DNA from: Rhizaria sp. SCN 62-66
Lineage: Eukaryota
Length of the DNA: 59,077 nucleotides
Direction: 5' to 3'
Assembly: GCA_001724265.1 (NCBI GenBank)
Contig: MEDY01000442.1
Span: 1 to 59,077 of the forward strand
Below the pieces are notes generated by a model. It was given only the letters and a program-made list of their open reading frames with translations, searched no databases and was not told the origin of the DNA. The translations under genes were made by a program, and so were the position numbers. Shown here in pieces: positions 1 through 59,077 of this stretch (positions within the stretch are counted from its first letter, which is position 1; each line of letters opens with the position of its first letter).

Positions 1-483
1 CTCGTTGTGGTCCATGATGCCCTTGGAGGTGGTCATGATGACGAGGCCGAACTGACGAGCGGGGAGGAGCTTGGTGGCCCACTCCTCGATCGACTCGAGG
101 GGCATGTCGAAGCGGGGGGAGATGACACCGCACTTGTTGATGCGACCGTTGAGGTTGACGACGATCTTGCCGGAGCGGCGGTCATCGACGATCTCGAAGT
201 CGTCAATGTAGCCTATAAACAGCAGAGCAGAACAAAGAAAAAGAGACAGATTGGGTGAGCGCAAGGTTCAGCTTCCGAAAGCGAATGCGAGAGAGGACGA
301 GCTTGGAGGGCGCTTAAGGTTGCTGTGAAGAACTAAGAGTGAGGACGTACCGTGCTTCTGCATGCACTGGAGGTACTTGACAACGACCTTGGAGGAAGGG
401 CGGACGATCACCTGGCGGCGGCCACGGCGCTCGGCGTTGGAGATGTTGACGAGAGTGTTGTTGAGGGTAGAGATAAGAACCAT
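1..483 (-). CDS. RPS15A: 40S ribosomal protein S15a (uS8), 3' end runs off the window; exons 483-351 and 212-<1
   Basis: ATG at 483. Exon 1 reads [44 protein letters not shown]. The intron 350-213 is GTACGT...TAG. Exon 2 continues [36 protein letters not shown]...LLPARQFG...[11 protein letters not shown], which is characteristic eukaryotic uS8. Confidence 0.96.
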
Positions 484-490
484 CTTTTTT

Positions 491-576
491 CTGGGGAGCG
501 AAGGCGAAAGCGGGAGGAGCAAGGATGAGAGCGGGAGCGGGAGTGGGGTGAGAAGGAATTTAATAAGGTAGGGTAC
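491..576 (-). other. Possible 5'-UTR intron of RPS15A
   Basis: On the minus strand GTACCC is followed by a long C/T-rich tract ending CCCCAG, then AAAAAAG ATG. The donor departs from the GTAYGT seen in the coding introns. Confidence 0.4.
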
Positions 577-1666
577 ATGTATAGTGGTGTTAGAAAGCGC
601 AGCCTGTGCATTGAGCGGGGCACGGCGCCCCCGCGAAAGAGTGGCCAAGACCACCCAGAGGGAGTGAAGGTGGTACCCCGCAACCAGGCTCCACAGATGG
701 CACATAAACTGAATAGCGCCTGCATACTTTGCTAAAGACAGATACACACGTCTAAAACCATCAAACAAAATAAAAACACGCGTGACGGTCGTTTCACATC
801 CACTTAGAACGATTTCCTCTCGGCCTCAAAGCTTGCCTCTGCTCGGCCTCCCCACTCTCGGGACCTGGTGCGGGACGAAACGACCTAACTTTAAAAAGGA
901 AGCCGCGAGAGTTCGACTGGGAGCTGGACTGGGACCGAGACGAGCAGAGGTTTGTTGTCGGTCTCGGTCGGTCGGTCAGTCCGGCCCACAGAGCTTTGCT
1001 CTCCCCTCGACAAATCACACACACTGGGGAAGTTGTGATTGCGAGGCACGGGAGGTCGAGCTGAGAGCGTATATTGCTGCAATTCGTATCATAGGCAAAT
1101 AATGGAGCTTGGAAGCTAGTTTCGCTATTTTGGTGACTGTTGTCGGAATTGGCACCCTGTTTCATACGAAGAAACCGTAGACGGAGGATGCTGTGACTTG
1201 CTTGGCGCGCGGTGAAAATGATCCCCCAGAGGGGTCTCTTCAACCACTGTCAGGATTTAGACGCTTTCTGAAACAACTATTTCACGTTAATAACGATCTA
1301 CTGCAATCCTGCGTGTGTCCGCATTGATGTTACCTTGAATCTGACCGCTTATCTACTTTGGCTGACTCAGATTTTCTGCTCCTCCTGCGTACGACGCGTC
1401 ACCACCTTATCTTCTACATAGCTCTGTCTAACCTTGTCCGCTCATAATCGCACATTGATATCTTTATTTTGTATCTCCTTTTCCTCCTTTCTTTGCTTTC
1501 TAGCAGTCACCTGACCTTTTGAACAACTTGTAATCGCGTCGTTTGACATCCCCGACGAGACCCTTCTCATCGTCTCGCCTCGTTTCGCACTTGCACTAGC
1601 TCCGCTTCTGCTGTGTCCACCGCGCCACTGCTGTCTCCCTGAGCGCACCCCGCTTCCCTCACTTCG

Positions 1667-4600
1667 ATGGACTACTTCTCATCCATGTGGGGCGCCGCGC
1701 CCGCGCAGCCACAGCAGCCGCCGCAGCCGCCCGCCAACACAGCGGACGTTTCCGGCGGCCCTGGCCCTAACCACGCCCAGCCGGCCGCCGCCGCCGCTCC
1801 CGCCGAGACCCACGGCGGCCCCCACGCGACCCCGGCGCCCTCGGCCCCCGAAGCCGCGGGCCCGTCGTACGTGGCGTTGATCGACTCTGCGCTGCGCCGC
1901 GAGATGGACGAGCCCCATGACGACACGGGCGCCGCCGCGCTCGGCGCCTCGATGACGCACAACATCACGCAGTCTTGGGGCGCCCCCACAGCCCCCACCG
2001 CCGCTGCTACTGGTGCGACTCCCGCTTCTGCTCATTTCCACAGCCACGCTGACACCGCTGCGACCCCTGTGCAGCCGCCGCAGCCCTCGGTGGTCGTTGC
2101 GCAGCCCCAGGCGCAGTACCCGCAGGGCCAGGGCCTGCCGGGGCGCTACGCCTCGGCCACGCCCCCGCTGCCGCCCTCGGCCGCCCACAGCAGTCACACG
2201 GCCCAGCAGCAGCAGACGCAGCTGCCGGCGCGCCCGCCCTCCGCCGCGGGCTCGGGCGCGACGATCGCACACATGGAGGAGACACTGCGCGCCGCCGTGA
2301 CCGCGGCCGAGGCCTTCTCGGCGCCGCGCATCGCCGAGTTCGACACGCTGCGCCAGCAGCTCTCGCACCTATCGGCGCAGGTCGACGGTGTGCACGGTCA
2401 GAACTCCGACCTGCGCGGCCGCCTCGCGCGCGCCGCCGCCGAGCGCACGCGCCTCACCGCCGAGTGGGAGGCCGCCGAAGCCCGCGCCGCGTCGGCTGAG
2501 GCCACGGCGGGCGTACTGCACGCGCGCGTGGGCGCGCTGGCCGAGGAGCTGGCCGGCGAGCGCACCGAGCACGCCGCTCGCGAGGCTAAGTGGGGCGCGC
2601 AGGAGACGGAGCTGGCGCGCGCCGCCGCCGCCGCCGAGGCCCGCGAGGCCGCGCTCACGGCCCGGCTGCAGCAGCTCGAGCGCGACGCCGCTGAGACCGC
2701 TGAGGCCGCAGCCGCGGGCTCTGCTGCCGCTGACGCCGAGGCCGCCGCCGCCGCCGCCACTGCGCGCGCGGCCGCGCTCGAGCAGGAGCTGGCGCGTCTA
2801 TCCGCCGCTGAGGGCGCGGCGCGCGAGTACGCCGAGGCCGTGCGCGCACAGCTCGTAGAGCAGGGCGAGCAGTTCACGCAGCGCGACCACGCGCGTGACC
2901 TGCGCGAACGGGACCTCGTGCAGCAGCTCGACGCCGCCGCCGCCGCGTTCGCCGCCAGCGCCGGTGCAAACACCGAGGGCGAGAGCAGCGGCAGCAGCAA
3001 TGCGGCCGCGCTGGCTGCTGAGCTGGCCGGCGTGCGCGCGCGCCTGGCCGAGGCCGAGGCCGCGCTGGCCGCCGCCGCCGCCGACCGCGACGCCGTGGCT
3101 CAGGAGCGCGACGCCGCGCTGGCCGAGCGCGATCAGGTGGCCGCGACGTGGCAGGACTACGCCAGGGAGCAGCAGGACCGGCTCGAGGCCGAGCTCGCAC
3201 AGCTCCGCACCGAGCTCGCCGCCGCCGCTACCAACGCCAACGCCAACAACGACAGCGCGGCTGCTGCGGCTGAGATCGAGTCGCTGCGCGCCGAGCTGGC
3301 CGCCGCGCGCGAGGCCGCGGCCGACGCCGAGGACGCGCGCGCGCTCGTCGCCGCCGAGGCCGCCGAGGCCGCGCAGACCGCCGCCATGCTGCAGACCGAG
3401 CTGGACGCCGCGCGCACACGCCTTTCCGGCCTCGACAACAACAGCAACAACAGCAGCGACGAGGTGATTGGCGGTCTGCGGGCCGAGCTGGAGCAGGCGC
3501 GCGCCGCCGCGGCCGCGCTCGAGGCCGAGCTTGCCGCCAGCGCCGCCGAGGCCGCCGCAACGGCCGCCGCGCTACAGCAGGCGCAGGCCGAGAACGCCGC
3601 GCTCTCCGCCGCCGCGGCTGCCGCCGCCGTGGAGGGTGCGGCCAACACGGCCGCCGCGGCCGCGGCGAGCGAGGCCGTCGCGCTGGCGGAGCTTGAGGCG
3701 CGGCTGGCCGCGACTGCCGCCGAGGCGCAGCGCGCAGGCGAGGAGGCGGCCGCGCTGCGCGTGCGCGTGGCCGAGCTGTCCCAGGCCGCGGAGCAGCACG
3801 TCGAGGTTCAGCTGCAGCTCAACGACCGGCTCGGCGCCGCGCTGCAGCAGCTCGCCGACGCCGGTGGCAAGAGCAACAGCAACGCGCCTGCCGCGCCTGC
3901 TGAGACTGAGTCTAATAGCGGTGAGGCCGGCAGCGAGCTCGCTGCCCGCCTGGCCGCCGCCGAGGCCGCGCTGGCCGAGGCGCGCGAGGCCGTCGCGCAG
4001 CGCGACGCGACGCTGCAGCAGGGCGCCGAGGGCTATAACGCGCTCTACGCGCACGCCACGGGGCTCGCGGAGCAGCTCCAGAACCTCCAGGCTTCGGTCG
4101 CCGCAAGCGCCAGCAGTGCCGCCAACGCTGGCGCTCATCCTGAGCAGGAGGCCGGGGCCGCGGAGGCCGAATCCGAGTCTGCCGAGAAGAAGAGCGATGA
4201 CGCAACCACTGCTGCAGCCACTGCTGCTGCGGCGGCGGCGGCTGCGGAGGAGGTTGCCCGCGCTCAGGAGGCCGCCGCTGCCGCCGCCGATGCCGCGGCC
4301 GCCGCCATCGCGCGCGCTGAGGCTGCTGAGGCCGCTGCCGCCGCCGCTGAGGCCGCTCGCGCTGAGGCCGAGGCCGTCGCCGCCGCCGCCGAGGCCGCCA
4401 AGTTTGCTGCCGAGGAGGCCAAGGGCGCCGCCGAGTATGACAAGGCCGCCGCCGAGGCCCGCGCCGCCGCCGCCGAGGACGCCGCTGCCAACGCTGCCGT
4501 CACCGCCGCTGCCAATGCGGCCGGCAGCGCGTCGATGCTCACGGTCACCGCGCCCCCTCAGCCCTTCACTATGGGCGGCGACGGCGAGACCGAGGGCGAG

Positions 4601-7600
4601 ACGCTGTTCGCGGTGCCGAACGAGACGGCCGACGCCGAGGCCGCGGCCATCGCCGCAGTGGACTCCGCCTTCGGTTCGCCGGCCGTGCACGACCCCAGCG
4701 AGCAGGGCCTGGGCGCCCACGGCCACGACGCCGAGGCGCACGGCCATGGCCACGGCGCCAGCGGGCTCAACGGCTACTTCGACACGCCCTTCGCCGTCCC
4801 CACCGACAACAACAGCTACGCTCTCCCGCACGCACACGCCGACTCGAGCGCTGGCACTGCCACTGCCACTGCCACTGCCACTGCCACTGAGACTGCGACT
4901 GAAACTGAGGTCGCCGCACTGCGTGCCGAGCTGGCCGCCGCGCGCGACGCCGCCGCCGCTGCCGAGGCCGCTATGGCCGCTGCCGAGGCCGCCAAGGCTG
5001 CGGCCGAGGAGGAGGCCGAGGCCGCTGCGCTGCGCGCGTGGGCAGAGCAAGAGCAGGCGGCCGAGGCCGCGCAGCTGCAGCTGCAGCTCAGCACGGCCCA
5101 GGGCCAGCTCAGCGAGGCCCACGGTCAGATCTCCGCCGCCCACGGTCAGCTGGCCGCGGCGCAGGGCGAAGTCGAGGCACTCAGGGCCCTCGTCGCGTCG
5201 CTCGAGGCCGCCGCCGCCGCTACCACTGCGTCTGCCGCAGCTCCTGCTCAGGACGGTGAGACTAAGTCTGCCTTGGGCTCCGACCATGTTGCTCCAGCTA
5301 CAGCTGTTTCTGTCACTACTGTCGACGGCGCTGCCCCTGTCGAGCTGCAGCAGCAGCACCAGCAGCAGGAAGCGAACCCCTTCGCCGTCCCGACGCACGG
5401 CAACGGCGCCTTTGCGCCTGTCGCGGAGACCGGCTTCGCTGCCGACAGCTTCGCTGCCGACGGCGGCCTGGACCTGGGTCTGGGCGGGGGCGTCGACGTC
5501 GACGCGCTTTTCGGCGGCGACGACGCCGGCTTCGCGAGCACCGACTCGGCCAACCCGTTCGCCTCGGTCGCCACCTCGGACCCCTTCGCCGGCGCCGCCG
5601 ACCCCTTCGCGGCCCCCATGCCCGTGCCCTCCGCCGCAGACTTCGCTGCCACTGCCCCTGCCACTGATGCTGCTGTTGAGGCTGATGCCGCCAACCCCTT
5701 TGGTGCGCCCGTCGAGAGTGACCCTTTCAGTGCGCCTGTCGAGAGCAATCCTTTCGGTGCGCCGGCTGACGCGAGTAATCCTTTCGGCGCCTCCGTGGCC
5801 GACGCTGCCAACCCCTTCGGCGCCCCCGTGGCTGATGGCAACAACCCCTTCGGCGCCCCTGCCACCGCTGCTGCCGACCCCTTCGGTGCTCCCATCAACG
5901 GTGACTTCGGCTTCGGCGGCGACCTGAACGCCAATGACGACGACGGCATGCTGCCGACAGCCGACGACATCGCCGCCGCCGAGCCCATCGCTGCCGCTGC
6001 TACCACCGCGGCCACTGCGACGACGACTGCGGTCGAGAGCGACAGTGCTGAGCCGATGGTGCCGGCCACAGTCGCCGCCGCCGCTGAGGCCGCCGCCGCC
6101 GAGGCCCGCGCCGAGGCTGCTGCCGCCCGCGCGGAGACCGAGGCCGCCCGGGCCGCGGCAGTCGCCGCCGAGGCCGCTGCCGCCGAGGCCGCCGCCGCCA
6201 AGAACGCCGCGGAGCACGAGGTCGAGCTTGCGCGCGCCGCCGCCGCAAAGGCCGACGCCCGCGCTGCCCAGCTCGAGGCCGCCCTTGCCGCCGCCGCCAC
6301 TTCCGCTGCTGCTGAGCCTGCTGTCGCTGCGCCTGTTGCTGAGGAGGACGACGGCGTTGCCTTCCACTGGCAGGCCGAGTCTGAGCCCGCTGCCGCCGCA
6401 GCTGCTGCCGTTGGTGCTGATGTCAACCCCTTCGGCCCCGTTTGTGGCGACGCCGCTGCCGCCCTCGACATCGACAACGACGACAACGGCGCCTTCGGTC
6501 TGTTCGGCAGCGACACCAACGCTACCAATGCTAACACCGCCGAGGCCGACGGGGCCTTCTCGTTCCCCCAGGACGCAGGCTTCGGCCCTTCAGCCGCGGA
6601 CCCCTTCGCCGCCCCCTTCTCCGCGCTCGGCGCTGCTGCCACCGCGAACGCCGCCGCGGAGGCCGCTGAGGCCGACGCCGCCGCCATGCCGGCGCCGCTC
6701 AACTCTAGCATCATCCAGTTCGCCTTCCCGGGCGCCAACGACGACGATGACGGCGAGGGCGAGGCTGGCAACGCTGGCGACGACGGCGGCATTCTCGCCG
6801 TCCTCGGCCACGAGCCCGCGCCCGCCGTGCACTCGCACTCAAGCCGCGGCCACAGCCTCAGCCACACGCCCGTGCCCGGCCTCTCGGCCGCCGATACCGA
6901 GGCCGCCGCCGCCGCTGCTGCTGAGCTGGCCGCGCTGCGGTCGCAAGTCGCGGCACTGCAGCAGCAGCAGCACGCCGCCGAGGCCGCCCTCGCGGAGGCC
7001 ACCGCGCGCGCCGCTGCCGCCGAAGCCACGGCCGCTGACGCCGCGGCTCTGGTGGCCGCCGAGCGCGACGCCGCTCTGGCCCGCGCCGCCGCGGCTGAGT
7101 CCGCCGCCGCTGCCGCCAGCGCCGCGGCCAGCGCCGCCAGTGCCGCGGCCGGTGGCGACGCAAGCGCGCTGGTGGCACAGCTGCAGAGCGCGCAGGCTGA
7201 GGGCGCCGCCAAGGACGAGGTGATCACGCGCTTCGAGGCCGCGCTCGACAAGGTCAAGACGCAGGCCAAGGCCAAGCTCGCCGCGCTGCGCGACGAGAAG
7301 CAGCTCGCCACCGACCGCGCCGACGCCGCCGAGGCCGCGCTCGCCGCCGCACAGGCCGCCGCGCATGCCGCGCACTCGGATGCGCAGGCCGGCGACTCGA
7401 CCGCCGCTGTCGACGCTGAGGCCGCTGCCGCTGCGGCGGCGCGTCTGGCCGAGGTCGAGGGCCAACTGGCCGCCGCCGTGGCCGCCGCAGACGCCGCGCG
7501 CGCCGAGGCGGCTCAAGCGCAGGCGCAGGTCGCCGCGGCGCAGGCGCAGTGGACGGCCTGGGAGCAGGAGCTCTCGGCCGCGCGCGCCGACGCCGCCGCC

Positions 7601-10600
7601 GCGCGCGCTGAGGCCGCGACTGCCTCCGCCGAGGCCACCGCCGCGCAGCTCGAGCTGGCGACGGCGACGGCCGCGCTGGCCGCCGCACAGACCGCGGCCG
7701 CCGAGGCCGAGGCCCGCGTGGCCGCCGCCGAGGCTGCTGCGCAGGCCGCCACCGCCGCCACCGAGGCCGCTGCCGACGAGGCCGAGGCCGCACGCGCGCA
7801 GGCGGCCGCGACAGCGCAGCAGCTCGCCGACGCGCAGGCGCAACTGGCCGCGCTGGCCGCCGCCGACTCGGAGCGCGTCGCGCTGGCCGCCGCGCTCGAG
7901 GCCGCGCGCGCCGCCGCGACCGCCGCCGAAGAGGCCCGGGCCGCGGCCGAGTCTGCGCGCGCCGAGGTCGAGGCCGGCAAGACCGCCGCCGAGGCCGCCG
8001 CGGCGCAAGCCAACGAGCACGCGGCGGCGACGGCGGCCGCGCTCGTGGCGCGCGAGGCACAGTTCCAGGAGGCCCATGCGCAGTATGCGGCTGCGCACGC
8101 CGCCGCCGTGGCCGCCGCCGAGGCCGCGCAGGCGCAGGCCGCCGGGCTGACGGCCCAGCTGCAGGCGCAGGCGGAGCAGACGCAGGAGCAGACTCAGCAA
8201 CTCCAGGCCCAACTCCAGGCGCAGGCCGAGGCCAACGCCGCCGCAGAGCAGGCCAAGGCCGCTGCTGAGGAGGCCAAGGCTGCCGCTGAGGCCGCCGCGC
8301 GCGACGCTGCCGCGCGCGCTGCTGCTCTGGAGCAGGAGGTCGCCGCTCTCTCTGCTTCGGCCGCCGCCGCTGCTGCTGCCGCTGAGGCCGCCGCCGCCGC
8401 TGTGGCTGCTGCGCGCGCCGAGTGGGACAGCGACGAGCGTCTGGCGCGCGAGCTGGTCCAAGACGAGCTGGCAGCCGCCGAGGGCGCGCGCCGCGACGCC
8501 GCCGCCGAGGCCGACCGCCTGCGCGAGGACGTCGCCGCCGCGCGCGCCGAGGCCGCCGCGCTCGAGCACCAACTCGCGCAGGCGCGCGCTGACGCAGACG
8601 CCGCCGCCGCTAACGCCGCTGCTGCAAACGCTTCTGCTGCACCCGTGGATCCGTTCGCCAGCGCCGTGCCCGCCATCCCGGTTGCCGTGGCTGTGTCCGC
8701 GCCCGCGGCGGGCGACGCGACGCTGGCGCTCGACTCACTCTTCGGCGGCGTGGCCGAGGCGCCGCCAGTCGCCGTCGCGCTGCTTGACGGCAACGCCACC
8801 GCCAGCGCGGTGGGCGGGGCGGATCCCTTCGCCTTCCCGCTCATGCCGCCCGTCGGCACCGCTGTCGCTGCTGCTGAGGCTGAGACTGCGGTCCCCAAGG
8901 AGGCGGACAACGACTTCTTCGGCGGCGGCTTCGGCGGCTTCGGTGCCAACGACGACTCCGCCATCGCTGCTGCTGCGCCCGCATTCCCCGTGTTCGGCGA
9001 GTTCCCCACTGCTGCCTTCCCCGCAGACGATGACGTCACCGTCACCACTAACACCGCCACTGCGACTGCCGCCGCCACCGAGGCCGCTGAGGCCGCCGAG
9101 GCCGCGGCCGAGGAGGTCGCGGCCCTGCGCGCCGCGCTGGCCGCGGCCGAGTCGAGCGCTGACGCCCTGCGCGCGCAGCTGGCCGACGCGGCCGACGCCA
9201 CCGCCGCGGCCGAGGGTGCGGCCGCCGAGGCCAGCGCCGACGCTGACGCCGCGCGCGCCGCCGTCGTCACTGCGCGCCTGCAGCTCGAGGTGCTGCAGGA
9301 GCGCTATGCCGCCGAGAAGGAGCAACTCCTCGCCGCCGCCGCTGCCAACAACGCTCCTGCCGCTGCGGAGCCCGAGGCCGCTGTGATGCCGGCGATGCCG
9401 GCCTTCTTCGGCGAGGACGCCAGCGCCGCCTCTGTGCCGGTCACCGTCACGGTGCAGGGCGAGGCGGCGGCCCAGGCGGAGCCGGAGAGCACCGTCTTCG
9501 GCCTCTTCGGCACGCCGCTCATCGCGCCCACCGCCGCCGCCGAGCCCTCGGCAGCGACAGCGACTGCTGGTGACATGGGCGGCATGGGAGGTAACGGGGA
9601 CTTCGACCTCAGCGACAACCTCGTGCCCTTCTGGGGCTCCGAGGCCGCTGAGCCCGCGCCCGTGGCCGTGGCCGTCTCCAACGCCACCGACCCCTTCGCG
9701 GCCCCCGTAAACTCCGTGGACCCCTTCGCCGCGAACGCTGACCCCTTCGCCGCTAACGCCGACCCCTTCGCTCCCGCTGCCGCGACCCCCGCTGCTGCTG
9801 CTGAGACTGCGACTGCAACGGAGGACGCCGATGCTGCCACCGCCGCCGCCACCGCCGCCGCTGCTGCCGCCGCTGTTGCTGCCTCTGCTGCCCGCATCGC
9901 CGAGCTCGAGGCTGAGCTGGCCGCCACGCGCGCCGCCGCGGCCGAATCCGCTGCGGCGGCGCCGTCCGCGGAGTCCGTGGAGACGCTGCAGGCCGAGCTG
10001 CACTCGGCGCAGTCCGAGCTGGGCCGCACGCGCGCGTCGCTGAGCCTCACCGAGAGCGCGCGCGCCAACGCCGAGGACTACGCCACGCGCCTGCAGACGG
10101 AGCTGGCCGCCGCCAAGGCGCAGCTTGCCGCCGCTCAGACCGCTCCGGCCTCGGCTGCGCAGGCTGTACACGAACCGGAGGTGGCGGGCGCCATCGGCAA
10201 CTACTTCAGCGAGATCGTCGCTCCCGCCTCGGAGCCCGAAGCCGCGCCTGCTGAGCCCACCGCTGCCCCCGCCGCCCCCACGGTCAGCGAGGACGAGATC
10301 GCCGCGGCCCGCGCGCGCGTGGCTGCGCTCGAGGCCGAGCTGGCGGCGGCGCAGACCGAGGCCGCGACCGCGCGCGCCGAGTCGGCCGCGCTGCAGGAGG
10401 GCGCGGACAAGCTGATCGAGAAGTACACACGCGCCGTGGACAAGATCAAGGAGCTGCGCGGCACCAAGGAGCAGCTGGAGGCCGCCAAGGCCCAGCTCGA
10501 GGGCGCGCTCGCCGCCGCCAGCGCCGAGACCGCCGCCGCGCAGGCCCAGGCCGCCGCTGCCGCCGCCGCCGCCTCGGCCGCCTCCGCGCTCGCGCTTGAG

Positions 10601-13600
10601 GCCCCCACGCCCATGTCTCTGCCCATGCCATCCGACCCCGCTGCGACGGCGGCGGCGACTGAGGCCGAGGCTGACGTCGTGTCGCCCACGCTCGCGGGCG
10701 CTTTCCCCGACTGGGGCTCTTGGGGCTCCGACAACACCGCCGCTGCCGAGGCCGCCGAGCCCACGGTCCCCGCGACCACCGGCGGGGCCGAGGACGCTGA
10801 CATGGAGGAGGTCGAGGAGGTCGTCAACGTCGAGGTCGCGCTCGACGACTTCAACAACAACACTGCCAACGCCAGCGCGAACACCGCGAGCACTGTGAGC
10901 GCCGAGGCGCTGGCCGCGGCCGAGGCGCACGCGCACAGCGCCGCCGCCGAGGCCGCCGCGCTGCGCGACGAGGCCTCCGCGCTTAAGGACGCCGTCGAGG
11001 CGCTCGAGGGCGACGTGGCGCTGGCGCGCGAGCGCGAGGCCGCCGCCACGGCCGCCGCGGCGCGCGAGCTGGACACGGTGCGCGCCGAGCTCACCGAGGC
11101 CTACGCGCAGCTCAACGCACTCCGCCGCGACGCCGCCATCGCCGCCGCCGCCACCGCCGCCGTCAACGCCGGCTCTGTCGCCACTGGAGGCCTCGCTGAC
11201 AGCGAGCTGCCCGCGAACGCGAGCATGGCGCTGAGCGAGGCCGACGCGGCAGCCGCCGTGGTGGAGCGCGACGCCGCCGTGGCGCGTGTGCGCGCGCTCG
11301 AGGCCGTGCAGGTCGAGCTGGAGGCCAAGCTCGCGGAGCTGCAGACGGCGCTGGGCGATGTGTCGGGCGCGATGTCGGCGCAGCAGGGCCAGATGCAGGC
11401 TGCGCAGGAGCAGTGGACGGCGCAGCTCGTGCAGTACCAGCAGCAGGTGCAGCAGCAGATGTCCGCGCAGGCGCAGCAGCAGGCCGCGCAGCAGGCGGCG
11501 CTCATGGCCGCCGTGGGGCTGGATCCCGCCGCGCCGCTGCCTGAGGACGTGCAGGCCCGCGCCGCGCAGTACTACCAGGCGCAGGCCGAGGCCGCCGCCG
11601 CCGCCGCCGCCGCCGCCGCTGCTGCTACTGCTGAGGCTGCTCCCGCTGCGGCCGCCGCCACCGAGGCTGAGACTGCGGCCGCTGTTCCCGAGGGTGCCGC
11701 GCCAGTGAGCACCCACCATGACGCCGACGCCGACGCTGACTTCGCCAACGCCTTCGACGGCATCGGCGGCAGCGCCGAGCCCGAGGTTCACGCTCAGACT
11801 GAGGCTGCTCCCGAGGCCGTTGACACCGACGCCGCCGCTGTCGGCGTGCTGTCCGCTGCGGCCGACGCCGTCGCCAACGACATCGAGGCCGAGTTCGCTG
11901 CTGCCGCGGTTGACGCTGCTGCTGCCGCTGAGGCTGCCGCTGCTGCTGAGGCCGCCGCTGCTGCTGCTGCTGCTGCTGTTGCGGCGCCTGAGGCGGCTCC
12001 CGAGGCTGTCCCTGAGGCAGTCGCTGAGCCTGCAGCTCCAGAGTCCGCGGCCCCCGAGTCCGCTGACGTTGACGCTGCTGCTGCTGCTGCTGGAACCGAG
12101 CCCGCCGCTGCTGACACCGACGCCGCTGCCGCCGCCGCCGCTGCCGCTGCCGAGCGCACGGCCGCTTACGCAGCACTCGCGGCTGACGACCTGGCCGCGC
12201 GGCTGGTTGCGCTCGAGGGCCAGTTCGGGCAGTACCAGGCGCAGTGCGGCGCGCAGATGCAGCAGTACCACGCCGCGGCCGCGCAGGCCACGGAGCAGGT
12301 CGCGCAGTATTACGCCGCCGGGCAGCAGGTCCAAGAGCACGCCGCCGCGCTCGCCGCGCAGGTGCAGCAGCTCCAGCAGCAGCTCCACGACGCAGAGGCC
12401 CGCGCCGCCGCCGCCCCCGCTGACGCGACTGCCGCCGAGTCCGACTCCTCGTCTGCGCCTGCCGTGTCGATGCCCGCTCCGGCCCCGGCCCCCGTGGTCG
12501 CGAACGGCGGCGACGACTCGAGCGTCGGCGTAGCGACCGAGGCCGTGCAGGTGCTGGCGGTCGAGGTGGCGGCGTGCCGCGCGGCGCTGGCCGTGCGCGA
12601 CGTGTACATCGCCGAGCAGGCCAAGCGCCTCGAGATGCTCCGCGGACTCGAGTCCGCCAAGCTCGCAGAGGACGCCGAGAAGCGCAAGCGCGAAGCCGCC
12701 GCCAAGGCCGCCGCCAAGGCCGCCAAGGAGGCCGCCGAGGAGGCCGCACGCGCCAAGAGCAAGACACTGATGGGCCGCATGTTCGGCCCGAAGCCGAAGC
12801 AGTGGCAGCCCGGAGACCCCGACTCGGAGGACGAGGGCGCTCACCCGGCGCTGCCGCCCATGCCGGCCTCGGAGCTGGCCTTCGGCACCGAGCTGGGCGC
12901 TCCCCCCGCCGCCGTGCCCGCGCGCGGCGCGCTGTGGGCCGCCGTGGCCGCCGCGGGTCCCTTGGCGCGCGTGGACCCCGCGGCCGTGCTGGCCGACACC
13001 GACGGCACCGCGGTCTCGGTCGCCGGCACGCCCGCCGCGTCCACCGCGCTCTCGGCGGTACTCTCGGCGCCGCCCGTCGTGACGGTGAGCAACAAGTTCC
13101 AGCGCAAGGAGCGCGGCGTGTCGTCGCGCTACGCTATCGAGCAGGACGACATAGTTGCCGACGCCGCGGCCGCCGCCGACGATGCTGCCGCTGCTGCTGC
13201 TGCCGCCGCGCTCATGGCCGCCGCCGCCGCGCCCGCGTTCCCCGACGCCACGATGCTCGGCGGCGACGCCGGCATGGACTCGGCCGCCGCCGCCGCCGCC
13301 ACGCCCGTGTCCGCCGCGGCCAACCCCTGGCTGGCGGGCTCTGACGCCGCCGCCTCCGAGGCCGGCGGCGCCCCCGGCGGCTTCGGCGGCGCCATGGCCG
13401 TGGCCCGCCGCGCCGCGCCGCGCTCAGCCGCGTCCTCCGCCGCGTCCGCAGCCGGCGACGACGCCGCGCTCGAGACGGACGGTTTCCCGGGCGCCAGCTC
13501 CGTTGCCGACAAGCTCAAACAACTCAAGGAGAAGCGCGAGCGCGAGCGCCAGGCGCGCCAGGCCGCCGCCGCCGCCGCCGCGGACGCCGCACTCACCGGC

Positions 13601-15292
13601 GGCGCCACCTTCGCCGCCGACCCGCTGTCCGCCGCCGCAGCCGCCGCGACCGCAGCCGCCGCGGGCGTGGATCTCGCGGGCGCGTCCCCGATGGCCTTCC
13701 CCGAGGCCGAGCCCGCGGGCGTGGTCAGCACCACGGCCGACGCCGCCGCCGCTGCCGTTGCGACCGCAATGGCCTTCCCCGACCACACCAGCGTCGCCGA
13801 GTCCGCCTCCGTCGCCGCCACCGCCGCGACGGGTGCGACGGCCGCCACTGTCGACGCCGAGGCTGCCGCCGCTGCCGCGGCCGCGGCTTCGCGCGAGATC
13901 CTGTCTCTGCACTCGCAGCTGCGCGAGGCCGTCGAGGCGCTCACCGCGGCGCGCGCCACCGAGGCCGCCGCCGCGGCCGCCGCGAGCGCCGCGCAGACGG
14001 CCGAGAGCGAGGCGCGCCAGCAGTGCGCGCAGCTGCAGGAGCAGCTGTCCCACGCAGCCGCCGCCGTGGCCGCCGCGCAGGCCGCCGCCGCACAGGCCGC
14101 TGCCGCGCAGAGCGCCGCGGACCCCGAGCTGGTGGCGGCGCTGCGCGCGCGCGTGGCCGCTCTCGAGGCGGGGCAGCTGGCCGCGGTGGACGAGGCCATC
14201 CGCCTCAGCGCCGGGCCCGAGCTCGAGGCCGCCGCCGCCGCCGCTGCGGGTGCCGAAAACGCGGGCGCTGTCGCCGCGCAGGCCGCCGAGGCCGCGCGCA
14301 ACGCCGCAGCCGTGGCTGCGCAAGCCGCGGCCGACGCGGAGGGCAAGACTGGAGAGGAGGGCGAGGCCGCAGCCGCGCACGCCGCCGCCGCTGCCGCCGC
14401 CGCGCATGCCGCCGCCGAGGCCGCCGTGGCCGCCCAGGCTGCCGTGCCGGACGTGTCCTCGCTGCCGACCGACACGCAGCTGCTGCTGGCAAAGCGCGCC
14501 GCGCTGGGGCTGCAGTCGGTGGTGACGCAGTGGCAGGCGTCAAGCCTGGAGATGCGCGCCGCGTACGACGGCGTGGTGGCGCAGGCGCAGCAGCTGCACG
14601 CGCACGCCATGGCGCAGGCCGAGGCTGCCGCGCAGGCGCAGGCCCGCGTCGCCGCCATGGAGGCCGAGGTCGCCAACCTGGCCGCCAACGCCGCGAGTGC
14701 GTCGACCGGCGCCGCTGCCGGTGGCGCCGAGATCGAGGCCGCCGAGACGCGCGTGCGCGCGCTCGAGGCCGAGGCCGCCGAGCTGCGCCGTGCGCTGCAG
14801 GCCGCTGAGCTGGCCGCCTCCGTCGCCGCGTCGTCCTCGCACTCCTACGGCAACAACAGCAACAATACGAACGACGACGACGCGGACGGCCACGCCCGCT
14901 ACGGCGGCCAACAGCACCCCGCGCTGGGCGCGCTGCTGCAGGCCATGTCCCCCACAGGCGACGCGGCCGACGTCGACGTGGGCGAGGCCATCGCGCACGC
15001 GCTGGCCAACGTTGAGGCCGTGGGCGAGCTGCAGGGCGCGCTGGAGGAGGTCACGGTGCGGTGCCGCGAGGCCGAGGCGCAGCTGCAGCTGTTGCGCGCC
15101 GCGGGCATCACCACGCGCTCGCTGGCCGAGAACACGCTCGTGCCCGTCGGCAAGGACGGAGACATCAAGTTCTTCTTCTCCTGCTCCAAGTTCTTCCTCG
15201 CGTCCTTCGCGCTCGTGCTCACCACCGTCATGGTGGCCACCTTCTCCGCGGCAGCGGCCGGCGGCGCGGGCAGCATTCTCGACCTCGACTAA
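1667..15292 (+). CDS. Giant (4541 aa) intronless Ala/Glu/Gln-rich coiled-coil protein with a C-terminal transmembrane tail anchor; golgin/tether-like
   Basis: Uninterrupted ATG-to-TAA frame with consistent GCC/GAG/CTG codon use, flanked by AT-rich DNA. Many heptad-like segments alternate with disordered NPF/DPF-rich linkers. A hydrophobic stretch FFLASFALVLTTVMVATF lies just before the C-terminus. The function is inferred. Confidence 0.85.
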   Translation: MDYFSSMWGAAPAQPQQPPQPPANTADVSGGPGPNHAQPAAAAAPAETHGGPHATPAPSAPEAAGPSYVALIDSALRREMDEPHDDTGAAALGASMTHNITQSWGAPTAPTAAATGATPASAHFHSHADTAATPVQPPQPSVVVAQPQAQYPQGQGLPGRYASATPPLPPSAAHSSHTAQQQQTQLPARPPSAAGSGATIAHMEETLRAAVTAAEAFSAPRIAEFDTLRQQLSHLSAQVDGVHGQNSDLRGRLARAAAERTRLTAEWEAAEARAASAEATAGVLHARVGALAEELAGERTEHAAREAKWGAQETELARAAAAAEAREAALTARLQQLERDAAETAEAAAAGSAAADAEAAAAAATARAAALEQELARLSAAEGAAREYAEAVRAQLVEQGEQFTQRDHARDLRERDLVQQLDAAAAAFAASAGANTEGESSGSSNAAALAAELAGVRARLAEAEAALAAAAADRDAVAQERDAALAERDQVAATWQDYAREQQDRLEAELAQLRTELAAAATNANANNDSAAAAAEIESLRAELAAAREAAADAEDARALVAAEAAEAAQTAAMLQTELDAARTRLSGLDNNSNNSSDEVIGGLRAELEQARAAAAALEAELAASAAEAAATAAALQQAQAENAALSAAAAAAAVEGAANTAAAAAASEAVALAELEARLAATAAEAQRAGEEAAALRVRVAELSQAAEQHVEVQLQLNDRLGAALQQLADAGGKSNSNAPAAPAETESNSGEAGSELAARLAAAEAALAEAREAVAQRDATLQQGAEGYNALYAHATGLAEQLQNLQASVAASASSAANAGAHPEQEAGAAEAESESAEKKSDDATTAAATAAAAAAAAEEVARAQEAAAAAADAAAAAIARAEAAEAAAAAAEAARAEAEAVAAAAEAAKFAAEEAKGAAEYDKAAAEARAAAAEDAAANAAVTAAANAAGSASMLTVTAPPQPFTMGGDGETEGETLFAVPNETADAEAAAIAAVDSAFGSPAVHDPSEQGLGAHGHDAEAHGHGHGASGLNGYFDTPFAVPTDNNSYALPHAHADSSAGTATATATATATETATETEVAALRAELAAARDAAAAAEAAMAAAEAAKAAAEEEAEAAALRAWAEQEQAAEAAQLQLQLSTAQGQLSEAHGQISAAHGQLAAAQGEVEALRALVASLEAAAAATTASAAAPAQDGETKSALGSDHVAPATAVSVTTVDGAAPVELQQQHQQQEANPFAVPTHGNGAFAPVAETGFAADSFAADGGLDLGLGGGVDVDALFGGDDAGFASTDSANPFASVATSDPFAGAADPFAAPMPVPSAADFAATAPATDAAVEADAANPFGAPVESDPFSAPVESNPFGAPADASNPFGASVADAANPFGAPVADGNNPFGAPATAAADPFGAPINGDFGFGGDLNANDDDGMLPTADDIAAAEPIAAAATTAATATTTAVESDSAEPMVPATVAAAAEAAAAEARAEAAAARAETEAARAAAVAAEAAAAEAAAAKNAAEHEVELARAAAAKADARAAQLEAALAAAATSAAAEPAVAAPVAEEDDGVAFHWQAESEPAAAAAAAVGADVNPFGPVCGDAAAALDIDNDDNGAFGLFGSDTNATNANTAEADGAFSFPQDAGFGPSAADPFAAPFSALGAAATANAAAEAAEADAAAMPAPLNSSIIQFAFPGANDDDDGEGEAGNAGDDGGILAVLGHEPAPAVHSHSSRGHSLSHTPVPGLSAADTEAAAAAAAELAALRSQVAALQQQQHAAEAALAEATARAAAAEATAADAAALVAAERDAALARAAAAESAAAAASAAASAASAAAGGDASALVAQLQSAQAEGAAKDEVITRFEAALDKVKTQAKAKLAALRDEKQLATDRADAAEAALAAAQAAAHAAHSDAQAGDSTAAVDAEAAAAAAARLAEVEGQLAAAVAAADAARAEAAQAQAQVAAAQAQWTAWEQELSAARADAAAARAEAATASAEATAAQLELATATAALAAAQTAAAEAEARVAAAEAAAQAATAATEAAADEAEAARAQAAATAQQLADAQAQLAALAAADSERVALAAALEAARAAATAAEEARAAAESARAEVEAGKTAAEAAAAQANEHAAATAAALVAREAQFQEAHAQYAAAHAAAVAAAEAAQAQAAGLTAQLQAQAEQTQEQTQQLQAQLQAQAEANAAAEQAKAAAEEAKAAAEAAARDAAARAAALEQEVAALSASAAAAAAAAEAAAAAVAAARAEWDSDERLARELVQDELAAAEGARRDAAAEADRLREDVAAARAEAAALEHQLAQARADADAAAANAAAANASAAPVDPFASAVPAIPVAVAVSAPAAGDATLALDSLFGGVAEAPPVAVALLDGNATASAVGGADPFAFPLMPPVGTAVAAAEAETAVPKEADNDFFGGGFGGFGANDDSAIAAAAPAFPVFGEFPTAAFPADDDVTVTTNTATATAAATEAAEAAEAAAEEVAALRAALAAAESSADALRAQLADAADATAAAEGAAAEASADADAARAAVVTARLQLEVLQERYAAEKEQLLAAAAANNAPAAAEPEAAVMPAMPAFFGEDASAASVPVTVTVQGEAAAQAEPESTVFGLFGTPLIAPTAAAEPSAATATAGDMGGMGGNGDFDLSDNLVPFWGSEAAEPAPVAVAVSNATDPFAAPVNSVDPFAANADPFAANADPFAPAAATPAAAAETATATEDADAATAAATAAAAAAAVAASAARIAELEAELAATRAAAAESAAAAPSAESVETLQAELHSAQSELGRTRASLSLTESARANAEDYATRLQTELAAAKAQLAAAQTAPASAAQAVHEPEVAGAIGNYFSEIVAPASEPEAAPAEPTAAPAAPTVSEDEIAAARARVAALEAELAAAQTEAATARAESAALQEGADKLIEKYTRAVDKIKELRGTKEQLEAAKAQLEGALAAASAETAAAQAQAAAAAAAASAASALALEAPTPMSLPMPSDPAATAAATEAEADVVSPTLAGAFPDWGSWGSDNTAAAEAAEPTVPATTGGAEDADMEEVEEVVNVEVALDDFNNNTANASANTASTVSAEALAAAEAHAHSAAAEAAALRDEASALKDAVEALEGDVALAREREAAATAAAARELDTVRAELTEAYAQLNALRRDAAIAAAATAAVNAGSVATGGLADSELPANASMALSEADAAAAVVERDAAVARVRALEAVQVELEAKLAELQTALGDVSGAMSAQQGQMQAAQEQWTAQLVQYQQQVQQQMSAQAQQQAAQQAALMAAVGLDPAAPLPEDVQARAAQYYQAQAEAAAAAAAAAAAATAEAAPAAAAATEAETAAAVPEGAAPVSTHHDADADADFANAFDGIGGSAEPEVHAQTEAAPEAVDTDAAAVGVLSAAADAVANDIEAEFAAAAVDAAAAAEAAAAAEAAAAAAAAAVAAPEAAPEAVPEAVAEPAAPESAAPESADVDAAAAAAGTEPAAADTDAAAAAAAAAAERTAAYAALAADDLAARLVALEGQFGQYQAQCGAQMQQYHAAAAQATEQVAQYYAAGQQVQEHAAALAAQVQQLQQQLHDAEARAAAAPADATAAESDSSSAPAVSMPAPAPAPVVANGGDDSSVGVATEAVQVLAVEVAACRAALAVRDVYIAEQAKRLEMLRGLESAKLAEDAEKRKREAAAKAAAKAAKEAAEEAARAKSKTLMGRMFGPKPKQWQPGDPDSEDEGAHPALPPMPASELAFGTELGAPPAAVPARGALWAAVAAAGPLARVDPAAVLADTDGTAVSVAGTPAASTALSAVLSAPPVVTVSNKFQRKERGVSSRYAIEQDDIVADAAAAADDAAAAAAAAALMAAAAAPAFPDATMLGGDAGMDSAAAAAATPVSAAANPWLAGSDAAASEAGGAPGGFGGAMAVARRAAPRSAASSAASAAGDDAALETDGFPGASSVADKLKQLKEKRERERQARQAAAAAAADAALTGGATFAADPLSAAAAAATAAAAGVDLAGASPMAFPEAEPAGVVSTTADAAAAAVATAMAFPDHTSVAESASVAATAATGATAATVDAEAAAAAAAAASREILSLHSQLREAVEALTAARATEAAAAAAASAAQTAESEARQQCAQLQEQLSHAAAAVAAAQAAAAQAAAAQSAADPELVAALRARVAALEAGQLAAVDEAIRLSAGPELEAAAAAAAGAENAGAVAAQAAEAARNAAAVAAQAAADAEGKTGEEGEAAAAHAAAAAAAAHAAAEAAVAAQAAVPDVSSLPTDTQLLLAKRAALGLQSVVTQWQASSLEMRAAYDGVVAQAQQLHAHAMAQAEAAAQAQARVAAMEAEVANLAANAASASTGAAAGGAEIEAAETRVRALEAEAAELRRALQAAELAASVAASSSHSYGNNSNNTNDDDADGHARYGGQQHPALGALLQAMSPTGDAADVDVGEAIAHALANVEAVGELQGALEEVTVRCREAEAQLQLLRAAGITTRSLAENTLVPVGKDGDIKFFFSCSKFFLASFALVLTTVMVATFSAAAAGGAGSILDLD
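5375..5884 (+). repeat. Coding repeat array of NPF/DPF motifs (xNPFGAP-type units)
   Basis: Seven NPF and four DPF tripeptides, e.g. AANPFGAPVESDPFSAPVESNPFGAPADASNPFGASVADAANPFGAPVADGNNPFGAP. Confidence 0.85.
9689..9769 (+). repeat. Second coding array, four DPF motifs
   Basis: DPFAAPVNSVDPFAANADPFAANADPF, encoded by a recurring GACCCCTTCGC unit. Confidence 0.8.
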
Positions 15293-15861
15293 GCTGAGCA
15301 ACGCCACAAACTTTGCGGGGCTTAACGAGTGAGGATCGTACTATATTTGCGCTCTGCGCTTGAACTGTATGTAGTATATACAATATTATGTGATGCGCAC
15401 CGTAGGGCGAATGCTTAATGCGGGTGCGTCACGAAAACAACAACAACCCAAGTTATACGTTGTCTAAATAAGCGATGACTTGACACTGTAATTATTATTT
15501 CAAACATGTTAGCACGTTGAATACACATGCTTCTTCTGTTTTCATACGTATATCACTGCATTTCGATTGTTAAATTATGTTTATTAAATGTCTGATATTG
15601 TCATAGTACACGTCTGTTGTTCGTGTATGCGAGTATATTTGCGTTGCACGCTTGATTTTGATAAAATGAAGAGATGCCTCAAAAAAAGACACCTGGAAAG
15701 AAGAGATATCGTCATGATCACTCGTAATCTTGGACATATGACAATTTGCCTGAACTTTAAATGTTCTCATATAAATGCTCACATTTTATTTGAACCTGAA
15801 AATTGCGTCTGTACGCCGATCCCGTAGACATATCTGGGCAGCGCCTACACCGCCGCCCACA

Positions 15862-18800
15862 ATGTCTAAGTCTCCGCCAAACAAGCACGGGAAGGCCTCA
15901 AGACCTAGGGACCCTGAATCCTCGCCGCGTCTGCCGTCTACCACGCTTGGCCGCACGTCCTCGCTGACTGAAGACATGCTCGCACCTTCCGCCGCGACCG
16001 ATTTCGTCGACACCGACTCCACTGCTGAAGGATCTCACCCCAACAGCTCCCGCTCCGACGCCGCCACCTCGACGGCGCGAAGCGCGGCCACTGCGCGCGC
16101 GCTTGCATTGTCGCCAGGCAGCAGCAATTACCACCCCGCAGCTGCTGCAGCGGTGCGCGGCGCTGTGGCACGGCTCGCTCTATAGCTTGACGCTGAGGCG
16201 CCTGGTGAAGGGAGCTTTTACTTCGCCTCGCCCCCGCTCTCCGCCACCTCTGCCGCTGCCTCGGCGGCGCGCACAGCCGCGACATCTGCGAGCGAGAGCA
16301 AGTTTGATGCGCGTGCTGCTGTCTTGGAGTTGCTTAAGGCGCTTCCGCCTGGAACCACGATCGAAGACGCGCTCCGCACACTCAACAACAGTAACATTAA
16401 CAATGCCAAAACTAAGGCTGCAGCTGCGAGCCCTGAGGGTACAGATGCAGGCGCCAGTGCTGAGCTAGACAGCAATGACTCCTTTGATTCGAACATCTTT
16501 GCAAACACCGACAACATTGACGCTGGCGACAACGACACTGACGACGAAGACGGAGACGACGAGAGCGACGCTGACGCCGACGCGGCGGCGGCAACCGCGA
16601 GCCCCGGCTTTGGGCGCAGAGCGCGCGCGCCCGCGGCCCCGGGCGGGCTGTTGTGCTGCCTGCGCCGCTGCCTGCGCACGCGGCCCGGATGTTACTCGTT
16701 CTACTTCGTGACGCGGTGGCGCGTCACGCGCGCAGTGCTGTTCGCGCTCGCGCTGCTGCTCTTCTCCGCGCTGTTGCACCACGAGCGCGAGGCCATCAAC
16801 ACCAGCGTTCAGTCCGTGCAGACGCTGCTGCAGCGCCCGCGGCCGGGCGCCGCGCTTGCCGCCGCGGGGCTCAAGGCGCATCACCCGATCGTCATCGTGC
16901 CGGGCATCGTGTCCACAGGGCTCGAGGTCTGGCAGGGGCGCGACTGCACGAACGGACTGTTTCGCCAACGCATCTGGGGCTCCACAGTCATGGTGCGCAC
17001 GATCCTGCTCGGCGCTGCGTGCTGGGCTGACCACATGCGGCTTAATTACTCGACGGGACTTGATCCTGATGGAATCAAGGTGCGCGCCGCTGAGGGCATT
17101 GAGGCTGCAGACTATCTGTTGCCTGGTTTCTGGTACGTGTACGCATATTCTTATTTTTTTACTCACCATTTTTCCGTTAATTACATTTCACACACAAAAC
17201 GCTTTGCTAATCTGAATTATCTCCACTTTCTTCACTTTAATTTTGTTGATATCACAGGATCTGGGCCCGCGCAATCGAGGAGTTCGCTGCCGTAGGTTAC
17301 GATCCCTCGTCGCTGGCCCTCATGCCCTACGACTGGCGTCTGTCATACGCTGCGCTGGAGCGTCGCGACGGCTACTTCTCGCGCCTTAAGAGCCAGATCG
17401 AGGCGCTGCACCGCCTCAACGACGGCCGCAAGGTGGTTCTGCTGGCGCACTCGATGGGCTCACCTGTGCTGCACTACTTCTTCAACTGGCTCACCGCACC
17501 CGCCGCGCTGGGCGGCGCGGGCACGCCCGGGGACTGGACGGCGCGGCACATTGAGGCGCAGGTCCACCTGGGCGGCGCGCATCTGGGCGTGCCCAAGGCC
17601 GTGTCTGCGCTGCTCAGCGGCGAGATGAAGGACACGGCCGAGATGAGCGCCTGGCTCGCGGGGCTGCGGCAGCGCGCGCTGCTCAGCAACCTCGAGCTTA
17701 CGGGACTCTTCCGCGGCTTTCACTCTGTCGCGTCTATGTTCCCCAAGGGCGGCGACGGCGTCTGGGGCGGCGACGCGCGCACACTCGCGCGGCGGCCCGA
17801 CGACGGCGACGGCGTGTCGCTCTCCGCGGCCGAGACCTATGCGGCGTCCTCGTCGCTGTTTGACTGGCCGGCACCGGACGCGACGCCGCTGCGCGTGGGC
17901 TCCTGCGTGGCTTCCTACGAGCAGGAGCTCCTCTCCAAGCTCAGCATCATCCCCAGCACCAACAGCAACGCCGATAGCGACTCGTCGGTGGCGAGCCGTC
18001 TACGCGCGGGAGGCCGCGCCGTGCCCGGCGGCGAGGTGACCGCGGCCGCGGTGGGCGCGATGACTGACGCTGCCACTGTGGCCAAGGTTGTTGCGGGCGC
18101 GGCGGGCGCGGCCGTTGAGGCCCCTTCCAAGGCCGCCAAGGCCACGGCTGCGGCGGCCGCGGCGGCCGCGGGCGCGGCTGTTGGCGGCGCTGCCAGTGCG
18201 GCGCGCGCAGCTCTTGCTGGCGTCGTGAACCGCAATCCTAGCGCTATTGGCGACAACAACGCTGTGGACGACGACGGTGCTGACGGCGACGAGGACTGCG
18301 ATGATGGCGACAACGACGACATTGCTGGCCCTCAGGACGCGTATATGCCCTCGTCACTGCGCCATGCCGCCGCGGCGGCCGCCGCCGCTGCGGACGCCTC
18401 GTACCGTCTCCGGCCACGCCCCAACAAGGCTACCGGCGACGACAGCAACGATAATGATGAGCCGGGCTTCCACCCGCACGCGCGCCCCGCCGTCGCCCGC
18501 GCCGCCTCTGCGCCCACTCTGACCCGCCGCTGCAAGCGTCGCGGCGGCGGGCGCATGCGCCAGAGCGCGTTCGGGCAGCTGAGCCGGTCGGCGCAGTCGG
18601 ACTACTATGTGTTCCTGGCTATGCGCGAACTGCGGCGCATCGCGCACCTGCCGACGCCGGGGCCCTGCTCGCTGGCGGCGTGGGCCACGCTCGAGGCCGT
18701 GGAGACGGCGCTCGACGAGGCCGCCATTGCGCGCGCCGAGTCGGCGGCCGCGCACCGCGTGCTCGTGGCTGCGCCGCACGGACTCGTCTCCGCCACGCAA

Positions 18801-21677
18801 GCCGGCGACGGGCCCGACGCTGCTGCCGCCGCTGCTGACGGCGCCATTGCGGGCGTTGAGCTGGCCCCGGACTGGGCGTCGAAGCGCCGGCGCGCACGCT
18901 TCCACCGCTACGCGCGCCTGATGCGCGCCGCCACGGCCGCGATGCGCGAGGGCGACGAAGGCGACCATGGCGACGGCCACGACGACGAACAGGGCGACGC
19001 GGCCGACGGCGACTCCGCGCGCCTGGCCCGCCGCGCCCGCAGCCTTAGCCGCGGGCGCGGGCGCCCCGCCGGACACAGCGCGGCGGAGCGCGAGGAGCGG
19101 TTCGGCGAGAGCCCCGCGGCGCAGTGCAGCGCGATCGCGGTCGAACTGCTCGCGCGACTGCAGGAGCAGGAGCGCCTCGACGCCGCCGCCGCCTTCGCCA
19201 GCTCCGACAGCGCCTTCTCCGCCGCGGGCGGTGCTGGGCTGTCCACGGCCGACAGCGCGGCCGCTGTGTCTGCGCCCGCGTCCAGTGCTACCGGCGCCGC
19301 CCCGGCTGTCGGCGATGGCGTTGAGGGCTGGGCTGCGTCCTCGCGCGCGCGGCTGCAGTCGATCCTCGAGGTGACGCTGCCGCAGGCCGTGCTGGACTCG
19401 TACTTTGACCAGGATGTGCCGCTTCCGGCGGGCGCGCGTGATGTTGCCGCGATGATCGTGTTTAGCGACGTGCACACGCTCGCTGAAGCCGACGCCGCGC
19501 TGGACGCTGAAGAAGCCAATGATCAAGCGAACACGAACAAGGTGAATGCTGCGAACAACAGCGCGGCCAACACCAGTTCGAACGGCATCAACCTCGCAGG
19601 TTCGAGTGCGGGTGCTAAGGCTGAGACGGAGGCTGCGACGCCCGACGAGGTGTGTCAGTGCCCCGCGGACGCCTCTGCGAACGCGAGCATGGCTGATCTC
19701 GCTGCTGCTCCGGTCGCCGACGCTGCTGTTGCTGCTCCTGCCGCAGATGCTGCCACGGCTGCTGCTGCTGAGCCTGCCGCTGCCGACAACGGCACCTCCG
19801 GCAGCGCCGACGTTGCGAGCAAGGCCGACAACGTTGCCACGACTGCGGCGGCCGCGCTGGCCCGCGTACACGCCGCCGCCACAACCGCCGCTTCCGCTGC
19901 CACGACCGCGGCCTCCGCCGCCGCGACCGCCGCAGCCGCCGCCGCGGCCTCCGCGCTGCCGGACAAGCTGCTGCAGCTGATGGACCGCGAGGAGGGCACG
20001 GTCGCGCGCGCGCTGGCCGCGGAGGCGCGGCGCACGCTGGTCGAGAAGGCCTCGCGCCCACTCTGGGCCGCGGTCCGCCCGCCGCTGCGCTCCGCCGCGC
20101 CCGCCACGAATAGCACCGACTCCGCTGGCGGCAGCAACGCGGCGCGCGCGCAAAGCGTCTGCCAGTGCGTCGGCGCCGGTGTAAGCGCCAGTGCAAGCGC
20201 ACCCGCGACGCTGCGGGAGCCGGTCTCGGGGCTGAAGCCGCCCGCACGCGCGCCGTTCCCCTTCGCGGGCACGGGCGCTACGGTGACTTCGGTCGCGCAG
20301 GAGCTGCTGCCGCAGGTGGCGCCGCGCTTCTCGCGCTTCTTGCACTCGAGCTACGCGCTCACGCCGCTTACGCCGCCGCGCTTCAACGACACCGCCAACA
20401 GCACTAGCCAGGCGAGCGCGAGCTCGAGCGCGAGCGCGAGCGCTACAAGTGATGCGAGTACTCATGCCGACGGCGTAGATTTGTCTTTCCTGATGAAGCC
20501 CCCCGCTGACGGATCGCGGTCCATTTTCGCGAACCAGGCGGCGATGTACGCGCAGCGTGCGTGGTCGGACCCGCTGCTGACGCCGCTGCCGCACGCGCCC
20601 GACATGCGCGTGTACGACATCTACGGCGTCGGCAAGCCCGCCGAGCGCGGCTACGTCTACCGCCTCAACCCGGACCCGCTGGAGCGGCGCTTCCTCCCGT
20701 TTTTGATCGACACGCGCGTCAGCAGCAACGAGAACTGGATCAACCGCGGCGTGCGCCTTACTGACGGCGACGGCACTGTGCCGCTCGTCTCCCTCGGCTA
20801 CATGGTACGTTTAATCTGAATATTGAACTTTTCTTTTGTTTATGTGCCTTTTCTGAATCTTTCATCTCACTCCTTCTCACTCTCTTTAAACCTCTATTTA
20901 TTTTGTCTTGTTCTTGATTTCGCCTTGCTGTTACAGTGCGCGCGCGGCTGGGACCCCTCTGCGAACCCCGGTCTGAACCCGTCGGGCGCGCGCTGCACGG
21001 CCCGCGAGTACATCAACCACGGCTCCGACTCGGCCGTCACGGCGGGGCTCAGCGCGCTGCGTCTGCTGGGCGACTCGGGCGACCACGTCGACATTATCGG
21101 CAACGTCGACGTCATCGCCGATGTCATCAAGATCGCCGCCAGGGCCAGTCCCGAGGCCGTGGCGCGCAACCGCCAGGCCGCCGACGACGCCGCCGCCGCT
21201 GCGGAAGCCGCCAGAAAGGTTGCTGCGGCCGCGGCGGAGGCGGAGGCCACTGCCCCGAGCGTGATTGACGCGAGCAGCAGCGCCAACAGCGTTGTCAATA
21301 ATGGCGACAGCGACGGTGATCGCACGTTGAGTGCCGACATCACTGCCGAGGGCGCTGTCAAGACTAACTCTCGCAACAACGGCAACAAGACCAAGAGCAA
21401 CAGCGCGGGCATTGCTGCGAACAACACCAACTCCACGTCTGTTGTTGCCAACGTCAGCATTGCAGCGTCCTCTGCCACCGCGACAACGGCGGCGACGACG
21501 ACGGTTGCGGTTGGCACCGTGGACGCCACGGGCGTTGCGCGCGGCAGCTTCAACGGTTACGCGCTGCAAGAGGGCGAGGCCGTGGACGGCGAGGGCCGCT
21601 TCACGCTCCCAGAGCAGATCTACTCGTGCATTCGCGAGATCGCCGCCAAGGTGCGCCCGCCCAAGCCGCTCGGTTGA
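15862..21677 (+). CDS. PDAT: Phospholipid:diacylglycerol acyltransferase (PDAT/LRO1, LCAT family); exons 15862-17132, 17258-20804, 20937-21677; in-frame TAG at 16183-16185
   Basis: TM segment AVLFALALLLFSALL, then HPIVIVPGIVSTGLEVW, DPDGIKVRAAEG and PYDWRLS. Catalytic motifs AHSMG, DGDGTVPLVS and DHVDIIGN are present, plus WSDPLLTPLPHAPDMRVYDIYGVGKPAERGY. Introns 17133-17257 and 20805-20936 (GTACGT...CAG) join the exons in frame. The 5' start is uncertain because of the TAG. Confidence 0.92.
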
Positions 21678-22140
21678 GCCCCCAGCCAGATGAGTGGCGA
21701 TCACGCAAGTGTCTTGAGGATGACGAGTGTGATGGTGAACTGTTAATGTTTTATTATACGTGTCAACTTGATTGATTTGAGCTTAAATGTTCGTTTGTTT
21801 TTGTTTTTATTTTCTATTCTGTGATCAATTTGATTATTATTCCTCCCAACTAATACACACTCTGGGATTACTCCTGTGTTACGCACTCTGCCTACTGCAC
21901 TTTGCATATTCACATATCTCGCTCGTCTCTTTCATTTTAGTGTGTGTTTTATCGACTATTTCTTGAACTCTTGTCATTTTTTTCTGTATCGCGAATGATT
22001 CAGTGAAGACGTTCTGTAGCTTTATTTGCCTCCACGGTTTCTTGTTCAAACGATCAATAAGTTGATCGATCAAAAACAAACTCACAAACATCTTCAAGTT
22101 GCTTCCACTATAGATAACCTTAAAAAGCCTAAGGCCCACA

Positions 22141-22250
22141 GCTTGCGATCATACCACGATGAAAACACCAGATCCCGTCCGCTCTCTGAAGTTAAACACC
22201 GTTGGGCGCGCTAAGTACTGCGGTAGGTGACTACGACGTGGCCTGCAGCT
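22141..22250 (+). rRNA. 5S rRNA: 5S rRNA gene copy with a degenerate, shortened 3' end (probable pseudogene or 5S-derived element)
   Basis: GCTTGCGATCATACCACGATGAAAACACCAGATCCCGTCCGCTCTCTGAAGTTAAACACCGTTGGGCGCGCTAAGTACTGCGGTAGGTGACTACG is collinear with eukaryotic 5S positions 1-95 (CATACC, GATCCCGTCCG, GAAGTTAA, AGTACT). It then lacks the GGGAA segment and reaches TCTTCTTTTT early. Confidence 0.88.
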
Positions 22251-22251
22251 G

Positions 22252-22262
22252 TTCTTCTTTTT
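22252..22262 (+). terminator. Pol III-type oligo-T terminator after the 5S copy
   Basis: TTCTTCTTTTT immediately downstream of the 5S-like sequence. Confidence 0.5.
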
Positions 22263-22550
22263 GCTCTCCCGTACTCCGATCCTGCGACGAGGATCGTACG
22301 GACTATCTGCTGCGGAACAGCTTGAACAGTAATACAGACTGCAACCAATCTCATTACGTGAAAGCGGAGCATGACAATAATCCTGTTGTACGGTTGTATT
22401 ATACTTTTTATACTCACTTATCTCGGTCGATATTTAACAAAGCATAACATTGCTTATCATTCGTGCCTCTTCTTCAGAAGCACAAATAACTCCTTTCACT
22501 CAAAACAAACTCAATTCATTTACATTTACGAGGAAGTCTTTGTGGTTTGC

Positions 22551-24431
22551 TTAGAGCTTGGCGTTGGCGGCGGCCTTGTCGAGCGCGTACTGCAGCAGCG
22601 TCTGCATGCCGAAGCCGGTGGCGTTCTTGGGGAGCCAGTCGCGGGCCGTGATGCCCATGCCGGGGCCGGCGATGTCGAGGTGCGCCCACTGCACGCCCGC
22701 CTGGATGTACTTCTCCAGGAACGCGGCGGCAGAGCACGCGCCGCCCGTGCGCGCGCCCATCGAGTTGTAGTCGGCGTCCTCGCCCGCCGTCTCGGCGTGG
22801 TGCTCCTCCAAGATCGGCATGCGCCACAGGCGCTCGGCGTGGCGCGCGCCGGCCGCGGTGAGCGCGGTGGACAGGTCGGTCGAGTTGCTGAAGAGGCCGG
22901 CGGCGTGCTCGCCGAGCGCGATAGCGCAGGCGCCCGTCAGCGTGGCGATGTTGACGACGTGCGTGGGCTTGTACTCGTTCTGCACAAAGGTGAGCGCGTC
23001 GGCGAGGCAGAGGCGGCCCTCGGCGTCGGTGTTCATGTTCTGCACCGAGCCGATGTACGAGTCGAGGATGGCGTAGGGCTTGAAGGCCTTGGAGCCGATG
23101 GCGTTCTCGGCCAGAGCGAGCACGCCGACGACCTTGACGGCCGGGCGCGTCAGCGCCAGCGCGCGCATGGCGCCGATGACGGCGGCCGCGCCGCACTTAT
23201 CGAGGTGCATCGACTCGATGAAGCCGGTGGGCTTGAGGTTCAGACCTCCGGTGTCGAAGACGACGCCCTTGCCGACGAAGGCGATGAAGTCCTCATCGGC
23301 GCCCTTGGCCGCCGCGTTGGCGGTGTCGGCGAAGCCGTTGTACTCGAGGACGGCGATGCAGGGCGGCACGGCGGCGCCCTGGCCGACGGCGGTGATCATG
23401 TTGTACCCCTGCGCGAGCAGCTCGTCCATCTCGAGCACGCGGTACTTGAGCACGTCGGGGTGCGCGGCGGCGAGCGCGGCGGCGACCTTGGCGGCCGCGG
23501 CCGTAGTGAGCACCTCGGAGCGCTCGTTGCCGAACTCGCGCGAGAAGAGCAGCGACTCGGCGGCGGCCGCGGAGGACGCGAGCTTGGGCGCCAGACCGGC
23601 GGCTGTCTTGCCCTTGAAGGGGCAGCAGCACGCCGAGTCGGCCGAGGTGACGGCGGCGATGGTCACCGCGGTCAGGGGGTGGTTCTTCTGGGCGGCCGCG
23701 TCGGCCTTCCAGTACTTGTCCCACTTCCAGTTGCCGGTGATGACCATGCGGATGGTGGCATCGAGGACCATGCCACCGCACGCGGGCGTCGCGGGCGCGG
23801 ACAGCGGCACGGCGGCGGCGGCGGCGTCTGAGTCAGACTTGGGGAGGGGCTTGATGCCGGCGCCGGTGCCGAGCGGGACGGCCTCGAGGGCCGACACGGG
23901 CAGCGCGGGCAGGATCACGGCCACGGAGGCGAGCTTGAGCGCCTTGGCCTTCTCGACGGCGAGGTACACGGCGCCGCGGAGCGCGTTGATTGAGAGGTGC
24001 GCCGAGGCGGTGGCGGAGACGCCGTCGATGACGGAGCCCAGGCCGACGAAGATGGCAAGCCCGGTGCCCTCGGCCGCGGGGGCCACGGCGACCTGCTTGG
24101 CCTTGCCCTGGAAGCCCTGAGCGGCGAGGATGGTGCGAGTGGCGGCGGACACGGCGGGGCCGGAGGTCGCGAACAGCTCCTCGGCCGCGGTCAGGAACTG
24201 GACCGTGTTGGAACCGTTGGCGGTAACGGCGGCGGCGACGTCGGTGGAGAAGGAGAGCTTGAGCGTCGCGGCGGAGACCGAGGCAGTGTTGCCGTCGGCG
24301 GAGACGACGACGGTGGAGTTGGCGGGGGCCGTCTTGGCGAGGGCTTCGAGGCTCGAGGGGCGCGCGGCCTTGCGGGCGGCGACCTCGGCGGCCGGGTTAG
24401 CAATGCCGGGGGCACGACCGGAGCAGGACAT
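22551..24431 (-). CDS. Leucyl aminopeptidase, peptidase family M17 (626 aa, no intron in the CDS)
   Basis: Metal-binding motifs VGKGVVFDTGGLNLK, MHLDKCGAAAV, NTDAEGRLCLADAL, ATLTGA and WAHLDIAG. ATG at 24431 (MSCSGRAPG) in an ACAATG context; TAA stop. Confidence 0.95.
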   Translation of the reverse strand: MSCSGRAPGIANPAAEVAARKAARPSSLEALAKTAPANSTVVVSADGNTASVSAATLKLSFSTDVAAAVTANGSNTVQFLTAAEELFATSGPAVSAATRTILAAQGFQGKAKQVAVAPAAEGTGLAIFVGLGSVIDGVSATASAHLSINALRGAVYLAVEKAKALKLASVAVILPALPVSALEAVPLGTGAGIKPLPKSDSDAAAAAVPLSAPATPACGGMVLDATIRMVITGNWKWDKYWKADAAAQKNHPLTAVTIAAVTSADSACCCPFKGKTAAGLAPKLASSAAAAESLLFSREFGNERSEVLTTAAAAKVAAALAAAHPDVLKYRVLEMDELLAQGYNMITAVGQGAAVPPCIAVLEYNGFADTANAAAKGADEDFIAFVGKGVVFDTGGLNLKPTGFIESMHLDKCGAAAVIGAMRALALTRPAVKVVGVLALAENAIGSKAFKPYAILDSYIGSVQNMNTDAEGRLCLADALTFVQNEYKPTHVVNIATLTGACAIALGEHAAGLFSNSTDLSTALTAAGARHAERLWRMPILEEHHAETAGEDADYNSMGARTGGACSAAAFLEKYIQAGVQWAHLDIAGPGMGITARDWLPKNATGFGMQTLLQYALDKAAANAKL

Positions 24432-25528
24432 TGTCTGAGGTTGACGAAGCAAGCAGGCAAAACGGCGTCGCAGGGGTTGAAACAAAGGCAAAGTAAGGGT
24501 TGAGAGGGTTGGGGGTGAGTTGCGAGGCCAGATATGCGCGCATTTCAGAGTTTAGAGGGAAATCGGGCGGATATAGAATTATAGAGATCGTTGAAATAAC
24601 GCCGCTGAGTGGTGGTGATCAACAGTAGGCACGAAGGTGGTGCGCTGTGGGGTTGAGATAGGGACCCGTCGATGCAACGACGTCACCCTGATTGTCCGAA
24701 AAGAATCACGCGTGTGATCGCAATTCTGGCGCGCAAACTGCGAGCTGGAATATTAAACAGATAAACTACACGCACAGTAGCAACGAAAGACATGGGTGTT
24801 ATCGGTATGGGCGCTCGTTATAATGCTCATTTATCCTGTTAAAGCCGATCGCCCTTGGCCTCCGGTTGGGCTGCCGCGATGCATCGCGTTGTGTGGTCTC
24901 TCCGAAGCAGCGTCAATCAAGATCTATTCCAGTCTAACCTGAGCGTGGAGGTGCGATATGACAGAATCTATCGTATAGATAGGCTGCGTTATTCTTTTAT
25001 CACTTTAATTTGTAGTCGTGCACGCGCGTTTTGACTGCGAAACCAAAGCGCCGGATCTTCGCACATCAACCTCTCGCCACCTCTACCTCTTTCTCCTCTG
25101 CCTCAACACGCTTTCTCAGACTCAGACTCACAACATCACACCGCCACCATCATAACCACAACTAACAACGCTCGTCGCGCATTGAACTCATCACTCACTC
25201 CTTATCAACGTAACGCACTGTCAATCCATCTCAGCTCCTGCCTTCTCACCAAGCGTAAGCAGACTTTGATTGATTGCGACGGAGACTGAGTTAAGCGCAG
25301 CCTGAAACGACTAGAGTGGCGCTGCGAGTAGACCTGTCCTACAACAGCTGCTGTCACCTCTACCGTTCCTGTCCCAGCGAACGTTTAGACCTTGAGCGAC
25401 GTGCTGAGTGCGTCAGTGTGTTTGTGTGTGTGTGAGTGCATTTGTCGTGTGTGTGACTGACTGAGTGCACGTGTGAGGGAAAGAAACAGAGGTGCTCGAG
25501 TTTGCGCTTTGCTTTTTCAGGCCCATTT

Positions 25529-28362
25529 ATGATTCGTTCCTTCAGCCTCGCGTGCCGTGCTGCGAGCACCGTGAGCAATGTGTTCGCATCATCAATATCC
25601 GCCTCAGCGTTTACTGCTGCAACTGCTGCTGCTGTTGCTCCCATCACGTTATCATCGAGCTCTCGCTTTAGCACACAGTCACGGCCACTACCACGCTTAC
25701 TATCGCGGTCCCAATCGCTCACTCTCTCTCCTCTCTCCTCATCCGTCACTGCCACTGCTACAACAACTACTACCCCTGCCCGCCGCACATACTCGACCCT
25801 CTTCTCATGCTCTCTCTCCCGCTCCACGCCGCTCCTCCGCACTGCTGCTGCTGCCTCATCTGCCTCGTCATCATCTGCATCATTATCATCTGCTGTTGCT
25901 GATGTTGCTGTGGTCTCCGTACAGTCGCGTCGAATGTGCCTGTGCCACGCCCTGGCCGCCTCCGCCCCGCTGCTCGCGGCCCACGCCGCCGCCTGCGCCC
26001 ACGGCGCCCAGTCCGAGGGCTGCTCCCCGCGCGACGCCGAGGTGGCGGCCGCGCTGACGCTGCCCGACCCCTCCTCTTGGGCCAACCACGACGTCGCGCC
26101 CGTGACGCACATGCACTTCACGCTGCAGGCCGACTTCGCGAGCCAGACGCTCGCGGGCTCCGCCTTGGCGACCGTTGCCGCCAAGGAGCCCGTCGCGGCG
26201 CTGTCGCTCGACGTCAACGGGCTCACCGTCTCCCGCGTCACCCTGCTGACCACCAATGCCAACGCTGAGGCCGGCGACGTCGCGGAGGCCGAGACGGAGA
26301 CCGAGGCCGACTTCTGGATGACGCGCACCAAGGGCAAGCTGGGCCAGGCGCTCGTGGTTAAGTTCCCCGCGCCCGTGGCGGCCGCTAAGGTCAAGGTGTA
26401 CTACAGCACCGCACCCTCGGCCTCAGCCATCCAGTGGCTCGCGCCCGAGCAGACCGAGGGCAAGAAGCACCCCTACCTCTTCACCCAGTGCCAGGTACGT
26501 ACTGCGGAATATAAAATATCAATTATATCTTTGTTCTACTGAATCATGTCATGGTTTTTAGATTGATTTTACTTATGTATATATTATTCTGCTATTCTAT
26601 TGATAATTTACTTTAAGTGCTAATATATTCCGAATTATATTCTTCATATCTCTCTCGCAGGCGATCCACGCGCGCTCGCTGTTCCCTTGCCAGGACTCCC
26701 CCGGCGTCAAGTTCACTTACACGGCCGACATCACCGTGCCCGCGCCGCTGCAGGCGCTCATGTCCGCCGTGCTGCAGTCGACGACCCCCGTGGCGTCGGC
26801 GGACGGCGCGCTGCAGACGTGGTCCTTCAACCAGGCCGTGCCGATCCCGTCGTACCTCGTCGCGCTCTGCGTGGGCAACCTCGCCAAGGCGGACATCTCC
26901 GACCGTTGCGCCGTGTGGGCCGAGCCTGAGAAGGTGGAGGCGGCGGCGTTTGAGTTCGGCGAGACGGAGAAGTTCCTCGCGGCCGCCGAGGAGCTCTGCG
27001 GGCCCTACGTCTGGGGCCGTTACGACCTGCTGTTGATGCCGCCCTCGTACCCCTACGGCGGCATGGAGAACGCGTGCCTGACCTTCGTCACGCCCACGCT
27101 GTTGGCGGGCGACCGCTCGCTGGCCAACGTCGTGGCGCACGAGATCGCGCATTCCTGGTCCGGCAACCTCGTCACCAACAAGACGTGGGAGAGCTTCTTC
27201 CTCAACGAGGGCTTCACCGTCTTCATCGAGCGCAAGATCCTCGAGAAGCTTAACGGCGGCGCATTCAAGGGGCTCCACTCCATCATCGGCTGGGAGGACC
27301 TCAAGGGCTCTGTTGCGCAGTACGGCGCCGACCACCCCTTCACGCGCCTCCAGGTATGTCACGCAAAACGCATAATTTGACCTGCCTCTGTCATACGTTT
27401 ATCAAATGTGTTATCATTTAGATATAGTATATTTTATTCAATTGTCCCTTTATATTTTAGCTTTATTTTTTAACAAATGAACATATATTTTAATTGTTGT
27501 TTGATTTCGCCACACTAAACCATGACAGGTGACTCTGGCGGGCGAGGAGGACCCCGACGACGCCTTCTCCTCCGTCCCCTACGAAAAGGGCTGCACGCTC
27601 CTGACCCACTTCGAGACCCTGGTGGGCGGCCCCAAGGTCATGAACGCCTTCCTCAAGGCCTACTTCGCGCACTTCAAGTACCAGTGCATCTCCACTGACG
27701 ACTTCCGCGGCTTCTTCCTCTCCTTTGCCTCGGCCAACGGCGTCCCTGCCGCGAAGCTCGACGCGATCGACTGGGACACGCTGCTCTACGCGCCCGGGCT
27801 GCCCGTGCGCCCGGAGTTCGACGACTCGCTCGCGCGCGACGTGGCCGCCGCCGCCGAGGCCGTCATCGCCGGCGCCGCCGTCCCGGCCAGCTGCAACTCG
27901 GCGCAGTGGACCTCGACGCAGGTCATCGTGTACCTGGACAAGCTGATCGACGCGCACGACGGCGAGGTCACCACCGCCAACGCCGCCGCGGACCCCGCGG
28001 CCGCGCGCGCCGCCGTGGCCGCCAAGTGGCTCGCGGTGATGGAGCGCGCGTTCGAGGGCGTCGTGCCTTCGGTTGCGGCGATGAAGGCCAACCCCGAGCA
28101 GAACTTCCGCTACCTCACGCTCATGGTGCGCGCGGGCCCCCGCGCGGGCGAGGCCGCGGCGGCGACGGCGGCGGCCGCGGAGGCCTTTCTGGTGAGCAAC
28201 GGGCGCATGAAGTTCGTGCGTCCGCTGTACCGCGACCTCTTCACTTCGGCCTTCAAGCCCCAGGGCGAGGCTGTATTCAAGCGCGTCAAGGCGCAGTACC
28301 ACTCCATCTGCGCCAAGATGGTCCAGCGCGACCTCGACGCCGCCACCAACCTCTGGGACTAA
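25529..28362 (+). CDS. LTA4H: Leukotriene A4 hydrolase-like M1 aminopeptidase; exons 25529 (or 25934)-26494, 26661-27353, 27529-28362
   Basis: [48 protein letters not shown]...NEGFT zinc motif, [14 protein letters not shown] and [10 protein letters not shown]. Introns 26495-26660 (GTACGT..CAG) and 27354-27528 (GTATGT..CAG) are phase 0. Confidence 0.95.
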
Positions 28363-28753
28363 GCGCGTCGCGCACCGAAGCGCGTTGCAGACTGGGAAGA
28401 GAGCGAGAGTGTGTGAGCATGTGCAAGCAAACAATGTTTGTGTTTGCTTGATTGGAATGTTGATGTACATGTACTATACTGCGTGAGGCTAATCAGGACT
28501 CGGATCTTCTATAAAAGTATACAATAAAGATTTACGTGTTTAAGCTTTTGTAATCGATTTTATTGCTTGTATTTATTTCTTAGATCTGAGTTGCTTCTGT
28601 ACACATTTACTTCACTGGCCCGTTTTCGCCGCTGTGTCATGTTATGATGTTGTTCTTTTTGTTGTTCTTTTTGGTTATTAATCTCACACATTTCCTCTTA
28701 CTCAAATTATAGTCAAATAACCCTCCACATGTCACATCTCTCGCTCACCCCTG

Positions 28754-31009
28754 TCACTCACTAGCCAGCCCCGGGCCCGGTGCACCAGAGGCGCCGGCCT
28801 TGCGGCTGTACTGGGCGATGAACTTTGCGTAGGCCGCGTAATAGGGTTGTCCGCCCTGGAAGAAGGTCGTGTTGTGCTCGCCGCCGGGGACGCCGAAGAA
28901 CACCTTATCCCCGCGCCCGCCCCCCACGGTCACGATGCTCGACCCCGCCGCCGCCGCCGCAGGGGCACCAGCGCTGTTTTGGTTGTTTTGGCTGCTGTGC
29001 GCGAGCGGAGTGGAGCCCTGCTGCGCGGCGGCGTGCAGCGCCTGCATCTGGCTGGGCGGGACGAGCTCGTCGGCGAGCCCGCAGATAAAGAGCGCGGGCA
29101 CGGCCAGCGAGGGCGCGAGGTCGATGCTGCGCCAGTGCGATGTCATGAAGACGTGCAGGAACGCGCGCAGGGGCCGCTCCAGCGCGCCGAGGCCGACGAA
29201 GCGGCCGGCCAGCTCGACGGCCATGTCCTCGATGCTGGTGAAGGTGTTCTCAACGACGAGGCCGGCCAGTGCGTCGGGCCGCTGGGCCGCCAGCCAAGTC
29301 GCCACTGCGCCGCCGAGCGAGCGGCCGAAGACGAAGAGGCGGTCCGGGTTGATGCGGCCCGCGCGCGCGAGGCGCTCCGCGAAGGAAAGCGCGGCAAGCG
29401 CGTCGAGGCGCAGGCCGTGCTCCGAGGGCGAGCCCTGGGAGTTGCCGTAGCCGCGGTACTCGAGCACGATGGTGTTGCAGCGCAGGTAGTGGTACATCTG
29501 CCGGCAGTTGACCAGCAGGTTGCCGATGTCTAAAAAGTGCGAATATAACAGAAATGAAGAGTAAATTCAATAAAAAATGTAAGAAATGCATATATAAAGT
29601 CATAAGCACAAGTCAAATCTCAAACGCGCCATAGTCTGAGCAAGATATCCAAAGCATCGCAGAGTCTCGAGTCTGTCTGTTAACGTACTACCCGCGTTGC
29701 CGTGGAAGTAGATGACTGTGGGGCACGTTGCGCGCACGTGGTCGGCGGCCTGCGGGATAAACCACGCGTGCAGCAGCACCCCGTCAGCGGCGCGCAGGAA
29801 GACCTCCTCGTAGGGCAGGCCCTGCTCGGCGGGGGTGCGCGAGCCTGGGGGGTTGTACCGCAGCTGGCGCTTCTCGCCGCTGCGTCCCATGACGGTGGGC
29901 ATATACAGCACCAGGCCTTGTGCCCACCACACGCCAAAGAGCGCCAGCGCGGCAGTCCACAGGACAGAGCGCAGCAGCCCCCAGGCGAGGGCGACGGCTG
30001 CGGCTGCGGCAGCGGCGGCCCACTCGGCGAGAAACATATCTCCCAGGGGCTCAGTCAGCGCGAGCGCGCGGCGCCAGGCGGCGGGGGACGCGGCTGAGGA
30101 CGCCGAGGTGGCCAGCAGCGACGCAAAAGTGGCTGCGGCGGAGGCGGCGGAAGCGGAGGACTCGGACGCGAGCGCTGACGTTGCCGCTGACGCAGAGGCA
30201 GAGTCGAGAGCGAGCGCGGAGGCGGCGGCAGTCGATTTGGCGACGACTGCGGCGACGACGGCGGCGGCGGCGGCGGGGAGCGCGGCGGCGGCGGCGGCGG
30301 CGGTTGCGGAGGCGGCGGCTGAGTCGAGGCCGGCTGCGATGGAGGCCGAGAGCGAGCCTGAGTGACTGTGAGAGTAAGGCTCACTGCCGGAGAGGCGATC
30401 GGAGAGAGAGTGGCTGTGGTCGCTTAGCGGCTCTAACTCAGTGCTGCTCCGAGAGTGCGGCTCCGAGTCTGGGTGATGCGGCGAGGTTGTAGTTGTAGTG
30501 ACTGTGAGTCCGGAGTCCAAGTCCTCTTCCTCAGTCGTTGTAGTCGTCGTCGTCGTCGCAGTGGCGCTCGAGTTCGTGTGACTTGCGTGATTCGGCGACG
30601 CAGGAACAGATGACGCGGACGAACGTGACCGTAACTAAGGCTGCGAGGGTGACGGGGCGAGGATTGCGGCAGCGTTGCCGTTGTTGCCGTGAAAGTTGCT
30701 GTGGTGATGGAAGCTGATTACGGTCTCGGTGCCGTCCTCAATCACGTCGTTGTCGTTGTCGCTGCTCTTAGCCGGTGGCTGCGACTGGGACTCGGAGGTC
30801 GAGACGAGAGACGCGACGGCGGGGTCGGACGCGGCGTCTGCGTCTGCGGCGTCAACAGCGGGAGCTGAAGGAGAGCTGGAGCTTGGGCTGGGGTGAGCGC
30901 GAGCGCGAGTTGTCTGAGCAGGAGCGGGAGCGGGAGCGGCAGCAGGGGCGGGGGCGGCGCGACGTGTGGGCTGTTCTGAGGGTCGGGCTGCTGCGGCGTG
31001 GGTCTGCAT
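28754..31009 (-). CDS. ABHD13: ABHD13/Bem46-like alpha/beta hydrolase; exons 31009 (or 30037)-29689 and 29529-28754; in-frame TAG at 30637-30635 if the upstream ATG is used
   Basis: TM segment then QGLVLYMP, DGVLLHAWF, YFHGNAG|NIG, EYRGYGNSQGSPSEHGL, nucleophile FGRSLGGAV, VENTFTSI, DELVPP and GGEHN. Intron 29688-29530 is GTACGT...TAG; TGA stop. The start codon is uncertain. Confidence 0.9.
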
Positions 31010-31564
31010 CAACGGATACAGTCCTCTAGAGTGGGGGCTAGAGGCGGCCTGGCGGGGCGTCAAGAGACAGAGACGCACACGGGGGGAGCAAGGGAAGGAG
31101 GACAAGGCAACGATGTGAGCGCGGGACTAGTCGGATACACAGAGACACAATGACACTTTGAAAGAAAACGTCAATTCTATAATCAAGAACAATAAATATG
31201 CTATCGTGAAACCGAGCTTGTGTTGCTTGCACACGATCGCAAGAGGCATAGTGATGCGGGGTAGATGTGCTGCTTTTCGTCCATGGTCGAGCACCCCAGC
31301 GCCGCGACGCAAGATCGTCGTCCAAAGACCCCGAGTTATCAACACAAAATCCGCGCCACTCTCAACGTAAAGTTGGTGTAGCGCTGCGATATGTATTTTT
31401 GAGGATACATTACTGTAATTTTTCACTCAAGATATCTTCACAAGTCTGCTCATTAACTTCGATATCTGTCTTTTTCCGCTCTACCACCAGACTCGCTCCA
31501 ACAACCCACCCCCTTCACTCTCCAGGCGCAGTCCTCGCGTGCTCCCTCGCGATCTCCGCGTACC

Positions 31565-34500
31565 ATGTCCTCTGCGCCCGCCACTTCCATTGCGCTTGCA
31601 CCCGCTGCTGGCGTCACAAGCTCTAGCTCAGCGTCTGCGGCGCCCCAGCAGCAGCCGCAGCAGCCGCAGCAGCCGCAGCTGCCACCTCAGCAGCTGCAGC
31701 CGTCGCAGTTGCCGCTGCTGTCGTCGCACCCGCGCCTGGGCGCGCTGCTGTCGCGCGGCGCGTGCTCGCGCGTGCTGCTGGCCGACGTCGACGGCGCCGT
31801 CCTGGCCCCGCACGCGCTCCGCGACGTCTTCGGCCTGCCCCCAGCTCCGGCCCCGCTCTTGCAGCAAGAGCAGCAGCACGGCTCATCAGCGGCGGCGGCC
31901 AACGCGGTCGCCTCCCCGGTGGTTCTGTCGGCCGCGCGCTCGCTGTCCCCCGCGTCCTCCGGCGGCGACGCCCCCGCGTTGCTCTCGGCGCCCGCCGCGG
32001 CCGCCGCGGCGCTGGAGGACGACGCGCTGTGTTTGGCGCACGACCGCGGCTTCCACAGCTTCCTCGCCGCGCTCACCGAGGAGCCCGCGGCCACGGCGGC
32101 CGAGGCGGCGGCGGCGACCGCGGCGGCCGCGCGCGCCGCGGGGCCAGCGCTGCCGCCCGCCATGCCGCTGTCGCTTGCAGAGCTGTCTGCTCGGCACCAC
32201 CTCGGGCTCCAGGCCTCCGCCTCCGCCTCTGCCTCTGCCTCTGCCTCTGCCTCTGCCTCTGATTCGACCACGAATAACACCGATGATGATGACAGCAAGA
32301 AATCCAGTGGCGCGAATGCCGGCGGCAACGCGAGCGGCGACACGGACGCTGCCAGCGCCGCGCGGCCGCCGCTGTGTCCCCCGCTGTGTCCGCCGCTAGT
32401 CTCGCCCTCCGCGCCCGCGCCCCCGGTGCGCGAGCGTGTGCTCTTCTCCTCCCCAGTCTCGCTGCGCGTGCCGAACGCGTCCTACCTCGCCGAGGTGACA
32501 CTGCCGCGCGTGCGCGCGCTGCACCCGGCCGACGGCGGCGAGCGCGCCGTGCCGCCCACGCCCTGGCTGCCGCACCTCCTCGCGCTGCGGTCGCGCCACC
32601 TCACCCGGGCCGCAGAGCCGCTGCCGCACTTGCCCACGCCCACGGCGCATGCCGCCGCGCTCGCAGAGGCGCTGCGCTCGTCTAACGCGACCACCACGAA
32701 CAACACAAATAGCAGTGGCAACAACAGCAATAACAGTATCAATACCAATACCAATAGCAGTAGCAGTAGCAGTAGCGATCGCAGTGCGGGCGGTAATACG
32801 GCAGACACAGATGCCTCTGGTGAAACAGCTGCAGCAGCAACCGATGCCACCACAAATGCAACCGCGCCGACTGCGAATGCGCCTGCGAATGCGCCTGCTG
32901 TGACAGCTGTTGCCCCGCAGCGTCGCCCGCTGTCGTCCCAGGCGCTGGCTCTGACGCCCGCAGTGCTCAACTACTTTGGTTCCCAGGCCCAGGCCCTCGA
33001 GGACACGCTTCCGCGCCGGACCTTTCCGCTGCCGCCGCCGCCCGCGCTCGCCGCCGCCACCGCCGCCGTGGCATCTGCGCTGGCCTCGGCCTCCGCGTCT
33101 GCGTCCGCGCCCGCGCCGGCCGAGGGCTCGTTCGCACACACCGCCGCGCTGGCCGCCGGGACGGTGCGCGCGTCCCTGCGCCGCGCTCCGGCGCCCGGCC
33201 TGCCGCTGTTTGACGTCGCGGTCGCGGCGCAGCGCCGCAAGGCCGTCGAGGACGGTGACGCCGCGGTCCCAGGTTCTGCGCCCGTCGACGCCGCCGTCGT
33301 CGTCACCACGGCCGCGCTCTACATCTTCCCGCCCGCCGTCATAGTAGAGGGGCGGGCGCTGCTGGTGTACGAGCCGCACTGGCGGATCCCACTGGCGGCG
33401 CTTAGCGGCGTGGATCTGCCGTTCGACCGTCCGGCGCAGGGGCTCTTCGACGGCTTTGCGGCCTACGAGGAGCAACAGCGGCGCGCTGTGGCGCAGGCGC
33501 AGGCGCAAGCGCAGGCGCTGCAGCAGCAGGCCAGCAACTCGTCGTCCTTCTCCTCGTTCTTCTTCGGCAGCAGCTCGAGTAACAACAACAATAATAGCTC
33601 TAGCACTGCGGCCACGATCCCCCCGAACCCCGATCTCGCTCAGTCCGCCGCCGCCGTGACCGGCAACGACCTGGACCAGGCCGAGGGCCAGGGCGGTGGC
33701 GGCGCCGCTGATGACGGCCATGGCGACGACGGCGACGACGGCAGCGGCGGCGGCTTTGATGTGGCGCTGCGCGGCGACACCGTGTTTGTCCACGCCACGA
33801 TCCCGCTGCCTGCCGCCGTGGCCACACTGCCCAGCGACCCCGCGGCCGTGCTGCTCGACGCTGCGGCTCACGCGCGCCGGCCGCTGCTGGGGCTGGCCGC
33901 GCCGTCACTGTCCGCGGCCACGGCGTCCGGGGGCGCGCACGTCGCCGCGCTAGCCGCCTTTGCTCACCACGGCTACGCGCACCTCTCGCAGTCGCCGCTC
34001 GCGCCCATGGCCGCCGGCCGCGCGCCCGCGGGCAATGTGGACGCGCCGGTGCCCACCTGCGGGCCGCTGCAGCCGTTCGCGTTCCTGTCGCTGGTGATCG
34101 AGCCGCCGCGCGGGCGCCGGTCCGCGCTGGCCGAGGCGCTGTGCGCGGGCCACGTCGCGGCCACGGGCACGGCGCTGTCGGCGCAGCACGTCTCGGCGCC
34201 CTCGGCGCTGCGCGGTGTGCTCCTGCACTCGTCGGCGTCGGCGCTGGCGCGGGCCGCGCGGGGGCGCGTGGGCGCGGCCGCGGGCGCCGCGCTACCGGGC
34301 CCGCCAGCCGCGGCCGCGGAGGCGCTCGGCAGGGCCGTTGCGGCGGCCGCGGCGGCGCGGCAACGACAGGCCACGGAGCAGGCGCGTGCGCAGATGAAGG
34401 CTCGCGCCGCGGCCGCCGCGGCGGGGGAGGCGGCCGCGGTCACGGCGGTTGCGGTGGCGGCGGCGGCGACCGAGAAGGAAGTGTCTGCTGCGGCTGCTGC

Positions 34501-37500
34501 TAAGGACGACAAGACTGATGTTGTCAACGACAAGGCTTCACAAGATGATATCGACCGTGTCGAAGGCCGTGACAGCAGCAGCAGCAAGAACAACGGCGAC
34601 GACGCGTGCGAGACCGCCGTGGTGGCCGCCGCGGCCGCTGCTGCTGCGGCCGTTGCGGCGCTGGCCGAGGCCGAGACCGCGGCCGCCGCCGCGGCCGTCA
34701 CCGCTGCAGACGCGGCCGACGCCGCCGCTACGGCCGCGGACGCCGCCGTCGCCGCAGAGGCTGTGGTGACTGCCGCGCTGACTGCCGCGGCGACGGCGGC
34801 ACCCGCGCGCGGCGGCTGGGCCGGCACCGTGGAGCGGCACCTCATCGATGCTGTTTGGGCGCCGCCCGGGTGCGCGCGCAGCGCCCGTAGTAAGGGGGCA
34901 GGTGAGCCCGCCGTGCGCGACAGGGTGTCTGAGGTTGCTGCGGCGGCCGCCACGCAGGGTGCAGCGCTTGCTGGCGCGTTTGCGCTGGCTGGCGACGACT
35001 GTGAGCAGCAGCATGAGAGCAAGAATGACTGTGAGCAGAGCGTTGTTGAGGCGCCGATGCACCCCATTCTGCGTGTGCTCACAGTCACTAACCCCGACGT
35101 TGGCCCTATCACGACCGAGGCTGAGACTGAGACTGGCGCTGACACGGACGCTAGCGGCATGACTGCGACTTCGACTGCGGCTGAGACCGTTACCGTGAGC
35201 GCCACGGTCGGCGCGGCGGCTGCGATCGCGTTGGCGACCGCTGTCTCAGTCGCGGGCCGCCAGATCCGCGCCATTCCGCTGCCGCCCGCCTCAGTCCCCC
35301 TCTTGCCGCAGCAGCAGCAGCAGGCGCAGCAGCAGCAGGGCGGTGTCAATGGCGGAAACGTGGACGCTGCGCTGGCCGAGGTGCTGGCCGCGCTGGTGGC
35401 GGCGCCGCACACGCTGCCGCGGCTGACTGAGAGCCAGGCGCGCGCCGTGTTCGCCTGCCCGTGCCGCGGTCACGGCCACAGTCTCGGTCTCAGTCCTAAC
35501 AGCACGAGGGAGACTGTGCCGGAGAGCAAGGCAGAGCCTGAGCCTGATGCTGAGCCTGAACGTGAGGCCGAGGCTGAGACTGAGACTGAGACTGAGGGCA
35601 AGAGGAGCGCCAAGAAGAACAAGAGGACCAACACAAGCAAAAACAACACTGATTCCGCTAAGCCCAAGACTGGCGCGGCAAGTGATAACTCCGCTGGCCC
35701 TGCCTCTAGCTATAGCTCTGCCTCCAGCTCTGGCCCTAAGCCCGTGCCCGGCGCTGTGTGCGCCCTTGTTCGCGCGCTATGGCTGGCGCGCGGCCACGCC
35801 CGCCAGTCCGTGGCCGCCGCCGAGCTGCCTCCCGAGGCCGCTGCGCCGCACCCGGCGCTCCCCGCCTCTGTCCCTGTCCCTGTCGCTGACGCTGACGCTG
35901 ACGCTGACGTGAAGGCGAATGTGAACTCGAACACTGGCACCGACACTGCTGACAGCAGCAAGAAGGCGAGCGATGCGACTTTGCGCGGCGCAAATGCGAG
36001 CCAAGTGACTGTGAGCTCTGTTACTGTGAGCGGCATGACCGTGAGCGGCGCGGCGTGGTCGGTGCTCGACGACTCGCCAGAGTGCCTACACGCGCTCGAG
36101 TCCCTCCTGAGCAATAACATTGCCAGCACGAGTTCTGTCACGAGTACTGGCATGGGTACTGGCGCTCGTGGCGGCCTGTGCCGTTGGTCGCGCGCCCGCC
36201 TGCGCGCGCTGCTGCTGGCCGAGCTGCACGAGGACGGCGTTGTGCTGGCCCCAGTGCTGCGCCGTTACCATGAGCAGCAGCGCGCGGCGCGGCGCCAGAG
36301 GCGGGAGGAGACGCGCGCGCTGCGCAGGGCTCAGCGCGCGCGCCAGGGCCGCCGCGCGCCGCCGCCGCCTGTGCCGGTGCCGCAGTCGGGCTCGCTCACG
36401 CCCATGGCTAACTCTGGCGCTAACGACGCTAAAACTGACGCTAACGCTGGCGCTAAGGCGAAAGCGAACGCTGAAGCGAACGGTGGTGCGCTGCCGTTGA
36501 ACGAGACTACGACCGATAAGAACAACGGCGAGAACGACAACGACAAAACTTCGACTGACGACGATGACGGCGGTAGCGACGACGACAGCGACGGCGACGG
36601 CAACGGCGACGACGACAGCGCCGTCGCAAGCGTGCGCATGCGCGACGCGCACGCGCTGCTGCTCTCAGCGTCGCTGTCGCAGTCCGTGGCCGCCGCCGGC
36701 CGCGCGCTCGCGCTCGCCGTGCTCGACCCTGTCTCGCGGGCGCGCGCACTGCGCGGTCATAGTAGCGAGGCGGGGGACCACAGCCGCGGCCACGGCCACG
36801 TGCGCCCGCCGCTGTCGCCGCCACGTATGAGAACGATCAGCTTCAACTCTGACTCTGAATCCGACAACGACACTAATACTGCGGGCGGTAGCGCGCTCGG
36901 TGTTGCTGTGAATAACCTCAGTGACAGCGACGACGACGACATCGCTGCGCTGTCCAACGGCCTTGGTGCTGGATCTAAGCGCAAGGCAGTCCCTCAGCCT
37001 GTCACGCCGCAGATGCTGCTCGAGATTCTCGGCCTCATGTCTCCTAACGCCCGTCACGGCGCCACGGGCACCGGCACTCAGGCCACTTCATCTGCGAATG
37101 CCAGCGCCAACGCCAGCGCAGACGCGAGCGCGAGTGCGAGCGCGAGCGCAAGTGCTGTATCGTCCCCGATGCAAGCGCAGCGCCGCTCAGTTCTCACCGT
37201 CACGCTTCCTCGCAACAGCAGTAGTCACGACCACCAGAGTCTCCGTAGCCATGGCCATAACCAGTGCCAGAGCCAGAGCCAGTGTCAGTGCGCGCAGTCG
37301 CTGCAGCTGCCGCTGTGCCTCGGCCGCGCCCCGGCCCCGCGCCGCTCGCTGGCCATCTCTGCGACCCCTCAGCACGGCGGCCTCGGCAGTGCGCCAGCAA
37401 TGACCCGCTCTGCCTCAGCTGTGTCCACGCCGGCTGTCAACCGCGCCGCCAGCGTGAACCCGACTCCCGGTGCGCCGGACGCTGAGGCGGACGCCGAGGC

Positions 37501-39715
37501 TGTGGCCGCGATGGCTGAGGCCGCCGCCGTGGCGGACTTGTACGAGCACGCGCTCTATGCGCAGCTTGAGGGGATGCTTATCCCGCAGTCTCAAGGGGTA
37601 CTTACACAGAGCAAGCAGCGCGGCGGCCCCACCTTGTTGCCGCAACAAACATGCATTCGCACTGCGACTACGACTAATAATAAGGCCAAGACAACGCTTG
37701 TGTTCAGCCCTACTGTCGACTCACTCTCCAGCGGCAGCGGCAGCGCTGCGGCAATGGGCCCCGCCCGCCTCGGCGTCGGTCTCGGGTCCAATTCCGGTGC
37801 GATCACCGGCGCCATGAGCGGCGGCAGCGAGGCCCGCAGCTTCGGCTGGGCCGTGCTGTGCCCCGACGGCGTCCCGCGTCTGTTCCCCACCCCGGCACAC
37901 GCGCGTATCGCCGCCGCGGCCTCGGCGTTCCCCGCGCTGCCGGTGCGCGCGCTCGCCACCCAGGGCGCGCGCGCGCTTCCGCTGCCCGCTGCGCCCGCGC
38001 TCGCGCTCGCGCTCACTTCCGCTGTCGGCGCGAACGCGGCCGCTGCGGGCCCGCAGTCTCCGCAACAACAGCAACTGCTGTCGACGATTGCGCCGCAGCT
38101 GCAGGGCAAGGCCGCCACGGAGGCCCTCTGGCGCTGCGAGCAAGCGCTGCTTTCGCTCGCACTCGCTCTCGCCCCGGACAGCGCGAGCGACTGCAGCGAC
38201 GGCGAGAGCAGTGCGAGTGCGGGCAGTCACCACAGCGATAATAAAGATACAAGCGAGCCCGCGCCGCTGCTGGTGGCGCTACTGCACAGCGCCCTCTCTG
38301 CCGCGGCCGCGCGCTGCGCCGCCGTCGCCGTGCCGCGGCTGGCGCGCGCCGGCGCCGCGAGCGCAGCCTGGGTGGTCCCCGCCGCGGGCCGTGTCTACGC
38401 CCCTTACATCAGCGATCAGCGAGGTACTCACACCGCTGACGCGGGGGTGATCGCTGTCGACTCGTGGGGGCCGCCGACGCTCGTGGTGTTCGATGTTAAG
38501 CCGCCCGGGTTGTCGCCGCTGTGGACAGCGTTGCCCACCTGGACGACCTCGTCGTCGTCCATCACGCTCGCTGCGTCGCCGGCCTCAGCGGGCGCTAACG
38601 CCAACGCCAACGCCAACGCTGACAACGCAAGCTCAAACTCTGGCTCTGGTGCGCGTGAGAGTGCGAGCGCTGCGAGCGCTCTTGTCCCCGTTCCAGTGAC
38701 CGTCACTCTCCCGCTCTCCGCCATCAACGCGAGCGCCAGCGCGGGCAGCAGCAGTGCGAGCGCCGTATCGTCGCTGTCGGCCCCCACGGGCGTCACCGTG
38801 CGCGCCGCGGTGCTGCCCTCGCCCCTGTCCCCGGGCTCGGTGTCATCGGCCACAGTCTCCGCCGCGCTCGCCACCTCGGCGGGCGTGCGGGCTGCGGGCG
38901 CTGGCGCCTCTGCTGCCGCCGCCGCCGCCGCCGCTGCCGCCACCGCCACCACAGTCTCGGTTGGGGCTGGCCTCAATCATGCTGCTGTCGGCGGTAATAC
39001 TGCCGTTGGCAATGCGCGGTTGGCGAGCTATTTTGCGGCGATGGCGCGGGCAAACACCTTGCGCGCTAACTCGAGCAACTACAACATCAGCAGCAGCAGC
39101 AGTGCCACTCGTAACCACAGCGCCAGTCGCAAAAAGAGTGTGCGCATCGGCGGAGTGACCGTGAGCGGCGGTGACGGCCCCGCGCGGCCTCCGCGCCCGA
39201 GCGTCAACCTGCTCGCGGGCGCTGCGTCTGCGTCGTCCGGCACGAACGGCGCCGCGATTGCGGGACTGCAGTCTTCAGCAACATCAGTGACGGCAGCGAC
39301 AACAGCGAACACGGCAAACGCAGCAAACATGGCGGCAGCGTCGGTGTTGGCCTCGCCCAAGCGGCCCCCGCGCCCGTCGCTGCTGCTGGCGCACACGCAC
39401 GCGCACACGCCGCGCGCCAGTGCCAGTGCGGGGTTGCTGGAGCATCTTCCTAGCTCCACGCGTAATGCCCACAGCACCCGAAGCAGCAGTCAGCAGCGCC
39501 AGCCGACTCAGACGCAGGTGGTGACGACAGTGATGCTCCCGCCGATGCCGCAGGGCGCCGCGGTACGCATGCCGGTCGTCACCGCGCCCGCCGACGCCGA
39601 CGGCGTACTGCTCGCCACCGAGGTGCTGGGCTACGGGCTCGCGGGCGCCGCGAAGGCCGCGGCGGCGGCGCCCGCGCTGGCCTGGCGAGGCGCGCTCATC
39701 GACCGCAGGCTGTGA
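31565..39715 (+). CDS. Large (2716 aa) intronless Ala/Ser-rich protein, possibly with a fragmented myosin-TH1/PH-like fold
   Basis: Long ATG-to-TGA frame (ACCATG context) with AT-rich flanks. Short structured islands (ERVLFSSPV, VVVTTAALYIF, HWRIPLAALSGV, GDTVFVH) sit in low-complexity sequence. The domain call is tentative. Confidence 0.75.
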   Translation: MSSAPATSIALAPAAGVTSSSSASAAPQQQPQQPQQPQLPPQQLQPSQLPLLSSHPRLGALLSRGACSRVLLADVDGAVLAPHALRDVFGLPPAPAPLLQQEQQHGSSAAAANAVASPVVLSAARSLSPASSGGDAPALLSAPAAAAAALEDDALCLAHDRGFHSFLAALTEEPAATAAEAAAATAAAARAAGPALPPAMPLSLAELSARHHLGLQASASASASASASASASDSTTNNTDDDDSKKSSGANAGGNASGDTDAASAARPPLCPPLCPPLVSPSAPAPPVRERVLFSSPVSLRVPNASYLAEVTLPRVRALHPADGGERAVPPTPWLPHLLALRSRHLTRAAEPLPHLPTPTAHAAALAEALRSSNATTTNNTNSSGNNSNNSINTNTNSSSSSSSDRSAGGNTADTDASGETAAAATDATTNATAPTANAPANAPAVTAVAPQRRPLSSQALALTPAVLNYFGSQAQALEDTLPRRTFPLPPPPALAAATAAVASALASASASASAPAPAEGSFAHTAALAAGTVRASLRRAPAPGLPLFDVAVAAQRRKAVEDGDAAVPGSAPVDAAVVVTTAALYIFPPAVIVEGRALLVYEPHWRIPLAALSGVDLPFDRPAQGLFDGFAAYEEQQRRAVAQAQAQAQALQQQASNSSSFSSFFFGSSSSNNNNNSSSTAATIPPNPDLAQSAAAVTGNDLDQAEGQGGGGAADDGHGDDGDDGSGGGFDVALRGDTVFVHATIPLPAAVATLPSDPAAVLLDAAAHARRPLLGLAAPSLSAATASGGAHVAALAAFAHHGYAHLSQSPLAPMAAGRAPAGNVDAPVPTCGPLQPFAFLSLVIEPPRGRRSALAEALCAGHVAATGTALSAQHVSAPSALRGVLLHSSASALARAARGRVGAAAGAALPGPPAAAAEALGRAVAAAAAARQRQATEQARAQMKARAAAAAAGEAAAVTAVAVAAAATEKEVSAAAAAKDDKTDVVNDKASQDDIDRVEGRDSSSSKNNGDDACETAVVAAAAAAAAAVAALAEAETAAAAAAVTAADAADAAATAADAAVAAEAVVTAALTAAATAAPARGGWAGTVERHLIDAVWAPPGCARSARSKGAGEPAVRDRVSEVAAAAATQGAALAGAFALAGDDCEQQHESKNDCEQSVVEAPMHPILRVLTVTNPDVGPITTEAETETGADTDASGMTATSTAAETVTVSATVGAAAAIALATAVSVAGRQIRAIPLPPASVPLLPQQQQQAQQQQGGVNGGNVDAALAEVLAALVAAPHTLPRLTESQARAVFACPCRGHGHSLGLSPNSTRETVPESKAEPEPDAEPEREAEAETETETEGKRSAKKNKRTNTSKNNTDSAKPKTGAASDNSAGPASSYSSASSSGPKPVPGAVCALVRALWLARGHARQSVAAAELPPEAAAPHPALPASVPVPVADADADADVKANVNSNTGTDTADSSKKASDATLRGANASQVTVSSVTVSGMTVSGAAWSVLDDSPECLHALESLLSNNIASTSSVTSTGMGTGARGGLCRWSRARLRALLLAELHEDGVVLAPVLRRYHEQQRAARRQRREETRALRRAQRARQGRRAPPPPVPVPQSGSLTPMANSGANDAKTDANAGAKAKANAEANGGALPLNETTTDKNNGENDNDKTSTDDDDGGSDDDSDGDGNGDDDSAVASVRMRDAHALLLSASLSQSVAAAGRALALAVLDPVSRARALRGHSSEAGDHSRGHGHVRPPLSPPRMRTISFNSDSESDNDTNTAGGSALGVAVNNLSDSDDDDIAALSNGLGAGSKRKAVPQPVTPQMLLEILGLMSPNARHGATGTGTQATSSANASANASADASASASASASAVSSPMQAQRRSVLTVTLPRNSSSHDHQSLRSHGHNQCQSQSQCQCAQSLQLPLCLGRAPAPRRSLAISATPQHGGLGSAPAMTRSASAVSTPAVNRAASVNPTPGAPDAEADAEAVAAMAEAAAVADLYEHALYAQLEGMLIPQSQGVLTQSKQRGGPTLLPQQTCIRTATTTNNKAKTTLVFSPTVDSLSSGSGSAAAMGPARLGVGLGSNSGAITGAMSGGSEARSFGWAVLCPDGVPRLFPTPAHARIAAAASAFPALPVRALATQGARALPLPAAPALALALTSAVGANAAAAGPQSPQQQQLLSTIAPQLQGKAATEALWRCEQALLSLALALAPDSASDCSDGESSASAGSHHSDNKDTSEPAPLLVALLHSALSAAAARCAAVAVPRLARAGAASAAWVVPAAGRVYAPYISDQRGTHTADAGVIAVDSWGPPTLVVFDVKPPGLSPLWTALPTWTTSSSSITLAASPASAGANANANANADNASSNSGSGARESASAASALVPVPVTVTLPLSAINASASAGSSSASAVSSLSAPTGVTVRAAVLPSPLSPGSVSSATVSAALATSAGVRAAGAGASAAAAAAAAAATATTVSVGAGLNHAAVGGNTAVGNARLASYFAAMARANTLRANSSNYNISSSSSATRNHSASRKKSVRIGGVTVSGGDGPARPPRPSVNLLAGAASASSGTNGAAIAGLQSSATSVTAATTANTANAANMAAASVLASPKRPPRPSLLLAHTHAHTPRASASAGLLEHLPSSTRNAHSTRSSSQQRQPTQTQVVTTVMLPPMPQGAAVRMPVVTAPADADGVLLATEVLGYGLAGAAKAAAAAPALAWRGALIDRRL
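32213..32260 (+). repeat. (GCCTCY)8 hexamer microsatellite encoding (Ala-Ser)8
   Basis: gcctccgcctccgcctctgcctct... read directly from the sequence. Confidence 0.8.
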
Positions 39716-40036
39716 CGTAACATGATTAATGATATCTCGGGGATATTAGGCCGAAAAGCTTTTGTACGTAGTTTATATCTTGATAATACAAACGAATTTA
39801 TTTATATTCGCAATAATACTTTTACTATGTCATGTTCTTGCATGACTATGACGGTTATGAGCCTTAGCAGGACCACGGGTTTGGTTCGCAAAAAGTCTGG
39901 GCTGTTCGCAAAAAAGGAGGTAATAAAAATGGGACCATTTTTTTGTCCGGCCGGGGCATCGATGCCGCACCGAGACGACGGTCTTGAAACGTGATTCCTG
40001 ATTGACTAACCTTAAGGTTTGGGTATTGCATAAACA

Positions 40037-40834
40037 ATGTCTAAGGAAATGAAGGGTACGTTCATATATCGTTATTCTCCTATTGCTGCTGCGCGCCTAT
40101 GCCCCTGTGGCTCCTTGCCTAGATAGCACTGCTCGTCCCACCACCTGGTGCTAACCTTGCTTCATCTTCTTCGCGTTCCCTTGCTCCTCATTGCGCTTGT
40201 TTAGGTCGTGGTGGCCAGTGCGGCGGCAAGTTCCGTGTCACTGCCGGTCTCCCCACCGGTGCCATCATCAACTGCGCCGACAACACTGGTGCCAAGTCCC
40301 TCTGCTTCCGTCGGCGACTACGTCATGGCCTCCGTCAAGCAGGGTGTTGCCGAGCTCCGCAAGAAGGGTATGTTCTGCATCCTACCTCCCCATGCTTCTC
40401 CTTTGCACTTTCTCTCTCCTTTTATCGCCCCCGAATATCTCTTTGCCGCGCGCGTCACTCACTCCTGCCCTCTCTCCTATTTCTCTCTCCCTTGCTTCCT
40501 CCCCTCTCTCCAGTCACCCCCGCCATCGTCATCCGCCAGCGCAAGGCTTGGCGCCGTCCCGATGGTTACTTCATCATGTTCGAGGGTACGTTCTACCTCT
40601 TCCTAGCACTGTCGCACTCCTCTCTAGACCTCCAAGCCTACCCCTCTTGTTGTGTCCTTGCGCTCACCACTCCCTATCTGTTGTTCCCACCTTTCTCTCT
40701 CTTCTTCAGACAACGCTGGTGTCATCTGCAACGCCAAGGGTGAGATCAAGGGCTCCGCCATCACCGGCCCCGTCGCCAAGGAGGCCGCTGACCAGTGGCC
40801 CAACGTCGCCTCCAAGTGCGGCGCCGTCCTCTAA
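40037..40834 (+). CDS. RPL23: 60S ribosomal protein L23 (uL14); exons 40037-40055, 40205-40367, 40514-40585, 40710-40834; frameshifted by an apparent ~50-nt deletion at about 40298 (assembly error, defective allele or pseudogene)
   Basis: [39 protein letters not shown], then in a shifted frame [88 protein letters not shown]. Three GTAYGT...YAG introns. Confidence 0.93.
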
Positions 40835-41692
40835 GCAACTCAACGTAGTATTGTACCCTAGCTTTCATAGATAAACTACTTAAACCAAACCTCCAAACCC
40901 ACTTTTATCTATACACCCGCTTCTGAAGATACCTGAAACGGCCTTTACCTTGTACTTGCGCATCATTTACTATCCGTTATCCATACTTTTAATGTCGACA
41001 TCGGGGTCTTATCATACATTATCGGTTGGTCGGTCGCAGAGAAGGGGGCCATTTGTCGAGCGTGCAACCACGCGAGAGCGGCGACGTTCCCCAAGCCGCG
41101 CTTCGCAGGACTGTAGCGGCGTGGAATGTTGAGCTGTAACTGTAAAATTTGTATTGATGATGTAAATTTGAACGTAGATGCTATATCATATCATCCTTTT
41201 TGCGCTCACGGTTGGACGCCGGCTTAAGCTTCATTTAAAATCTCCTGCGGCTTGTCCGCGCTCGAAGTAGACAGTCTTCCACCCTCGGCTCAATTGGTCT
41301 CCTCGGGCGCCCCTGGCCCGCGCGTGATTTAAATACGACACTTGTTATGCTACCTGCATGCCTTTTTTCTTACATCTCCTCACGTTTTTGTCCCTAACAA
41401 TAACCTATGTGTCTCTCCAGAACCAGACAGAGAGCCTGCTCTCTCTCTCTCGTTTCTTTCAAAAGCTCGCTCTTCTTTCCTTCGTCGACCCTAGCTGTCC
41501 CGAGTTGTCGTGTCGAGCTGCGACTCCTCCCTCTCTTTGCTTGTCCCTTCTTTCTGTTCTTCCCCACCCGCTTGCGCCTGGCTCCGCCGGCCAGCCGTTC
41601 GCGCCCCCCTCCCGCCCTCCGCGGACACACAGTGTTACAGACACACAGTCACAGTCTTGCTTGAGCCTGTGCCGTAACCGCCGCCGCGCAAG

Positions 41693-44600
41693 ATGACCGT
41701 GCTCGACGTGATCCGCGTGGTGTTCCCGATGCTGCTGCTTGCAGCGTCGGTGGTGCGCCTCACCTTGTTTTCCCTCGGCTATTTCGTCTTCTTCATCTGG
41801 TTCCTGCTGTTCCGCCCCATCGCCGTCGTGCTCTACCGCACGCGCTACCGCGTCTCGCGGCCCTACTGGGCGCTCGTCACGCTTTACTCGGCGCTCTCGC
41901 TGCTGGGCCAGGTTGTCTTCCAGATCACCATCGCGTCCTCGTCCTTCTACCCGACGCGCGCCACCGAGCTCTTCGGCTGGGCGGAGATCAACTCTGTGCT
42001 CGAGGGTTTCCAGCTCGTCGGCACGGACGTCGTCATGACCGTCGCGTCGCTGCTCTGTGCCGTGCTCGCCTCGCGCAACACCTCGGCGACCGCGCTCACG
42101 GCCGCGCTGCCGCCGCCCGTGGCCGTGACGGCGCTTCAGTGGGGCACGGCCGCCTCGCTGCTCCTGGCCGGCCTCATGTACCCCTCGTTCCTCGCGCTGC
42201 CATACCTGCTCGCCTTCGTTGCCTACTTCCTCGCCAAGGCCTACCGCATTCAGCCCGTGATCGACATCGCGACCGGCCGCCCCGCGGGCACCTCGCACTA
42301 CTGGGACCTGGACGCCCAGCCTACGGGCCCCACCGCGTCGTCGCAGTCCATCTCCACGGCCTCGCGCGCCGCCGCAGGTCTCGCGCCGGGCGTCTACGGC
42401 GTCTCGCTCCCCGCCGCACACGCCGGTAGCAGCAGCAGCAGCAGCAGCGCGCAGCAGCAGCAGCAGGGCAGTGGCGCTGGCGCTGCGAGTCGCTACGCCG
42501 CCGCCGCTGTGCACGGCTACGGCGACGACAGCTCCTCTTCTGCGGCGGTGATCGCCGAGGACGTCAACGACGAGTTCTACGCCATGCTGGGGCTTGAGCG
42601 TGAGCGCCGCCGCCGCGTGTCGTTATGGGCGCCCCCCACGCCCGCGGCCGAGCTGACCGAGATCCAGCGCCGCATCAGCCAGCAGCAGCAGCGCTTCAAC
42701 CAGGCCGCCGCGGGCGCGCGCAGCGCGCGCTCCGGCTCGGTCTACGCGCCGCCCACGGGCTCCACGGCCGGCACGCCCGCGCGCGGCGGCGGGCTTATGT
42801 TCCCGTCTAATTCCCAGCCGCAGTCGCAACAGGCGCAGCAGCAGCAGCCCTGGGGCCGTCAGCACTCGCAGAGCGTCGCCACGCTGCCCTCCAGCTCCGC
42901 CGCCGCCGCCGCCGCCGCTGCGAGTCGACAGCAGCAACAGGGTCCGGGCCAACAGGGTCAGCACCACGTGGTCGTCGCGGGCGCGGGCGTCGTGTTGCGC
43001 GTGTCCTCGGCCTACGCGCCGCTGGACCGGCGCGCGCGCGTGCTGACGTGGTTTGGCATCCTCTACACGGCCTGCCACATGCTCGTGCTCTATAGCGCCA
43101 ACCTCCCGGGCGGCGACGCTGACCCTTTCCCGGACCCGCTGGGGCTCTTTTCGATCCGCGACCTGGGCAACAGTGGCGTGCTGGCGGGGCTGTCCGCTCT
43201 GTCGACGGCGCTGCTCTTCGCCTTGCTGACCGAGATCATCGCGCAGGACGCCGTGTCGCGCGCGCTCGTCGAAGACATCAGCTTCCACTCTGTCACGCGC
43301 AAGCTCGTGCGCCACGCCCGCGCCGCCTACGCGGCCGCGGCGGCCGCGGCGGCCACGGCGGCGGGGCTGCCCTCGGCCTCGGCCACGCTCGCCGCCGCCA
43401 CCAACGCCGCCAACGCCTCTGGCTCTGCCGCCGCTGCCGGCGCTGTTGCCCACAGCAGCAGCAGCAGCAGCGGCGCCGGCACCGGCGGGCACCAGTACGC
43501 GTACTCGCCCGCCCACGGCTACGGCGGCGGCCCCGGCTCCCTGGCCCCCAGCTCCTACGTCAGTGCGGGCTCCTACGGCGCGCCCATCGGGTCCGCCGCC
43601 GTTGCCGCCGCCACCGCGGGCTCCGCGACGGGCCCCGTCGTGGCGGCCGGCAACGCGGCCGCGATCGCGCGCGCACGGTCCGGCTCCATGCTGGGGGTTC
43701 GACCCCCGCAGCTCAGAACGCACTCGTACGCCGCCCCCGGCGGCGACTCCGCTGGCCTCCCCGGCGGCGCGGCCGGGCTGAGCCACGAGGCAGCCGCCGC
43801 CGCCGCGTCCGCCGCCGCCGCCGCAGCTGCCGCCGCGTCCGCCGCGCTGGCGGCCGCGAACGCGAATCTGGCGGGCGTGACGGCTGAAGTTGACGTGGCG
43901 AAGCTGGCGCAGGTGCTATCGAGCGCGGTGCAGCAGACGCTGCAGGTCTCGCGCTTCAGCTCCGCGGCGTCGGGTGGTACGGGCGCGCACCACCCGCTGC
44001 TGCTGACGCCTGCGCAGCGTTCCGGCAAGGTCACGGTGGTGTGGAACGCCGTCAAGGTCGAGGTCATGATCGCGCTGCTGCACCTCGCGCGCACCCTGTG
44101 CCACCTGGTGCTGCTTGTGTGCTCGCTGCTGCGGCCGTCGCTGCTGTCGTACGGGTTTATGATCCTGTTCGTGCTGACCTGCTGCCTGCCCGGCAAGCTG
44201 CTCAAGCACGGCGTCGGCGCCGTCGTCGCCTACTCGCTCGTCGTCACCATGGTTCAGTACATCACCTCCATCCCGGGACTCGTGCCGCAGGACGCCGCCG
44301 CGCTCGCGCACGTGGGCATCCAGCGCATGCGTAACCCGCTCTTCTCGCTGCTCAACTCGATTGCGCCCGCGCTCGTGTGCGGCTGGGTCTACGCGTGGTC
44401 GCAGCTCACGCCCGTGGACCAGCTCGCGCTCGAGCAGCGCGACCGACGCCAAACGACCAACCTCGCCACCAACTGGGTGCTGCGCGCCATGCAGTTCGCC
44501 AAGGCCTCGATGCTGTACCTCTGCGACAAGCTGGCGCTGGCGCTGCTATTCCTCGTCTCGCTCTACACCGTTAACATCTTCCACGCCGTGTTCCTGCTCA

Positions 44601-47600
44601 TCTTCATCGTCTTCTTCTCCATGCGCCGCGTCGCCGCCGTGCTGTGGCCGCTCTTCGTCGTCTACGCCGGACTCGTCCTGCTCGCGCTTTACGGCTTCGG
44701 CGTCATCGACCCCTGGGTCAACGGCGTCCGCGACGACAGCAACGCCAACGCCAACAGTATCAACCTCAGTCTGAGCGCTTCTCAGAGCGCCGGTCCTGCT
44801 GGCATCGTGTATTCGTACAGTGCTTCCGCGAGTGCGAGCGCCGGCGCAAGTGCCTCGATGAAGGCGACGGCCGCTGCGTCCGGCCTTGCTTTCGAGCCCT
44901 TCGTCGCTACCGCTGCTTCCTCTGCCGAGGATGGCACCGATTCACTGTTCGATGGCACCGTCAAGATCCGTCCCTTCTCGACTGACAGCAACGGTGATAG
45001 TGACGGGGACGCCGACGCCTCGCTGTCTTCGGCCTTTCCGCACTCCGGCGCCAGCGCCGCGGCGAGCGAGCCCGCGTCGCTGTGGTCCCGCGCGGCCGCC
45101 AAGGTCCGCGCCGCGGCCGCGCGCCTGCGCAGCCCCGCGGCCGCGCGTTTTCTCGCGGCGACCGCGCGCCTCACCGCGCACCCGGAGGACCTGCAGCGCC
45201 AGCAACAACTGCAGCAGAAGCAACAGACTGAGACCGCGCCGGCCGCCAGTGCGGGCGCCCCTCGCCCCTCGACTGCGGGTGGTGAGAGCAAGTCTACGGT
45301 GTACGTCCGTTCGTTCGCGCGTTGGATGCGCTTCATGACCCAGCCCGCGGGCTCCCTCTCTGCCGCTAAGCACACTCCGAGCGCTGACGGCGCTGTTGAG
45401 AGCGATGCTTCTACAGTGCGCAGCAGCGGGTCTGTGAGCGCCAACTCGGCGACGGACTCGCGCGCGATCATCGAGAACATTGGCCTCTTCGCGCCCACCT
45501 CCGGCGCCGACTGGTGGCGCTCGCTTGTGCTTTACTACCTCACCTTCATCGCGGCCGCGTTCCAGTGGGCCATCTTCCGCAATCACATCTCGACGTACGT
45601 CAACTCGATGCTCAAGCACGCGTCGCCCGGCTGGCTGGTGCTGCGCGATTCGCTGGTACTCGTCGTCGTGTACGCGGGCGTGCTGGCGTGCTCGCTGCCC
45701 TACCAGGCCTCGGTGTTCAAGCTGGGCGCCGCGCTCTTCGTCGTCATCTCGCTCCTGGTGCACATGTTCGCGCGCTCGGACCCGCGGCCCGCGCTGCTGC
45801 GCATCTGGATCGTGGCCGTGGTTTACATGGCGGCCGTCTTCGTGCTCGTCTACCTGTACCAGTTCCAGGTCATCCGCGACTGGATCCACGACATCTACCC
45901 GCTCGACCGCTTCACGCCCACGGACATGGGCTTCGAGCTCGCGTCCCCCGCGCGCTTCGCAGTCCTCGTCTCGCTCTCCGGCCCCGTCTTCTGCTTTATC
46001 CTCGCCGTCATGTTCGTCCGCATCCTGCTGGACTCGTCCACGGCGCCCGGCGATCTGGAGAAGTACCACGACGCGCTCCGCGAGCTCGAGCTGCTGCCGG
46101 GCTCCCAGGGCCCGCTCACGCTCGCGGCCCAGGAGGTCGAGCACGCCGACAGCTCGCTCGCAGTCTCCGGCTTCGTGCTCAACCTGCAGTCGCGCCCCGC
46201 GGCCAGCGCCAGCGTCTCCGCCAACAACGCGGCCGGCGCCCCCGGACTGGGCCCCGCGCAGCCGCCGTTCGTGTCGGGCACGCAGCCCGGCGTCCGGTCG
46301 CTGTCGTCTTCCTCGTTCTCTTACAACAGCAGCGCCTCCGCTTCCGCTGCTGCTGCCGCGAACGCCGCGCCCAACCTCAGCGCTGGCGCGGGCTCCGGGT
46401 CGATGCCCGGCTCTGTGTCTGGCTCGTGGCGCCGCGCGGGCCCCGTGCTGGGCTCCTTTAGCGAGGAGCCGGAGCACTACGGCGCCGCGAACAACGGCAG
46501 CAACCGCGGTGTCGGAGGCGTGGGCCTGAACTCGCACGGCCACTTTTCGACCAGCGGGGGCCCGCTGCCACCGCCGCCGCCGCCGCCGCTGCCGCCGGCC
46601 GTGCCCGCTGCGCCCGCTGACGACGGCAGCTCGCTCGACAACAATGCTACCGCTGCGAACGGCCACAACAGCAACACTGGCACGCGCGGTGGCCGCCGCG
46701 GCATGGCCTCGCCGCCGCCCCCGCCGATGATCTCGGCCGCCAACGCTACGCACGCCGGCGCCGTGCCGCCGCCGGTGCCCCAGGCCCCCGCGGCGCCCGT
46801 GCCGGTCGGCGGCGTCGCGCTGCCCCAGATGGTGTCCGCCGCTCCCGCTGCGCCGCCCCGCACCACGGCTTACGCGCCGGCCGCGTCGCCGTCGTTCGCG
46901 ACCGTGCCGCCTACGTTCGCCAGTGCGTCTGCCGCGCCTGCTGCGCCTGCCGCGCCGCCTGCGCTGCCGGCGCTCCCCAACATTGCTGCTCCTGCTGCTC
47001 CTGCTGCCCCTGCCGCGCCCGCGGCCCCCGCGGCCCCCGCGGCTCCGACTGCTCCGGCCTACTTTGCCCCGGCCGCGCCCGCTGCGCCTGCAACGTATAC
47101 GGCCCCTCCGGCCCCCGTAGCGCCTGTCCCCGTCCCTGTTGCTGTTCCGGCTGCGCCTGCGGCTACCGTTTCTGTTGCTGCTGCCCCGTCGTTCCCGCGC
47201 CGCGGCGCCGCCCCGGTCGACGGCGCGGTCTCCGCGGCTCTGTCCAGCGTGGCCGCGGCGGCGCCCGAGTCGTCCACGGCCAGCTACGTCGCGCTGCCAG
47301 ACTCGTACCGCCCCAGCAACAACAACAACAACAACAACAACAGTAGTAGCGCCAACAACGCCATTACGAACTCGAGCAGCGGTGCGCGGTCGCCTGTGCC
47401 GCCGCTGCCGCAGCCGTCGCTGCCGCAGCGCGTGGCGAGCGGCGGGCAGGACTCGCTGCCTGGCGCGAGCCTCCAGGCGCTGCGGCACGGCGAGAGCCTG
47501 GCGGACTGGGTGCAGCGCCACCCGCAGTACCGCGACGCCGTGGATCGCGCCAAGAAGATCATGAACCTGGAGGCGACGGAGAACATCGCGGGCAACCCGC

Positions 47601-50600
47601 TGGCGTTCTTCACGCTCATCCTGCTGCCGAAGCTGATTCTCGAGACGTGCGGCGCCATCGGCGTGCTGGCCCATAAGCACGTGTACAAGCTCGTGTTTAT
47701 CTTTGCGTGGCTGCTCGCCACGGTCATCTCGGGCACGAACCTCATCAACCTGGGCCTGGTGTTCCTCATCGTACTCTTCCTCTTCCTGGGCAAGGGCCGC
47801 CACGGCTGGGCCATGGTCGCGCTCTACTCGACAGCCATGTTCCTGTCCCGCTACGCCTTCCAGATCGGCCAGTTTGACCGCACTGAGCACGCCAACGCGT
47901 TCGCTTACATCGGGCTGAGCTACTGGGGCGGGCAGAAGGTGATCTTCCACCTCTGGGGCGAGGCGCTGCTCATCGCCATGTGCACCGTGCAGCGCGTGTC
48001 GTATAACAACTGGCGCCCGCCGGAGCTGACGTACGAGGCCAAGGTCGCGCTGCGGCGGCAGCGGAAGCGCGAGAAGCAGCTGCGCGAGTGGCATCGCCGC
48101 ATCGCGCTGCTGTGGAAGCGCCGCGTCGACGCCCAGCAGCGCGAGCAGGACAACGTTGCGCTGCAGGCCATCCAGGACTACAACACGTCCTCCACGGGCG
48201 ACGACGTCGACGGCGGCGACGACCTCAACGCCGCTGCCGCTGCCGCCGCCGCGATCGCCGCGACGGGCGGCGCTGTTGGCGGCGCGCGCATGTCCACGGT
48301 CGCGACCGGCGGCGTGCCGCTGCAGCATGGCTCGCCGAACCCGGGACGCACGTCGCTGTCATTCCAGCAGCACCCGCACGCGCTAGGGCTCGGCTTCGGC
48401 CAGCCCGCGGCGCGCCTGCCGCCCGCGCAGACACACGGCCCGTCGATGGACCTCAACTCAGTCATCGCCGACTCGGTCGCCAGCTACGTCGCCACCGACA
48501 CCGACCCGGCCGACGGCGCCGAGGACGGCATCCCCGCCACGGGCGCCGGCGGCAAGAAGGGCAAGCGCCGCGCCAAGGCCGCGCCCACCGCCTCCGCCTC
48601 CGCCGCTGCCTCCGCCGCCGCCGCCGCCGGCACTGCGAGCCCCGCCACCGCGGTGGGCGCGGGCACCGGCGGCAGCGTTGGCGCAGGCCTTGTGGCCGAC
48701 AGCGGCGACCTGGTCGCGGCGCGCGCCAAGGCGGACATGTCGCTGGCGCTGCCGCTGGCGTCGCTGGGCTCCGGCGACGCCGTGATTGGTGCGTCGCTGG
48801 TGCTGATGCCCGATGTGATGAAGCGCGTGCACGCGGCGCGCCAGGCCGACGCGCAGTCGGCGCAGCGCGCGGCCGCCAAGTTGCGCGCGCTCGAGCTCCA
48901 GCACGAGAGTCTCCGCGCCTCGGCGCGCAACGGCGGCGTCGCCACCGGCAGCGCCTACACCGTCGGCTACGGCGCGAGCGCGGGTGCCGGCGACGGCACT
49001 CCGCTGGTGGAGCGCTCGATGTCGAGCTCCGAGTCGCTGGCGTACGCGTATAACGGCACGGGCAACGGCGCCAACAGCACCAAGTTCCCCGTCTTCGCGC
49101 GATCCGACACGGCGTCTTCGTCGCACTCCTCTGCCAGCGCCGCCGGCTCCGCGTCCGCGGTTGCGGGTTCCGGTCTGGACGCGCTGGGCGAGGACTCGGT
49201 CGTGCAGACCGGCAAGTCGAGTCTCGAGGCCTCGCTCGAGGCCTCTGCCCGCGCCGCGCGCGTGCGCAAGCAGGGCCACGAGGCCGCGCAGCGCCGCACC
49301 GATGCCGAGCGCGAGCGCCGCCGCCGTCTGCAGCGGCGCGACGCGCTGAGCGACCTGCGCAACGACGACGACGACCTCGTTGATCCCGACACCTCCGCTG
49401 TGGGCGCCGCGGCGCTCGACAGCTCTGCGGCCGCCACGGCTGCCGGCCGAGACGGCGCGCGCGGTCGCGGCGCTGGCGCTGCCGGCGCGGGCGGCCGCCT
49501 GCGCAGCGGTGGCGCTTCCGCCGCGGGCTCTGGCGTCAGCGACGCTAAGGGCGGCGCCGGAGCCGGCACTGGCGCCGCTGCTGCGGACGGCGACGGCGGC
49601 GTTGCGGCTGCGCAGGACGAAGAGGAGGAGGCGACCGTGCAGCTGCCCTGGTTCAAGGTGACTGTGCTTGCGTTCCTCAACGTGCTGAAGCAGATGATCG
49701 GGTTCATCCTGTCGTCGTTCCCGCAGCTGGGCATGCAGATCACGCTCTTCCTGCTGCTCTGCAGCGCCATTCTGCGCGCCAACTTCATGTCAATCTTCGA
49801 TGTGTGCGTCGTTATCGCTATCTACGCTGTGCTTGGCACGCGCGCCATCTCGCGCGTGTGGTCCTGGTTCATCTTTGTCGTCGCCGTGCGCCTCATCTGG
49901 CAGTACTTCGTGGTCATTTCCGCGACCTCGCCCTGGTGGAATGTGCCGTGGCGCTCGCTGTCGGCTGACAAGGCGCGCTGGCTCATGGTCGGCAGCTTCT
50001 CCGTCGACGAGCTCCACCTTGAGTTCTTCATCGTCTTCATGGCCTGTTTCCAGCGCAAGTACTGGGAGGTTAAGGCGCGCACGATCAACGCTGTCGCCGC
50101 CGTTAACGCCGCCACGTCGCTCGCGCTATCGGGGCGCGTCGCTTCCTCCACCGTCGTCGTCGGCGGCGTCGCCGGCAGCGCGTCCGTCGGCGACGCCGCG
50201 GGCGGGTTCACCAGCTCGCACCGGCTGCTGTCGTTGCCGCCGCCTGCGCTGGGCCATAGCAGCTCCAACCTCTCCAGCCTGCCCGTCTCCTCCTCCGGCG
50301 TCCAGCCCGCGGGGGCCGAGTCGGCGGCCGGCACAGCCAACGCGGCCTACGGAGGCTCCATGGCGCGGCTGCCGCAGCTCGACGCGGCGACCACCGCGGC
50401 GCTGGCGTCGGCGGGCGAGGACATCAACGTCGACGTTGATGACGATGCTGAGGCCGAGCTCGCGCGCCTCGCCATGAACCCCTTTTCCGTGGGCTACAAG
50501 CAGGCGCGCGCCAAGATGCGCAAGCGCGCCGCGGCGGCCATCGAGCGCCAGTTCGCGCTGCTCTACGACCAGTACGCGCGCCAGGCCGCCGCCGTGCAGC

Positions 50601-53600
50601 CGCAGGACCCGGCGCTCGCCGCCGCGGCCGAGGCCTCTGCCGCCGTCAACGGCAGCAGCAGTGCCGATGGCTACGACAGCGCCGTCGCTGCAGGCAGCAT
50701 CTTCTCGCCGGGACTCTCCAATACCGAGCTGGACCTGGCAGGTGTGTCCGCGGCTGCCTCCGCTGGCGGGGCGACTCCGGCTGAGACCCCCACGCCCGCG
50801 GCAGGATTGCACGGGCTCGGTCAGGGGCTGCAGGTGCAGCAGCAAGCGTCGGCGCAGGCCGCCGCGCAGGCCGCGGCGCAGGCGCAGACGAACAAGATGA
50901 ACTTCGCACGCACTGCGGTCGCGGACCTGTGGGACGAAGACAGCGCCGTGGCCGAGGCTGTGGCGTCAGTGTGGCCCACGCTGCGGTTCATCATGATGCT
51001 GGCCATGGACAAGATCCTCTTCGTGCTCATCTTCGTGCTGGCGACCTACCAGTCCGACTTCATCCGGATTGGCTACTTCATCATGTCCATCTTCGTGCTT
51101 TTCAACAAAGATCTGTACATGGGCGATATCGCCGGCACCGTCCGCGCGTGGGCCATGCTGCAGCGCTTCAACGTCTTCGTGCTCGCGCTCATGGTCATCT
51201 ACCAGACGCCGTACTTCACCGACTTCCTCAGCTCTACCTTCCTGACGTCGACGACGCTGGTGCAGTGGTCCGCCGTCATCGGCATCGCGCGCTTCCGCAC
51301 TGAGGGCCACACCGTCAACTCCTTCTCCGTCGAGGGCGCGCTGCACCAGGTGCTTATTTTCCTCACCGTCGAGGTCCAGCGCGCCGTCTTCGCGTCCGCC
51401 GCCTACGCCGACGTCATTGCCTTTTGGCGTTCCGTGCACGCGCAGTCAGTGCTTAAGGGCCGCGTGTCGGCGCAGCTCCGCAAGGAGAAGCGCGAGGCCT
51501 CGGTGCAGCGTGCGCGCCGCGACGCGCTGACGATGCAGGCGCAGTTCGAGGCCATCCTGCACACGGTCGACGCGATGAACCAGGACATGTCCGCGCTCGG
51601 CGCCGCGGGCCCTGCCACCGCCACCGCCGAGGCCGCGGCCGGCCCCGCTGTCGGCGGCCGCCACATGCAGCTGCAGTACTTCCACACCGGCGCCAATGGC
51701 GCGAGCGGCGACAGCGCCAGTCCCGTCGCGCAGGGCTCGCCAGCCGCGGGTCCCGCCCCTTCGCCGCGTCTGCTGCCCGCCTACACCACCGCTGCCGCCG
51801 CTGCCGCCGCAGCTGCGGCCGCCGCCGCCGCCGCGCGCGGTGCTCCCGCCGCCGCGGGGTCCCCGCTGACCTCGCCGAGCAGCGGCAAGCGCACGAGCGG
51901 CTCGGCGGGCGTGATCCCCGGGCTCTCGCTCAGCGCGCGCCTGACCTCGGCCACGACGCCGCTCGCGGGCGCCACGCCGGGTTCGCCGCACGTCTCCGGC
52001 TCTGTCACCGGCGCGGCGGGCGGCGGTGCGGGCGCGCAGGGCTTCTCGCTGCAGGCGCTTAGTCTGGACCCGTTGGCGCCTGCCGTGTCGCTCGACTCGG
52101 TGCTCAACAACAGCAACACCAACGGCGCCGCGCCGGCCCTCGTCGCCGGCCCCGCTGTCGCGCGCACGCCCATCATCAGCTCCAGTCTCACCGGGAGCAG
52201 CAGCGCCAACGTGAACAAGACCAGCAACGGCAGCGGCATTGGCGGCGACGACAATGGCAATAACAGCGACCAGCCCTGGGAAGGATTCGCGTCCGTCGCG
52301 GAGCATCAGGTACGACCGACATCACAAAAGACAACGTAAAACTTAACCTTTCAAAGACATCCTTTTTAATTCGCATCTTGATTTTTTAAAATCATTTTTA
52401 CTCCAAGTCTAACACTTTTTGTTTCATTTTAATCCTATTTGGTGTATTTTCCCAGGTTTCTATCTACCGCGAGTTCTTCGCCGACGAGGTGCTGTGGCCC
52501 GACGCGCGCCCCGCGGACTGGGAGGTGCAGCTGCTGCTGGAGCAGATCGCCGCGGGCGACTACGACGGCGGCATTAACTACCTGTCGCCGCACTCGGCCG
52601 CCGTGCTGACCGAGGCGCAGGAGGACTCGCTCTTCACCGCCAGCGAGGACGCCATCCTCGCGGCCTACGGCGACCTCTCGCTGCTCTCACGCGAAGAGGT
52701 CTCGGCGCGCATGTACGCCGTCGAGCTGCAGCGCGTCACCGACGAGCGCGAGGTCCTCGCCGCGCAGACCGCCGCCGTGGCCGCGTCGGCTGCCGCGACC
52801 GCCGCGGCCGAGAGCGCCGAGGCGCCCGAGGCCGCCGCTGCCGCCGCCGGTGAGGCCGCGTCGGCCGCCGCCGCCGCCGCCGCCGCGGCGCTCGCGCACA
52901 GCGCGGACCCGCACGCCGAAGCGATCGCGCGCGCGCGCACGTCGTTCTACACGTGGGAGCGGCAGCAGGTGCTCGCGCACCGCCGCGCGGCCGCCGGGCT
53001 GGGCGCGGACCACAGCGACGAGGCGGCCGCGCACGAGGCGCTGTTGCTGTCGTCGTCGCCGCGCGTGCTCGCCAATCTGCGGCTGCAGGAGTCCGAGGCC
53101 GCGGCGTTCCGGCGCGAGATGCGGCAGCGGCGCGCTCTGGTGCGGCACATTCGCGCCACGGAGCTGGAGGAGACGGCCGTGTACGGCGACTGGGAGAAAC
53201 AGAAGCAGGTCCAGCAAGACCTCATCCAGCGTATCGAGAAGCGCCGCAACGATGAGCGCAAGCTCAGCCGGCAGCGCAAGTGCAAGACGTTCTTCGTGGA
53301 GCGGTGGGCAGCGGCGAAGCGCGTGCTGCTGGGCTCGGTCGACCCCGTGCTGTTGCACACGTATGCTACCATCACGGCCAACCAGGTCAAGTCCGCCGCC
53401 GCGAGCGCCGCCGCCTCGGGCGCGGCGAGCCCCAACCCTCAGCAGCAGCAGCAGCAGCAGCAACAGGGCGGTCTGGGCAGCATCCAGGAGGGCCCCGAGG
53501 ACGGCTCGCCCGCCGGTCTCGGCGGCCGCGGCAGCAGCGCGTTGCACCGCAGCATCGTGCCGCCCGCCCCCGGCGCCGGCGCAGGCACACATTCGCTCGT

Positions 53601-56600
53601 GTCGCCGCTGCTCTCGCCCGGCAGCTTTTACCGCAGCCCCGTCGCGTCGCCCACCGCCGCCGACGGCAGCAATGCCGATGACGCCGCGTCCCCCGCGCTG
53701 CGCCGCGACGAGTCGGTCGCGGCCACTTCTGCGGCGGCGCTGTCGGCGGCCGAGACAGCGGCCGTGGCGCAGCGCGCGCGCGTGGCGGAGCTGGAGGCGG
53801 CCAACGCCACCGTGCGCATCGTCGTCGCGCCCGACCTGTACGAGCGCCCCGAGGATCGCTCACTGCTGCACATCATCTACCTGGTGCTGGCGTCCTACTC
53901 GCAGTTCGTGCTCGTGTGTATGTACCTGATCAACGCGATGATCTACCCCAACTTCCTCACGCTCTTCCTCGTCTCGGCGCTGCTGCTGTTCGGACTGCTG
54001 CAGGCGCCGCGCGCGTCGACGGCGTTCATCACGTTCATGTTCGTGTACACGGCCTTCGTGTGCTGCGCGCAGTTCATCTTCCAGCTGCCCATATTCTGCG
54101 TCACGCTCACGTCGCGCGTGTATTCGTTCCACCCGGACCCGGCGTGCGCGGACTACGGCTCCACGGAGTCGTCCAGCACCACGACCGACTCATCAACGTC
54201 GAGCGACGAGGAGTGGCAGCGCGACCACCTCTTCGGGCTCTACAAGATCTCCGCCTCGCGCCCCTTCATCGGTTATATCGCGTGGCAGTTTGTTGCGCTC
54301 CTGCTTGTCGTGTGGCACCGCCTCGTGCTCATGCAGAAGGGCGTGTGGTTCAACAACGAGGAAGAGCTCGGTGACCCCATCCTGGCGGCGTCGCGTGTGA
54401 TCCAGGACCGACAGATGCGCGTCAAGCACGTCGAGGCGCGCAAGCGCCAGTACGATGCTGAGGTCCGCAAGGCCGTTAAGCGCGGCGAAGACGCGCGCTA
54501 CGTGTACCTGGACTCGGATGACGACGAGGACGCCTTTGCTGAGGAGGACGATCTCGACGCTGACTGGGTGCTCGTGGAGCAGGAGGCCACCGCCGCTGCT
54601 GCTGCTGCCGCCGCCGCCGCCGCCGCGGCTGCGGCAGCGGCTGCGGCGGTCGCGGCGGCCGCAGCGGCGACGTCGCTGTCGCGCGTGGGCTCTGACGCCA
54701 GCGACTACAACAACAACACGCTCGGCGACCACGACGACGACGACGACGGCATCGCCCCCGTAGTCATCGGCGGCGGCGACAACAGCGGCTACTTCAGCTC
54801 TGCCTCTGCGCGCGCCACGCGGCAGCCGGCTGCGGCCCAGCCCCACCAAATGCCCTACGGCGGCACTGGCCCGCTGCCGCCGCCGGTGCCGCCGCCGCTG
54901 TCGCCGCTCGCGCCCGACACTGAGGGCGACGCGGACGACGACAGCGACCCGCGCCGCGCCGTGCTGCGCCCGGGCGTCATCGCGCACCCGCACGGACTCG
55001 CGCACACGCTGGGCCTCGGCATTCACGGCCACGGGCACTCGGCGCAGGGCGTCGCGATGCCGGCGCCCGCGTGGCAGTCGTCGCTGCCGAGCTCGTCGTC
55101 CTCGGCGTCGTTCGGACCCGTCCCGTCGCCCTCCAACGCGGCGTCTTCGCGCCAGCCCTACCAGGCCATCGACGACTCCGCTTCCACTGGCAGCAACAAC
55201 GGCAACAACGGGAATAACGCGTTCTACGGGAATAACGGACAGTACAACGCGTTGTCTAACTCGCGCCCGCCGTCGTTCTCCAACGCTGTCCCCGTGCCTG
55301 TCCCGATGCCCGTCTCGTCCTCCAGCGGGAGAAACACGCCCACGGCCGCGGCCCGCCGCAGCGTCCGCACCGGCTCCATCACCGTTGCGCCCAACCTCGG
55401 CGGGCCCGGCGCCACCGGTGCGGCCTCCGTCGCGCGCCGCTCTTCCGCCGCCAGCACTGGCAGCAGCGGCGGCGGCGGCAGCGGCTGCGGCGCGGGCGGC
55501 AGCGGCGGCTCGCAGGGAGCGCGCGGCGTCGGCCAGAGCGGCGCAGCTGGCGGCGCGGGCGGCGAGCGCAGCAAGCGCCGATCTCGCTGCTGCGGCTCCA
55601 GCCCCTGCTCCTCGCGCTACGCCCTCTGGCTCAGCGTCCCTGAAGAGATTAAGTCTGCTTATGCGTCCGTGCTGCCGCGATCTGGCGCCGCGATCAACTC
55701 GGTCAAACCGGGCACCGACGTGTACGTATACAGCTTCATTCTGGAGCTCATCTCTGCCGTGTGGATTATCCTGGCGTACTCGAGCATGGCCACGACCTCC
55801 GTCCACGGAGTCGGCTCCTCGCTCAACTCCAACTTCTTCCAGGGAGACATGGTTATCACGCTCTTTGTCCAGGTCATGGTGATCATCTTCGACCGCGCCG
55901 TGTACCTTAACCGCGCGCTCTTCTGGAAGGTTGTCATCCAGTACTTCTCGCTCCTTTTCTGGGGCTACTGCATGTTTTTCTCCTGGCCCGTCGGCGCCAT
56001 GCGCGGCTTTATCTCCAACCCCACGCTGCAGTTCTTCTTCGTTCTCAAGGCGCTCTACTTTATCCTCTCAGCGCACCAGGTCCAGGCCGGCTTCCCGCCC
56101 AAGAACGTGCCTAACGTGCAGAACCTCACCCGCGACGTCGCGCTGCCACGGTACCTCGCCTTCAGGATCTACCGCGCGATCCCGTTCGTGTTCGAGCTCC
56201 GCGTGCTGCTCGACTGGTACTGCACGCGCACTTCGCTCGACCTCTGGGACGCCTTCAAGCTTGAGGACGTGTTCGAGACTCTCTACATCGCGCAGCGCCT
56301 CATCTGGACGCGCGTCGACAAGGGCCGCGGCAAGCCTGTGATCTTCATTCTCAAGCTCGCACAGGGCCTGCTTGTGTTCATTCTGCTCATTCTTGTGCTT
56401 TTCGTGCCGCTGCTGCTTTTCTCCTCCGCCAACCCCGGCTCGGAGACGAACAACGTGGTGGCGATGGAGGTGCGCGTGCAGCTCTGGTCCTCGCGCGGCG
56501 CGTATCCACTGCTGCAGACGTCCTCCGTGGCGTCGATGACCGAAGTGAGCGACGACGAGTTCCGCTGGATGAAGCGCAACAACATGGTTGATTCCAACGA

Positions 56601-58047
56601 CCGTCAGAATTCGGTGCAGATAATCCAACCCGCGGCCTTTTCAGACACGGTGTGGGCCATCTCGCCCGCCGCGCTGCAGCAGCTGCTCGAGGAGCTCGAG
56701 GTGCCGGTCAACAGCACCTTGAGCACCACCAGCGTCAAGTCGCTCGGCGCCGCTGGCGTCGGCCTCGGCGATGGGGTGAGCCGCGCTGTGGAGACGCCGC
56801 AGGGCCGCTACGGCGTCGGGCCCCGTAACGCGTTCACTGGCGCCCACGGCAGCATACACTCACAGCACTATAACGAGTACAGCGGCGGTGACAGCGACGC
56901 AGCGGACGGCATTGCCGCCGTTCCTGCCTCCGCTTCTGCCTCTGCGGCCGCTGTCGGTGCTGCTGTGTATGCAGACTCGCTGGGCTCGTTCACTGTCGCC
57001 GCGCGCAACAACGCGACGCAGGCGACGGCGGACGCGCTGGCCCGCGCCGCGGCCAAGAAGGCCTCGGCCCACTCTGTTGGTGCTGCGGCTTCCAGCGGCA
57101 AGCCACGGATCCGCTCAAGTGTGATGCTGCCGTCTGTCGCGGCCAAGCTCAAGGCCGAGGCGATGGCCGCCGCCGCCGCTGCGCGCGCCGCTGCTGACGC
57201 GACCGTCACCGAGCGCACTGCGATGTACCTGGAGATGACCTACACCTTCACGCGCCTGCAGCCCGCCGAGCGTCTGTCCGTCTCGGCGACGACGCGGCAG
57301 CTGCTGTCGGCCGAGACGGAGGACACATTTGCGCGCGTGATCCGCGGCAACAACACCACGGGCGAGAGCGAGTACGTGCTGGTAAAGCAGGTCGTGCCGC
57401 GCTACCTGCGGCTGCCGTCGACGTCGGACCCCGTGCTGCTGACGGAGCAGAGCGACTACGCCGACGCCGTCTTCCGCCTCCACACCGAGACGACGGCGGC
57501 GGACGCCTCGGGCATGGCCACGGAGCAGCAGTGGTGGACGGCCGAGCAGGTTGGCTCGGCCGAGGACGACGTGCTGCTGCTGGGCCCCATCACCCTCACG
57601 ACCGTCTCCAACCCTGTGTGGGGCGCCATCTTCCTTTCCTCGCTATCGTACTCGGTTATTGCGATCTACACCATCGTGCTCGTCACAATCGGCCAGTTCG
57701 TGCGCCTCGTCTTTTCCGGCTCTACGCAGCAGATCATCGTGCAGGAGCTGGCCGACGTCTCGCGTCTCCAGCGTTTCTGCTACGGTATCTACATCGCGCG
57801 AGCACACGGGCTGCTAAAGCGCGAAGAAGAGCTGTACCGCAAACTGATCCAGATCTACCGCTCGCCCGACAAGCTCATCCAGCTCACCGCGCGCGTCGAC
57901 ACGATCGACACGCTTGCCGCCGCCGCTGCTGCCGCGCCCGCGGGCACCGCGGCAGGCACCGTTGCTGGCACTGCTGTCGGCACCGGTGCTGCCAACTCGG
58001 CTGCGCAGTCTGGCCGGGGCAGTCGCCGTGGCAGCGAGAGCGAGTAA
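41693..58047 (+). CDS. PIEZO: Piezo-type mechanosensitive ion channel (5402 aa); exons 41693-52309 and 52456-58047
   Basis: Repeated multi-helix TM bundles. The Piezo PFEW signature YRAIPFVFELRVLLDWYCTRTSLDLWDAFKLED is at about 56170-56270. It is followed by an outer helix ending FVPLLLFSSANP, an inner helix VIAIYTIVLVTIGQFVR, and the C-terminal EEELYRKLIQIYRSP. Intron 52310-52455 (GTACGA...CAG) is phase 0. Confidence 0.95.
46930..47170 (+). repeat. Pro/Ala-rich (APA)n coding repeat within a Piezo loop
   Basis: AAPAAPAAPAAPAAPAAPAAPTAPAYFAPAAPAAP. A poly-Asn (AAC)n run follows at about 47318-47341. Confidence 0.7.
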
Positions 58048-59077
58048 ATCATGCTCATATGCGGACCGATATCAAATAAGTTAAGCGAAGTAGAGCCAGC
58101 TGACGCTTTGCGATGGATAGCGAGTTGCTGTTTCAAAAAATATAATTCGACTTAAAAACACAGACATTTTCATTCTCACATTATCATTTGACACCTAAAA
58201 TATCCGCCATGCGACACGACTGTGGCGACATATGTTGTGTTTATAGTTGTTGTGTTTATTGTTTTGTTGATTCGTTCGTCTCGACGTTACGTCTTCTGAC
58301 TGCCGTATTTTGCGCGTTATATGAGTTTAACTTCTTTTCTGAACTTGCACGTTTATCTGAGCAACTCATTCTGTCACTCAGCAACTTTATTAGACTGTCA
58401 CTTGTTGCTGTGACAGGATAGATGACTGGGGCACAGTGTATTGCTTAGGGGATGAAGACGTGGCGAGCTAGAGTCGTGTATTTCTCAGTAACTTGCACAT
58501 TTTATTGTGCACAATTAGTTTGTTATTTTCGTTATGTTTCACACAACCTTGTCAATTGTTTCTGTTTTGCGCTTAAGAGCGCTGTGTCAAGGTAGGGTCA
58601 AAAAAAGTTTGACAAGAGAAAGCTATATATCTCATATACAAATATACTTCTTAAGCTATTTATTGTTAATACTATTGCCTTGCAGCTAATTGAAGGTGGC
58701 CCTCATGTTGGCAATGCCATTGTCGACGGTGTTGTCCAATTATTAGCAACAAAAAAAGATTACCACATCCGACAAAAAGACTCGTCGTGCGGATGGAGAC
58801 TTGCCATATGGTTGGGATCCAGAAACTGCAGGGCCTGGGCTTGGGCGGTGACGGCTGTAAGCGAAGAGGACACTGTTCGCGTCTAGATCCTTCATGATAA
58901 GGCAAAAGAGTCGATCACCCGGACAGTCAGTGAAAAGAGTAAAAATATTAGGATAGTTTGTGCTGTCGCGAAGATGTGAGTCAGTAATATAATTCCCGGG
59001 TTCTAAGACACTTTTTTACAACTCAAAAAACCCCTCATCAACCCATCGATTTCGATAGCCTCAACCACCTTTTCCTC

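Follow-up and report, generated by a model that had tools for sequence, protein, structure and literature searches.

Changes to the nuclear genetic code are few, and almost all of them have been caught once the reassigned codon was already common. Stop codons are also passed by programmed readthrough, as in the UAG-CAR-YYA context of tobamoviruses, the UAG and pseudoknot of retroviruses and the peroxisomal extensions of fungi and animals; the known cases yield a C-terminal extension or a fusion. Nuclear codes in which UAG alone has changed its meaning are described for Iotanema spirale (UAG = Gln) and the rhizarian exLh (UAG = Leu). Reported counts for these two are 204 in-frame UAGs across 126 genes and 384 across 71, respectively, or 1.6–5.4 per gene, many of them at hyperconserved columns (PMC5304391). 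A different route is taken by ascomycetes, whose RNA editing is reported to prefer UAG with a U at −1 and concerns dozens of genes with genomic premature stops (PMC11156358, PMC10776026).

Here we analysed 59,077 nucleotides of DNA, the whole of which we call the window, from an uncultured, GC-rich wastewater protist whose best named matches are oomycetes. Two of the eight genes modelled in the window, one for PDAT and one for an ABHD13-like protein, have a coding-like frame that is interrupted by a TAG. The anomaly itself is real. We tentatively consider that UAG is decoded at the two sites, a possibility that we weigh below against explanations under the standard code.

Results

Two coding-like frames are interrupted by TAG

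The initial annotation had reported one in-frame TAG in each of PDAT and ABHD13, and both are present, each within a coding-like frame (Table 1). The first interrupts ...VARLAL*LDAEAPG in a frame that the upstream ATG shares with the LCAT/PDAT domain. The second interrupts ...PSPSQP*LRSRSS in a frame common to its upstream ATG and the alpha/beta-hydrolase domain (PF00561, E 4.7e-12; PF12146; PF00326). Both TAGs fall within unconserved low-complexity N-terminal extensions, in agreement with the earlier caveat that these regions are not conserved. Standard-code gene calling has left fragments that are cut at the TAGs, namely the database ORFs P0003, P0006 and P0156. The last of these (69 aa) equals PDAT residues M39 to L107 exactly and comes from a further contig of 1559 nt.

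Table 1. Features of the two TAG-bearing genes, with the outside contigs that contain the same TAGs
Feature	Position or record	Strand	Description
PDAT, frame 5′ of TAG	15862..16182	+	ATG 15862, second in-frame ATG 15976; 107 codons
PDAT, in-frame TAG	16183..16185	+	codon 108 of PDAT model
PDAT, remainder of exon 1	16186..17132	+	acidic low-complexity tail, membrane helix, start of LCAT domain (PF02450, E 1.4e-09)
PDAT, introns	17133..17257, 20805..20936	+	
PDAT, exons 2 and 3	17258..20804, 20937..21677	+	PF02450, E 5.4e-49; stop TGA
PDAT, sole candidate intron removing TAG	15811..16185	+	GTACGC...TATAG, 375 nt, about 60–70% GC
ABHD13-like, frame 5′ of TAG	30638..31009	-	ATG 31009 (T at −3), 124 codons
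ABHD13-like, in-frame TAG	30635..30637	-	codon 125 of ABHD13-like model
ABHD13-like, frame from TAG to next in-frame ATG (30037)	30038..30634	-	75 codons lacking a clear signal, followed by 123 coding-like codons rich in Ala/Ser
ABHD13-like, core	28754..30037	-	ATG 30037 (MFLAEW..., membrane helix, G at −3), exon 1 to 29689, stop TGA
ABHD13-like, intron	29688..29530	-	exon 2 = 29529..28754
PDAT TAG in outside contigs	X3 record 9, X4 record 16		unchanged
ABHD13-like TAG in outside contigs	X3 record 15, X4 record 23		unchanged

Between the PDAT TAG and the membrane anchor or conserved domain there is no in-frame ATG. The first one 3′ of the TAG, in 'STVMVRT', is already part of the conserved domain, beyond the membrane helix, and four out-of-frame ATGs precede it (16307, 16403, 16445 and 16475). 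PDAT therefore has no later in-frame ATG able to give a membrane-anchored enzyme, and an upstream start is needed. Long N-terminal extensions ahead of the anchor are also found in the relatives P0127 (420 aa) and P0128 (128 aa), and the C-terminus of PDAT lies, by eye, about 4 residues from the end of P0128. PDAT residues 1–150 were matched by none of the relatives among the best 150 of 707 matches, and the single N-terminal block in common with P0004 (E 3.0) is not significant alone. For the ABHD13-like protein, a search for relatives found none. Its ATG 30037 is a normal-looking start, giving an N-terminus typical of the ABHD13 family, so that the upstream part is not required.

Coding signal around the TAGs

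The coding log-odds of segments were compared with those of dinucleotide shuffles and expressed as z, with five non-coding segments (leaders and introns; z −1.6 to 0.5) and one exon (z 8.0) as controls. Upstream of the ABHD13-like TAG, z reached 5.1, and the codon pattern was strongly coding-like over an island of about 30900–30640 (log-odds up to 1.07, GC3 0.77–0.87). Coding signal was absent (z 1.1) from the 75 codons directly 3′ of this TAG (30634–30410) and present at 30409–30041 (z 6.7). In PDAT, the upstream signal was weak (z 2.2 for the whole stretch, 2.7 from M39); the segment 16186–16446 downstream had a z of 4.8 and no stops in the coding frame versus nine in another frame. Each TAG is flanked, in its own frame, by a frame-specific coding pattern. 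The signal dips near both TAGs, however, and very rare codons adjoin them (CTA TAG and TAG TTA). In a crude scan of the whole window, which required a score above 0.2 in each of the two 180-nt flanks, the two TAGs did not stand out.

The leader of LTA4H (25457..25933) runs through 159 in-frame codons without a stop yet has no coding signal, so open frames alone carry little meaning here. In the five other genes that were profiled (B, M17, LTA4H, I and J/K), the coding signal starts at an ATG, and by reading the start of RPS22 is ATG 482. We rejected ordinary upstream ORFs in 5′ leaders as a description of the two upstream stretches, given z values of 2.2–5.1 there versus −1.6 to 0.5 in the controls and the lack of an AUG of its own in PDAT; the ABHD13-like gene fits this picture in part, its main ORF having its own AUG at 30037.

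Stop usage and codon counts

The true stops visible in the window number seven (four TAA and three TGA), and TAG closes none of the genes there (0 of 7). The initial annotation had counted eight, with five TAA and three TGA; its point that TAG is never used stands, and the count does not, as the TAA at 52337–52339 belongs to an intron of 146 nt, and the ORFs on its two sides (41693..52309 and 52456..58047) form a single gene. Seven stops without a TAG correspond to a P of about 0.06–0.13 if TAG normally makes up 25–33% of stops, which is not significant. Among stop triplets, TAG accounts for ∼10% of those out of frame in coding DNA and for 22% window-wide.

In-frame TAG occurs twice in about 16,600 modelled codons of the eight genes and is absent from the 15,178 core codons. 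With a CTG:TTG ratio of 614:41, some 39 TAGs would be expected beside the 584 CAG if the two codons were freely interchangeable. The absence of TAG from the core codons, where tens would be expected, thus argues against a settled CAG synonym. Very rare codons also gather in the TAG-bearing N-terminal stretches: TTA is found once in the 15,178 core codons versus twice in the 349 codons of the front part of the ABHD13-like gene. Of the stops produced by single-base changes from local codon usage, 55–78% are TAG, so that each of the two TAGs probably replaced a sense codon. We found no homologues covering either TAG column, and since nothing aligns there, the comparison favours neither Gln nor Leu. 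The window contains neither a tRNA gene (the only Rfam match is a 5S rRNA) nor an eRF1 gene.

Possible decoding of UAG and its alternatives

If UAG is decoded, a ribosome reaching either site would not always stop, and an amino acid would be inserted. Translation would run from the upstream AUG (15862 in PDAT, 31009 in the ABHD13-like gene) across a long disordered N-terminal extension and, after the UAG, would reach the membrane anchor and then the catalytic domain. UAG, whether as a leaky stop or as a sense codon of very low frequency, would be rare and weakly tolerated. It would occur only where codon selection is weak and be kept out of the main, strongly biased part of the genes. We infer that passage would depend on a suppressor or near-cognate tRNA or on a weakened eRF1. 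Of the leaky-stop motifs considered, none was common to both sites, the contexts being CUA UAG CUU (+4 C) and CCU UAG UUA (+4 T). The predicted fold of the 100 nt 3′ of each TAG was no better than that of shuffles (z −0.21 and +2.21). Site-limited decoding or readthrough nevertheless fits better than full reassignment of UAG, and the standard-code explanations together are about as likely.

Foremost among these explanations, though on balance somewhat unlikely, is that nonsense mutations arose recently in disordered N-terminal extensions that the proteins can do without. Leaky scanning to AUG 30037 would then still yield the ABHD13-like protein, and PDAT would be a null allele or depend on weak initiation at a near-cognate codon, for instance UUG 16324. 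Given the large share of TAG among single-base nonsense changes, two TAGs are what such mutations would be expected to leave, and both the lack of TAG in the core codons and the signal dip with its very rare codons at both sites suit them as well. The same holds for the T at −3 of AUG 31009, after which the next ATG in any frame is 30037. That one has G at −3, and a protein begun there has the membrane helix and an N-terminus normal for the ABHD13 type. The lack of any ATG in any frame across the 964 nt of leader before 30037 is, however, not significant against shuffles (P 0.15). Moreover, with two genes out of eight affected in 59 kb, the genome as a whole should be heavily burdened, yet the ORFs of 4541, 2716 and 5402 codons are unbroken. 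PDAT would be dead, yet its ∼1,740 codons 3′ of the TAG carry no further lesion, and the TAGs recur in contigs of runs from 2017 and 2025, which belong to other studies.

Mature mRNAs might also lack the in-frame TAGs, either through an atypical intron or through a transcription start 3′ of the TAG combined with a non-AUG translation start. The seven recognisable introns of the window are 125–175 nt long, have a GC content of 0.27–0.49 and T-rich 3′ ends, and all begin with a GTA[CT]G donor (GTACGT in five, GTATGT in one and GTACGA in one). Their acceptor is TAG in two of the seven, and a CTAAY branch motif is seen by eye in at least three. Since the RPS22 intron has 49% GC, introns need not be AT-rich, and pyrimidine-rich runs precede both TAGs. 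The PDAT TAG also has an in-phase GTACGC donor upstream. However, the intron that this donor would define, the only candidate for PDAT, is far from the others in length and GC content (Table 1), lacks a T-rich tract and a CTAAY motif, carries a weak in-frame coding signal and would leave a first exon of 12 codons from ATG 15775; judged by these features, it is unlikely to be an intron.

For the ABHD13-like TAG, no GTA[CT]G donor able to remove it lies in range, and the two GTG-type candidates both leave no upstream ATG. Neither a T-rich tract nor a CTAAY motif was found ahead of either TAG. The initial annotation had proposed checking whether the TAGs are splice acceptors; at the level of sequence, neither resembles the local type, and the poor PDAT candidate is the only one. 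In the RNA run X5, none of the eight listed RNA pieces covers a TAG, and no TAG-skipping joint is among the 15 of 319 joints listed. A late start draws on the relative P0004, whose ORF begins ∼42 codons past the place equivalent to the TAG; at the corresponding place in the window stands a UUG whose −3 and +4 positions are both G, and which the gene caller chose as the start of P0003. On the other hand, the island with z 5.1 next to the ABHD13-like TAG would become intronic or untranslated, and the remaining genes of the window begin at an ATG. We therefore regard hidden processing of the mRNAs as unlikely.

Full reassignment of UAG, one form that decoding could take, is more doubtful still. 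UAG would then no longer be a terminator at all and would persist as a very rare sense codon in a GC-rich oomycete relative, limited by extreme codon bias to disordered N-terminal extensions. The earlier idea that UAG is read as sense agrees with the coding signal in frame on both sides of each TAG and, without significance, with the lack of TAG among the seven stops, but not with its absence from the core codons and from any conserved column. There is little support for a reassignment that is settled across the genome.

It is very improbable that the UAGs are edited to UGG (Trp), as in the restorative A-to-I editing of filamentous ascomycetes. Both interruptions are UAG, which with U at −1 is the preferred target reported for ascomycetes, but the best named matches of the window are oomycetes (52–53% identity), which points to a stramenopile and not an ascomycete. 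The adenosine of the PDAT TAG is predicted to be paired at the edge of a loop and the ABHD13-like site to be unstructured, so that neither is placed in a hairpin loop, and folding of the surrounding sequence did not surpass that of shuffles (z −0.09 and 0.99). Neither A>G at 16184 nor T>C at 30636 is listed in four runs, in which RNA cover of the sites is unproven.

Finally, that an assembly or sequencing artefact made the TAGs is hardly credible, even with a contig coverage of only about 5–7x, as the same sequence is found in the contigs of two further runs from separate studies and in an ORF from another contig. In the DNA contigs of these two runs, both TAGs are embedded with no differing letters and no gaps, which shows that they are not assembly errors and answers the question of whether the DNA reads CAG at these sites.

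Discussion

If UAG is indeed decoded here, the two genes would represent codon capture at a stage that is early or still ambiguous, which is predicted by theory and rarely observed, and would do so in the stramenopiles, a major group. Full reassignment would correspond to an early or low-usage stage of stop-codon capture. In the literature listed by our searches we found no nuclear code variant in stramenopiles, and a full reassignment would, to our knowledge, be the first. In practical terms, standard-code gene callers mis-annotate such organisms. Should the TAGs instead be tolerated premature stops or the result of odd splicing, they would be ordinary, and their value would lie only in a caution about long open GC-rich leaders.

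Among known systems, programmed readthrough resembles decoding at these sites in that ribosomes would sometimes pass a single UAG and so make a longer protein. Here, however, the stop is N-terminal, and the whole PDAT enzyme would depend on its passage. The reported editing of Fusarium and Neurospora likewise concerns genomic in-frame UAGs in otherwise intact genes, but it belongs to another kingdom-level lineage, and the locus described here has no hairpin-loop context and no listed edited base (PMC10776026, PMC11156358). Condylostoma, Parduczia and Blastocrithidia have codons that are stop or sense depending on position, and both UAGs of our locus are far from the 3′ end. Those organisms have many in-frame stops, of more than one kind, whereas here the stops are very sparse and all of them UAG (PMC5304391, PMC12153298).

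The phyllopharyngean ciliates, with their repeated UAG reassignments, are similar in that UAG alone changes its meaning, as considered here; their case has genome and transcriptome support, and ours comes from a stramenopile-like contig (PMC11687900). In comparison with Iotanema and exLh, the present case amounts to two UAGs in eight genes (about 16,600 codons) of one 59-kb window, with none at a conserved column. What it has in common with them is that UAG alone interrupts frames and that the visible true stops are only UAA and UGA, at 104/15 and 56/15 there and 4/3 here.

Gene content and affiliation

The window carries nuclear DNA of an uncultured eukaryote, with coding DNA of 60–78% GC and AT-rich intergenic DNA over its 59 kb. 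Its genes consist of very long ORFs with few, short introns, and the encoded proteins are rich in Ala/Ser/Thr/Pro low-complexity runs, three of the genes having 2716–5402 codons. Among named matches to the M17 enzyme, the best come from oomycetes (52–53% identity), and metagenomic proteins reach 63–73%, which points to a stramenopile outside the sequenced oomycetes. DNA of the window recurs in sequencing runs from bioreactor, wastewater and activated sludge. A prokaryote genome collection gave 59 pattern matches, none confirmed, and no exact match to a 30-nt stretch. Metagenome scans gave 594 pattern matches with the PDAT alignment, none confirmed, and 105 with M17, which yielded one locus of the same organism (L001, 3847 nt), with neither TAG discussed below within it.

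The 5S rRNA gene stands alone, with PDAT on one side and the M17 peptidase on the other, and accounts for a 316x depth spike in DNA run X4 (bin 21824–22350). Between two of the giant genes lies a spacer of nearly 2 kb (39716–41692, +) whose plus strand is rich in C and T (C reaching 0.44 and G falling to 0.16). It lacks a clear ORF and might serve as a promoter region or a long leader.

Features of the window, with coordinates in the direction of reading
Feature	Coordinates	Strand	Remarks
Ribosomal protein uS8/S15a gene (RPS22)	ATG 482, continues past window edge	-	named from translation
4541-codon ORF	1667..15292
PDAT/LCAT-family gene	15862..21677	+	three exons
5S rRNA gene	22141-22247	+	Rfam RF00001, 64.7 bits
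M17 leucyl aminopeptidase	24431..22551	-
LTA4-hydrolase-like M1 peptidase (LTA4H)	25934..28362	+	three exons
ABHD13-like alpha/beta hydrolase	31009..28754	-	two exons
2716-codon ORF	31565..39715
5402-codon gene	41693..58047	+	one intron

Coding signal beside two in-frame TAG codons

The initial annotation had placed one in-frame TAG in each of two genes, and both positions and reading frames were confirmed in the sequence: 16183–16185 (+) in PDAT, in frame with ATG 15862, and 30637–30635 (−) in ABHD13, in frame with ATG 31009. An open frame is weak evidence here, since the LTA4H leader (25457..25933, +; C-rich, G–C skew down to −0.69) runs in frame for 159 codons without a stop yet shows no coding signal; LTA4H probably starts at ATG 25934 and not at the upstream ATG 25529. 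Codon log-odds were trained on ∼15,400 window codons, and each segment was compared with 500 dinucleotide-preserving shuffles. Five non-coding controls (four leaders and one intron) gave shuffle z-scores of −1.6 to 0.5, and a control exon 8.0. For PDAT, the sequence upstream of the TAG scored 2.2 (2.7 when counted from the second ATG) and the 87 codons after it 4.8, the latter segment having no stop in the frame of the TAG versus nine in another frame. For ABHD13, the upstream ORF scored 5.1, the 75 codons after the TAG 1.1 and the following 123 codons 6.7. Coding signal beside both TAGs is real yet uneven, being weak upstream in PDAT and absent directly after the ABHD13 TAG.

Neither TAG passed a crude scan of all stop triplets in the window, in which a score above 0.2 was required in the 180-nt flanks on both sides. 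Five TAG, six TGA and no TAA triplets passed. Of these 11, 10 overlapped genes but in frames that are non-coding, for the most part antisense, and the last fell in the RPS22 intron.

Relatives of the two proteins

No relative aligned across either TAG. One PDAT relative, the database fragment P0004 (71% identical), starts ∼42 codons past the place equivalent to the TAG; it presumably shares a 9844-nt contig with the M17 relative P0008 (73% identical). The PDAT block AAVLELLKALPPGTTIEDAL was not significant by itself against P0004 (E 3.0), and residues 1–150 were covered by none of the best 150 of 707 matches. Likewise, the only match to the front part of ABHD13 among 4519 candidates was the window's own ORF. 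Judging from more distant relatives, in which 420 aa (P0127) and 128 aa (P0128) precede the membrane anchor, long N-terminal extensions are normal in the PDAT group. The window's PDAT protein has 1851 residues, compared with ∼600–700 in fungal relatives such as P0005, and its exon 2 (17258–20804, +) holds a very large low-complexity insertion between two matched LCAT-domain stretches.

Origin of the TAG codons and alternative explanations

TAG makes up ∼10% of out-of-frame stop triplets in coding DNA and 22% window-wide; for a pair of stops arising by chance in non-coding DNA, TAG would be expected twice in 1–5% of cases. Single-base nonsense changes starting from the codon usage of the window, in contrast, produce TAG in 55–78%. 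TAG being scarce among chance stops but favoured by nonsense changes, the two codons most likely derive from sense codons within sequence that was once, or still is, translated. Such an origin argues against mere leader sequence; it is compatible with nonsense mutations of recent date as well as with UAG being decoded and tolerated. Decoding of UAG at these sites, genome-wide reassignment included, is the reading we tentatively favour, as quite possible though short of probable. Premature stops that the cell tolerates, which the sense-codon origin also fits, are somewhat unlikely.

Atypical RNA processing or a non-AUG start is also unlikely, and a little more so. The seven recognisable introns are 125–175 nt long with 27–49% GC, have the donors GTACGT (5/7), GTATGT (1/7) or GTACGA (1/7), and end in T-rich tracts followed by CAG (5/7) or TAG (2/7). 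Introns are not necessarily AT-rich here, as that of RPS22 (350..213, −; 138 nt), which contains an in-frame TGA at 270–268, has 49% GC. No donor of the local type occurs near the ABHD13 TAG, and the only one near the PDAT TAG, GTACGC at 15811, would give an atypical, GC-rich intron of 375 nt with no T-rich tract before the TAG and would need an AT-rich first exon of 12 codons. An intron from GTATCC at ∼31019 with a branch-like CCTTAG, which would be of the U12 type, was rejected: the gene would lose ATG 31009 and have no start left, and no AG was seen within ∼26 nt beyond the CCTTAG. Two tiny in-phase introns, one of 33 nt with its donor GTGCGC at 16153 and the other of 87 nt with GTAATC at 30721, were rejected because they would be unlike all seven known ones. 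None of the RNA pieces listed lies over either TAG, and the parts they leave uncovered are evidence neither way. RNA run X14 gave short partial matches only, and record 26 of RNA run X5 (20552–20855) enters PDAT intron 2 by 51 nt without a splice joint, indicating that this library contains unspliced RNA or DNA-derived contigs.

As for downstream starts, PDAT has no in-frame ATG from the TAG to the conserved domain past the membrane helix, and four out-of-frame ones. In ABHD13, ATG 30037 has G at −3 and would give an N-terminus with a membrane helix, which we take to be typical of the family; ATG 31009 lies in a weak context, with T at −3. The leader between them contains no ATG in any frame, an absence that is not significant (0 in 964 nt, shuffle P 0.15), yet the 123 codons ahead of ATG 30037 are clearly coding-like. 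Coding signal starts at the ATG in the five other genes profiled, and by reading at ATG 482 in RPS22.

RNA structures promoting readthrough, or hairpins for editing, were not found at the two TAGs, and RNA editing is very improbable. An assembly or sequencing artefact is scarcely credible. In placements over 15.8 kb at 90% likeness, contigs from DNA runs X3 and X4, of two studies other than the likely source, cover 15500–16497, 15500–16599, 30326–31014 and 30366–31300 without a differing letter or gap, and the variants listed for the four runs compared include none at the two codons. The 69-aa database ORF P0156, from yet another contig, stops exactly before the PDAT TAG.

Stop codon usage and the proposed UAG reassignment

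Eight true stops, none of them TAG, had been counted initially. The absence of TAG holds, and the count falls to seven (four TAA, three TGA): TAA 52337–52339 lies in a 146-nt intron (52310..52455, GTACGA...CAG) that joins the ORFs 41693..52339 and 52390..58047 in frame into the 5402-codon gene. Several stops fall at expected protein ends; the PDAT stop is ∼4 residues from the end of P0128 in a by-eye comparison, and the M17 and LTA4H domains finish 14 and 8 residues ahead of theirs. Zero TAG among seven terminators is weak support for reassignment.

The anomaly is real, and the standard explanations tested leave it standing. Codon counts nevertheless speak against an established reassignment of UAG: the 15,178 core codons contain 584 CAG and no TAG, whereas the analogous pair CTG:TTG (614:41) predicts ∼39 TAG if TAG were a synonym of CAG. 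UAG could still be a very rare sense codon, as codon bias is extreme (TTA 1, AGA 4 and ATA 5 per 15,178 core codons) and rare codons cluster in the same N-terminal stretches as the TAGs; we nevertheless regard such a genome-wide reassignment as doubtful. Titles and abstract openings of the papers listed by literature searches report no nuclear UAG change in stramenopiles. Known codes altered at UAG alone likewise speak against an established reassignment, with 204 in-frame UAG codons in 126 genes for Iotanema and 384 in 71 genes for the rhizarian exLh, many of them at hyperconserved columns (PMC5304391).
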